This document shows, in pieces, positions 1-64,000 of a stretch of DNA of 64,000 nucleotides; position 1 is the first letter of the stretch, and every line of letters starts with the position of its first letter. The translations under genes and the position numbers were made by a program. Under the pieces are notes generated by a model that saw only the letters and a list, made by a program, of their open reading frames with translations, was not told the origin of the DNA and searched no databases. Where the stretch lies: positions 1 to 64,000 of the forward strand of contig RSEE01000145.1 of assembly GCA_003971905.1 (NCBI GenBank), given 5' to 3'. Origin of the DNA: Moniliella sp. 'wahieum' (Eukaryota).

Positions 1-1688
1 AGAGAGTTATGCCGAGGCGATAGCGAGCTACCCGAAGGGGAGAGAGTTAGCCGAGGCGATAGCGAGCTACCGAAGGGGAGAGAGTTATGCCGAGGCGATA
101 GCGAGCTACCCGAAGGGAGAGAGAGTTATGCCGAGGCGATAGCGAGCTACCGAAGGGGAGAGAGTTATGCCGAGGCGATAGCGAGCTACCCGAAGGGGAG
201 AGGTTATGCCGAGGCGATAGCGAGCTACCCGAGGAGAGAGTTATGCCGAGGCGATAGCGAGCTCCGAAGGGGAGAGAGTTATCCGAGGCGATAGCGAGCT
301 ACCCGAAGGGGAGAGAGTTATGCCGAGGCGATAGCGAGCTACCCGAAGGGGAGAGAGTTATGCCGAGGCGATAGCGAGCTACCCGAAGGGGAGAGAGTTA
401 TGCCGAGGCGATAGCGAGCTACCCGAAGGGGAGAGAGTTATGCCGAGGCGATAGCGAGCTACCCGAAGGGGAGAGAGTTATGCCGAGGCGATAGCGAGCT
501 ACCCGAAGGAGAGGGAGAGAGTTATGCCGAGGCGATAGCGAGCTACCCGAAGGGGAGAGAGTTATGCCGAGGCGATAGCGAGTACCCGAAGGGGAGAGAG
601 TTATGCCGAGGCGATAGCGAGCTACCCGAAGGGGAGAGAGTTATGCCGAGGCGATAGCGAGCTACCCGAAGGGGAGAGAGTTATGCCGAGGCGATAGCGA
701 GCTACCGAAGGGAGAGAGTTATGCCGAGGCGATAGCGAGCTACCGAAGGGGAGAGAGTTATGCCGAGGCGATAGCGAGCTACCCGAAGGGGAGAGAGTTA
801 TGCCGAGGCGATAGCGAGCTACCCGAAGGGGAGAGAGTTATGCCGAGGCGATAGCGAGCTACCGAGGGGAGAGAGTTATGCCGAGGCGATAGCGAGCTAC
901 CCGAAGGGAAGAGTTATGCCGAGGCGATAGCGAGCTACCCGAAGGGGAGAGAGTTATGCCGAGGCGATAGCGAGCTACCCGAAGGGGAGAGAGTTATGCC
1001 GAGGCGATAGCGAGCTACCGAAGGGGAGAGAGTTATGCCGAGGCGATAGCGAGCTACCCGAAGGGGAGAGAGTTATGCCGAGGCGATAGCGAGCTACCCG
1101 AAGGGGAGAGAGTTATGCCGAGGCGATAGCGAGCTACCCGAAGGGGAGAGAGTTATGCCGAGGCGATAGCGAGCTACCCGAAGGGGAGAGAGTTATGCCG
1201 AGGCGATAGCGAGCTACCGAAGGGGAGAGAGTTATGCCGAGGCGATAGCGAGCTACCCGAAGGGGAGAGAGTTATGCCGAGGCGATAGCGAGCTACCCGA
1301 AGGGGAGAGAGTTATGCCGAGGCGATAGCGAGCTACCCGAAGGGGAGAGAGTTATGCCGAGGCGATAGCGAGCTACCCGAAGGGGAGAGAGTTATGCCGA
1401 GGCGATAGAGCAGCTACCCGAAGGGGAGAGAGTTATGCCGAGGCGATAGCGAGCTACCCGAAGGGGAGAGAGTTATGCCGAGGCGATAGCGAGCTACCCG
1501 AAGGGGAGGAGTTATGCCGAGGCGATAGCGAGCTACCCGAAGGGGAGAGAGTTATGCCGAGGCGATAGCGAGCTACCCGAAGGGAGAGAGTTATGCCGAG
1601 GCGATAGCGAGCTACCCGAAGGGGAGAGAGTTATGCCGAGGCGATAGCGAGCTACCCGAAGGGGAGAGAGTTATGCCGAGGCGATAGC
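1..1688. repeat. 40-bp tandem satellite, ~42 copies, running off the window start
   Basis: Unit AGAGAGTTATGCCGAGGCGATAGCGAGCTACCCGAAGGGG repeated head-to-tail. Differences are almost all small indels. Confidence 0.98.
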
Positions 1689-2090
1689 TCGCTATAAAAT
1701 CGTCCGCTCTATGCAGCATATGGCCTCCGTTTCTCGATTGGACGCACCGTTGACAAGTTACACCCACCCATCCCTAACCCTACCCACCCGACCCAACACC
1801 CACCCTCCGATGGCCTCGACGATAGCTCGCTATAAATCGTCCGCTCTATGCAGCATATGGCCTCCGTTTCTCGATTGGACGCACCGTTGACAAGTTACAC
1901 CCACCCATCCCTAACCCTACCCACCCCGACCCACAACACCCACCCTCCGATGGCCTCGACGATAGCTCGCTACGAAATCGTCCGCTCGTTGCAGCATATG
2001 GCCTCAGATTTCCCATCCGACGCACCGTTGAGAAGTTACACCCACCCATCCCTAACCCTACCCAACCCAACCCAACCCGCCCTAACCCTA
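1683..2090. repeat. Three ~140-bp tandem repeats carrying CCCTAACCCTA telomere-like motifs
   Basis: Copies begin GATAGCTCGCTA at 1683, 1821 and 1961. CCCTAACCCTA occurs at ~1772, 1909, 2050 and 2080. Confidence 0.92.
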
Positions 2091-2148
2091 GAGGGGGAGG
2101 GGCCGAGTATACGCCCCCCCCATACCCCCCCCTCCAAACACCCTGTGT

Positions 2149-2266
2149 ATCCGCGACCATAGAACTGTGAAAGCACCGCATCCCGTCCGATCTGCGAAGT
2201 TAACCACAGTATCGCCCAGTCAGTACTACGGTGGGGGACCACGTGGGAATCCTCGGTGCCGCGGTT
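2149..2266 (+). rRNA. 5S ribosomal RNA
   Basis: 118 nt, ATCCGCGACCATAG...GCACCGCATCCCGTCCGATCTGCG...AGTACTACGGTGGGGGACCACGTGGGAATCC...GCGGTT. Matches the basidiomycete 5S pattern, and the 5' and 3' ends pair. Confidence 0.96.
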
Positions 2267-2267
2267 C

Positions 2268-2272
2268 TTTTT
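2268..2272 (+). terminator. Pol III oligo-T terminator of the 5S gene
   Basis: TTTTT one base after the 5S 3' end. Confidence 0.8.
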
Positions 2273-2552
2273 GCCCCCCCCTCTTTGGTACGTGCCCCCC
2301 TCCCGCTCTCCTTTTGCACACCCACCCCCCATCGGCAGGGCTCCCCTCCGTTCTAATACACCCCGCCCCATCGGCCACCGTTGCGGCGCTACACATTGCC
2401 CTATTCCAGGCTGCCCTAGTGTCCTGTCATAGCGCTAGTCACTCGTCTCGTCTCGTCTCGTCTGATTGCGGCGCAGGGGGTAGTCCTAGGAATCCGATGA
2501 TGAATGAGCATAGCATACACAAGAGCAACCGCACCTCTCTGTCGTCGGCGCG

Positions 2553-5245
2553 CTAGCCACGATGAAACAGGCCGTGCTTCTTCTTACCTTCGTCGAGGGC
2601 GGGCTGGACATGGGTGTGGTCCGGGATTTGGCCCTTGGCTTCCACCTTGAGCATCGCGCAGGTACGAATGGACTTGAGCCACGCATCCCCCGTATCATCT
2701 TCGTCCTCCTCGTCCAGCTCGAGCGCAAGCAGGTGCAGGTCCGGGTACGCCAAGGACGAAGCCAACCCCGTACCGGGGTGAGCCAGGACCGAGTTGGACG
2801 GCGTCGAAATCGGCGTCGCGGCGCCATTGACAGTCCCCTTGACAGCCCCATTGATATCGACTTCGGGATTAAGATTAGCATTCGCAATGGCAGCTGCATT
2901 GGTACTCGCATTGGCCTTGGCGCGGCCGGCACCAACTCGAGTGCCCAACTGTGGCGGTCCAAGCGGAGAGTACATGTCGGAATGCTTATGCCCGCGCAAC
3001 AAGTCCCCCAACGTACAGCGCAAACTCGGCTCAATCGTCATCATGCGACTCAACGCACTCCGCGACTCGCGCGGCTACAGCCGGAAAATGCTATCGGCCG
3101 CACCGGACTTGTACGTCGTCGCGCTCGTCTCACTCGCATCGTCGGCCTGCGCCTCAGGTGGGCGGGCGGAGCTGGTGGGCGGGTCCTCAGACACGCTCGC
3201 GCCTTGCTCCCTCTCCTTCTCCGTCTCCGTCTCCTTCTCCTTCCCTTTCTCCGTCTCCTTCTCCGTCTCCTTCTCCGTCTCCTTTTCCTTCTCTTTCTCT
3301 TTCTCCGACGCCGAGGCCTCGGGGTCGGCCTCGGCCAAAACGGGGGGTGGGTCGGGGGTCTGGGCGCGCGAAGGCGGCGCCGAATCAGCGACTGTGTACC
3401 CAGCTTCTTGGGCCGTACGAATATGAGGCACAACATGGTGATGGGCCAGCGGCGAAGGCGAAGCAGGGCGGGACAAGTTGGCAGCCGAAGCGTTTCGGCT
3501 GGGAAGTACCCCGCTCGCCGTTCGCTCCAAGATGGTCAAGACGCCACTCTGCCCCGCCTGTGGCGGGCCGCGCTCGTCGTACGCTTGTCCGCGTGGCTTG
3601 AGGGGGCTGGAGGAGGAAAGTGCCGCGTCGGCGGGAGGATCCCGGTCGGCCTCGACGTCCGAAGTTTTGTCGGGACTACTGCTGCGCGGCAGGTGATCGG
3701 GCGGGAAAGCCGGAGTGAGTGGGCGAAGGTCGACACCGTTCGGCCTGCGCGGTGGGGTAGGGGGGACAGCTGGGGTGGTGGTGCCCGGACCTGATCCTGA
3801 GTCGGCTCCGGAATGCGTTTCGGCCGGGTGGTTGAGCTCCGGATGGCTCTTGACGTACAAGCGGAAGGAAGGGTCGGTTTTAGGATCTGGGATTTTCCAT
3901 GGGAACCGACGTAACACCATGCACATAAAGATGATGCCCAACGACCAGACATCGGTCAAGCGTGGATCGTAGGTTTGGTGACTAAGCACCTCGGGCGCCA
4001 GATACGGGTCCGAGCCCACGACCCCGTAGCGACCACCTTGGCCTTCCCCGGCGAATGAAAGACAGTGGCGGTGCCAAAGTCGATGATCTTGATAATGTTG
4101 TCGGTGGTCATGACGCAATTGTCCAATTTCAAGTCGCGATGGGCGAGGCCCATGTTGTGCAAGTAGTCCACCCCGTCCACAATCTGACGAAAGATGCAGT
4201 ACAGTTCTTTCCGACACATTTTCCCGCTCACACGACCGAAAACAGATCAAAGGGCGCATACTCCATCACCTCATAGTAGTGGCCCCGGTCCGACACAATG
4301 TCCAAACACCCAATTATGTTGATGTGCGACAAGGTCGAGCCAATGCAGAACTCGGCCGTGACTTTTTTCAAGTACTCCTTCTCGCTCCCCCGCACGGATG
4401 GGACGGAACTCCTTGACGGCAAACACGGTATTGTCTTTGGACCGTTTGATCAACCGCACCGTGCCCCCGGCACCACTGCCCAACACCTTGCCCCACTTGC
4501 CATACTTCTTCATATGTGCCCTGTCCTCCCCCAGCGGCGGGCTGTCGTGCCCGCGCCGTGGTGTCGCCGAGCCGGACTTGGAGCCAGACCCAGCCCTATC
4601 AGTGACGTGGAGGTGGTGGTAGAGGAACTGAAAGAAAAGAGCGGACAAGTCAGCTAGGGCACACCCTTGTGCCAGCGCCACAACGCAGACCAAGCGAGAA
4701 ACAAAGAGCAACGTACGCGACGAAGGTCGTTGACCAAATGACCACCTTCCTTATCCCGCTTGGTCGGCGGGGCTCCCGACGCAGGTGAATGGCCAGGTTC
4801 GGACGAGTCGGGAGGGGGTGGCGGAGGACAAGTGAGGAGGCGCGCTTGTTGACTGACCGGGGGGGCGCGTGGGCGCTGCCAGCAGGGCTGGCGGGACGGG
4901 GGGCACGCTTGAAGAAGGAGGAGTGGGATGCAGCGTGGTGGGGGGCCGAGGGCGGGTGCGCGGCGGCAGGGACAGCGGCGGGGGCAGGGGCAGGGGCAGG
5001 ATGTGCGCTAGGAGACGATGTGGGTTGGCTGCTGTTGGGCGAGGAAGTGCCGCTGGCGGCGGGACGCGGGGAGCGGGGGGCGAGGCACCGGCAGGAGAGG
5101 CGCCGGGGACAGCAAAGGCAGCCAAGGCAGCTGCGCCGGCGTCCTGGACAGGCACAGCGACGACGTGGCCATCGGGAGTGGCGGGGGCGTCGGGGCGGGC
5201 GGCGGCGGCGGCCTTGGCGGGGTTCCAGCTGCCAAGGCGCGGCAT
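2553..5245 (-). CDS. Fungal HAL/Npr-family Ser/Thr kinase (Hrk1/Oca2-like); frameshifted in the assembly, one intron at 4628-4716
   Basis: Consecutive ORF pieces: [66 protein letters not shown]. The intron GTACGT..GCTGAC..TTCAG joins NDLRR to FLYHH. Start is approximate. Confidence 0.9.
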
Positions 5246-6489
5246 GGGGGGTGGTGGTGGCAGCAACCGACGCACAGGCCGCCACGAGCCAGCAGGCCCC
5301 AGCCTGCAGTAGACGCAATTAACAATTACATCATGCACGCCGCACCGCACGCCTGCGCCACTGCCCCCGTGCGGCACCGCTGCCAGCCTCAGCCACGCGA
5401 TTCAGTCGCACTGGGACGAGTAAGTGCTGCGTACGAAGCGGCAGTCTGTGCTGCGCAAACCATCCCCAGCCTCAGCCCAGCAGGGCAGCTTCAGTACCCA
5501 TTTATCATCCGCCACAGCCAGCAGGTGTCACCATGTCACATGCCACGAGATCAGATGAGCTTATGTGCAAACACGATCAATGGCGGCGCCGCGCCCAGGC
5601 CCAATGTGGAGCCCTTGCCCCCTTGACCGTGCGAGGGTGTGCGTCCGCCTTCGGTTCGTCAGTCCTAGACTACGGTTTGAGCAATGCGAGCGGAGGAGAG
5701 AAAGGCGCCTAGCGTCAAATCATGAACCCCACACAGCTGAGCCCGAGGGAGGATCTGGCTTTTCCTCCTCAGGCCGGGTGTGCCTGGCGGGCGGCGGCCC
5801 ACGGGGATTTTTTGGCACGGGTCCGAACCGAGTGATGGGGTCCTAGGGGGCCAACGTGTGTGCATGGGGGGGCAGGAGGCAAACTTGCGACCAAGGTGGC
5901 AAGAATATGGGAATCTGTGCGGGACGAGGGCGCGTAAGGGCGATCCGACCGGCCCGGCGTCGATGTCATTGGGGGGCAGAGGAGGTGAGGATGCACGGAC
6001 GACCGTTTAGTGCAGACGATTTGGGGAAGAGGAAGCAAGTTGGCACTGACAGTCACTTCAATGTTGGCGGTCCGTGGAGGCACAGCAGAGTACCATAGTT
6101 TGCGCGTTCATCATTAAAGCTCAAGTAGATCGGAGAGGAATGGGCAATCGACCTCCACAAGGGGAGCTGCGACGGGGGGGCAAGACACACCGGATTGGGC
6201 AGGCTCGGCTGGCGTGAGAAGGGAGACAGTGCACTCATGGAGGGGAGGAGCGGGGTAAGGGGTGGGGCAGAGTGCGGATGGTCACCTGCTATTAGAATGC
6301 TTGTGCCACACGGCGACAATAGCTGCGTGGCATCGCGCGTTGTCCTGTTGAGCCCACTAGGCTGAATATCCAAGAATGACGCTTTTCTCTCCACAGTGGT
6401 TATGACGACACGAAGAGGATACTACTTACGCCACCAAGAAGCTTATGTGCGCATGCGCATCATATCAAAGCGCCGCCCATGGCCCCATC

Positions 6490-7340
6490 TCACGTCTCGA
6501 GAGGTTCGGGCTGATGGGTTCGGGATGCGCACCACCCTATGGCCTGGCTACTGACGACTGACACCAAACCTATACTCATCCTCATCGCGCAATGCATGTC
6601 CATTTGATACTCGCATCCATCACTATTATCACTGTCCGAAGAGTCGTCGTTGTTGCCCCCTCCTCCGACAGCGACCACGGCACGTGTCTACCCCTTGGCG
6701 CGCGCGCCCCAGATGTGCATGGCACCGTTCGTTGCAATCATCTGGGCCACATCTTTGCTCAGCACCTTGGCGCTCAGTTCGGGGGACTTTCAGCTAATCC
6801 TCAAGTTCATATGTGCACGTGAGATGCCCCCGAGATGAAGTACTGTCTCGCTTCGTTCCTCCCCGTGACTGGGCCCTTCTCGTAGTTGCGCATCAGTACT
6901 TTCTGGCCGTCTTGCTCTATCATGCACTTCTTGGTGCAGACGTGCTGAATACTGTGCCCATACCTTGAGACAGTCTCCGAGCTGGGAATGGCGCAGATCC
7001 TTGTCTCGGTGAGAGATTGTTGTACCACACCCATCTTGGTCCTTGGCTGCTCAAACTGCGGCAGGGACAGGGCTCAGGCACATCAAAAAGCTCCTCCTGC
7101 ACAGATCGTCCGCCTCGAATTGGTTCAACTCGATGATCCCGACCCTTGTCTTCAGGAGAGCAATTCCCTTCAGGCATGAGCGAGTGTGGATGGGCGGCTT
7201 GTTCTCAGAATTCTTCTCGAACTTGATCATGTCGGCGACACAAGAGCAGCAGAGTTTCTGGACGATGGAGTCCATAGCGCCCGTTGCGGCGCGTTCCCAG
7301 TCGTATGCTGCATTGTCGCCCTGGATAGCGTGATCCACCT
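6490..7340 (-). pseudogene. Possible decayed ORF of unknown origin
   Basis: Short minus-strand ORF pieces (7051-7338, 6807-7034, 6490-6678) with coding-like codons, broken by stops. Cys-rich; no family recognised. Confidence 0.3.
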
Positions 7341-7564
7341 ACCTCTCGATAGAGGCTCGCTTGGATCTGGCCGTTGCTTCTGTTCACACCCACTGTGAGC
7401 ACATGGAGAACATGCCCGGAATCGCCATCGTTCCCGAAATTAGCACCGCATATACGGCACCACCGCCGGGGCCTACTAGTAATAAGGGTACGCGCAGCGC
7501 CGTGAGTTCCAGCGAGCCGGCCCGCCCTCTGGTGCATCCCTCAGAGAGACATCTGTACGCTTGT

Positions 7565-7945
7565 GCTCACGCTTACTACTCGTTAATGTACTGCCAGCAG
7601 GTCTGCTCTGTGGTGCTTCGCACTGAGAGATCCATTTGCGCTTACGCTTGGTTAATCAATGTACTGCCGAGCTGGGCTCTCTGGTGCTTCGCGCTGAGAG
7701 AGCCACTGGCGCACACGCTTAGTTAGTCACTGTACTGCCGAGCAGGTGTGTGCCCCGGTGCTTCCCACTGAGAGAGTCTCTTGGGCTCACGCGTGGTTAG
7801 TCAATGTACTGCCGAGCGGGTCTGTGCGCTGGTGCTTTGCACTAAGAGAGCCATTGGCGCTCACGCTTAGTTAGTCGATGTACAGCCGGAGCGGCCTGCG
7901 CTCTGTGGTGGTTCCCACCGACAGAATCTCTTGCACTCACGCTTT
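7565..7945. repeat. Degenerate ~71-76-bp tandem repeat, 5 copies plus the start of a sixth
   Basis: GCTCACGCTTAGTTAGTCAATGTACTGCCGAGC...GGTGCTTCGCACTGAGAGA-like units start near 7565, 7640, 7711, 7785, 7859 and 7935. Confidence 0.85.
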
Positions 7946-9677
7946 ACCGTGAAGATGACGGGCTAGATGTTCATTCGCTGAAAAGAACCAAGTCATGAGT
8001 CGAGATGGTCGACCGCTTGGAGGTCTACCACGCTCCTTCGTATCCGCGTGCGCTACTGCCGGGTTGGAAGGGAAGGGCAGCCGCCAGAGGGACCCTTTCC
8101 TGGTTTCTTACACGGTTTTGGTACCAACAATCATGGAGGAATCACACACCGGATGAGCGGGTCCATGTAAGTCCAGCACACCATTGTGTCCCAGCCATAT
8201 ATATGCTCTGTAAATCATACGACTCCAGTATAAGTATACTGCCGTCTAACTGGCTCGACGGGAGTACGCGTCACGAGTTTGACCCCCCTCCAGGGCTATC
8301 CGAGCACTGTATTTGGTTCATACCCATGCGGAAGCATTTTTGAGCAGCCAAAGCGTACGTTCTCGTTCGGAACGTTGGGAGTGGGGAGCCCCGCGTCTCA
8401 GGTGGTTCCACCACCTATTTCGAAGTGTATTCAACTTGCGTGGTCAAAAAGCCAAGCACCGCCATTTCGCACCTTTAGAAACAACTGGAAGTGCATAGGC
8501 AGTCGAAGGTGACGCTGCCGGGGCTATGATTGCTGTGGTCCTGACGGCGAACTGGACTCTGACATGCTCGGGAAGGAAGGCGGGTGAGGTGTTGGGGTAG
8601 GACTGGGCTCTGGAAGGATGCGACACGGCGATCCCCATCTTGCACCGTCACATATGTCACAGGCCGAGCGTGGACTGGCTGTTGTGCTCGATGATCTGAG
8701 GGCGATGCGGGGCCAGTTCCACACACGCCCCCGTCGCCGCCTCCGTCGCCCGGCACGAGCACAGGCGGCACAGCGATTGCCGAGGCGCCGAGTAGGCAGA
8801 CGCACCAGGCCACGGGGAGCGCGGATATGCAATCGAAGACGACGACGACGTTCTGGTCCCATCACATGCTGCATGAGATCTGGGATCGGAGATCTGAGGA
8901 GGCATCCAACATCCTGGCAGGGACAGGCTTAAAATTTACCCCGTTGTACCCTCAATGCATCCCAGCTCGCACCCCCTCACGGGGGCAGTATGGCACATCG
9001 AATTGCCCAGGCGAGTTGAGGCCGAGGCCGAATGAGTATACTGCACCCACTTGGTATGGCGCTTGGCAGTGAGTACCAAGTACTGAGGACCGTCCATATA
9101 GCAGAGAGAGTAGGGCCGCGGCGCCTGGCATGGCCTGAGGAGCGTGAGTCAGTACTGAGTCAGGGATCCATGTCGATGAGATCGACGAACACTGAAGTTG
9201 CAATGTGAAATGCTGGCCTTGAAGCTTGTCGCTGGCGATGCAGCACGGCGGCCACCAGCGCAGCCACGATGGACGCAGCTGCTGGGGTGACGTCACATGT
9301 GTCGGTTGGCGAGGGCAGATGACGACATGGCTGCCCCGGCTGCCCCCTTGCCGCCGCAGCTGGCACGTGTGGGGCAGCTGCGGCGCGTGCGATGCATGAT
9401 GCAGCCATGATCGATGGGGCTCAGTGATCGATCGATCATCAACTGATCGGGCTCCGCAGCAGCAGCACACTCGCCCGCACGCAGCCTGACGCAGCCCGTC
9501 CGCATAGCGAGCTAGCGACCACCTGGGCAGGAGCCGCCACCGGTCTCCCAGGCCAGCCCCCACGGCTGCCTGCCCCAGCCCCCAAGCGCCGCCTCTGTTC
9601 CTTCGCTTCGCCCTCCCGCCCCCTCTCTCCCGCCTCCTCGTCTTTCCCTCCTCCATCTCTTTCAGCAGACGCACACG

Positions 9678-10852
9678 ATGGACGATTTTGTCAAGCTCTC
9701 CATCTTCGGCACCGTCTTTGAGATCACCCAGCGCTACGTGTCGCTCGACCCAGTCGGCATGGGTGCGTTTGGCCTCGTGTGCTCAGCCAAAGACCAGCTC
9801 AGTGGCACCAGCGTGGCCATCAAGAAGATTATGAAGCCGTTCAGCACGCCTGTGCTCGCCAAGCGCACCTACCGCGAGCTCAAGCTGCTCAAGCATCTCC
9901 GCCATGAAAACATCATCTCTCTTTCCGACATCTTCATCTCGCCTCTCGAGGATCTGTACTTTGTCACCGAACTCCTCGGCACCGACCTGCACCGCCTCCT
10001 TACCTCCCGTCCCCTCGAGACGCAATTTGTCCAGTACTTCCTGTACCAAATCCTGCGCGGCCTCAAATACGTCCACTCGGCGGGCGTCGTGCATCGCGAC
10101 CTAAAGCCAAGCAACATTCTCGTCAATGAGAATTGTGATCTGAAGATCTGTGACTTTGGTCTGGCGCGGATCCAGGACCCACAAATGACAGGCTACGTCT
10201 CGACGCGCTACTACCGCGCACCCGAGATTATGCTAACTTGGCAAAAATACGATGTGGCGGTGGATGTGTGGTCGACTGGGTGCATCTTTGCAGAGATGTT
10301 GGAGGGCAAGCCACTGTTCCCGGGCAAAGACCATGTCAACCAGTTTTCCACCATCACCGAACTTTGGGAAGCCCACCAGACGAGGTGATCCAGACCATCT
10401 GTTCGGAGAACACTCTGCGGTTTGTCCAGAGCCTGCCCAAGCGGCAACCCGTCCCCTTCAGCCACCGCTTCTCTACCGCCGACCCCCTTGCACTGGACCT
10501 ACTGGAACGCATGCTGGTCTTTGATCCGCGCACGCGCATCTCTGCCGCCGAGGCACTCGATCACCCATACGTTGCACCCTATCACGACCCAACCGACGAG
10601 CCCGAGGCCGACGAGCCATTTGACTGGTCTTTCAACGATGCCGACCTGCCTGTCGACACGTGGAAGGTTATGATGTACTCGGAGATCCTTGACTTCCACA
10701 ACATTGACAATGTTGCCCAGGAAGAGGGACCACTAGCCCCTCTCCCGGCCGAGATGGTCGAGGCAAGCCTAGCTCGCGGGCCTCATTTTCCGTTTTGGAC
10801 TGCACGGAGGGTGGAGGGAGTAATGCCGGCCGAAGAGATCTGTAACTCTTGA
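9678..10852 (+). CDS. HOG1: Stress-activated MAP kinase Hog1/Sty1 (one frameshift near 10365)
   Basis: [42 protein letters not shown] (TGY loop). The second frame gives PYHDPTDEP and [27 protein letters not shown]. Confidence 0.97.
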
Positions 10853-11707
10853 AGTTACCCATACATCCTTTCCTCCTTCGGCCTTCTCGCCTCACCCTGA
10901 TGGATTTCATGTCCAGTGCAGCCTGGTACCCAACAGTGTACAACCTTCTACAGCTCGTCCCATGTATCCCGAGCTACCACCTACCACATGTCCCGCGTTG
11001 ACCTTGTTTCCTATATTGTTTTCTTGATCGCACTGTGCTGCCGAGACAACTGTTTTGGGCTATCCACAGCAGACGTATATACGCAACAATCCCTCGATAC
11101 GTAGTCGCCCTCGCTCGACAGCAAAACAATACCATCTCGTTGTCATATTGTTTCTTTTGTGGTGGACGGATGCGTACTCACAAATCACAGATGACGCGTG
11201 CAGACAAAAGTAGGCAAGACTGTGAAAGGGTAGTGTTGCCGACGGAGACGCCGGGGGTTGTGGAGGAGGAATCAAAGAAAAGTTCTACATGAGACCCTGA
11301 TGCCTGACGGCAGGATGGCAGTAGATTAGTTCCTCTCACTATACACTCTGTAGATTCTGTCCACCATCGACCGACCTTTGGCTGGCGGCTCCTCTCCCTC
11401 TTTTAAATCACGTGATTTGGAATCGTCTGCAGACAAAGGTGGGGATCGGCACAGCCGGGCAGGACTGTCGCCACGGCGGCAGTGTCCGCCACCCAGACAC
11501 CTGCCGACACCTGCCGACACTTGCCGAGCAAGGCAAGTGTCGCGAACGGCAGCCCCAGTGAACGCCCGTGACTGGGCTGGTGCGCCAGACGGCTGGCTTA
11601 CTGTCGCAAGCTGCTCGCAAAGCCTCGAAATGGCAGCGGACTCGGGATCTGGTTCTCCGTCCTCAGTACCACGATCCCCATCAACTCTGTCCTGTTCCCA
11701 TTTCCCC

Positions 11708-12746
11708 ATGCGCTCGCTCATCGCTGTTGGTGCGCTCCCTCTGGCAGTGGCCGCCTTTGCCTCGCCCATTGCCCAGCCGGCCGAGATGGGCCTGCCTGGC
11801 GTCCCCGTCAACCAGTATGGCGTGCCGCTTGTGCGCCGGCAGGAAGCCCAGGGTCCCGACACCCTCTCTACCTCAACTCACCCAGCTGCGACTTCTTCCA
11901 GTGTACCATTGTACGTCCTCTGCCTTCAGCGTAATCCTCGTTCGGAATGGTCCTAACCCCCTCCCCCTCCCCTACCTTCTGCAGAACATCACTTGGGGCG
12001 ACACGATTCCCGTCAACTGGCTCAACGCCCCAGCAGGCAACGTTTCTATTGACCTGGTCCACAACCCTGGTGGAAATGTAGCCTACCACATTGCCACGGT
12101 GCCTGGGACAAGTGAGCCTGGGTACTGCGATGCCGGCTTTGGCTTGGGCACTGTCGTCGAAGTATGTATCCTTTCGCTTGGCGCTCTACCCCCTTCCTGT
12201 AATCCTGGCCTACTAACCTCCCCCCCCCCCCCCTCTCTCTCCCTTTATCTTCTTAGGGCACGACGTGCGGCGCATACGACTTTATCCTGCCACACACCTA
12301 CGCTCCTGGCAACTACAGCTTTAGCATCACAAGCATGAGCAACACCAGTCTGCAATCCTACACTGACGTTGTTTTGATTTTTGACAATTTGACCGGACCA
12401 ACCCCAGTGCGGCCTTTTCGGTAGTACCCATTTCAGGCGCCCCAACGGCGACCACCAGTTCGGGCAGCAACTTTGCCAGTACCCCGAGTCCCACCGCGCC
12501 CATCAGCCCTGGTGCTTCCACACCTAGTGGCAGTGGGGCTGCCTCTGCTCCCACGTCCTCTGCACCAGTCTCGTCTGCACACGCATCGTCAGCAGTCTCC
12601 AACACTCCTTCTCCGGCTCGGCTCACTCCACTTCGGCGTCGCCGACTGAGTCCCACTCGGCCGCTGCGTCCTTCTGGAGTAGCAGCCGCTTCACCTTCCC
12701 AGCTTTGGCGGGAAGCGTGCTTGCTGGCGTGCTTTTGCTGGTGTAA
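11708..12746 (+). CDS. Secreted Ser/Thr-rich GPI-anchored cell-surface protein (Kre9/Knh1-N-like), two introns
   Basis: Signal-like MRSLIAVGALPLAVAAFASP. Introns at ~11911-11984 (GTACGT..CTAAC..CAG) and ~12163-12257 (GTATGT..CTAAC..TAG). Domain WGDTIPVNW..SIDL, an S/T/A/P-rich tail, and a hydrophobic end FTFPALAGSVLAGVLLLV-stop. Confidence 0.8.
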
Positions 12747-13522
12747 ATTCAAGGCAGACAACTGCGAACCTGGTGGCCCTGTTCCTCGTCCCCAAAACCG
12801 TATTTACCCTCCCTCATACCTGTTAGCACCCCCGCCCAATCAGGTTTTCATGTTGAACCTCCGGTGCCCATGTGTCATAGGTAAGCCGAGGCGCACCGTT
12901 TGTGCCGCTGCCAGACCACATGGCGGCTATGCATGGTTACAGTGTGCCAACTGGATGCGTTCAGCAGATCCGTCCTCGTGTGATCTTGCGCTGCTGGAAC
13001 AGTAAGGCAAGTAGGCAGACCGGCACCCTGATACTACTAAGCATAAGCGGTGGGGTGAGTTCGGAGCATCGGTCCCGAAGAGGCTCGGGTGGATCGTAGC
13101 AGGTGAGGTGGATGTGTTCCTCAGGTTCTGTGTTGAGTTTGCGCAACCTCGAGTGCCCGTAGAAGTAAGGTATTCCTCGTCTCGGAACCGTGATCCTTCA
13201 ATTTGCCCTCGAGTTTGTACCTACCCCACACCCCACCCAGAGATGGGGAGAGGAAAGGGTGCTGTGCGCGTTGGCAGAGAGGCGAGGCTGAGTGGCCCCG
13301 TGCTTGCTGCCACGGCGCCAGCCGGACAAGTCATCATCACCGCCACGTCACAGCACCCCGCTTACCTAACACGCCACGTCGGCAACGGGCATCAGAAAAT
13401 CGAAACCAAAAAGGAAACAAAAACCTATATTCCAGCTTGGCCATCCGGTTGTTGGTGCCACGCCAGCACACATCGCAAGAGCGGTCCCACCTCCACCAGC
13501 CGCTTTTCTTCCCCCCATCGCC

Positions 13523-14104
13523 ATGGCCACCGCAGCTGATCCAAGCCAGAACCAAGCCGGGACTCCCGCTGCTATTTTTGATTCACCCTCCGTGCTTTTA
13601 ACCCGGAGGCCGTTCCCACAATGAACGGCAACTCTCGTTGTACGTCCCTCTCCTGGTTGGGCAACCACCTCACTTGTTCCCGTGTGAAGGCCCGACATGT
13701 TTCCGGCCCGAAGGTTGACGCTAACTGAATCTTCGTTGGTAGTGTGCGACAAGTATCCTTGCTTGTCGCTGGCTCTGCTGCGGGCGTGCTTGGCCTGACC
13801 AATTTTGCTGGGTTCGGGTTCTTCCTCGTGGCTCAGTTGGCCATCTCCTTATCCATCATCCTCCTTGCCACCCAGGGAGACCCATCGTCTTATCTGCTGG
13901 ATCCAGCGTCGGTACAGTGGGATGGGATTCGCGTCAAGGTCAACGCATCAGCTAACCTCGTCAAGGGATTGGCTGCTGTGCCGCCTGGTGTGGCCACACA
14001 AGCTTGGGCCTGGGGCAAGTTTCCTTCTGGATGGCCTGGTGGACAACTTTTTGTCCTACGTGTGGTGGACGTTTTGGTCGGCACTTGTGCATGTGTACGA
14101 CTAG
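13523..14104 (+). CDS. EMC6: ER membrane protein complex subunit 6 (Rab5ip family), one intron at ~13639-13742
   Basis: SLLVAGSAAGVLGLTNFAGFGFF and the C-terminal DGLVDNFLSYVWWTFWSALVHVYD are typical EMC6 motifs. Frameshifts are present. Confidence 0.85.
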
Positions 14105-15567
14105 CTGCTGTCCTGGACCGAATTTGGAAGTGTCGGCGGATCCCCGCGACACGACGCGCGGCTGGCCCACTTGGGCCAGCACATCCACTTGGACAACAGG
14201 GAATGTTCTAATCTGGCACGCAGTACTTTTTTCCTTGATGACGACCGGCCGCGCTCGCTTGGTTCGAGAGTACTTTGTATGCGAATACAAATGCAATGGT
14301 TTTGACTTGTGTGTGTACAGTTGTCCAACATATGTCGGAAGATTCAACGTTCAACGTGAACGTTGGCTGTGCGCTTCAACCCCGTCAGGGACGTGGGTTG
14401 GCCTTGCATTCATTAGGTCTGTCTACCTCGTGGGTATACCCTGGCAGTACATCCGCTTTCGATCTATGCAATGACGGCTGAGGCAGAGGATCTCAGTGGT
14501 TGCTGCCAGAGAGAGTTTGGTCATCACGATGTCCTCAGCTCCGCACCTTGCCCCCCGCCCCAGTGTTAAACGACCGCAGGAGTTCGTCTGAGATCTGACG
14601 GCACCCATGTGGTCCATGGACGACGGGGGGGAGCATCAGCCATGGTTCGGGTGTTAGCCGCTAAGCGCCAACATGCAACATGCGATGGTAGTGCATTGGA
14701 GCCTGGAGCGGCAGAAGCCAATCAATGATGCCAGTCATGCGTCCTGTTGCGTATCATCACTGCTAGTCGTCCATGGAGTGGGACGGCATGGCACCTGCAT
14801 TTTGCTGTGCCTCAGCGTCTCTTGGCTGCCTGCGTGCTGTAAGGCAGGAACAGGGGATAAGCCAGGGGACGCTCAACGTTCAACCGCAGGCTGAGCCTGG
14901 CTGAGCTCAGCAGGCTCAGCTGTCCTTTTCCTGCTCACCGTCCCCACCGGTGTTCGGGGCAGCGGACCAACGTGCCCAGCGGAACGCATGCTGGCGGCAG
15001 AGGCTGCGTGGCGCCAGTGTAGCCCAGGCTCGCACGGGCCTGCGCGGCTCCCCGCACCAGACGCGTGATGCAGGATGCCCACGGGGCGGACCAGAACAAG
15101 TAAACCTCCGCCAAGGCCAAATGGGGGACACAGCAGGGCAGCTGGCTATTCTATGTTGGCGCAGGCAACGGGCTACTGGGCCAACGGGACACCTCGCATC
15201 ATCGACCTATCCTGGCCAACGACGCACCCACAGGGCCTGGGCCTGACGCACGCCAACATGTCACATGTCAGGCCCCAGGCCCCGTGCAGGCCCCGTCCGA
15301 TCACCGATCCTCCCCGCAGCACACGATCGGCGGGCGGGCGGTGTGCCTGTCTCGCATCTGCATCCCACCGGGCGGCCGCATCCCGCCGCCGCAGTGGGGC
15401 ACTCGGCCAGTGCGGCCGCATGTCGCACCACCCCCACAGCGCCCCCTGCCCGGCGGCCGATGGCCAGCGCTATCGAACACGGCGTTCGCACCGCCCGCGG
15501 GATCGCCCCAGCATCGCCGTCGCTCTATAACCCCTCCTTCTCTTCCCCACCACCCTCTGCTGCGCCC

Positions 15568-18500
15568 ATGCCTGTGCCTGTGCCCGCGCCTGCGCCCGTG
15601 CGGGTGTTCGACCTGGCGCTTGCCGGCGACGGCAGCCCCGCCCCAGCCAGAACTATGTCCGCCTCCCTCCCCCCGAGCAGCCCTATGTGCTGCGCTTCAG
15701 CATTCACGCCGGCGGCCTCGCCTGCCGCCAAGGCGTCCTCTACACCTCCCTCCCGCCCCGGCCAGCCCTTCAGCCGCACCACCTTCCACCCCGTGCCGCT
15801 CCCCACCGACGTCACCAAGCCCATCGTCGATCTCTGGGTGCACCCCCGGTGTGTTCGAGTTTTATGTTGAGCATGCCGCCCGCTCGAGCGCATGCCCTAC
15901 CCTGCGCCCGACACGGCTCTGTTCCCCTTTGCCTCTGCTCGGTCCCAGAGCAAGCATGGTTTCTTTAACGTCGATCCCTCATCACCCTCCCCGCCCGCTC
16001 TCCTGTTGTCAGCCCCGACGGCGACCTGCTCGACCCGCATCTCGAACCGGCGCTGAGCCGGTCCGTCTGTCCCAGGACGCTATTGTGCTCCAGTCCTTTG
16101 TTTCCAAGTGGGCCGGCTCGCTGAGCCAGTGGGCGCCCATCTCGACCTGGCACGTGACGCTGGCTTTAACATGATCCACTTTGTGCCCCTCCAGGTGCGC
16201 GGCGTCAGCAACAGCCCCTACGCTTGGCCAATCCCCTCGACTTTAGCCCCGATTTGTTTGACGCCCAGGCTGGAGCCCACGCTACCCGCGACGAGCGCTT
16301 TGCCACAATCAAAACCTGGCTCAAGAAGCTTCGTGCAGAGTGGGGGATCGCATCTCTGACCGACATTGTCTTGAACCATGTCGCGAATAATTCGCCATGG
16401 CTGTATGAACACCCTGAGTGCGGTACGTTACCCCCTCCCCCTCCACCCAACCCCCTGCAAAATATGGATAGCCATCTTGATTCTGACCCTTATCTGTGGC
16501 GACCAGGATACAGCCCGGCCAACTCCCCCCACCTGACCCCGGCCGAGGAGCTGGACCGCAAACTGGTTGAGTTTTCGGGCCAACTCGCCTCACTCGGCCT
16601 GCCGACCGAGGTCAAGGGCCAAGGTGAGATTGACACTTTGGTGCAGGGCGTCAAGGACCATGTCTTGGGTCCGCTCAAGTTTGGCAATACTACGTCATTG
16701 ACGTGGCGACGGAGGCCGAGGCGTTCAAGGCGGCCCTGGCCAAGGGAGAGACAGCCTCCCTTCCGGTAGAGTGCGAGGAGGAAGTGGCTCAGTTGCAGGT
16801 GGGCTGGATGGTTCGTTCGAGCTGCTTAAAAAGTACGCCTTGACCGACGCTATGGCGCTCAAGAGCCGGTTTGTGAGCAAGGTTGATGTTTCCAAGGCGG
16901 TGGTCATTCTGCGTAGCGTTGGCGGCGGAGCCAATGACGACGAGTGGTCAAGGCCTTCTCCGTGCCCTCGATATCATCAACGTTGACTTTTACAAGACGT
17001 ACGATGACGACGATCGGCGATGATCAACAACCTTGCGGGGCGAATCAAGTTTATGCGTCTCGAGGCAGGCGGCCCGCAACTCGGACCCATCACCAAGGAC
17101 GAGCCGATCAACGAGTGTACTTTACTCGCTAGATGCCTCGGATGCGCGACTCAAAGGGCGTGACCCGTCCGAGTTGGCTCTGGCTAACAATGGCTGGGTC
17201 TGGGCCGCTGATCCGTTGGTCAACTTTGCTTCATCCGAGTCGCGCGTATACTTACGCGTGAACTTATCTCGTGGGCGACTGCGTTAATTGCGGTACGGCA
17301 AAAAGCCCGAAGACAACCCCTTTGTGTGGCTCAGATGGAGAAGTACGTGACTTCGCTGGCCTCATGTTTGATGGTTTGCGGATCGACAATGCTCATTCCA
17401 CCCCGATCTGGGGGCGAGTACTTGTTGGATGCTGCTCGCCGGACCAACCCCAACATTTATGTCGTGGCCGAATTGTTTACCGGAAACGCAGATCTGGACA
17501 AGTACTTTGTCTCGCGTCTTGGCATCAACAGTTTGATTCGCGAGATGGACAATGCGAACGAGCCCGTTGAGGAGAGCCGCTTGCTCTATAATTACGGTCA
17601 CAACAAGCCCGTGGGGAGTATGGATGCTGACATTCTTACGCGTGCGGGACGGTGGAAGACCCAAAGAAGCCATCCGAACTGCTGCCTGCGACGTTGTGCC
17701 GCTGCAAGGGAGCGATCCTCATGCGCTGTTTATGGATTTGACCATGACAATGAAACTCCCACGCAAAGCGTACGACCCAAGATGCGTTGACGATGGGTTC
17801 GCTCGTCGCCTTCTCTTGGTCGGCCATTGGATCGACACGCGGGTTTGACGAACTTTATCCGGATCACCTCAATGTGGTGTCGGAGAAGCGCCAGTATCGC
17901 CGATTTACCTCCTATACTGACGAGGGAACAGGCATCACGCCCGTTCGGCATATCCTCAACCATCTTCACACCCAGATGGTTTCCGAGGGTTACACCGAGG
18001 GTCACTTGCACCAAGAGAACGAGTACATTGTCTTCCATCGGGTTCACCCCGTTACACAAAGGCTTTGTCCTCGTGGCTCACACTGCATTCAAGGGAAACT
18101 CGGGCGGTCGTGGGCGATTAGTCCCATCATCCTCCGTGGCAGCTCGGCCAAATTTGTGCTGGGCAAGTGGCTGGAAATTACCGGTCCGCCCCCCAAGGAC
18201 GATGATACGTGTACGGCTTTTCCAACAAGCTGCACGACATTGCCTCTCCCCAGATCCGTGCCGGATCCGATGGTGCGGGTTCCTTACTGAGATTGTCGTC
18301 CCGGACTTTTTCCCGCCTGGGGCAATTATGGTGTTTGCGACGGCAATCGAGACTTTGCCTTCGACCCCCACGTCGATGGAGGCGTTGTGTTCCGAAGGCG
18401 CCGAGTCGGCGGTGGCCAGCTCACCTTGCCTGAACTGAATGTTCTTCTGTACCGTGCCTCGGGCGAGGAGGGCGACGCTACCGAGGGCAAGTTTGGCGCG

Positions 18501-20800
18501 TACAACGTGCCCAACTATGGCGAATTGGTCTACTGTGGCCTGGAGGGGTTCATGGCCCCCCTACGCGAGGTGATTGCCAAGAACGACCTGGGCCACCCAC
18601 TCTGCGACACCTCCGACAGGGTACCTGGCCCCTGGACTACACGGTGAACCGTCTGCGTGACTACCGCGGTCGGTACGTGACACGTACGCTAGGCTCGATG
18701 CGACGATCTTGGCTCAGCGATCGGTTTGACAAGATCAAGGAGACCGTGCCTCCGTTATGTTGCCCAAGTACTTTGCTCTGGTTCTCAGTACCCTCTACAC
18801 CGCCGCTCGTGCTCGCACATTGAAGTTGATGGGACCTTTGGTGACGGAAGGAGACCAGTTTACCCAGTCTCTCGCCCTCGTCGCGGTGCAACTTTCCGGG
18901 GCAGTCAGAGCGCGAGTCTGACTCCGTTCAAGACCAGTTCTTCACTTGCCGCCGGCCTGCCCTTTTTCGCGGCGGGTGGGCGCGTCTGTGGGGTCGGGAC
19001 GTGTTGATCGCTCTGCGTGGCATTTACCTCGCCACGGGGCTGTACGATAGCCAAGAACACATCCTTGCCTTTGGAGCTACCCTGCACGAGGGCATGATTC
19101 CCAACCTGTTGGACAGCGGCAAGAACCCCGGTACAACTGTCGCGACGGACCCTGGTACTTTGCCCAATGCGTCCAGGACTATGTTTCGATTGTGCCGGAT
19201 GGCGAGAAGCTGTTGGGGGAGACAGTCAAGCGTCGCTTCCCGCGTGATGGCGCCTGGGCCGAGTGGGACTCGGAGGAAGCCTTTTCCACCTCGTCCACAG
19301 TGGCTGAGTTGGTGACTGAGATCTTGCAACGTCACCGAGGGCATCCATTTCCGCGAGCACAATGCGGGCCCGGCAATCGATCAGGACATGCGTGACCCAG
19401 GATTCAATATTGATGTGTACACTGACTGGGCACTGGCTTTGTCATGGGTGGCAATGAGTGGAACTGCGGAACGTGGCAGGACAAGAACGGTTCCTCGGCC
19501 AAGGCGGGCAACAAGGGGGTTCCCGGTTCACCCGGGATGGTGCAGCGGTAGAATTACGGGGCTGCTCAAGAGTTCTCTCCGTTGGGTGTCGCAGTTGGAA
19601 GCGCAAGGTAAATGGCCCGCAAGGGCGTCACGGTCGATGGCAAGCTCATCTCGTATGCCGAGTGGGATGCACTGGTGCAGAAGAACTTTGAGCACTACTA
19701 CTACATTCCTCTTTCGGAGGAGGACGATGCCAAGTATGCTATCCGACCGGAGCTGGTGAGTCGGCGTGGAGTGTACAAGGATGTGGTGGGGTCCGGACCA
19801 GGTCGCGAGTGGAGCGATTACCAGTTCCGGCCAACTTCCCGATTGCCATGTGCGTTGCGCCCGAGCTGTTTACGCGGGAGCATGCGCTCACGGCACTGCA
19901 GGCGGCCGATGCGGTGCTCCGTGGACCACACTGGGAATGAAGACGTTGGACCCGCGCGACTGGCGCTACCGTGGCGACTATGACAATGCCAACGATTCGA
20001 CGATCCGAGCGTGGCTAAAGGATGGAACTACCACAATGGACCCGAGTGGCTCTTCCCCACTGGCTTCTTCCTTCGTGCGCTGTTACATTTCTTGTCTCAA
20101 CCCGCTACCAAGGGAACCAACCGTCACCGAGGACACTCTGCACTACATCTCGAGCCTTATGAGCAACCATCGTGAATTTGTCATCAAGGACCCTTGGGCC
20201 GGCCTGCCCGAACTTACCAACACGACGGCAGTTTTGTCGCGACTCGTGCCGTACCCAAGCCTGGTCCGCATCCACTTGCTCGATGCGTTGCGCGAAATGA
20301 AACTGTTGCATCAGGCCGCCCCGCCCGCCACGCCCGCAGGCACCGTCGTCGCTGTGGCTCAGACCACCTCCGGCAACGTGACGGCTGTGACCCCGGTTGC
20401 TTTTCCTTCTAAGGAGGTGCCCACGACGGAGTCCGTGCCGGAGCCCAAGACGGAGCCCAAGACGGAGCCCACCAAGGAACCCTCTACGCCACTGACAGCT
20501 GCACCTTTCGTGACTGAAGATGCGCTCCAGCCCATCTCGCCTACCGCTTCCGTGCCCACGACGCCGCGCAGAGTGTCCAAGGCACGTATCCAATCTGTCC
20601 AGACCCCGCCCGAGTCGCCCGGCGCCGCATCGGGATCGACCCCACTGCCACCGGTACAACCTTCGCTCCGCGCACGTATCTCTTCCATCCGCGTCCCCTC
20701 GGACGACGGTACAGGCTCCTACACCACCACTCACGCTACTAAAAAGTCGGGCTTGCGCGGATGGTTTTCCCGCTCCCCTTCCAAACCTTCTTCTTCCTGA
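15568..20800 (+). CDS. GDB1: Glycogen debranching enzyme (4-alpha-glucanotransferase/amylo-1,6-glucosidase); many assembly frameshifts, intron at ~16423-16507
   Basis: [102 protein letters not shown] and [10 protein letters not shown] in the expected order. Confidence 0.95.
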
Positions 20801-21100
20801 TGCACTGTGCACAATGCGCCCCGGGAGGGAGGCCAAGGCACAGAGCGGACGATGGCGGCTTGGCACCAATGCGACCATCGCAGTGGAGGGGGTAGCTGTG
20901 GTTGCTGTGGTTGCTGTTGTTGTTGGATCCGACGAGGAGGACTGGTCGGATCGGATCGAGGGAAAGGGAGAGGGAGAGTAAGAATGGTGTGAGAAGGGAG
21001 TTTTTGTCGACTTGTTTTTTTTTCTCGGAATGCGTGATTCACATGATTTGGTACACCGTTGTTTGCCTCGTAGCGCGTAGCCGTAGCGCGTAGCCGTAGC

Positions 21101-21317
21101 TGTAAGACCGGAGGAACCCAAGGGATTGGGTGAAGAACCTCTGGAAATGTAGAGCAATGCAATCGCGATGGTGGTGGTTCAGGTCTAAGCCTTGTGCCAC
21201 ACCTAGAGACAGGGGTTCAGACAAGCCTGAGTATACACGTGGAGGCTTCGGAGGACAAATCAGGGGTGAAGGGTGATGAGGCGCCTTGGCCTAAGTACGG
21301 GACCACGGGTCCCAACA
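21101..21317 (-). repeat. 3' LTR of the copia element
   Basis: Direct repeat of 26776-26992, preceded in element sense by a G-run (PPT). Confidence 0.97.
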
Positions 21318-21355
21318 CCCCCCGGGCCAAGGGAACGAAAGAAGCCCGTTGGCCA

Positions 21356-24300
21356 TCAACAAAAGAAAAGTAGAAAGGGGATCAGCGCGAGAAAGAGAAG
21401 CCAAATCGAAATTGTTACGCGCAGAAATGATCTTGGGAAGAGAAAGAGGTTTGGTGAACCAGTCAGGGAGATGGTGTGCACCTGGAGTGTAGTGGACTTT
21501 AATTCGCCTCGGTGGATGCGTTCCCGCACCTCGTGGTACGAGACGTCAATCTCCCGTATTTTGCCTAGGCTTCCGAGCTTTTCGGCCAACGCTTTGGCAG
21601 CGGTGTTGTCAACAAAGAGCTCAATCGGGTGATTAGCCTTGCAGACACCAAGTTCAAACAGTATGTTGCGAATGAATAGAGCATCTCGAAGGCCATCTCC
21701 CATGGCTAGGTATTCAGATGCTGCTGTGTTGCTCACACCTTGATTTTGGGACTTGGAGCCCCAGGATACAGGCACACCGAAAACAAAAACAACATGGCCC
21801 GAAACGGAGTGAGAGTTGCTCTTGTCTGATGCAAAGGAGGCATCGGTGTGCAGCTCGAGTAGAGGGCGAGATCGGTTGGGTGTGAGGCACAAAGAGTAGT
21901 CAGACGTACCGGCGAAGAAACGTAACGTAGGTCCTCCGCTGCGCGTCGGTGGGCGGCGGACGGGTCGTCCATAAACCGCGCTAAAAAGGTAGCCGCAAAG
22001 AGGGCATCAGGCCGGGACATACGAGCCGCCCACAAGCTGGATCCGACAATAGAACGGTAGGCACGGTGCTCGTCTCGAGTGGCACGCTTTTCGTGTTCGG
22101 GTCGCTTGGGAGGCGGAAGTTGGTGGCCGATTGGAAGGTAGCGGGGCCGGTGAGGTGATATGTCATGCGCGGCAAGCGTCTCAGCGATGAATTTGGGTTG
22201 GCTGATGTACAGTCGTCCATCGATACGGTCGTATTGGCAGCCGAGATGGAAACGTAGGGGGCCGTTGGACTTAATTTGGATGCTGCGCCTTAATTCCACT
22301 AAGAATTCATCATACGCTTCTTGGGACCGACACGCGACCAAAAAGTCGTCAGTGTGGACGGCGATTAGGATCAGGCCAAGAGGTTCGGTGCGACGTATGA
22401 ACAGGCAAGGCTCTGATTTTAGGCTAGTGAAGTGGAGTCGGTCGCAAAGGAAAGTGCGGAGCCAATCTCCAAAGTTGGCCCCGCTCTGGTGCAGGCCATA
22501 GAGACTTTTCTTGAGTCTCCAGCAATGACCGGGCGCTTCTGGTAAGAAGGGGGGTGGTCGAACATAGACGAGCTCGTTGATATCGGCATAGAGGTAGGCA
22601 GCTTCCACATCGGCAGAAAATAAGTGGAGGCCATCAGCTTCGGCCAACGCAATTAGCGTGTTGACGGCAGCAGTACGAACGGCAGGAGCAAAAGATTTCG
22701 CCCATGTGCCAGGAACTTGCCGGTGCCCTCCCACAACGTAGCGGGCACGGTACTTGAGGAAGTTAGCATCCGCATCCGTCTTAGTACCTATGACCCACAT
22801 GCCGGGAAGGGGTTTGATCCCTGGGGGGATGGGTACAACTTCCTTCACGTCACGCTCGTCAAAACGCCGAAGCTCGAGGCGCATTGCCTCGAGTACGCCA
22901 TCAAAGGCAGGGTGACCCACCAACTTCTTGATGTTCTTGGGGGCCACCGGGACCCCATCGGTGGTCAGTATGACCTCGGTGTCACTTGCCGCGGATTCGA
23001 TTGCGAGTGCGATGGGGGGCGAGCTTGGCTCCGAAGCAGGTAGCATGGATGTGTCCGGCGCTGGTCCGAAAATACTCACCAAAGCCTGCATTCCTAGGGC
23101 GGAGAGGGCGGCCGGGTTGCCAAAGATGCTAGGGGCCTTGTTGACGAGCAGGGAAAAGGTGCCATCGCGCAAATTGTCGTTGGCTGGAATGGACAGGTCG
23201 AGGGGTGGAGCGTTGATACGCGCTTGGCGAACGGGATTGCGACGCACGAGTGCGGGGACGGCTGTATCGGTCAGGGGCACGGTCACGGGGGCGAGCGTGT
23301 CGGTGGGGGAGAGAGGGGAGGGGGATAGGGCGGGAGAGGAAGGGGAAGTGGAAGAGGGAGGGGAAAACAGGACTTGGTGGCCAGTGTCAACGGCATCTTC
23401 TGTGATAGTTTCATTTTCTTCGGCTTGCTTTGCCTGGCGTGTGTGCCATGCCTGCGGGGTCAGATGCAACAGGTTGGGGGGATACATGTGGGGGGTTGGA
23501 GTTGGTGGGAGTGGGGCCAGGCTCTGAATTCTCATTTTCGTTGGCTTGAGCCGGGCGATGTGCCTCTGTTTTTCGTTCTTTTAATTTTCTTTTTCCATGG
23601 GGGGCATTGTCTTTCTTACCATTAGTATCGCGGGTCAGTTCATCTATCGCAAAACGCACACGCCGGGGTGGGGAGCTGTCTGACTTCCCACCAGCACCCA
23701 TTTCTCCGCCCCCCCGCACCTCTCCGCCACCAGCAGGGACAAGGGGGTCCAGATGAAAGTGCGTGGGATATTCGGTGGTGTACGGGACATGTGTCCAGGT
23801 GGACGGCTTTTTCCAACGGAATCCAACTTGGCCGTCGTCCTGGTGGATGGCAAAGAGCCACCCCTTCGAACCGCGGCCGTGCCCGTAACCCACCAACATT
23901 GCTGGGACGGCCCGCGGACCAAGTTTGCCGCCCTCGCGTTGGTTGGGCAATAGGTGCAGGTAGGCAAGAGTGCCAAAACCGCGCATGCGAAGGGAGGGTT
24001 TAAAGCCATGGTACCGGACAAATCGGCTGTCCCCACCCAGTGCTTTCGGCGGCGACTGGTTGTGTGCATATGTGGCCGCCAACAAGCTGTGTTCCCACCA
24101 CTCGTCGGGAGTCAATCTGTTGGCGATTACCATGAGTCGAGCGCGATCCGTAATCGATCTTATGGCGCGTTCGGCGACCCCATTGGACGCACTTTCGCCA
24201 GGATTGGTGCGCTCGCTCACTACTCCCAGCTCGCAGTAAAACTCGTCCATTGCGGTGGTGAGTTCAGGCGCATTGTCAGAGCGGACCGTCTGAAGGGGGC

Positions 24301-25154
24301 GGTCGGGATGTTGGCGATGCTCGCGCCGGATGAAGGCTTGAAGTTCGGCTGTGGCATCACCCTTGGACACCAGGGGTAGCGTCCAGGTATACCGCGTAAA
24401 GTCGTCGACAATGATAAGGGGCGCGTAAGTATGACCCCCGCCGCCTTGGCGGGATATGTCAAGGACGTCGAGGTGGAGGAGAGAGAAAGGGGAGAGAGAG
24501 GGCGAATGGTTCGGATTGGGCGTCCAGTCGTGGCGTGAGGTGGGGCAGTGGCTGCTTAATGCGCATGGTGCACAGTGCCACGAGGACCGGACTAAAGCGA
24601 TGTCGCCACTGTTGACCCGTTCGAATGCTGGGTCATCCGACGTGAGGGATGAAAGTTGATCTAGAGGTGCATGATTCCATCGGATGTGGGCGTTTTTCAC
24701 CTTGACCAGGGTTGCATCAAGGTTGAGTAGCGAAGTGGCGCTGTTGGCTGTGGCTGTCGTATTGGGCGCCAGAGTAAGGGAATAGCTTGAGTCGGCGGCG
24801 AGACGAAAAGGTTCGCCGTGTCGTCCGAGATAGAGACCATGGCCACCTGGAGGGATCCAGCTGCCAATGCCTGCGACAGATAGATGGTAAGCGCTGAGCA
24901 GGTTGGTCGGGAAGGTGGGGCAGTACAAGCTGCCGGGTAGGTGGATGCGGATAGGGGCTCCGTTCTGGGTTTGAATGTACATAGAGATGGGTGCCAATGC
25001 CTTCAGTGTATGCGATCTGTCCGTTTGCCACTGCTATGGGCTCGCGGTGTGGACGAAGATTGATAAACGCACTTCGTTCATTGAATACGGATGGTCTCGC
25101 ACCTGAATCGTGTTGCGCAGGGAGGTTGGCTGGCTTAGGGCCTCCCGCGCTGTC
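21356..25154 (-). CDS. copia pol (protease, integrase, RT, RNase H), split by frameshifts
   Basis: PR: HDSGA..FINL..IAVANG..GIGT. IN: HIRWNH..CAPC, LHLDV, VDDFTRY, RSDNAPE, NGVAER. RT: RARYVVGG, DVEAAYL, LKKSLYGLHQSG, VHTDD. RH: TDASF, SEYLA, VDNTAA. The exact 3' end is uncertain. Confidence 0.93.
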
Positions 25155-26705
25155 CTAGTAGGGGTGAGGAGGGATTGTGGACACGACAGACTCCGTTTCA
25201 GTCGATGTGGCTGACTCGGGTGGTGTAGTGGCTGCCATAGGGGTTACTGCATGGGCAGATGAGGTGGTCTGGGCTGTCGTAGCCGGCCGGCTAAAGTGGC
25301 CGCCACGTTGGCCACCACGGTGACTTCCTCTGTACCCGCTGCCACCTCGGCCTCGTCCGCGGCCTGTCACCGTACTGCTTGTTTGGCTGTGCGACGTGGC
25401 TTCCGAAGGGGCCGTACTGGAGGGAGCTGGGCTTGAACTGGAGGTACTGCCGTAGTTGGAGCCTTTGAGTTCGCTCACTGCTCGGCGCAATTCGGCGTAG
25501 CTGCTGTTACGATGGAGGTGCAACCACCCCTGATCAGTAACGCCTTTCCGTAGCATCTGTGCTAGACCAATCTCGTCCAGCTTGGACTTGGACGTCATCT
25601 CGTACTGGGTTACCGCCACAGTGAACTCATTCAGGTATTGGCGGCCCGACTTGGTGCCCATTTTGAGAGTGAGAACCTTTATGAGGATATCACAGATCTC
25701 AGTGTCTGAAACGGTGCCGTACAAATCACGCAGAGCATGATAGTATGCAGACCCTAGAGCCGGCGTGCCATCGCCGGTGATCTGCTGGACGACGTCGGAG
25801 TCTATCCACGGGAGTAGAATGTTGGCCAAGTGAGCGTCCAGTTCTGCGTTATACCCGTCCAGGGCCTTGCCCTGTTCCAGATGCTCACGCGCTCCAGGGA
25901 TAATCTGGATACGAGGGAGGAAGATCCGGGTCCATAACCAAAACGAGCTGTTGTTGTGGAAACGCTCGTGGTACGGCACGTTGGTGCGAGTGGCACTACG
26001 GAGGAGCTTGTCGGGAGTCAAAGCCCACGGGTTGTCGTCGACGGCCGGAGTTGACGATAAGGCACCTTCGTTCTTGCTAGCATTGGGTGGATTCTCACAT
26101 GATAACATGACAATGGCTTCTGTGGTCGTCTTTTCGCTGTACCCAAGCTTGATACCAGTGTCCTGTAGCTGTTTGAGGGTGATGTGTTCGGGAAACAATT
26201 TGAACATGTTGCGAATGCGGTCGGCGAGGGTGGCGACGTCGTTCGCGGTGTTGTCGGGGCCCACGGGGGTGGGTTGAGGTGTAGGGGTAGATTCACGCGA
26301 TGGTGTCAGCGGCGGGGAGGCGTGGTCAACTCCGACGGGAGTGGTGCTCTCTTCTGCGGCGGCAGTTGGTGAAGTAGGGGTTGAGGAGTTGAACCAAGAC
26401 TCCTGAGTCTGAGAGCTCATGATGCTTGCCATTAGCTTACGCAGTTCGAGCAAGCGCTTGTGGATAGGGCCGGCAGCGGAGGCATCGTTGCGGTAGCGGA
26501 GTAGTAACTTGGTGAGGGAGTCCATGTGGTTGTTGCACACGGTGAGCTGGGCCATGTATTCGGAATTCGGATCTCTCTGGGTGGGAGTGGCATTGCGAAG
26601 TAGAATGTTGTAGACTTGCTGGTAATCCGACAGCAGTTGGGCGGCAGCGTCGGCGTTGGGCGCTGCTGCGCCCACAGGGGGGAGGTAGGTGTTGACCCAA
26701 GACAT
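25155..26705 (-). CDS. copia gag-like ORF (516 aa) ending at TAG
   Basis: Intact ORF starting 70 bp after the 5' LTR. Has a capsid-like segment (ALRDLYG..LTLKM..QYLNEF) and an RGG-rich C-terminal region; no CCHC knuckle seen. Confidence 0.85.
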   Translation of the reverse strand: MSWVNTYLPPVGAAAPNADAAAQLLSDYQQVYNILLRNATPTQRDPNSEYMAQLTVCNNHMDSLTKLLLRYRNDASAAGPIHKRLLELRKLMASIMSSQTQESWFNSSTPTSPTAAAEESTTPVGVDHASPPLTPSRESTPTPQPTPVGPDNTANDVATLADRIRNMFKLFPEHITLKQLQDTGIKLGYSEKTTTEAIVMLSCENPPNASKNEGALSSTPAVDDNPWALTPDKLLRSATRTNVPYHERFHNNSSFWLWTRIFLPRIQIIPGAREHLEQGKALDGYNAELDAHLANILLPWIDSDVVQQITGDGTPALGSAYYHALRDLYGTVSDTEICDILIKVLTLKMGTKSGRQYLNEFTVAVTQYEMTSKSKLDEIGLAQMLRKGVTDQGWLHLHRNSSYAELRRAVSELKGSNYGSTSSSSPAPSSTAPSEATSHSQTSSTVTGRGRGRGGSGYRGSHRGGQRGGHFSRPATTAQTTSSAHAVTPMAATTPPESATSTETESVVSTIPPHPY

Positions 26706-26775
26706 GGGTGGGTGGAAGATTGGAAGAGTGTAAGAGTGGAAGGCTCAGGGCTGAGCGTCAAGAGGATTGTAACTC

Positions 26776-26992
26776 TGTAAGACCGGAGGAACCCAAGGGA
26801 TTGGGTGAAGAACCTCTGGAAATGTAGAGCAATGCAATCGCGATGGTGGTGGTTCAGGTCTAAGCCTTGTGCCACACCTAGAGACAGGGGTTCAGACAAG
26901 CCTGAGTATACACGTGGAGGCTTCGGAGGACAAATCAGGGGTGAAGGGTGATGAGGCGCCTTGGCCTAAGTACGGGACCACGGGTCCCAACA
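26776..26992 (-). repeat. 5' LTR of the copia element
   Basis: Direct repeat of 21101-21317, followed in element sense by GAGTTACAATC at the PBS position. Confidence 0.97.
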
Positions 26993-27727
26993 GTAGCGCC
27001 CCCCCCCCCCCGAATCCAGCCAGTACCCAGCTGGGCACAACAGTGCAGCAGCGGTGGAACGGGCCCGCCGGCGCCGGAGGAATAGGGCTGACCATGTGGC
27101 CCGTGGGGCGAACGTGAACGTCAACTGTAGCATCCATTAAGGCAACGGTAGGCACCGGACGAAGGGGGGCAGTGGGGTTGGTACGTCCGGGGCAGAGAAG
27201 AAGGGGGGGAAAGGAAGAGACTACAACAACCCGACGTTGGGGCGTAACGCGTACCGCGTACCGCGTACCAGCGGGCCACTAGAACGGTATAGTAGCAAGT
27301 ATAGTGGGGAGACAGAGGACGGTAAATACGGTTGTTATGGTTATCAATGAGGAGAGTGGGGTAGGAATAAGCAAGGGTAGCTGGAAGAGCTACGTGCGGG
27401 AGAGCGGTGCAAAGACAATGGGCAAGGAAAGGAATGGAGAGGAAAGGAAACATAAGGAAACGAAGGGAGAGAGAAGGATAGAGGAGAGGGAAGAGAAGGA
27501 TGTGCCCCGGGAGATGCAGAAAAAAAAACGTGCGGCCAAAGTGGTACACAGAGCAGAAAAGTGAGATGCGGGAAAGAGGGTGGGGAGTACAGTGGATGAA
27601 GAGAAGGAGAAGGCGAGACGGAGGTGGGGGGGTGGATAAGTACTTGTAGGGAACACCGTTACATTTTGCATTTTGCATTTTGCATTTCGCATTTTGGCAG
27701 CCAGGTTTAACGTTTACACGTTCCAGC

Positions 27728-29716
27728 TCACCGAGCTTTGACAGCCGAGGATTGGGCGGTGGATTGGGCACCTTTTTCCACTTGGATACAGCGGGACGAA
27801 GCGGTGGACGTGGGTCGGGAGGCGGGGGCGTCAGTGGCTAGCAGGCGAATACCCAGCACGTGCCGTACATCGTCGCAAAACCGAAGCGAATCCAACACTG
27901 GAAGCAGGTCCATGAGCGCCGTGTCGTACGGATCGTGGGTCCAACCTTCAATGGGTATCCCATTGGCCGGGTGCAAGCGCCACGAAGCTGGACTGTTATC
28001 CAACAGGCATACTCTCCTTAGCGGATCAGCCTCGGTCCCAGTCCCTGTTCCAGTTCTTGTCCCACTCGGTCCCGCCGCACCGTCTCGCACGACCGCCGAA
28101 AGGTCCTTGATGTACGCCCCGTTCTTGTAGATGCACGATTCGCGAAACAGACGGCCTTGGAACAATCCCCTTCCTGCGTCCAGCCAATCAATCACTGGAT
28201 CCGCATACTCCCGTACCGACGCTGTAAATACCACTACGCTGTACCATTCCGCCACTTGGGCTAGGAACGCGTCCACCCCAGGCCGTTTGTGCACCGTGTA
28301 CACCACGCTCCCCGCCCACCATCACCTCCACACTGGTGGTGCCGCCACCAAAACTGGAGAAGCCAGGGGCGTGGGTAGGACCCAGTCCCAGTGTCGCAAG
28401 TCCCGAGCCAAACATGCGTCGCGGCATGCCTAATGCACTCCCTAGTCCAAACCTGCTCTTTGGACCATCACGTACACCCGAGCGAGCGACGGAATGGATC
28501 AACGTCTCGTCCAAGTCTAGAACAAGCGTCTTGGGCGTAGAATCGACCACTTGCGCCTTGACCTGTGTTCGGCGCACGCTTTCGAGCGGCGACGGACGAC
28601 GCGCACGCATAGGGATCGGACTGCTGCCCCCATGGGGGTTAGCTAGCAAACGGGACGGAGGGGTGGAAGGCGTAGGCCCCCCTGATCCTGATCCTGATCC
28701 AGATCCAAATCCAGATCCAGATCCATCCGACTTGCTCTGGTCGCGTTGGGGCACTTGATCCCGCGTCGCTGGCTTCTCAGCGTCGGCAACCGACGTGGCC
28801 GTGGCTGATGCTGTAGCCATGCGTCGCAACACGTGCACCAAGGCTTGGATGAGCAAGGCAACCAGCCGGACCAGGCGGGCGAGATGGGACTGCAGAGAGA
28901 TGGGGATATACATTTTGGATATGGACTTGACCAGAACAGTCTCTTTGTCCAACCCATTTCGCTCGTCAGCCGCAGCGGGTGCGACGATGGTCATGCCAGC
29001 CTGGCGATGCGGGGTACTCGATACGCAGACTACTTCGTCCCAAGAAGGTGGTGGTGACGTGTCCCCTGCTACCGCTACCTCGGGTTCGGACAAAGACGCG
29101 TCGTCAGCTCGGCCCTTGGAGGACGCAGGCTCGGACGCAACCAGCGTCTCGCACAGCGACAATTCGTCCGACCCGGACGAGCAGGACGAGACCAAGGTTT
29201 GATTGTCGTCATGCGCCCGCGCAGGGAGGGGGCATGCCGAGGTATCAGCACCGTCCAGCGTCTCTGGTGTTGGCTCAGGGGATGGAAGGAGGAGTGGACG
29301 GCCAACGGGACATGCTGCCCTCGCACTGGGTGGGCGCGAGGGCGCGTGGATGGGATGGGAGGTACGTGGAGGCGGCAGGGAAAATGTTGGTGATGGTGCT
29401 GGTGGACAATTGGGGGCAGGTGGGGAGGGTGGGGCCACACTGGACGCTGAGAGGGGGCGGGATCATCAGGCCAGTCAAACCCCAGAGGCGGGCCCATCGG
29501 CGGCGGAAGCGGCTGGTTTCGGGGTCGGGTCGGGTGAAGCGGCGGCGGCGGCGACGCCAAGAGGTGGAGTCGGAGACGAGACTGGGGGTGGGCCAGGCGG
29601 TGGCGGACCAGAGGCGCGGGAGGGGCGGAGGCGGGTGCAGGGGAGGTGGAGGTGGAGGCGGGTGGGAGGGATGGCAGTGGGGCGAGGAGGCGGTCGAGGA
29701 GGCGGAGTGAGTTCAT
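27728..29716 (-). CDS. NEM1: Nem1/CTDNEP1-like HAD phosphatase (FCP1/NIF domain)
   Basis: Starts MNSL. Motifs [79 protein letters not shown]. Confidence 0.88.
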
Positions 29717-29779
29717 GCCGTTGGTGTGGCAGACATCCTCTGGGGGGTGGGGATGCGGGATGGAAGGAGGGATGGGAGA

Positions 29780-29903
29780 TGGATGGATGCGAGATGGATG
29801 GAGAGATGGAGAGATGGATGGATGGATGGATGGATGGATGGAGGATGGATGGATGGATGGATGGATGGATGGATGGATGGATGGATGGATGGATGGATGG
29901 ATG
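29780..29903. repeat. (GGAT)n microsatellite upstream of NEM1
   Basis: Long, partly interrupted ATGG run. Confidence 0.95.
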
Positions 29904-31175
29904 CAGCGTGTTGTGCACACTCCACGGGTGCTCTACGTCGCTGCGCTGCGGCTGGCGATCAACATGAATAAGCGCTGGGCGTAGGCGTAGCCTTCGGCCT
30001 TCGGCCTTTTGCGGCTGGGATTGGCCCCACACCAGCCGTGTCTGACTGCGGCAGCTGCTGGGCCAGCATGCCTCCCTCGGCGCAGCCCACTCGACCAGGC
30101 ACCCCGATCGCTGCAATTTCAAATTCCCTGCTCCCCATCCCCTCGCATGCGTCATCGATCATCCACCCCGGCCATCCATCCTCGCCCTGTGCCCCTCACG
30201 CCTCACGCTCACCCATCGCCCCACCTGGCCTGCTCACGTGGCCCAGCCTCCCCATCGATCGTCTGGGCCACAGGTCAGCCCATCAGGCATGATGCATGAC
30301 CGCCTCCCCCGCCCCAACCAACCCAGGCCTACTACCTCCACCGCCCCATCCCATGCCCCTGTCTGCCGCTCAAGTGTTGGGGTTGGGCTGGCGCGCTTTC
30401 ACCGCCATGGCCACTCCATCTCAATCCTCAATCCGTCACATCGGTTGCATCTTGCATCCCGATGCGATCGCGAATCGGGCCAGGCAGGACGCCAAGCCCG
30501 CCTGTCGTACTGAGTACTCAACTGAATATACACATCGTGCATCGTCACCCGCGTCATTCATCACTCGCATTCCGTACCATCGACGTCATCCAACCACACT
30601 AGCCTCCGGCCTCAGACGCCTCAGACCTCAGACGCCTCACATCCTCAGATCTCAGAGGTGACACAGTGACACGCCTCTGGCCCCCTCGCGCCCCTTGGGC
30701 CCATTCGTAAAAAAACGCCATACCACGCCATACCACCTCGACGGCGCTGTGGCACCCGCGCTCCCCGCTGGGCCGCGACTGCGCCCGTCTCGGCATTGCT
30801 AGCAAGCATGGGTGCATGAGTACATGAGTTGCATCGCTCAGGCGCCAAGGCCTAATGGGCCGCTGCCGTCCTGCCCTCTGCCCCGATCGCGCCATCCCAG
30901 CCTCCCGTCGCTGTCATGATCATCCATCTCATCGATCACCCCCCTCCCACGTCCAGCGTCCTCCGTCCAGCGTCCCACCCACCACATGCGCCAAATGTCC
31001 ATAACGCAGAAACAGGGAATCGGTAACTAGACAGCCTGGTGCCTCCCAAACAAGGTACATACAACGAACGATAGGCCCCAGGCGCCGCCCAGCGGGTATG
31101 GGTCGCACCCCCCACCTTCCTCCCCAACCCTCAACGTCTCAACCCTCACTCGCGAGGGCAATGAAGTGGGGTAGA

Positions 31176-32719
31176 CTAGTTCAGTAGCTGAAGAAAAGAA
31201 CAGAGACGGGTTAGTACTCAGTTCAGTGAAAGCAGGTGTATAGGTAAGTTCCCCCCCCCGCCTGCCCCCCCCCCCTTGGCCCGCTCTCTCGCATGCCCCA
31301 CACATTCTTTCCGATCTCTAACACTGTGTTCCAGTGTTCCACGTACCGCCAGTAGCACAATCGCAATCACGACACCAACAATGAGTAGGAGACAGAATGC
31401 ACGCCGGCCGGCCTTGCGCTGGTACTCGTGCGCTTGCAGTAGCTCCCGACTCGCCGAATTCGTATGGCTCGCCACGGTCGCAATGTTGTACTCGATGTTA
31501 TCTGCAACGTCCACGAGTCACGGGTCAGTATTCAGTTCAGTCGCAGTACGCAGTTGAAGATCCCTTGCGCCCCGCCTCCCGCACATCCATCCATCCATCC
31601 ATCCATCCATCCATGCAGCCTTGCATCTCCTCTCCTCCCCGCGTATCCCCATCGGGAGCACATGAGATCTGAGATCTGAGAACTGAGAACGCACCAATCA
31701 TGCCGCCTTGCTCCTGCACAATGTGACCCAAGTCACGGAAAATCTCATTGAGCTCTTGGATGCCATGTTCAATCTCGTTAATCTCCGCTTCGCGCTCGGC
31801 AATCAGCGACTCTTGAAACTCGAGTTCGGCCTGGCTCAGCCCAGCAGGCCTTTGAACTTGAACTTGAACTTGATCCTGCACCAGGTCCGTCCCAGGAGGC
31901 CGGTCCAGCTCCACCAGCGGAGTCCCCTCCTCCTGCTCTTGCGCCCTGCAAACCTTGTTTCAGTATCCTTCCTTGCCGCTGCAGGGGGAAGCAGGAGCGG
32001 GAGAGGGAGAGGGAGAGGGGAGAGGGAGACGTACACTTCGTTGGGCGAGGCAGGACGGTGGACGACGTGCTGAGCCGTCGCACTCGCACTCGCATTGGTA
32101 TTGATATTAGCATCGTGCGCCGCGCCTGAGCAACTTTGAGATCATCTCGATTCCTTTCGGCCGAAGCGCGCTGGGCCGCTTGGAACCGAACCAGGGACGC
32201 CTCAAAATCGCGCTGGAGCTTGTTAGCGGCCAACTGGCGGCCAGGCCTAGCCTGGGGATCAGCGCACTGCGCCGCCTCCACCGATACCGCCTTAAGCGCC
32301 GCAGCAGCATCGTGGGCTAACCCTCGTGTGACTCGTTGAGATCGTGCATCCGCTGCGCCCAGGCAAGTTCTTTCGTCCCCGTCCCCTTGCCTTTGCTCTT
32401 GCCCGTGCCCGTGCCTGTGCCTGTGCCCCGCGGGTCGCGCGATCGCGAGAGCGAAACTAGTTTCTCGATCGCACTCACGTTCGAGTTGATCTTGAGCACT
32501 TGGATCGATAGTGCGGTCGCGCGCGTGCGGAACCCCGCGTCGTCCGTATCGGTATCCGTATCGTTACCGTCATCGTCATTGGTATCCTCATCCCCCGCAC
32601 GGCCTGCACGGCCTGCACGGCCTGCACGGCCCGGTGGAGTGGCGCGGTGGGGCGAGAGCAGCGGGTCATCAGCTGCCCTCCCACGCGTGCTTGATCTTGG
32701 AAGTGACTGGAAGGACATG
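31176..32719 (-). CDS. Qa-SNARE syntaxin, Pep12/Vam3/STX7-like, with several introns
   Basis: Habc segment KLQRDF..FQAAQR. SNARE motif LIAEREAEINEIEHGIQELNEIFRDLGHIVQEQGGMI|DNIEYNI. TM segment CLLLIVGVVIAIVLLA, then a last mini-exon LLN-stop after CTAAC..TTCAG. Confidence 0.9.
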
Positions 32720-33757
32720 GAAGGCGCAGGCGCAGGCGGAGACAATGGCAATGGTGATGGAGATAGCGATGGCGATGGCGCCAAATCCTAAGTTAGCGGT
32801 AGCTGGACATGCGCGGTAAACTCCGGCGGTTGCGAGCATACATACGGTGTGTCAATGTTGTACCACACTCGGTACTGCGTACTAACCCTCAGGCCCTCAG
32901 GCGCTGGCACTTAATTAGGTAGGCCTTGGGCGCTGCGATAATCGATAACGCCGAGGACCTTGCTGCCCTCTGCTGCCCGCTGCTGCCCGCTGCTGCCCCT
33001 GTTCCCCCCGGCCCTCAGCTGCGGCTTGGGTTCCGCCATTTAATTCCGCCCAGCGCAGAGCGAGGGCTACCGCCCCGTCTAATTCCGCCAGGTGGGGATC
33101 CGATTTGGGTGTGCGGCCGTTTAAACTTTCTTTTTTATTTTGCAACCTTGATTGATCGATTGCAATTGTATGAGTGCCTGCCTCTCGTCTGCCGTTATTA
33201 CGACCCCCCTTTCCATCTCATCGATCATCAACACCTCTTCTCATCGATCCTCGACGACCATCCCATCTACCTCACGCCCGCGTCGCAGTCGACCATAGAA
33301 CGTTGGCGTGCTGGCAGCGCTGTTTGCACCATCTCCGCAGGGCAAACCGTGCCCCTAGTAGCATCAGACCGTACTCTTAGCTCAGCATGCCGCCATCCGA
33401 CGCCCACAGTGATGGCATCGTTCCGTTGCTCAGTCATTAGTTAGGCTGAGCCGAGGGACTCAGGCTGAGTCGAGGGGCTGAGCGGTTGACTGTATCACAC
33501 AGATCAAAAAGTTGATCTCAGATCTCACCTTAGGCCTTAGGCTGTGGGCCTTATCAACCCACAGCACCAGACTCGGCCAATTTTTTTGGCCCTCCGCCAC
33601 ACACCACGCCCCACCCCACCGACCCCTGTTACCGCATTCCTCCTCGAGGTACCCCTTTCCACCCTCCCCCCAGCCTATTTCCCCTTCGCCCCTCCCCTCT
33701 CTCCTCTACCCGCACCTTCCCTACTTCCATTGCGCTCGGTTGGCCCATCTGCGGTTC

Positions 33758-35587
33758 ATGCCAAGCACTCCTGGCCACGTCCGGGCCCGTCCGGCATGGG
33801 CCGCCCACACACCATCGCCGCTCCGTCAATCGTTCACTCCTGCTCTACCCGCAGCCTGTGCTGATGGGCAGGAGGACGAGGGAGTTGATCCGCTCATCTA
33901 CCTGCTCTTCCGTTCCGCCCCATCTACCTGCTCTTCCGCTCCGCCCAGGCCCTCGCGCAAGCTGCCTCGCTCTTTGATTGCACGCGCACTGGACGCCGGT
34001 GGCCCTATCCGCGCAGCCCCTCTGGCCGGGGGATACGAACAGGCGCTACTCACCACTCGTCTTTCTTCGGGCCTGCGCAGTGCGCCCTTTGAAGTGCAAC
34101 TTGGTGTCATTGGCTCGGATGGCATGAGCGCAACTCAAATCCGGATCCCCTTCCTTGCACACTACCACCCAGGTCAGGAGGGTGCAGATGCGGATGCGGA
34201 TGCGGATGCGACGTGCGTCACGTCCCCCTATGTAGGCAGAATTGATGTGACGGGCTACTATGCACGACAACTGCACAGCGTGCGCCGCGAAGTGCTCCAA
34301 CAACTACGTCAACTCGACTACGGCAAACGGGCTGGGGAAGGGAGGATGAGCTGCTCGCTGCCTGACCCACCCACTTACCCATCCACTTGTCCATCCACAT
34401 ATGAGCCTTCACTTCTCTCTCGCTCGTTCCACCGTCCCCCACCTGCTCCAGCAGCGTACGAGCCCCCAACCCCCCCGAGCTTTCCGGGGTACCGTGTTCC
34501 CCGAACTGGACGAGTCCAACTTGTGCTCCGAGGACCAGCAGGGGCAGAGGCAATCCCCCGCGTCTTGGTGGTCCCGTACGACGTGCACACTTTATTGCCT
34601 GGAACGCAGTGCGTGGTGCGCCACACATGCTACGCCCACCCTCTGCCTCCTTACCGCGGCCGACGAACACTTCACTATACGGTCCAACTTCGCTTTGCTG
34701 CTCCCCCGCTCCCCCGCCGGCGCACGGGGACGGGGACGGGAACGGGGACAGGGACGGGGACGAGGATGAGGTCAGAGACAGGGACAATGCAGGGCACAAT
34801 ACACTCTTCTTCCACTCCTAAAGTGTACCTCTTCGCCTCACTTCGTCTCGCCTTTTCGCCCCGCCTCGTCACCAGCACCCACCTCTCGCCTCGGTCCATA
34901 GTGATTGAGGATGGACAGCAACTACTCCGATCGACTCAGACTTGGGGACTGCACCCGCCTACCCCGCTCCACCAAACACACATTCACCCTTTTGACCCAC
35001 TGGCTATGCTGCCCCCGCTCAATCCTGGTCCCGTGGCCTGCCTGCCCATCTCGCCTGATCTCCCCACCGCCCTACCCAAGCCTCTTTATAAACCTGCCCC
35101 ATCCAACCATCACACCAACGTCAACCCCAACCCTCACGCCGAAGTCAACCCCAACGCTGACGCTGACGCTGACGCATTTACATTCCCCGGCCCAGGGGCG
35201 GACTGGACCCGCGCCGTGAGCCGCACTCGCGCCGCCGTACGCACACTGCGCGAACGTATCTGGACCCAGCACGCACAGGCCTCGCTTCTGTCTCCTGGTT
35301 GCCCCCTCGAGCTCAAGCTCAAGCTCGACACGAACAGACCAATACCGATCCCCGGTACCGTCCCGCGCCCACTCGCACCCTCACCCCCGTCCGCATCTCC
35401 ACCCGCACACGGAGCCGGAACCGGAGCCGGACCAGACGCCGGCCCATCGTATGCAAGTTCCGCTCACGGTGCAGAGCAAGCGCTAGCCCCCCCCGCGCTG
35501 GCCCACGTGCCACCCGTGCCGGTCGACGCGGCCAAGCTGCACCGAGCTCGCGGCCGCACCGAGATGCCGTGCCCATCTGAATATTGA
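33758..35587 (+). CDS. ATOS/FAM214-like protein (DUF4210 plus chromosome-segregation C-terminal domain)
   Basis: GGYEQALL..RLS, PFEVQLGVIG, IPF.AHY, SPYVGRID, GYRVPRTGRVQLVL, VVPYDV..L.PGT..VVRH, LHYTVQLRF, VYL...LRLAFS. Confidence 0.75.
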   Translation: MPSTPGHVRARPAWAAHTPSPLRQSFTPALPAACADGQEDEGVDPLIYLLFRSAPSTCSSAPPRPSRKLPRSLIARALDAGGPIRAAPLAGGYEQALLTTRLSSGLRSAPFEVQLGVIGSDGMSATQIRIPFLAHYHPGQEGADADADADATCVTSPYVGRIDVTGYYARQLHSVRREVLQQLRQLDYGKRAGEGRMSCSLPDPPTYPSTCPSTYEPSLLSRSFHRPPPAPAAYEPPTPPSFPGYRVPRTGRVQLVLRGPAGAEAIPRVLVVPYDVHTLLPGTQCVVRHTCYAHPLPPYRGRRTLHYTVQLRFAAPPLPRRRTGTGTGTGTGTGTRMRSETGTMQGTIHSSSTPKVYLFASLRLAFSPRLVTSTHLSPRSIVIEDGQQLLRSTQTWGLHPPTPLHQTHIHPFDPLAMLPPLNPGPVACLPISPDLPTALPKPLYKPAPSNHHTNVNPNPHAEVNPNADADADAFTFPGPGADWTRAVSRTRAAVRTLRERIWTQHAQASLLSPGCPLELKLKLDTNRPIPIPGTVPRPLAPSPPSASPPAHGAGTGAGPDAGPSYASSAHGAEQALAPPALAHVPPVPVDAAKLHRARGRTEMPCPSEY

Positions 35588-37391
35588 ATCCTAATGATTA
35601 TCGATTCGTGGTTAGTGGCTAATGAGGCCGAGGCCAGCAGGCCACCGTTCGGATCGTTCCAAGGTGCAAGGTGCAAGGTGCAAGGTGCAATGGTTGCGCC
35701 ATCCCCCCTCTGCTAGATTAACTTGAGGCTCACGATCCACCTATCGCTTTGATTCGTCCACTGTACCATACCAGGCATACTGCAACCCTAGTCATCAGTC
35801 ATCCATATTCAATTCCATGCCTGTCCCATCTAGCCTTGGTACTTGTAAGCTCGGGGCCTTGGGCCTGGGGCCTTGGGTCCCCTCTCCCCGGCCCCGTCAC
35901 CGCCGATGGGAGGGGCGAAGCAGCAGAGGATGTTCTACGGACAGTCGTTTTGGCATGGCTGGCAAGATGGTTGAAACATGAAATAGTGAACTTCGACGCA
36001 TGGTTGACGCGGTTAACGTTGATGCATGATGCATGGTGCACGATGATCGATGACGCGTGACGTTGAACGTTCAGTCGATCTTTCTCCGACGAGAGACGCA
36101 GATTGAAATTGAAGCGGGGAACGCCGAATCGGATGGTTGAGCTGGATGTTTTCCGTTCTCCGCGCACCTGAACTGAACCTGAACGTTCAATTGAACGGCC
36201 GGGGGGTGACGCGTGACGCGTGAACGTGTGAACAGCTGACTAGCTGTTTAGTGGACTAGTTGCCTAGCTGACTAGCACGACGCGCCGCGCCCACCCAACC
36301 ACTCGAGTGTTTGGGGACTAGCTGCCAGGGTACCATCCTACCCGGCACATGGCATGTGGCAGGACAAAGCTGGGGAAGTCCGGCCGCTGAGGCTCTCATC
36401 GGTCGCCCGCGCATCGAAAGTGTGACTCACTCCCACGGACTAGGGCTTTCAGTATTTTCCAATATCTCCCAGCCCGGGAGGCCTGGAACGATGAGTTCAC
36501 CAGTTCATCGATGATGCCCCCCACACGTCTGCTGGCCACAGCCCCTCGACCTCCGCCCTCGCCGCATGGTTGGGGGGAAAAGAGCAAGTTCCGCTCTGGC
36601 TTGAGGCTTGGGATCGGAGGCTGGGAAGCGAGCGCAGTAACCGGTAAGGCCAGACCTAAGGCGAGAGACGAGTCCGTAGTAACCCCACCTGGGCTTGGAC
36701 AAGTGGGCGCAGCACCGCGAGGGACGGGCTGAGCGCAAGCGCGAGGGCAAGTAGTGCAAGCGCCAGCCATGGGCTGCCGGCGCGCCTGGAGCTGGACGGG
36801 CGGCGTGGAAGCGGGAGGGCCGGGGCAGACTGATGCACTGGTGGCTGGTGTGTGATGCCGACAATGCAGGCGATGAGCCCACCCACCCGCTCGAGCCAAT
36901 CCAGGCCAACCGAGAATGGCGCCACGCTCGCGGCGGGTAGGGTTGGAGCCGCCCCGTTCGCAGGGGGGCAGTGCCGCGTGGACGGCCACGCGCGCGACTG
37001 GCCTGCTGCGGGGCGCCGCGGTTGGGAACGGGTGACGTCAGTCGCTGGCCGGGCGGGGGCAGGGGGCCAGCGCACTTTAACGCAGGCAGGCTCGTGTGCC
37101 ACACTCCCTGCAGCCCCCTGCAGCTGGCCGCAGCACGACAGCACACAGCACGACAGCACCGCACGACAGCACCGCACGACCGCTCCCCCGGCCTCGCCCC
37201 CCCGGCCTCGCCCCCCGGCCTCGCCCCCCCGGCCTCACGCCTCACTGCCGCCGTGCCGGCTGGAAGGTGGGCGAACGCTGCTGGGCCCGATATATAACCC
37301 TGCTTATCTGCTGCCTCTTTGTCCGCCGGCCCCCTCGCCCATCCATCCCCTCCTGCCCGCCCTCTGCTCTGCCTCCCCCAGCCCGCTCGCC

Positions 37392-38374
37392 ATGGCCACC
37401 GTTGACGCTGCTGCGCCCATCGCCATCCACTCGCGCCCGCCCCCGGCCTCACCCTGCCCTCGCTCGGGACCGCTGCCCGCCCCGCCCGCGCCCCGTCACA
37501 GCAGCACCAATGCCGTCACCGGTGCCGACCCGGCTCCTGCCCTTGGTGCCCCGCTCGCCCCGCAAGCTTTACCGCTACACGCGTGAGCAGCTGCTTGCTC
37601 TAGCTGCCAGCCCACTCGCCCACGCACCCCTGGCGCCGATAAGATTTACCGCACCGTTTTGGGTGGTGGCGATGGCCAGTTGCCCGCGTCCATTGCCCGT
37701 TCGCCCACGGGCCCCTCGGATGGCTTGGACGCACTTTCGCAGTCTTTTGCTGGGATGGCAACAAGTCCCGGGTCGGGGGATGTGTATGCGTATTCTACCT
37801 CGCCCTTTGCGCGCCATTTCCGTCACCCGCGTCGCCCCAGCCACTCGGGCGACCTCGCCCGTAGCCCGCCCTCGCAACCTGGCGCACATCGCAAGCCCCA
37901 TTGGAACACTGCCAACCGGCATCCCGGACCGGACGCTCGTACCCGCACACAGCGCGGATTTGTGGTTGGCACATCTCCTGTTGCGTCGGGCAGGGCGACT
38001 GGAAAGTGGTGCAGGGTCACCATGCCCATGGCGACCGGCACCCCCGTCGCGAAGGGCAGGGTCCAGCCCGCCTTCCCATGGCGCCAAACTTAGCTCCTCG
38101 CCTTCGGTCAAGTTGAGCTCTTCACCTCTTACCCGCCGCACGTCCCGTCACAGTTCCGGCCGGGCACCCCACCGCACCGAGTGAAAACGTTACGCCCGCT
38201 AAGGACCGCAAGGGCCGGGCGAGGGATAGTGCAGCGAAAGAAACGTCTGTGGACGATACGCAAACGCGCCCGGTTATGTCCAACCCCTATGCGGTGCTGC
38301 AGGACGGAGTGGACGATGCCAACCAACAAGCTGAAGATGACCAGCCGAGGACCATGTTCGAGATGGACCTTTGA
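37392..38374 (+). CDS. Candidate eIF4E-binding protein (4E-BP-like), frameshifted
   Basis: YTREQLL (YxxxxL-phi) followed by ASPL. Many SP/TP sites including YSTSP. The final frame reads SNPYAVLQ...RTMFEMDL-stop (TOS-like motif). Confidence 0.7.
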
Positions 38375-39200
38375 TTTTGATGATCGATGTCGATGACATG
38401 TGGTTTTTTTCGATGACATGTGGTGACGTGACCGTCGGGATCTGGCGTGGCCAGTGTGGTGGGTGACCCGTGCTTTTTTCTTTTTCTCTTTCCCTCTCTT
38501 ATCTCTCTATCTCCTAACCAACGTTGTACTACTTTGTATCCTCTTCTGCCTGTCGCTCCTGTCCCCCGTCACTCGCTCGTGTTACGTGCTATTGGCCAAA
38601 GTCTTTTGTACTCGTGGCTGGACTCGGTGTCCAGTCCGCTCTGTCTCCACACCACTCAACTCTTATCACTTATCTTGAGAAGGGCGGGGGGTGCGTACTG
38701 GGTGCGTACTGGATCCGTACTGGATCCGTACTGTGCTCTTCTCTGGCGCTTCACCTCTCCCTTCCCGCACTACTTGCCATCAACTCTCGTGACCATTTTG
38801 CCCCACCATGTAATACACAAGTTCAACGCACAAGCAATGATATCTCCACTTATCCTCTGGGATTTGATGCGTCGCCGGTGGATGGCTCGGGGACTTCGGG
38901 ATAGTTGTGACAAATAATCATGGGCTTTTGAGAGCGATCGCCGGTTAAGATACAAGATGATGGCGTTAACTGAACTCAATACACAATGTTCAACCGAGCC
39001 ATGATGTACATGAAGCTGCCAAGTGTCAATCAACTGTCCTACCCTTTCCTTTACACACCATTTCCCCAAGCGTCAACGTCACGTCATCTATAGTTGAAGC
39101 CATGACGACCAAAAACACCATAAAAAGGCGCGATGAGGTAGATCCAGATCCATTGCCAACAAGGCTCTGGTACGTTTATCTTTCGAAGCACGTCTGCCAA

Positions 39201-40138
39201 TCACTCCAGGGCCTCCAGTACGTCCGCAGCAGGGCAGAAGAAGGTGGATCCCGTAAGCGGGGTGGAAAAGTCGAGGATACGATCATGCAAACCGGGAGGA
39301 TGACCAATGAACATGCGTTCCAACATTTTCTCCACCACCCACAGTTGGCGCGTGTAACCAATAAAGTATGTGCCAAATTCACCTTGGCCCGGCCGACCAA
39401 AGGGCATGTTGTCCCGCAAAATGTCCACTTCCTCTCCATCCTTCTCAATCGTGTTGAGTGACTTGTGGCTCTGCTGCGTCCCTCGGGCGAATCGGCATCG
39501 TCGACATTATCCAACTTGGTACGCCCAATAATACGTTCTTGTTCTTCCGTCTTGAGTTTCCCCAGCCGCCATATCATGCACGTACTTTTGCACCACCACA
39601 TAGCTCCCGCCTACAGCCGTTGTGCCAGCTGTAGCTGCCTCGGACGGAGCGACGACAACCGCATCCGTTACCGCCGAGCCCACCGGGTTCGCCGTTCCAT
39701 CCACAAAACCCAGCAGGTCACGCGCATCAAAGTAACTGAACCCGTGGGTTTCGTCCACCACCTCGACCGCGCCTTGCAGCGCGGTGAGCAGCTGCCGTTC
39801 CAGCTCAAACGCCAGGTCCGCACGTTCGGAACGAATGTGGAAAAGAAGGTCCCGGGGGTAGAGGGGGCAGTATGCTTGGCACCTTTGACCTCTGTGAACG
39901 GATGAAGTTCCGACGGACGCGCAAGGTGCGTCAACTCGTCCCACACTTCGCTCCCAATACCCACGATGCACGAAAGGTGCGCAGTGCGGTCCCGAAAGCC
40001 AACATTCTTGATCAAATCCGCTATGCCGGCTACCGTTTCCCGCGCCGTATCCATCGCTTCGGAAGAAGGATGGATACGAACGACAAGGAAGGTAGCAACG
40101 CGGCTCAGAGGCGCCTCGACAGCTTGGGGCAGAGACAT
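39201..40138 (-). CDS. Dye-decolorizing peroxidase, DypB/class P type, apparently intronless
   Basis: HTAPSTPGDLLFHIRS, RDLLGFVDGTANP (GxxDG), GGSYVVVQKYVHD, QERIIGRTK, ILRDNMPFG, GTYFIGY, DRILDFS. Confidence 0.93.
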
Positions 40139-41725
40139 GCTAGAAGAAAAGCGAGGTGTGGCGGGGGAAAACGCAAGACCAGTCGCGCAGGGAAGGAAAG
40201 GCTTGCAGGATGATCCAGGCACGGCACCAAGAAACGCTCGGACGGGCAAGCGACGAGCGAGGAGGAGAGAATACGGTGGGGAGCGGTAGGAAGAGTGCGG
40301 ACGATGGATGAGTTCCAAAAGGTTGGCTGCATGGGATGGTGGGCGGGGCAAGGTTTGCACAGCTGGAATCCCAAGGCTAATACTGGCATGGGCCTATACG
40401 CTCTCTGTACCGAGCTATTGCCACGCAGTAATACGCACGGACTAGCCTGCTCAGGCTGAGCCCTGAGGTCTGAGGGTCAGGATGATGTCTTCTGTGGGCC
40501 TGTTTGATCGGTCCGATCGATGATGCCAGGATTCAGACGTCCAGATCTCAGGCAAAAGGCCTCAGGCCTCAGGGCAGCAATCAGAGCGCGGGCTGGCAGG
40601 ATCGGTCACCAGTCAGTCGGGCACTTTGAGTGAAGTTCAATAGCAGTATCAATCTTGAAGCTTGAAGCTTGAGGTCTGGGAGATGCTATAGTGTGCGCAC
40701 GGCCCCCGGGGTGCGGCCACTGTGGCATAGTAATGGGATGGCTTGACATTAGCAACCAAGCGGCGAACACCAGGCCTCAGGCCTCAGGGCGGCAGGCTGA
40801 GGTGCTGGCGACGGGGATGAGTCGATGAGGGTGGAGGACTGGGCGCGCGGCTGCCCAACGAACGATGCATGCACGAGTGTTTGAGGGCTGAAGCTCTAAG
40901 CCAAGCGTGAAGCTTGAAGCTGAGCTGGGAGTTCAATTGGCAAGTTGAACCGAAGGGCGTTGGAGGTCACGCGTCACGAATGATGGGTTATCGCCCACGC
41001 GCTACAGGTGGATGAACGTTTCACCTTTCATCGAGACGGGTACCGGTGACGTCATGTGCTATGGCTCGGCCCCCAGTCGCGCAGGCCTACTTCAGGTCAC
41101 CCCGAGTAACTAGTAAGGGCCAGAAGCAGTCACGTGCGCACGACGAGAGCAGGCCAGAACCCAGCAGCTGAAATTCAAGCGGGGCACGCACTTAGCTTGG
41201 TTCATGCGTTCATGGCGCATGGTTCCCGCACTTCTCATCTTGCACCAAGTACAAACGTCCATCATCCCCGGGGCCGCCTTCTGCTGGTCGCATCAGCTCC
41301 ACTACAGGTAGTTGTACTGCGTCGCGCCCATGCGAAGGTCCAGGCAGGCTCGGGGAAAGGGGGGTATGGTGGAGATACATAGCACAAGCAAACATACTAA
41401 TGGCGACATTGCAATAGCCCACACAAACTGATGCCTCAGATCCAAACTGGATCGGGACGGGTAGTTTTTAGCGTGGGGAGAAGAGAAAACATCCAAACAT
41501 ACTTATACGAGCAGCGCACCCTGGCCCGGCTCAGGATGGCTCGATCATCGAGGACGGCAGCAGGCCCCAGGAAGAGGGCGAGTAGCGAGCAATGCTAACA
41601 GCGCAGGGGACAGCCTAGCCTGGGTGCAGCTGAATGGATAGGACCAGCAACCATCTCCCCGCACCCAACTCGAGAAGGCCACATGTAGACAGGCAAATGT
41701 GCGCCAATGGGTTCCCGCCGTGCAG

Positions 41726-44700
41726 TCACACTCGCCCTACCGCATCATCCCCCCCGGAGGCGAAGGATGGCTTCCTCGAGCGGGCATGCTGGTCGACCAG
41801 GGTAACTTGCCGAATGTAGGCGGCATAGGAAGACACGGCCGACGCGATGGCGGTTTCGCCGTATGGACCGAAGCCTGCGCTGGCTTGGGAGGCGAAGGTG
41901 GCCGGGATGGGGGGGGAGGTGGCGCAGGTGATGGGACGGGGGCAGGTCAGGTGATGGAACCGGTGGTGGGACGGCCGATGGGATGGGGGGCAGGTCAGGT
42001 GACGGAACCGGTGGCGGAGCAGGCGATGGAACAGGTAGTCGGGTAGGCGATGGTGGTGCCTCGGAGGCAGGTTTACCTGGGCTAGGGGGCGCAGGGGGAG
42101 CAGACCTGGCAGGCGACTTGGGTGGGGCAATAGATGCAGGAGCAAGTGCGCGCCCACCACCCCGGAGAGGCATCCCTTTTCCGTATTTCGCGCGCATCTG
42201 GAACAGCTCACTTAACTCGTGTTCGACAGAACGTTTGCTCTCCCGAATCCGGCCCACCTCCTCAAACATCCGTAACACTTCCTTGCCCAAGACCTTCTTC
42301 ATTTCCGCCGCGCTCGCCTCGGCAGTGGCTTTGGCACAGTCCCCGCCGGCCGAGGAAACAGCTCCGACCACCTCATCATGATGGACATGCTGCTGCTGAA
42401 GCAGCTGGTTCATCAGATCTTGAACAGCTTGGTTGGTCTTGTTGAACTGTGTTGTGTGCATCTGGGTGCTTTCGTTAACCACTTCGGCTAAAGCGTGGAT
42501 CGCTAATATCAGGAAAGGTCAGCATTATTTCCAGCAGTTGTAGCGGATTGTCTGTACACACCAGGCTGAGGATCACGTTCATGGTCCTGCATCTGCTGGG
42601 CAGCACGTTCTTGATCTTGAGCCTGCTTAAGAGCATCGATCTGGAATCATACACGTTAGTTTACATTTGCATCGCTTCCTAGGAGACATAGACATACCTT
42701 CTCAGCGAGAGACTGAATGAGGCGAGCTTGGGCTTCGCGTTCCTTTTGGAGAAGATCAACTGTGGCCTGTTGGTGCGCGAGCAAGGCCTCAGCACGGGCT
42801 GCATCAAGTGCATTGAGCTCTTCATCTTGCTTGGCCTTGTTGGCTCTCCCGGACATCATGTCTTGCAGAATGGCCTCCATAGCCTTCGCCATAGCTTGGA
42901 CGTTGGCGTGCGTCTCGCTAACCGCCTTGTCAAAAGCGGCCTTCTTTTTCTTGGCAGCTTCGGCAGCTTGGGCATCTGCCTCTGCCTTCTCTGTCGCCGC
43001 CTTCTTATCCGCTTCAGCCTTGGCAGCCGCTTCTTCTTCAGCCTTTGCCTTGGCAAGTGCCTCCTCGGCAGCCTTCGCCCCAACCTCTGGCGTCTGCCAA
43101 GGTCTTGCCCTCAGCGCAGCCTCGGCTTCATCGGCTTTCTTCTTCGCCTCGGTCTCTGCTGCTTTGACAGCTTCAGCATCGTGATTGTCGGTGCCAGCAT
43201 CTGCCATAGCAGATTCTTCCACCACGGCTCGATCGCCTTCGGGGCTGACATCCCTATCCTCCATGTCACCGCCCCGGTCTTTTCCGGCGGATCCATCTCC
43301 ATGGGCAGTTGAGCCAGGCTCGGGATCACCCTTGGTAGCATCGGCCACCTTCGCACTGTCAAGAGGAGGATCATCCTTGCTCTCAGAGGCAGCAGAATCC
43401 TGGGAAGCATCCTGCGGAGCCAGCTTGACCTCAGTCTGCTTCCCTGGCTCTTCCTCCAGGAATGGTGAGTTGGCTTCACCAGGCGCGGCCTTGAGCCCGC
43501 TACGGGGTTGGGGTCCATCCAAGTAGCTACCTCCTTAGGCGTCCCGTACGCCGTCGACGCGGGAACGGGAGAGTTGATTCGGCTGTACAGCGACTGGATG
43601 TAGCGAGACACTTGGGCCGGACTAGCTGGTGGACCTGGCGCATCTTCGTGGGCCACCTCCTCTGCCAGAAACCCCAAGTCGGGAGAACCGTGGTGCGAGT
43701 CGTCCGGCTCAGGCGCAGGGTAATATACAGTGAATTTGTGTATGTTTGTTGTTTGTGTAGCGGGAGCAAGTGACCTGGTCGTTGGGCTGTGCCCCTCAGA
43801 TGATGGCTTGTGCGCATCATGGGCTTCTTTCGTCGTTCCTCCAGGAGAAAGCAACAGCTCGGATGGCGATTGCACCTCCCATGGGGTTCTCCTTCGATAG
43901 GGCCAAGGTTGGTAGATGCGGCCTCGGATCCCTCTTCATCTTCGAGATTGTCACCCGCAACGGACTGGGCCATGTTGTTCAAAATGGCCGATTCGGACTT
44001 GGGCGTCTCGGGGGCATGCTCAGCAACCGACTTAGGGCTGCTCGGTACATCCCTCCAAGCCGCAATCGCTTCTGCACCTCGATGTTGAGAACCTTGCTTC
44101 GGCGGCACATCCGCCATGGCGCCCCCAAAACTCGGACGGAGGCTCGGCAGGCGTCACGTACACAGAGGTCCCGCGCCTAGCTGGTGGTGCAGGTTCCCAA
44201 CCGAGGGTGCGGCTGCAGGCTGCGTCCCACTTCCCACAGACTCTGGCCCAACGGCCTTGAGCTCGTCCGAATGCACCTGATCTGCTTCGGTCTCCTCATG
44301 GGTCGCCACCGGCTGGATTTGCACAGAGAGTATTTGGGCTTCGGGCAAACTCGGGTGCATGCTCAGACCCGTCAGGCGCTTCAGGTGCAAGTTCATGTGA
44401 TCCAAGCTCGCCACCTCGGCTGTCGGCTCGAAGACGTCCTCGCTTGCGCTCCCTGGCACTGCGGATGACAGGCCGTCAAGTGGCGATCTGGTGTTACCCG
44501 TGTCAGACAAGTGAGCGCTTGAGATTCAGTGCTCACTTTGGATTCTTTGGAAGTAGGGAGAGCGCGCGCCGACAAGCAGGTGTATGTCTTGGGCTAGCGA
44601 GCCAACGGAAGCAGGTTGGCTGGGGGATGAGGCGGTCACGCTCTTGCGCCAGTTACGGATTTGGGTCTCTGCCACAGTATAGAACGCTGTGCCACTTGGG

Positions 44701-47700
44701 GAAGCGGAGGCTTGGGCGGTACACTCGAGGCAGTGGGGAGGAGAGAGCGTGCACGTGCGGGTCGATAGCATCCGATTCCCGCGCACATCCGGCCCAGCGG
44801 ATCACCAGCTGACGCCTGTCGGGAAGGGACCGCCGGGCCGAACCTCGGACGAATGTCGGAGACGGAATCGACTTGCTGGATTTGGAGCGAGCTGGCGACG
44901 CGATTGCACTCGGCCCGGGGGCGACATATGACCAGTCGTAGCTTCAGCCGCTAGGGCAGCACTGTGAGCTGCATCGGCGAGGTTTGACGAGCGATCTCTT
45001 GCGCTGTGGGTCTGGCATGGACCTGAACCCATGTTGAGGTCTGTGATCGTCTGCCTAGCCACCGCCATTCTTCCGCCCGACGAGAGAGCGTCGGCGGACA
45101 ACCAATGGTTCATCTCTCTGCAACCCCGACCAGTTCACCGTACCGCTCTTGTTGCTTTTTTGCCAGTTGAGCGTAGTGACCAGCAGGGGCCGCAGACGGT
45201 GCATCCGTCTCGTCGGGGATGGCGGCTTGGTCTGGCTCAGTAAAGTATCGGTCCCCCTTCTCGGTACCCGGGCTCTAGCGGTAGCCCGCTTGCTTCGGAA
45301 GTATCTTCAACTCGACCGCAGGACGTCTCGCATTCTCAGGCGGCGTATCCAGGGCAGCATGGACAACGTCCGATACAGATCAGCTTGGGACCGTTCCAGC
45401 ATTACTTTCGAATGGCCGTGCAAAGGGGAACGTGAGCCCGTAGAAACCGGCATTGCTCCACTCTTTGATGGTGGGGAAGATGGGGCAATCATAGATGGTG
45501 CCCGAGCCGTAGCTTCAGAGAGAGCCTTCGCCTCCGAAGCTACCTGAACCGATCGGGCCTGGATCGAAGAAGCCTCTGAGGCGGGAGGAGAAGGCTGAGG
45601 ACACCTTAGATGAGGAAGTCCCGAATGAGGAAGCCTTGGTCGAAGGAGCACTCGTCGAGGGAAGCCGTGTCTGAAGGGACTTTGGTTGAGAAAGGTTTCC
45701 ACCAGCGCATCAGTTTCCGGATGGATGAAGATGCGTGTCGACCACGGATGCAGCTTTGATCGGAGCAGCTGTTTGAACCGGGCTGGGGGAATCAGCTGGA
45801 GGCAGCGAACTGTCCAAACCGGCGGTGTAATAATCACGCGATTCCCAGTCGCTTGATCTTCACGCTCGTTCCCAGCTGCGGAGGCATATCTTTATCAAGG
45901 TTTTCGCCTCCGTCCTGCAGCTGTGAGAAGGCTCGGCAACACACGCTTTGCCTCGTCAGAAAGAGAAGAATAGGGTGAATCAACAGCATCCCCCGCTTTA
46001 AGCTCATCCCCAGCATCATCTTCCATCACAGCGGGCAAGGTTGGGGAACGTGGGTCTCGGTCTATCCGAGCCAGCTTCTTCTCCCCAGCAAGGGAATCCG
46101 TCTCGGTCCCTCGCCCAGGTTCGCTTGGTGCGTAGTCTGAGAGCTCGGCTTCGGGGTGGGCCGGTGGAGCCAGAGTGGCTGGAGGATCAGCTTCCTTTTT
46201 CGTTGGCTTGCTTGCTGTTTGAACCGACGCACCAGGTACCGACCGGGCCTCGGACCCCTCAGGTTCCAAGCTTGGCTCATGAGATGCCAAGGCAGGATGA
46301 AGGGTGTGGGGGTTCGCAAGCCCCCGAGAGGAAGAATCTCCTGGTGCGATGTTTCCTTCATTGGGAGTCGCATCAGCTTTCTCTTTTCGTCGGAATCCGG
46401 CTCCACGTCGGCCTGACCGTCCCAAAATTCCTTGGCAGTCCCAATGTACGGAGCATCCTCTTCGTTTGATCGCCATCGTCAGAAGGACTTTCTGCCTTGT
46501 CGGCACTCTGGACATCCAGATCACGAGGTTCTTCAGGTTCCTCGCCCTTTCCGTCCTCGACTGGCGAAGTAGAGAGGAACGACACGGGCCTGATGGGTCC
46601 GTACCGGCGCCAACTTGAGAGGCGGGAATGCCGCGAACTTCCCTGACGTGATGGCACAGCGGAGCCTGGTTCCAACGGGAGCCCACGATCAGTCCCAGGA
46701 GCAGGTGCACGGGCAGAACCGGACGCTTCTGCAGGCAGATCACGCGTCTTTGTGGGAGGCGTCAGACCTGGCAGGTAAGCAATGGGATGCGGGTCGGCCG
46801 TACCAAAAGAACGGTTCCGATCTTCTCCGGCAGCTCGTCCGCCAACTTGAACTGGCCCGTGGACGCAGGTCACGTAGAGTCTGGGGCACCATTCCTCAGG
46901 CGCAGGTTCGCGTGCCTCTGCACCGGCGCTTCGTCATCGGAGGGCAACGTCCGCGCCGTTGCACGTGAGGGCGCTGGGCCTGTTGTGTGCCCCCGTTCTT
47001 CTGCCTCATCGGATGGGCCCGACCCCCGACCGGCGTCCGACACAGATTCGGGGGGCAACGAACGATTTCCAACCGTCCCAGCAGGTAGGGGCTCAACTGA
47101 CCTAACGTCCGTCCCAGGTCCAGGAGGGGTCGCATGGCCACTCGAAAACAGAGACCTGGAGTGACAGCTTGTCAGTCAAGAGGCTCAACACTGGAGTATT
47201 TATAGTAAAGACGTACTTGGCCGGGTCCATCAGCACGCTTCGTGGTGTCCCATTTTCGCCAGCTGGATGTGGAGGTGGGTAGGTCGCGATCCCTGGATCG
47301 AGACCCCCAACAAACTGGTCGGGATGGTGCCGAGGTAAGGCCGTGTCAGTGGGAGGCGGCTCCGCTTCAGCTGCATCGGCGGTGGACAGTGGCGCAGGCG
47401 CAGGTGCATCCTCAAAACCAGTTGCTGTTGTTGGCCCAGGTACAGAGGACGGGCCCTGAGGCGGCAAATCACGCTCTTGCCAAGATACCTCTGTCGGGGG
47501 ATTGATACTTGGAGGGGCAATGTGATGCGACGCAATGGTCGTAGGGGCGGCGGGGACGGTGTGGTAAGCACTGTAGGTGTCGAAAGGCGTAGATCCACTC
47601 TGGGGGGGTGCGACGGCCGTGTGGAAGGTACTAGGAGGAGGGTTGTAGCCCAATTCGGGCACAACCGATTGCATACCGGGAGGTCGACTGATCCCTTGTA

Positions 47701-50700
47701 GCCATGGTCCGGCAGCAGTCTGGGGGAGGGGGCGGGACAAGATGGATCTGGGACGCACATCGCGCCCGTGCTCTCCGTTCGGCTCGACAGCGGCCGGATA
47801 AGTTGAAGGGCGCATGAGGATGCTGACTGGACGGACGGGTGGGCTGCCAAGGCCGGTAGCGGGAGGGGCAGGATGGAAACTGCTGAGGGCACGCGCCTCT
47901 TCTGGCGCCCGAGGATCAGGCAAGGGGTGCACCGCGGCTGAGGCCTCGGTGGCGCGGTCGCCCAACGACGGCTCGTTTGAAGGAGGCAGCGGCACATCCT
48001 TCGCCTCCACCGTATGGGGCACAGAGTGGGACAACGGGGACCCCGGCACGGTGGGCCAGCGGCCAGAGGGGGCTGGTACCCTGGACCGCTCGCTAAGCGG
48101 CACACGGTACCGGGAACCCACTTGACTGGCACTGTCCGTTGGGTAAATGTCGGTCGAGGCTGCACTGCGCATACTCTCGTTGCGCTGCAAGCCAAGGGGA
48201 GGGGAGTGTATTGGAGGATCCTCTTGTGGTTGTGGAGGGTGTTGGGACTTGTGCGATACGGGAAGGGAAAAGGATGAAGCCCCCATGTTTGCTTCAACAC
48301 GATCAGGTTGAGCTACTTCCCCCGACAGGCGCCGACGAGCTGAATGACCTGCAGAGCCCAGGTCCATCACAGGAGGGTGCCCCGGAAGCGGGTCAGCCGC
48401 ACCAAAGTCGGTGGCCACCACAGGTTGGGCAATTTCGACCGTCGCTCCCGCGCCCGGGGGGTGAGCCCTCCGTCCGGACCGACGGAGCGTATGGGGCGGG
48501 GGGGATCGAAGGTGCTGCAACACTCACCCCACGGTCGCCTAGGGTGCGGACGCTAGGCTGATGGACACCGATCTCTCTCTCTGCCAAGGAGGTCCTCGGT
48601 TGCAACGGAGCAGTACGGTAGAGGGTCGAGGGCGGTGGTAGGGCAGCAGATCGGCTTTCCCCCAGTGATGCAGCGGTCTGTGGTCGTGCGTCCGAGAGGG
48701 CGATCGATCGATAATCGGCCTGCGCAGGAGCGCGAGAAGGAGATTCAGTTTCCGTGTCCACGGGCTCGACGGACTGGGCTACATGGCGCGGATGGTCCAA
48801 AATCGTCTCAGGGCCCAAAGTGGTGGGAACAGAGGAGGCACCGGTGTGGCGCCAACTGCCCATGTCACCGTCGCTTCCTAATGCCTCAGATACTCGCGAT
48901 GGGGGTCGTACGGCACCGGGTTGAGGCGAGATGGTCACTGCAGTTGAGGGACCTGCCGAACCCATCACCGACACGTGGGCCGGCTTCACCGTCTCATCCG
49001 ATCCGTCCGACGTCACTGTCGCCGGCGTCAGGACGCGAGACGGTTCGGGAAGTGGGGCAGGCGCCAATAACGACGGGAAGGGGGAAAGTGCTCGCGAAGC
49101 TCGCAGTCCTGGGTGGAATGCAGGCTGGGGAGCAGACGGGATCTCACGTGGCTCATCCAACATCGACATGCCAAAGGACGACTTGGGTGCACGGGACAGA
49201 CGCGGAGACGCACTACCATGGTCGACTCCCGCTGGCCAAGCTCCAAAGGGAGTCTCCTCCAGCTCCGACATGCCCAATGTGGAGGCACGGCCAGGAAGAC
49301 TGCTGAGAAACGAGCGTGCCCGGGTAGGAGGGGAGACGCCGATAGGTAGGTCGGCCAAACGGTTGAAGGGGCAGATCCTGGCCGTGGGGCACGATGCACA
49401 GCCCCAGCATCTTGCCACTCTGGCTCAGTCAGAAGAGAGGCACCCCCCATCACCGTAGGGGCATCCTGTCTCATGTGCAGTTCCGAAGCAGCACGGTCGG
49501 TACCCCACCTGTTGGCATCAGATATCGACGACGCGCCCAACAAAGAAGTAGCACCCAGCATCGACCGTGGTGCAGCCCGACGTTCTGAACTGCAAGCAGG
49601 GGATGAACTGACCATGGATCCAGCGCCTAGAACTGACGGAGAGCCGATACCATAATGAACGGCATTCCAACGAGGCGACTCTGATTCATGAGAATCGACA
49701 TCGGAACCTGGACTGGCGCCCAGGACAGTTGAAGCACCCCCCCAGAGGTACTGCGGACGATGGTAAACACTCCGCGCCTTTGCAGACGGAATAGGACTGA
49801 ACCCCATGACCGATGCAGGGGCCGAAACGGGGGAAGCATCAGGGAGCGGACGCGGAGAAGAGACAGTGGGAGAAAGATCGTTGATGCTGATTGTCGATTT
49901 GGCACAGCAGAGAGAGCTGGAGGAGCGTTGCGAGCCGCGGGTAGGGGATGAGCATGTCCTCCATCGAGGATGCACCTAGCACCGTGGATGGGGCATGGCG
50001 GAACCCCATGGCTGAGGCCGGAGCCGACACAGGCGCGGCGTCAGAGGAAGCTCGTCCCGAAAAAGCCGTGAAGGGTAGGTCGTTGGTACTTATTGTCGAC
50101 CGCGGGAGAAGGGTAGGCGCAGGCGTGGGCCCCCTCATCGTGTCAGGTAAATGGGCCGTCTCCAGAGACGATGCGGCTCCAAGGACAGTGGAGGTACGTC
50201 CTGTTGGAAACTGAGCATATTCAGCGATAGGTCGCGTCTCAAAAAAGGAACATAACTAAAGCCCATTGCCGAGGAAGAAGACGCGACAGGTTGCGCCACA
50301 GAGGACGTCGGACTCGATGAAAATGCGGCAAGAGGAAGGTCGCGGATGCTCACAGTTGACCCCGCCACAAGTCGCGGCGGGAAGCGTGGCAAGGCCTTTT
50401 CCAACTTCGGGCACATGCTCCATGCCCACTGATGATGCAGGCCCCGAGACGCTGCCAGGGAGGCGGGAACGGTAGGTCGTGCTAGGAAGCCTGCTGCTTT
50501 CAGAATGCAGCCCGCCTGCGAGCGTGGACGCCCCCGTGCCCGGCTTGGGGTCGATAGCGGTGTGAGGCAACTCCCTTTGCATCCCGGTTGCATCACCTAA
50601 TCTGGGTCCCATGGCGAGGGCACTTGCGCGCATATCTGGAATCATCGCGGGAGACAGAGGGTCGTGCGTAGGTACATTCGTCAGTCCCATGACCGATCTT

Positions 50701-52300
50701 GTTTCCTCCGCCGCCATCGGCGGACTGAGGGAGCTCGCTAACTCCTTTTCGGGTAACGGTGGCAGGCCCAAGGTTGAACCAGCCTCCATTGTACTTTGGG
50801 GGACGGCGGGGGTGGAATAAGGTCGATCGGATGATGGCAAGAAGGTGACACCGAGCTCAGATGCAGGGCTCGTCACAGAGTGAGGTGCACGAGGCCGATC
50901 TGCCGCTGCCACCATCTGTGGTCCACCAAGAGTCGACTCGGGACCAAGAACGGTGCGGGGTGCAGCAGGAGTCGATGGTATGCTTTCCTCTGCGCCCACA
51001 GGAGCGCTGCCTACTCTTGCCTCTTCTGGTTCGGGAAGTTGGGGTAGGCCCAAGGTTGAGCCAGCCTCCACCGTACTCTGTGGAACGGGGGGGTGCTGGG
51101 AGGATTGGATGAGGGTAAGAAGGAAGCGCCTCTGTCAGATGCAGGTCTCCTCACAGAGTAAGGGGGGCGCGCCGGTCCCTCTCCTGCCTCGGCTTGTGGC
51201 CTACGCTGAATCGACTCCTGAATGACAAGGGGGTGGGGTCTTTCCGGCACATCGAGGGAAGGCGCAGCCACACGAGAAGTTCCACGTTGTCCCAAAGTCC
51301 TGCGATAGGTAGGGTGGTTAGTAGAAGCAGGCAGGGGAGAGAGCACAACATACTCAGAAGCTAGGTGAGAGGAATGGGGCGAGTCCCGTTGCGGGGTAGC
51401 AGACCGATGGCGTGGCGCAACAGACCCGTGCACTGTCCGCTCCGAGCTCGAGGTTGTCTGCTGTTCAAACATGCTAATCAAGTTGCGCGTTGAAGAGGGC
51501 GCAGGGCTTGCCCGCACCGGGCTCGAGGGCGGCGGAAGTGACTTGGAATTGGAATTGGAATTGGAGTTGGAGTTGGAGTTGGAAGGAACTGATCGACTGG
51601 GAGAAGATGGTACTGTACGCTCACGTCTGGGACTGGGGCTCGTCAGGCGCTGAATCGTCTCAGCCACCGTACCGGCGCGAAGGGTGTTTGCGGTGGGCGA
51701 CCTACTCGCACGCGAATGGTGAGACTCATGGGGGGACGAGCGCTCGCGAACCTGTGCATCTCGTGTGAGAAGGAGGGGTGTGCCTTGCCTTACGGTCGAG
51801 CCGGACGGCGAGCGATGGGGCGTAGAGGAACCCCTAGGGCACGGGGACTCGCTCGGCACGTTCACCTTCCAAGAGCCAACAGGGCTGTGTCTTCCCGCCC
51901 GCGAGGGGGTGCGGGCATCAAAGAAAGCAGGAGTGGCAGGCGAGGGTTGGCGAGATACAGAAGGCGATGCTGCGGAGACATTCGGGAGGGCCGACAGCTC
52001 GGCAGAGAGGTCAGAGCCGATCGGGCGTGTTGATAGAGCTCGAGGGCTGCGGGCACGGATGGACTCGGGTGACCGCGTCGACGAGGAAGCCGATGAGGGA
52101 GCCGATGCGGGAGGCAAAACACGGTGGGCTGCAGTGGAAGAGGCGCTGGACGTGGGGCTGGGCGGGAGTGGGAGGCGTGTGGGCGACAGAGGCTGAGCCC
52201 AAGGGGATGCGGGGCGGGCGGGGGCGGGGAGGCCATGCGGGGATATGTGTGCTGGGGCGTGTGAAGCGGGAGAAGACGAGGAGGCCGCGGCGCAGGCCAT
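41726..52300 (-). CDS. Very large (~3400 aa if one gene) S/P/T-rich protein with a C-terminal coiled coil; function unknown
   Basis: Near-continuous chain of overlapping minus-strand ORFs. Introns at 42503-42561 and 42641-42697. C-terminal helical block KEVLRMFEEVGRIRESKRSVEHELSELFQMRAKYG followed by a Pro-rich tail. Could be more than one gene. Confidence 0.6.
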
Positions 52301-52601
52301 GCGCGGGCAACGAAGGAGGAAGCGCGCGCGCAGGAAGAGGTGGTGGGAGCAGCGCGGCGCTGAAGCGCAGGAGAAGGTGGGGCAGCACGAGAGGAGCGCC
52401 ACCGCCAACACAGACAACGACGGACGGCAAAAAGAAGGATTAGGCCTTAGGCGGATGCGGCCAGAGTGCGGCCCGTGCCCAGCACCTCCGCCAGCACGCT
52501 GAGCACGCTGCCCAGCGTGATCGGCAGGACGCAGTTGTGGGTGACGCCAACCTGTAACACGCGGCTCCCGCCTGCTCCCGCCTGCTCCAGCGGGCTGCTG
52601 G

Positions 52602-52841
52602 TGTTGGCCTAGGGAGCCGGACGGGCAGAAGGATGAGGAGAAGGTGATGGATTGGAGCCAGAGTTGGGTCTGGGTACAGAGGCATCTATATAGGAGGCTG
52701 GACTAGGCACAGGGACAGTGAGTCACACAGGAGAGAGTGCAGGGCACAGGGACAGTGACACGCAGGGACGTCAGCGTGGAAGCCGATGGAACCGAGGCGA
52801 ACCTGGTCTACCGACTGGGAGCCAGAGGATCACAGTCAACA
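52602..52841 (-). repeat. TRIM LTR (first copy)
   Basis: TGTTGG..GTCAACA termini, a central TATATA box, and a duplicated GGCACAGGGACAGTGA. Confidence 0.9.
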
Positions 52842-53560
52842 CCCCCGCTGGCCAGGGAACCCGGAGACATCGGTTGTGGGATGAGCTCCTGCCAGTGGAT
52901 GTAGAGAGGGGAGGACTTGAGTGGCAACCGGGACGAATGGCCTGGAGTTGTGCATGGCCACACGACTGGCCTACACCCCCGCTGTCCAGGATGACACCTG
53001 AACGAGCCGAGCGCTTGTGGTTGGTGTATTGTGCGACCGCCAGATGCTTGTAGAAGTCTTAGAAGTAAAAGTAGTAGGGGTTGCGCCCCGAAGCGATTTG
53101 GTGGGCAAAAGTAAAAAGCACCAGTTATAGGTGTAGTGAAAGAAAATTGGAAACTTGGAGTAAATGCGGTCCAAGGTCGTTTGGCATCAAAATTGGATGC
53201 GTTTGGTAGTTGTTTGGTTCCGCATGCCTGGTGCCAGTGGGGTCCATTGGGCATGGGAAATGAACGGGCGCTATGCGTCAACCGTCTTGATCTGTTTGGG
53301 TTCTCTTTGTTGTTGAAAAAGAGGAGTGGAAGAAGTTGGGTGACCACCCCCCCCCATCCTTTCCCCAGGTGCCCCGGATGAATTGGCAATCCGGGGCGTG
53401 TAGCCGTGGGTGGGGCACTTGATGAGCAGCCACCCCCGCTTTCTGCGATTCGCCTGCGCCGTTTTGTCGTTGGAGGAATTTCGTCTCGTTGACGATACCC
53501 GACACGTTTTGTTCCGTCGTGTGTTGTCCCTAAAAATCATTGCCCCATCTGTGGGGGACG

Positions 53561-53640
53561 AGTGTGCCGATTGTGGCGGTAGTATGCCGATTGTGGCGGT
53601 AGTATGCCGATTGTGGCGGTAAGGTGCCGATTGTGGCGGT
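53561..53640. repeat. 4 x 20-bp tandem repeat in the TRIM interior, present in every unit
   Basis: AGTATGCCGATTGTGGCGGT-type units. Confidence 0.95.
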
Positions 53641-56600
53641 GGTGTTGTTGGGCGGGAGGACGGGTGTGTCTTGTGGGCTTGGCGGCTTAGCTTGGGCTTG
53701 TAGGCTTGGGGGTGGGCTTGCTTGAAGAGCGCTCCCCTTCCGGGGGGATCAGATTGTAGCTCTGTTGGCCTAGGGAGCCGGACGGGCAGAAGGATGAGGA
53801 GAAGGTGATGGATTGGAGCCAGAGTTGGGTCTGGGTACAGAGGCATCTATATAGGAGGCTGGACTAGGCACAGGGACAGTGAGTCACACAGGAGAGAGTG
53901 CAGGGCACAGGGACAGTGACACGCAGGGACGTCAGCGTGGAAGCCGATGGAACCGAGGCGAACCTGGTCTACCGACTGGGAGCCAGAGGATCACAGTCAA
54001 CACCCCCGCTGGCCAGGGAACCCGGAGACATCGGTTGTGGGATGAGCTCCTGCCAGTGGATGTAGAGAGGGGAGGACTTGAGTGGCAACCGGGACGAATG
54101 GCCTGGAGTTGTGCATGGCCACACGACTGGCCTACACCCCCGCTGTCCAGGATGACACCTGAACGAGCCGAGCGCTTGTGGTTGGTGTATTGTGCGACCG
54201 CCAGATGCTTGTAGAAGTCTTAGAAGTAAAAGTAGTAGGGGTTGCGCCCCGAAGCGATTTGGTGGGCAAAAGTAAAAAGCACCAGTTATAGGTGTAGTGA
54301 AAGAAAATTGGAAACTTGGAGTAAATGCGGTCCAAGGTCGTTTGGCATCAAAATTGGATGCGTTTGGTAGTTGTTTGGTTCCGCATGCCTGGTGCCAGTG
54401 GGGTCCATTGGGCATGGGAAATGAACGGGCGCTATGCGTCAACCGTCTTGATCTGTTTGGGTTCTCTTTGTTGTTGAAAAAGAGGAGTGGAAGAAGTTGG
54501 GTGACCACCCCCCCCCATCCTTTCCCCAGGTGCCCCGGATGAATTGGCAATCCGGGGCGTGTAGCCGTGGGTGGGGCACTTGATGAGCAGCCACCCCCGC
54601 TTTCTGCGATTCGCCTGCGCCGTTTTGTCGTTGGAGGAATTTCGTCTCGTTGACGATACCCGACACGTTTTGTTCCGTCGTGTGTTGTCCCTAAAAATCA
54701 TTGCCCCATCTGTGGGGGACGAGTGTGCCGATTGTGGCGGTAGTATGCCGATTGTGGCGGTAGTATGCCGATTGTGGCGGTAAGGTGCCGATTGTGGCGG
54801 TGGTGTTGTTGGGCGGGAGGACGGGTGTGTCTTGTGGGCTTGGCGGCTTAGCTTGGGCTTGTAGGCTTGGGGGTGGGCTTGCTTGAAGAGCGCTCCCCTT
54901 CCGGGGGGATCAGATTGTAGCTCTGTTGGCCTAGGGAGCCGGACGGGCAGAAGGATGAGGAGAAGGTGATGGATTGGAGCCAGAGTTGGGTCTGGGTACA
55001 GAGGCATCTATATAGGAGGCTGGACTAGGCACAGGGACAGTGAGTCACACAGGAGAGAGTGCAGGGCACAGGGACAGTGACACGCAGGGACGTCAGCGTG
55101 GAAGCCGATGGAACCGAGGCGAACCTGGTCTACCGACTGGGAGCCAGAGGATCACAGTCAACACCCCCGCTGGCCAGGGAACCCGGAGACATCGGTTGTG
55201 GGATGAGCTCCTGCCAGTGGATGTAGAGAGGGGAGGACTTGAGTGGCAACCGGGACGAATGGCCTGGAGTTGTGCATGGCCACACGACTGGCCTACACCC
55301 CCGCTGTCCAGGATGACACCTGAACGAGCCGAGCGCTTGTGGTTGGTGTATTGTGCGACCGCCAGATGCTTGTAGAAGTCTTAGAAGTAAAAGTAGTAGG
55401 GGTTGCGCCCCGAAGCGATTTGGTGGGCAAAAGTAAAAAGCACCAGTTATAGGTGTAGTGAAAGAAAATTGGAAACTTGGAGTAAATGCGGTCCAAGGTC
55501 GTTTGGCATCAAAATTGGATGCGTTTGGTAGTTGTTTGGTTCCGCATGCCTGGTGCCAGTGGGGTCCATTGGGCATGGGAAATGAACGGGCGCTATGCGT
55601 CAACCGTCTTGATCTGTTTGGGTTCTCTTTGTTGTTGAAAAAGAGGAGTGGAAGAAGTTGGGTGACCACCCCCCCCCATCCTTTCCCCAGGTGCCCCGGA
55701 TGAATTGGCAATCCGGGGCGTGTAGCCGTGGGTGGGGCACTTGATGAGCAGCCACCCCCGCTTTCTGCGATTCGCCTGCGCCGTTTTGTCGTTGGAGGAA
55801 TTTCGTCTCGTTGACGATACCCGACACGTTTTGTTCCGTCGTGTGTTGTCCCTAAAAATCATTGCCCCATCTGTGGGGGACGAGTGTGCCGATTGTGGCG
55901 GTAGTATGCCGATTGTGGCGGTAGTATGCCGATTGTGGCGGTAAGGTGCCGATTGTGGCGGTGGTGTTGTTGGGCGGGAGGACGGGTGTGTCTTGTGGGC
56001 TTGGCGGCTTAGCTTGGGCTTGTAGGCTTGGGGGTGGGCTTGCTTGAAGAGCGCTCCCCTTCCGGGGGGATCAGATTGTAGCTCTGTTGGCCTAGGGAGC
56101 CGGACGGGCAGAAGGATGAGGAGAAGGTGATGGATTGGAGCCAGAGTTGGGTCTGGGTACAGAGGCATCTATATAGGAGGCTGGACTAGGCACAGGGACA
56201 GTGAGTCACACAGGAGAGAGTGCAGGGCACAGGGACAGTGACACGCAGGGACGTCAGCGTGGAAGCCGATGGAACCGAGGCGAACCTGGTCTACCGACTG
56301 GGAGCCAGAGGATCACTAACCGTCTTGATCTGTTTGGGTTCTCTTTGTTGTTGAAAAAGAGGAGTGGAAGAAGTTGGGTGACCACCCCCCCCCATCCTTT
56401 CCCCAGGTGCCCCGGATGAATTGGCAATCCGGGGCGTGTAGCCGTGGGTGGGGCACTTGATGAGCAGCCACCCCCGCTTTCTGCGATTCGCCTGCGCCGT
56501 TTTGTCGTTGGAGGAATTTCGTCTCGTTGACGATACCCGACACGTTTTGTTCCGTCGTGTGTTGTCCCTAAAAATCATTGCCCCATCTGTGGGGGACGAG

Positions 56601-59600
56601 TGTGCCGATTGTGGCGGTAGTATGCCGATTGTGGCGGTAGTATGCCGATTGTGGCGGTAAGGTGCCGATTGTGGCGGTGGTGTGTTGGGAGGACGGGTGT
56701 GTCTTGTGGGCTTGGCGGCTTAGCTTGGGCTTGTAGGCTTGGGGGTGGGCTTGCTTGAAGAGCGCTCCCCTTCCGGGGGGATCAGATTGTAACTCTGTTG
56801 GCCTAGGGAGCCGGACGGGCAGAAGGATGAGGAGAAGGTGATGGATTGGAGCCAGAGTTGGGTCTGGGTACAGAGGCATCTATATAGGAGGCTGGACTAG
56901 GCACAGGGACAGTGAGTCACACAGGAGAGAGTGCAGGGCACAGGGACAGTGACACGCAGGGACGTCAGCGTGGAAGCCGATGGAACCGAGGCGAACCTGG
57001 TCTACCGTGATCCTCTGGCTCCCAGTCGGTAGACCAGGTTCGCCTCGGTTCCATCGGCTTCCACGCTGACGTCCCTGCGTGTCACTGTCCCTGTGCCCTG
57101 CACTCTCTCCTGTGTGACTCACTGTCCCTGTGCCTAGTCCAGCCTCCTATATAGATGCCTCTGTACCCAGACCCAACTCTGGCTCCAATCCATCACCTTC
57201 TCCTCATCCTTCTGCCCGTCCGGCTCCCTAGGCCAACAGAGTTACAATCTGATCCCCCCGGAAGGGGAGCGCTCTTCAAGCAAGCCCACCCCCAAGCCTA
57301 CAAGCCCAAGCTAAGCCGCCAAGCCCACAAGACCACCCGTCCTCCCGCCCAACAACACCACCGCCACAATCGGCACCTTACCGCCACAATCGGCATACTA
57401 CCGCCACAATCGGCATACTACCGCCACAATCGGCACACTCGTCCCCCACAGATGGGGCAATGATTTTTAGGGACAACACACGACGGAACAAAACGTGTCG
57501 GGTATCGTCAACGAGACGAAATTCCTCCAACGACAAAACGGCGCAGGCGAATCGCAGAAAGCGGGGGTGGCTGCTCATCAAGTGCCCCACCCACGGCTAC
57601 ACGCCCCGGATTGCCAATTCATCCGGGGCACCTGGGGAAAGGATGGGGGGGGTGGTCACCCAACTTCTTCCACTTCTCTTTTTCAACAACAAAGAGAACC
57701 CAAACAGATCAAGACGGTTGACGCATAGCGCCCGTTCATTTCCCATGCCCAATGGACCCCACTGGCACCAGGCATGCGGAACCAAACAACTACCAAACGC
57801 ATCCAATTTTGATGCCAAACGACCTTGGACCGCATTTACTCCAAGTTTCCAATTTTCTTTCACTACACCTATAACTGGTGCTTTTTACTTTTGCCCACCA
57901 AATCGCTTCGGGGCGCAACCCCTACTACTTTTACTTCTAAGACTTCTACAAGCATCTGGCGGTCGCACAATACACCAACCACAAGCGCTCGGCTCGTTCA
58001 GGTGTCATCCTGGACAGCGGGGGTGTAGGCCAGTCGTGTGGCCATGCACAACTCCAGGCCATTCGTCCCGGTTGCCACTCAAGTCCTCCCCTCTCTACAT
58101 CCACTGGCAGGAGCTCATCCCACAACCGATGTCTCCGGGTTCCCTGGCCAGCGGGGGTGATGACTGTGATCCTATGGCTCCCAGTCGGTAGACCAGGTTC
58201 GCCTCGGTTCCATCGGCTTCCACGCTGACGTCCCTGCGTGTCACTGTCCCTGTGCCCTGCACTCTCTCCTGTGTGACTCACTGTCCCTGTGCCTAGTCCA
58301 GCCTCCTATATAGATGCCTCTGTACCCAGACCCAACTCTGGCTCCAATCCATCACCTTCTCCTCATCCTTCTGCCCGTCCGGCTCCCTAGGCCAACAGCT
58401 GGCTACCCCAACCAGGCATCCCAGTCCAGAGTACCTAGCTAGTGCCGGCCGCTGCGCTCAGATCGCAGATCTCACACCTCGCCAGACGTCGCCCCGCCAC
58501 TCTGTACTCAGTAACTAGTAATACACAGTGTACTCAGGTACTTTCTGCGCTCATCCATCACACACCCACGCCACCCACCGCACCACGCCGCACTCGGGCA
58601 TATCACTCACTACCCACTCACGCCGTACAGCCACGCAAGACTAACCGAACGAGCCGGCCTGCCAGTTCGCGTCGACTCTGGCTCAACATTCGCCCCTGCC
58701 CACACTCAGTACTGCGCCTGCGCCTTCCCCACGTCTCTCCCATACAACACCACACGTGTCATATCCCAGCCTCGCCTACGCTCCAAGTAGGTGAAGTAGG
58801 ACTGATGCATCCAGTTTCACATTTCCACGTCCAATCCCCTACCCTACTGACCCTGATCGACCTGATCGATAATCGATAATCCCGATCGTTACAGCTATTT
58901 TTGTTTGCCATGCATCCCACCGCTTCTTGCCATCCATCCCACGGTCCTCGCCAAAGATAGTAATGCGCCCCAGATGGCAAAAAACGTCATGATGATGAGG
59001 CCGCAGAAAACTCCTATTATCCTACTACTATTACGCAAACGTTTCCGGGGGGGGCAGTCCTTGATAAGCAAACAAAAGTAGGGAGGATTCTTTGCTGAGA
59101 ATGGAGGAGAGAATATCCAAGGGACCTATATAGCCGTAATACAGCGCGCACAAACAATTCATCACCGACCGCCTCCAATACACTAACTGCCTAAGTATAC
59201 CTCCCCCCCATTCAAAAACATATACATCCTCATCGGTCAATCGATCATCTCAGATCTCTCATCGATCATCGAGATCGCCCGGATCTGCAGAAAAAGACGC
59301 GCCGACATTCGAGAATAGTATTCGGTGCGTGCCCCTGCTGTATCTGTCATCGATCATGGATTATCGCTGCCATGCTCGCCTGTACATCTCTGTTGACATA
59401 CATGTTGGTACAGAACGGTCGCCACCTGCCTTTGCCATCGACGCTCGTTGACCGCACCTATCAACCTATCAATCGCACCACGCGAGGCCTGAGGGGAAAC
59501 AAAATACGCAATCAGTTATTCTAGTCTAAGTAGTTCGCGTTCGCTTGTTCTCAGGTCCGAAGATCTAGATCTGCGGCCGAGCCAAAAAAAATCGTGCGCT

Positions 59601-59736
59601 GTTGGTCACGTTGGCCATGCACCGCGGGTTAAGAAGCTGCCACAGACCGAGGCTGGCGCTGGCGACCCGGAACTAGGCCTTCAATCGTCTGGCACCTGCC
59701 TCACGCGCTCACGCCTCGGGCCACACGCCCCGGGGC

Positions 59737-61872
59737 TCACGCCTCACGTACTAGGCGGCTGGGCCAACATCCGATCCAAAAAGGGGAGGTAAGGGCCCTG
59801 GATCTGGGACCCCTGCTGGATCTGAGCGCGAGCGGCCGGGGGCACGTCATCAGACGCGTTGGGGTAGTAAGGATACTCTTGGGAAGGCGAAGCGAGTTCT
59901 TCGCGGGCGCGCACTGTGGCCACACCCGGGTCAGGCCGGAAGGGGGCAAGGTGAGCGGTAGCAAAGGCTGTGCGGAGCAGGCTGGGATGGGCAAAGAGGT
60001 CCATCCAAGGTCCACGTAGTGCCAGAACAAGTTTATTCGCGTGTGGCATGGTCTGCTCAAACCGATAACTCACCTCGAGATTCCCACCGTACCATCCTGA
60101 GCCTCGGACCAGCGGAAGTTCCGAGCTGAGCGAAGCTTCTACCCCACTCGACGTGCGGGAACGCGCGAGCACAGTCGCATCTAATGGGTCCAGAGCGTAT
60201 CCGAGCGAAGCAGGTGAGAACGCGAGGCTTACCCCGTTCTCCGATGCTAGCGTGACAAACGGATGAGAAAACCACGAGGGAAGCGAAAGGAGTAGCAGAC
60301 GGGTGGTGAGGGCCGGTCTGGTTGCCTCCCAATGCATGACGCGAAGAGAAATGGGCAAAATGGGCAAACCAAACAGCTGGCAACAACGCTTCTTCTTGCA
60401 CGTTGCCCGCGGACGACGAGGCAATAACAATAGCGTTGGGCGCAAGGAGAGAACCCAAGTGCCGACCGACATCGGTTACTCGGCTTTCCGAATCCCCTGC
60501 CGCCCTTGCCCCACAAGCCAAGGCGGCACAACAACAACGGGCGGGATGGCCGTCCCCGACGCGTTCACTGCATCGATCACGGTGACGTAAAAGTCGGTTT
60601 CACCCAGAGGCGGGAAATGCATACTTGACGGTGTGACGGGAGCGGAGGGCGTAGGACGTCCTTGTTGCTGCCCAGGGTTGGGAGTTGCCTCAGTCAGACG
60701 GAAAGGGTCGCCAGGAGAGACGTGGAAGACGCGCGCAGATGCGCGCCATAGGTCGTCCGGAGTCATAGAAGGGTGGGAAGCGAGAACGGAGGCGATTCGA
60801 CGGAAAAAGTGTTCGGCAGCTTGGATTGGCGTCTTGTCCTGCTCGGGAGGACGCTTCTTGCGGATAAAGTTGACGGCCCAGCTGGCTCCGACACTGGGGG
60901 ACGTGGATGTGGATTCGGAAGAAGGTTGGTCTTGCGCCAGAAGGTCGTTGGCCGCTTGGGCCACCAGTTGCGGCTGGGGCGACGTACCGATCGCATCAAG
61001 CTCCGTAAGATACGCCAGTAGCACACTCTCGTATGCTTCGGACAACTTGAAGTTGCGACTGGCACGATCCGCACGAGAAGGGTGGCCATGAAGGCGCCGT
61101 CGCAACCGTTCGCGCGGGACATTGAACTGTTTAGCAATTGCACGCATGCTGATTGCCTTGAGACCGTTAGGACCAACGACGTCCGAAGAAGAAACACTGC
61201 CCTCTCTCTGAGAGGCCGAGGCAGCCGTCGTCGTCGCGCCACCATTGGAGGCACCCGCTTCGTCCAGGAGGAGAGCTTGGCGTCGGGCATCCTCCGCTTG
61301 AGCGGCCTCATACGCCTCCTTGTAGGCAACAACGGCCTGGCGCATACGCACCTCGACAGCGTCGGCGGCCTGACGTTGTTGCTCCGCGAGCTGGGAGGCA
61401 GATTTGGCATAAAGATTCATCGAGCGACGGATGGCCTCGCCGGAAAACCCACCGGGAAAGTGGCCGGAAGCTTGGGCGCCAGCCTGGGCCGCGGCATGAT
61501 CGTCGTCGCGGTCGAGGCGCGAGGGGCGGCCACGGAGGCGGTTGCGCAGGCGCTCGCGTGGCACGCCGAACTGCTTGGCCAAGGAACGCATGGACGGTTT
61601 GGTCCCGCTCTGGCAATACACCAGCACGGCCTGCGTCACGCGCGTCTCGAGTGCCAGCGCCTCGTTCCGGCGCGTCTCGGCAGCAACATGGGCTCGGGAC
61701 GCTTGCGCGTGCGGGTTGACTTGGGCGGCGGGCCGGGCGCAGGCCCAGGCACAGCCGCAGGCACGGGCCCAGGCACAGGCACAGGTGCCCCGGGCACATT
61801 GGCGGTGGGAGCAGCGCCAGGCACGGGCGGCTGCTGCCCCGACGGCGGCGGGAGCGGGTAGGACGGGTGCAT
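59737..61872 (-). CDS. pogo/Fot1/CENP-B-derived DNA-binding protein with a degenerate DDE domain
   Basis: Two psq-type HTHs (SMRSLAKQFGVPRERLRNRLRG; SMRAIAKQFNVPRERLRRRLHG) and a CENP-B-type HTH (KLSEAYESVL..VGASWAVNF). DDE-region remnants VTVIDAVNASG.AIPP and LDPLD. Start is approximate. Confidence 0.78.
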
Positions 61873-62110
61873 CGAGCCAGACGGGCGGCGCGGTGGTGGC
61901 AGCGCTGCGCCAACCCAAACCAAAACCCAGCCGGGCGACGACCGCTGCCACGCTGCGCGTCCACATGCCAGGTGGCACGTGGCAGGTGGCACCCACGCCC
62001 CCGCGGCGGAACCAGCCCATTCCGCCCCGCGCCCCACCGGCCTACCCGTTTAACAACCCCCCGGCAGGACAGCCACCTACCCCCCACGCCTGCACCCCGA
62101 GCCACTAGCC

Positions 62111-63673
62111 ATGGCCGAGCAGCGTGGGCGGCGAGCCGTGCGGGAACGGTGTGAGGCGCGTGCCCGCGCCGCAGAGTACCTCGCCTCTGTCGTTCGCTGC
62201 GAGTCGCTCTGGCTCGGCAGCGTCCGCTTCACCCCCGCTGACCTGGCCCGCATCTTTGACACCACCCGCGCTCCTGCCCGCGCACGGACAGTGCGCCACA
62301 TGACGCTCGGTCTTTCTTCTGGCGCGTGTGCTCCAACCGGCTGCTCCTGCGTCAGGCACTCCCGGAGCAGCGTCTGCTGCCGTTGCTGCCGCTTCAGCCG
62401 AGGCGGCTGCCCTCGCTGTTCCCGAAGCATGGGTACCTGCTACCACGCTGACCACCCGCCTTGCCGCCGTCGCAGCCCATGCTGCTGTCTTTGCCGACGC
62501 ACTGGACGTGGCGGAAGAGAACCATGCTCGCTCACAACGCCAAGGCGGTCTGGCTTTGCTCCCCCCACTTCCTAAACTTGGTTCCACCATCTCCGCCCTG
62601 CGGCACCGTACTGCTCCTGGTTCCCTCGCCCCGCCCGCCGCACCCTCAGCCTCGGTCACCGACTCCCTCCCCCCATCTCCACAGAATACAAGCAGGACGT
62701 GGCGACGCGCAGAGTCGGTGAAAGATTCGGCGTCTGTCGGGTCGGGTGGCGCAGACCACAATGAGATGCTGCCCCATCCGGTCTCGCCGCTCCTCCAGAC
62801 GAGCAATGCTTCTGCCTCAGCTGCTGCTTCGGCTGCTGCCACAGTAGTTGAGGGCGTCACGGGCGATGGGGCCATGACGGTAATCGCCTTGGGTGAGGGG
62901 GATCCTAAAGGGGTCGCTGTGCTGTGCCATCCTCATGTCGGGTTCGCATTGGACTTTGGCAGGGTATTTACCTCCCTGGTCACGGTCGTCGTTCAAGCCT
63001 ATGCGCAGGTGGCTCAACTTTCCGATCCATTCAACGAGTTGGCAGAGGAGGCAGACTGGGATGCAGTCCCAGCCGTCATGGCCGATGCGTTTGTTCAGCT
63101 TGAGAGCGGGCTGCACAGGACGTTTTCCTGGATCGGACAGGAACTCGACCTGCTCGCACGACAAATCGTCCGAGAACAAATGGGCCAGATGGAATTGCTC
63201 TTGTCATCTTTAACTTCCTCGGCACCTCCTGTGCCACCCGTACCTTCGCTACCTAACTCGCCCCCGTCCCCCACGCCCGCCTCACGACATGCTAGCACAC
63301 TCCCTACCCCAGGCACATCCCCCTCTCCCACCCTGTCCACCGCACCCTCCCCCTCCACCCCGGCCATCGCAACCTTGTCCACCCCCACCCCCACCCCCCC
63401 ACACCCGCCTCCTCCTCCCTCGTCTTACCGCCCTCGGAGCGATCCGTGCTCCCAGTGCCAACTGAGCCGTCACCGTTGGCCCCCACCACCCCTCTCTCTC
63501 ACAACGTCCGCGCTAGTTGGGGGGAAGCCACACCGCGCCCCGCACCAGTGGCCATGCCCACGCCCGCGCCCAGTCCCACGCCCAGCCCCACGCCCAATCC
63601 CAATCCCAATCCCAATCCCAATCCCAATCCCAATCCCAATCCCAATCCCACCAATCCCAATTCGGATGTATGA
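62111..63673 (+). CDS. Conserved-looking hypothetical fungal protein, frameshifted
   Basis: N-terminal EYLASVVRCESLWLGSVRFTPADL, central LCHPHVGFALDFGRVFTSLV and IGQELDLLARQIVREQM, and a Pro-rich/NP-repeat tail encoded by (CCCAAT)n. Confidence 0.55.
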
Positions 63674-64000
63674 AGCATCTGCGTTCTACCCAGGTTCGGT
63701 GTGCATTCAATATTCAGCATTCAGCATTCAGCCGTGCCGGCATGTCCAAGGTACATGTAGAGTCAGTCTGACTAGTCCCCCCCTGAGGCGTTGTTCTGAA
63801 AGAGAGATGGAGAAGGCGGCGGGCCAACCAATCATTAATCACGTGGATCATCGATCATGGATCACGTGCCCCCCCGGCAGACTCGGCACGCCATGCCGTA
63901 AGCACGAGCGCTCGCGCGGGGAGAAGGAGCGGGCGGCGCGGGGCGAGTGTGGGCCAGCGCGTGTGGCGCAACCTGGGCGGCGGGGAGCGCTGAGCCAGCC

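Follow-up and report, generated by a model that had tools for sequence, protein, structure and literature searches.

A composite of short LTR elements with U5 ends at both outer termini and one 5-bp duplication around the whole in Moniliella sp. 'wahieum'

The window, that is, the whole 64,000-nt stretch of contig RSEE01000145.1 analyzed here, contains a composite at positions 52602-58397 (5,796 bp without the flanking repeats), as delimited by a repeat search, alignments, and blastn. The composite contains a 240-bp LTR seven times and an internal region five times; both belong to a non-coding LTR element of 1.4 kb. Five LTRs and four internal regions are on the minus strand (left arm), and an inverted LTR-internal-LTR copy is on the plus strand (right arm); the two arms are fused at 57007/57008. 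The features are listed below, together with a Ty1/copia element of the same window.

21101..26992, minus strand: Ty1/copia element with integrase and reverse-transcriptase domains, candidate autonomous helper lineage
52597..52601, no strand: left GCTGG, 5-bp direct repeat (target-site duplication), adjoining the LTR-A terminus
52602..52841, minus strand: LTR-A, full length (240 bp), in its own sense TGTTGAC...GGCCAACA; U5 end adjoins the left flank
52842..53762, minus strand: internal region 1, 921 bp, PBS-side block beside LTR-B and PPT-side tract beside LTR-A
53763..54002, minus strand: LTR-B, full length, common to units 1 and 2
54003..54923, minus strand: internal region 2, 921 bp, exactly the same as region 1 in the alignment
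54924..55163, minus strand: LTR-C, full length, common to units 2 and 3
55164..56084, minus strand: internal region 3, 921 bp, exactly the same as regions 1 and 2 in the alignment
56085..56316, minus strand: LTR-D, 232 bp, first 8 nt of U3 removed by the unit-4 deletion
56317..56795, minus strand: internal region 4, 479 bp, internal positions 1-483 kept
56796..57007, minus strand: LTR-E, 212 bp, 28 nt missing from the start of U3, forms the left arm's inner end
57007..57027, no strand: head-to-head junction, joined at 57007/57008 with one shared G; 19-nt asymmetric spacer (57008-57026) present in LTR-F only
57008..57238, plus strand: LTR-F, 231 bp, 9 nt missing from the start of U3, forms the right arm's inner end
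57239..58157, plus strand: right-arm internal region, 919 bp, with two 1-nt deletions and one substitution of its own
58158..58397, plus strand: LTR-G, full length, private substitutions at positions 3 and 17; U5 end adjoins the right flank
58398..58402, no strand: right GCTGG, 5-bp direct repeat (target-site duplication), adjoining the LTR-G terminus

In the left arm, LTRs and internal regions alternate with a single LTR between units, forming a tandem array with a period of 1,161 bp (LTR, 240 bp; internal region, 921 bp) that comprises three identical units and one deleted unit. Units 1-3 were 100% identical over 3,483 bp. Internal region 1 holds four tandem repeats of 20 bp, as well as AGCGGGGGTG in two additional internal copies, and a TATA-like CTATATAG is located at LTR position 149 (LTR-A). 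Unit 4 is 711 bp long vs. 1,161 bp, the difference being a 445-bp deletion and a 5-nt deletion. The 3′ 437 nt of internal region 4, including the PPT, are deleted, and one unmatched base is present at the deletion junction; the private changes of this region are the 5-nt deletion and two substitutions. Both end points of the unit-4 deletion fall at GTTGAC sites bordering the removed stretch. The possibility that 56316/56317 joins separate molecules was rejected on the basis of these end points, and the junction was kept as an internal deletion. At PBS-side position 4, a T is found in internal region 4 and in the right-arm internal region and a C in internal regions 1-3, so that the left arm itself is split. 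The switch between T and C also lies at 56316/56317. LTR-D starts at LTR position 9 and LTR-F at position 9/10, a coincidence that we leave unexplained; the chance of two starts within 1 nt of each other is 0.0125 for a uniform distribution across 240 nt, 0.05 across 60 nt, and 0.1 across 30 nt.

At the center, LTR position 29 meets position 9/10, and 28 nt and 9 nt of the two U3 ends have been lost. Microhomology at the join amounts to 1 nt, filler is absent, and inspection of the sequence at 57007/57008 revealed no GCTGG. Given the losses of 28 and 9 nt, the single shared G, and the lack of filler, the center looks like an end-joined junction. A 139-nt stretch across it folds as a DNA hairpin (-88.3 kcal/mol, z = -25). 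A pure fold-back (self-primed) origin of the center was rejected, as the 3′ end could pair over 1 nt at most. A hairpin-capped cDNA on its own was also set aside; it would have one open end only and could not supply two U5 termini. The right arm, compared with the window by blastn, was 99.57% identical to the left units over approximately 1,392 aligned columns. In the alignment, the seven LTR copies, three of them shortened at the U3 end, were identical except for the two substitutions in LTR-G. The right arm has five private changes in all and its two LTRs differ at position 17; thus, the arms do not represent unaltered copies from a single event. The relative age of the two arms cannot be read from these private changes. 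Within the 64-kb window, blastn found no copies of the element beyond the composite.

This anatomy, read directly from the sequence, agrees with an earlier note on this DNA, in which four minus-sense units sharing LTRs were described as fused head-to-head to an inverted LTR-internal-LTR at approximately 57007 (repeat search, sequence, blastn, and alignments). The same note called the structure a 5.8-kb palindromic multimer. The inverted arms are there, but the palindrome is only partial: its center is asymmetric by 19 nt (inverted pair in the repeat search), and unit 4 is shortened.

Both outer termini are the ...GGCCAACA end, and GCTGG adjoins each of them (52597-52601 and 58398-58402), its 5 bp being within the 4-6 bp of target-site duplications. 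The claims that both outer ends are U5 and that one direct 5-bp repeat surrounds the whole structure were therefore borne out, the former after the orientation had been tested against the Ty1/copia element in the window. Two U5 ends with a duplication of canonical length are the combination expected of concerted insertion from two donors. Two fixed positions would match over 5 bp by chance with a probability of 0.0012-0.0014 (approximately 0.0013); GCTGG occurs 127 times in the window, about twice the uniform expectation of 62.5. When the 300-bp flanks were compared with the monomer, the similarity observed was reached by 28 of 200 and 78 of 200 shuffles. On these scores, the flanks are not element-derived as far as their sequence indicates; the idea that they are hidden element remnants was rejected, and the local likeness of the left flank to the PPT tract was taken as chance because similarity was at shuffle level. 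No target motif common to the copia site and the small-element site was found (anchored identity 13/35, P = 0.19). ARAGORN found no tRNA gene in the 64-kb window. At gathering thresholds, no Rfam family matched within the element, and the only match in the window was a 5S rRNA gene (2149-2267), approximately 50 kb from the composite.

The copia element has LTRs of 217 bp (TGTTGGG...CTTACA), which are 100% identical to each other, and a duplication of 5 bp (GCTAC when read in its sense), equal in length to that of the small element. Its RVT_2 match was strong (Pfam, E = 2.1e-37), and its rve match (E = 2.1e-06, 28.4 bits) was below the Pfam curated cut-off of 32.6. The reading frame changes unexpectedly between integrase and reverse transcriptase. 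The reverse transcriptase has an 89%-identical relative. All 11 nt directly after the 5′ LTR (GAGTTACAATC) are identical in copia and the small element (11/11), which fixes the U5 orientation of the latter; 17 of 23 aligned columns of the tract before the 3′ LTR are also identical and support this orientation. The LTR bodies had 147 of 256 identical columns in a global alignment, with no clear likeness, and LTR homology between the two elements was judged unconvincing beyond the tips. The small-element LTR has a 5-bp terminal inverted repeat (TGTTG...CAACA), and both its tips are CAACA, like the U3 tip of copia. The last 5 nt would thus offer nothing by which a U5/U5 pair could be told from a U3/U5 pair. 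The small element shares LTR tips, PBS side, PPT side, and duplication length with the copia lineage, as a non-autonomous partner does. Presumably, it is mobilized in trans by copia-lineage proteins.

The monomer measures 1,401 bp (240 + 921 + 240). Its LTRs are direct repeats that start with TG, end with CA, and carry the short terminal inverted repeats TGTTG/CAACA. A purine-rich tract, AGCGGGGG, adjoins the LTR start. The 11 nt after the LTR, the PBS position, are the same as in copia, and no tRNA gene was available within the window for a primer match (ARAGORN). Pfam gave no matches for the 312-aa frame of the right arm or for the unit-1 frames of 242, 191, and 119 aa. The long frame is not conserved among copies, being 312 aa in the right arm vs. 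242 and 191 aa in units 1-3, a split that results from 1-nt indels. The 312-aa frame (57253-58191) was therefore rejected as a gene, having no Pfam match and being split in units 1-3, and the element was treated as non-coding. A Cassandra-type element was ruled out, as Rfam and ARAGORN found no RNA gene in the element. For TRIMs, a strict size limit of <1 kb and an extended one of <1.5 kb have been given (PMC13570524); the 1,401-bp monomer is over the strict limit and within the extended one. The sequence features thus indicate that the unit is a non-coding LTR retrotransposon of TRIM type, by the extended size limit, with priming signals and LTR tips that appear to be borrowed from the Ty1/copia lineage present in the window. 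An exact-pattern scan of a bacterial and archaeal genome collection for related loci gave 0 matches, as expected. In protein searches, host genes of the window reached 41-45% identity at best; the closest named matches and the Atlas clusters were fungal, which lends weak support to a fungal host.

Our first-ranked reading, held tentatively and at somewhat less than even weight, is that a single aberrant integration at a single target site gave rise to the composite. Integrase would have paired the U5 ends of two cDNAs, or of two cDNAs already ligated head-to-head, and would have joined them to staggered cuts 5 bp apart, producing the GCTGG duplication. The free inner U3 ends would then have lost 28 and 9 nt, and host end-joining would have sealed them over 1 nt of microhomology. 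Later, unequal LTR-LTR exchange or cDNA recombination could have expanded the left copy into the shared-LTR tandem array, and a microhomology-associated deletion could have shortened unit 4. We infer that a single event paired two U5 ends, that end-joining took place, and that the steps followed in this order. Pairing of U5 ends by integrase with inner end-joining had been proposed in the earlier note: the anatomy (two U5 ends, one duplication, U3 ends at the center) and the junction fit it, but a single event is not proven, as the same end state would be left by two ordinary insertions that hit the same 5 bp, with a deletion at the center thereafter.

In vitro, purified HIV-1 integrase prefers pairs of U5 ends from separate donors and makes the correct 5-bp duplication (PMC8742673, in part). 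Formation of shared-LTR tandems during or after insertion is well documented in the relevant parts of three reports (PMC5932611; PMC11042837; PMC11899658). Among the open-access papers searched, no LTR element or retrovirus integrated in vivo via two U5 ends was found, and the inverted tandems of Drosophila were all that turned up on composites of the head-to-head, inverted-dimer, or U5-U5 kind. Against the U5/U5 route also counts that a single locus was examined, with no second copy in the window. That two cDNAs of a non-autonomous element each gave a U5 end, with the free U3 ends joined to each other, is possible, if still short of probable. Small helper-dependent RNAs may be especially prone to integration by the wrong ends: several of them could be packaged and reverse-transcribed per particle, and the CAACA at both LTR tips, mimicking the same helper tip, may be an added reason.

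Unlike each of its rivals, the U5/U5 route would need no positional coincidence in the genome. The main rival, which we consider rather unlikely, is a double insertion, in which a minus-sense copy would have inserted first and a plus-sense copy would have followed into the right-hand GCTGG. The intermediate would have been element(rc)-GCTGG-element(+) flanked by GCTGG, a near-perfect, unstable palindrome with a 5-bp spacer, and its center would later have lost 42 bp (28 nt, the 5-bp GCTGG, and 9 nt). This history predicts the observed outer flanks exactly and makes every integrase step ordinary. Long palindromes are prone to central deletions; the present center is still a very stable hairpin, and an ancestor with a better palindrome would have broken no less readily. 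An inverted pair of LTR elements in Drosophila provides a precedent (PMC5932611, in part). However, the second hit would have had to fall on the same 5 bp, on the right side, and in the right orientation, whereas the two target sites share no sequence preference (13/35, P = 0.19), the window has no tRNA gene, and its only 5S rRNA gene is approximately 50 kb away. The diagnostic copy of the duplication is missing from the junction and both LTR tips are gone, which leaves the double insertion unfalsified rather than supported. McGurk and Barbash recognized inverted tandems by a duplication between complete tips in the junction; here the tips are truncated and the duplication is absent, although a later deletion could have removed GCTGG.

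Capture of a cDNA at a break is a weaker rival than double insertion, and we regard it as improbable. A minus-sense array would have been broken just inside its U3-side terminal LTR, and an inverted linear cDNA end-joined there; on the flank side, the terminal CAACA of the cDNA would have annealed to the CAACA of the inverted LTR and so mimicked a U5 end at the old duplication. Such a microhomology join would leave exactly ...GGCCAACA|GCTGG. In yeast, end-joining places Ty1 cDNA and its replication intermediates into double-strand breaks, according to part of one report (PMC11372161). In addition, 56317-57007 mirrors 57027-57719 and carries the T variant of the right arm, which would fit a folded-back or multi-fragment insert, but the GTTGAC sites at the end points of the unit-4 deletion favor a simple internal deletion over a join of separate molecules. 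The break would have to fall in the last 8-28 bp of one LTR, a strong positional coincidence, and the U5 joint is clean, whereas 40 of 56 captured insertions of the 3′ LTR in wild-type yeast had extra cDNA-only nucleotides (PMC11372161, in part). An assembly artefact is less probable again: the inverted arm or the number of identical units could stem from a long read that was chimeric or folded back, or from a repeat resolved wrongly. The 100% identity of three units over 3,483 bp would agree with this, as would two right-arm differences in which a single base is deleted, once within a G run, as is typical of consensus errors, and the copia frame change between integrase and reverse transcriptase. 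However, a fold-back would mirror the flank too, whereas the inverted arm ends exactly at the LTR tip with unique sequence beyond and the matching 5-bp repeat next to it; the window contains no N, and the arms bear distinct private variants. Least probable of all, and very much so, are two unrelated opposite insertions at nearby sites, followed by an LTR-to-LTR deletion of the host DNA between them, with an accidental GCTGG match. The center is deletion-like, and GCTGG is about twice as frequent in the window as expected (127 vs. 62.5), but the exact 5-bp match has a probability of 0.0012-0.0014.

If pairing of like ends of two cDNAs occurs in vivo, then LTR elements gain an alternative mode of transposition like that of DNA transposons. 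One step would break and re-join the chromosome and make a kilobase-scale inverted repeat with outward-facing LTR promoters on both sides. At this locus, both terminal LTRs point outward, the left one toward a putative gene, an open frame on the minus strand that has its first ATG at a distance of 302 bp. Fragile sites and rearrangements would then have a new origin in such events, as might hairpin RNA on read-through, and the strict U3/U5 pairing assumed by annotation pipelines would not be absolute; composites of this kind are probably discarded as "complex" loci. If the double insertion is right instead, then the locus marks a single-nucleotide integration hot spot and palindrome trimming, which would be useful but ordinary.

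The small element resembles TRIMs with autonomous partners in being short and non-coding and in sharing PBS- and PPT-side signals with an autonomous element. The LTR tip TGTT is frequent among short families (PMC13570524). Unlike a strict TRIM (<1 kb), it is 1,401 bp long, and only the extended limit of <1.5 kb fits (PMC13570524).

For tandem LTR elements with one common LTR, part of one report documents cases in S. pombe and cites others, namely Ty1 and Ty5, from S. cerevisiae (PMC11042837). The suggestion in the earlier note that tandem arrays are mainly a plant feature is corrected by these S. pombe, Ty1, and Ty5 cases. Its remark that no description of the architecture in a fungus was known to its author has to be narrowed likewise: shared-LTR tandem arrays were already known in yeasts, and only the architecture of two U5 ends plus a duplication looks undescribed. 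Shared-LTR arrays include those of Tf1/Tf2 in S. pombe, plant tandem TRIMs and LTR elements, and most Drosophila LTR families. As in such arrays, neighboring units of the left arm have one LTR between them, and a 5-bp duplication surrounds the whole, as in rice (PMC11899658) and, in the relevant parts of two reports, as in the arrays of S. pombe (PMC11042837) and Drosophila (PMC5932611). Those arrays are direct throughout, with one U3 and one U5 tip, whereas the present composite has an inverted copy joined on and U5 at both tips.

Inverted tandems were described by McGurk and Barbash at high frequency for three Drosophila LTR families (PMC5932611, in part). In the same part of that report, a Rover pair in the Drosophila reference genome has a 6-nt motif in its junction, ascribed to a possible double insertion, and double insertion is also shown for P elements (PMC5932611). 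The composite is like the Rover pair and the head-to-head P-element dimers in that opposite copies of one family are at a single site (PMC5932611, in part). It is unlike them in its junction: they keep a target-site copy there, as far as that part of the report covers them, whereas GCTGG is absent here and both inner LTR tips are truncated.

Transposition by the wrong ends is known among DNA transposons, as reversed-ends and sister-chromatid transposition of Ac/Ds and as hybrid element insertion of P elements. These systems and the U5/U5 route have in common the synapsis of two ends that do not come from one normal copy; they differ in that Ac/Ds and P elements move by cut-and-paste with chromosomal ends, whereas the ends here would be on extrachromosomal cDNAs. 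The closest likeness in end structure is to bimolecular concerted integration in vitro, in which two U5 ends are inserted with the canonical 5-bp spacing (PMC8742673, in part). Unlike the test-tube reaction of HIV-1 integrase with short donors, as described in that part of the source, the event proposed here would be a natural chromosomal integration of Ty1/copia type, followed by host end-joining.

The 240-bp LTR of the small element occurred in seven copies in the window, five on the minus strand and two on the plus strand. The sense strand was defined as the strand on which this LTR reads TGTTGAC...GGCCAACA. From left to right, the copies are as follows:

52602-52841, minus strand, LTR-A
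53763-54002, minus strand, LTR-B
54924-55163, minus strand, LTR-C
56085-56316, minus strand, LTR-D
56796-57007, minus strand, LTR-E
57008-57238, plus strand, LTR-F
58158-58397, plus strand, LTR-G

Five internal regions lay between the LTRs: int1 to int3 (921 bp each, identical) and int4 (479 bp) in the left arm, and intR (919 bp) in the right arm. The composite measured 5,796 bp (5,806 bp including the flanking repeats), with a left arm of 4,406 bp, a right arm of 1,390 bp and an array period of 1,161 bp. Both outer termini were the ...GGCCAACA tip, and GCTGG directly adjoined each of them (52597-52601 and 58398-58402). The repeat search, the sequence itself, alignment of every copy and a blastn search of the whole window with the right arm bore out the architecture described in an earlier note, a palindromic multimer of a terminal-repeat retrotransposon in miniature (TRIM) with identical outer LTR ends. 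No other copies were found by blastn in the remaining 58 kb of the window with the right arm as query, and the bacterial and archaeal genomes scanned by exact pattern gave no match to the element. At the head-to-head center, LTR-E stopped at position 29 and LTR-F started at position 10, with one G assignable to either and a 19-nt asymmetric spacer; GCTGG was absent from this junction. A 139-nt stretch across the center had a DNA hairpin energy of -88.3 kcal/mol vs. -23.2 in shuffles (z = -25).

The identity of the unit was examined against the minus-strand Ty1/copia element (21101-26992), which showed Pfam matches to RVT_2, rve (under the curated cut-off) and SH3_retrovirus. Its 217-bp LTRs were 100% identical, with tips TGTTGGG...CTTACA, and its 5-bp duplication was GCTAC in its own sense. 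Its 5′ LTR is followed by the 11 nt GAGTTACAATC, and the same 11 nt follow the small element's ...GGCCAACA tip. The tracts before the 3′ LTR were identical in 17 of 23 aligned columns, and both finished in a G run abutting TGTTG. These two similarities fix the orientation of the small element; the outward-facing tip of the composite is U5, adjoining the primer-binding (PBS) side, as established independently of the earlier reading. The shared signals identify the small element as a nonautonomous relative with copia-type priming signals, and the LTR bodies matched at 147 of 256 columns, a level at which homology is not clear. By the tests run, the internal region is noncoding: its open frames had no Pfam matches, no Rfam families were found inside the element, and a frame that spans 312 aa in the right arm was split into 242 and 191 aa in units 1 to 3 through 1-nt indels. 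The 1,401-bp unit is over the strict TRIM limit (<1 kb) and inside the extended limit (<1.5 kb) quoted in PMC13570524; TRIM-class elements have been annotated in fungal genomes.

Each full unit carried three copies of AGCGGGGGTG, the motif at the boundary of the purine-rich tract (PPT): one at the PPT itself and the other two at internal sites. The window contained 14 matches (0.21 expected), 13 in the composite (range 52840-58159; for example, 57560-57569, 58016-58025 and 58150-58159) and one at 62230-62239. Each internal region also carried four 20-bp tandem repeats (53561-53640, equivalent spots in the other units, and 57357-57436 in the right arm).

The LTR sequences were identical except for two substitutions in LTR-G (positions 3 and 17). 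Position 4 of the PBS-side block was C in int1 to int3 and T, the copia state, in int4 and intR. Private changes comprised two 1-nt deletions and one substitution in intR, and a 5-nt deletion and two substitutions in int4. The region from internal position 484 through LTR position 8 (445 bp, PPT included) was missing from int4, with end points at flanking GTTGAC sites (LTR position 2, internal position 481) and one unmatched base at the junction; we read this loss as a probable microhomology-associated deletion. U3 truncation was nearly equal at different junctions, the first base present being position 9 in LTR-D and 9/10 in LTR-F (chance of coincidence 0.0125 to 0.1, by the range assumed). 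This could be chance or a hint that an aberrant cDNA terminus is preferred, for example one from misplaced plus-strand priming.

Two fixed 5-mers would match by chance in the window with P = 0.0012-0.0014, similarity of the flanks to the element was at shuffle level (28/200 and 78/200 shuffles reached the observed value), and the 5-bp duplication equaled that of the copia element in length. We therefore accepted the single insertion site with a GCTGG duplication proposed earlier, and consider a fortuitous GCTGG match extremely improbable. An assembly error is very improbable; a fold-back artifact would mirror the flank rather than halt at the LTR tip.

Other features of the window were as follows:

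2149-2267, 5S rRNA gene (107 bits)
26744-25158, 25033-23414 and 23580-21736, minus strand, copia coding region in three frames
51014-52300, minus strand, serine/proline-rich open frame of 429 aa, a possible gene
60476-62041, minus strand, open frame weakly matching HTH_psq and the Tc5-transposase DNA-binding domain

The copia element is young and lies ~300 bp downstream of an open frame (19760-20800) with a glycogen-debranching C-terminal domain. Its second frame change may be a mutation or consensus error, because in an 89% identical relative, P0012, a single 1,210-aa protein contains both integrase and reverse transcriptase. A tract of tandem repeats, ~1.9 kb in total and with a 40-bp and then a ~140-bp period, precedes the 5S rRNA gene (range 183-2267). 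Between the start of the 429-aa frame and the outward-facing LTR-A are 302 bp; the frame had no Pfam match and Atlas scores ≤0.80. For host genes, protein searches reached 41-45% identity at most, and the matches with a name were fungal. The frame at 60476-62041 (Tc5 match of 21.5 bits vs. a Pfam curated cut-off of 22.2) probably represents a pogo/Tc5-like DNA transposon that has decayed; neither a DDE domain nor terminal inverted repeats were found there.

Three histories each account for every base of the composite. Wrong-ends integration of two U5 ends was ranked first, tentatively. Integrase would synapse two cDNAs, or the two halves of a preligated head-to-head dimer, at their U5 ends and insert these ends with a 5-bp spacing; at the inner U3 ends, 28 and 9 nt would be trimmed before end-joining. 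The central junction is shaped as end-joining predicts, and the absence of any required positional coincidence was counted in favor. The small-element LTR has CAACA at both tips, as does the U3 tip of copia, and the end pairs thus cannot be told apart by their last 5 nt. HIV-1 integrase in vitro is reported to prefer U5/U5 pairs from separate donors while still making a 5-bp duplication (PMC8742673). Against this history, the evidence is one locus, and no in vivo precedent was found in the open-access literature.

It is rather unlikely that a second canonical insertion, in opposite orientation, entered the right-hand GCTGG of the first and that a 42-bp central deletion then took the middle GCTGG and both tips. 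Inverted LTR-element tandems are reported in Drosophila (McGurk and Barbash; PMC5932611), including a Rover pair whose junction contains a 6-nt motif, but the diagnostic duplication copy is missing from the junction here and the window showed no hot-spot sign. Less probable still is a canonical minus-sense array that broke in its last 8-28 bp and took up an inverted cDNA, joined on the flank side via the common terminal CAACA; Ty1 cDNA enters breaks through end-joining in yeast (PMC11372161), but the positional coincidence would be severe. We infer this ranking from priors rather than from a discriminating observation. Under all three histories, the identical units 1 to 3 stem from an ordinary expansion at a later stage, which could have proceeded by LTR-LTR exchange or cDNA recombination (PMC5932611, PMC11042837, PMC11899658).

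The earlier note gave plants as the main source of described tandem-array TRIMs, a view that needs widening: shared-LTR arrays also occur outside plants. In Schizosaccharomyces pombe, they are reported from the laboratory strain, and 17 wild isolates yielded 10 polymorphic tandems; the same source cites them for Ty1 and Ty5 (PMC11042837). In the open-access literature, we found no description of an LTR-element composite with the same LTR end at both outer tips and one canonical duplication. Ac/Ds and P elements offer a close parallel in their wrong-ends transposition. Also close is the in vitro two-donor integrase reaction (PMC8742673). The nearest structures are the inverted tandems of Drosophila (PMC5932611), which keep the duplication in their junction, whereas the composite does not.
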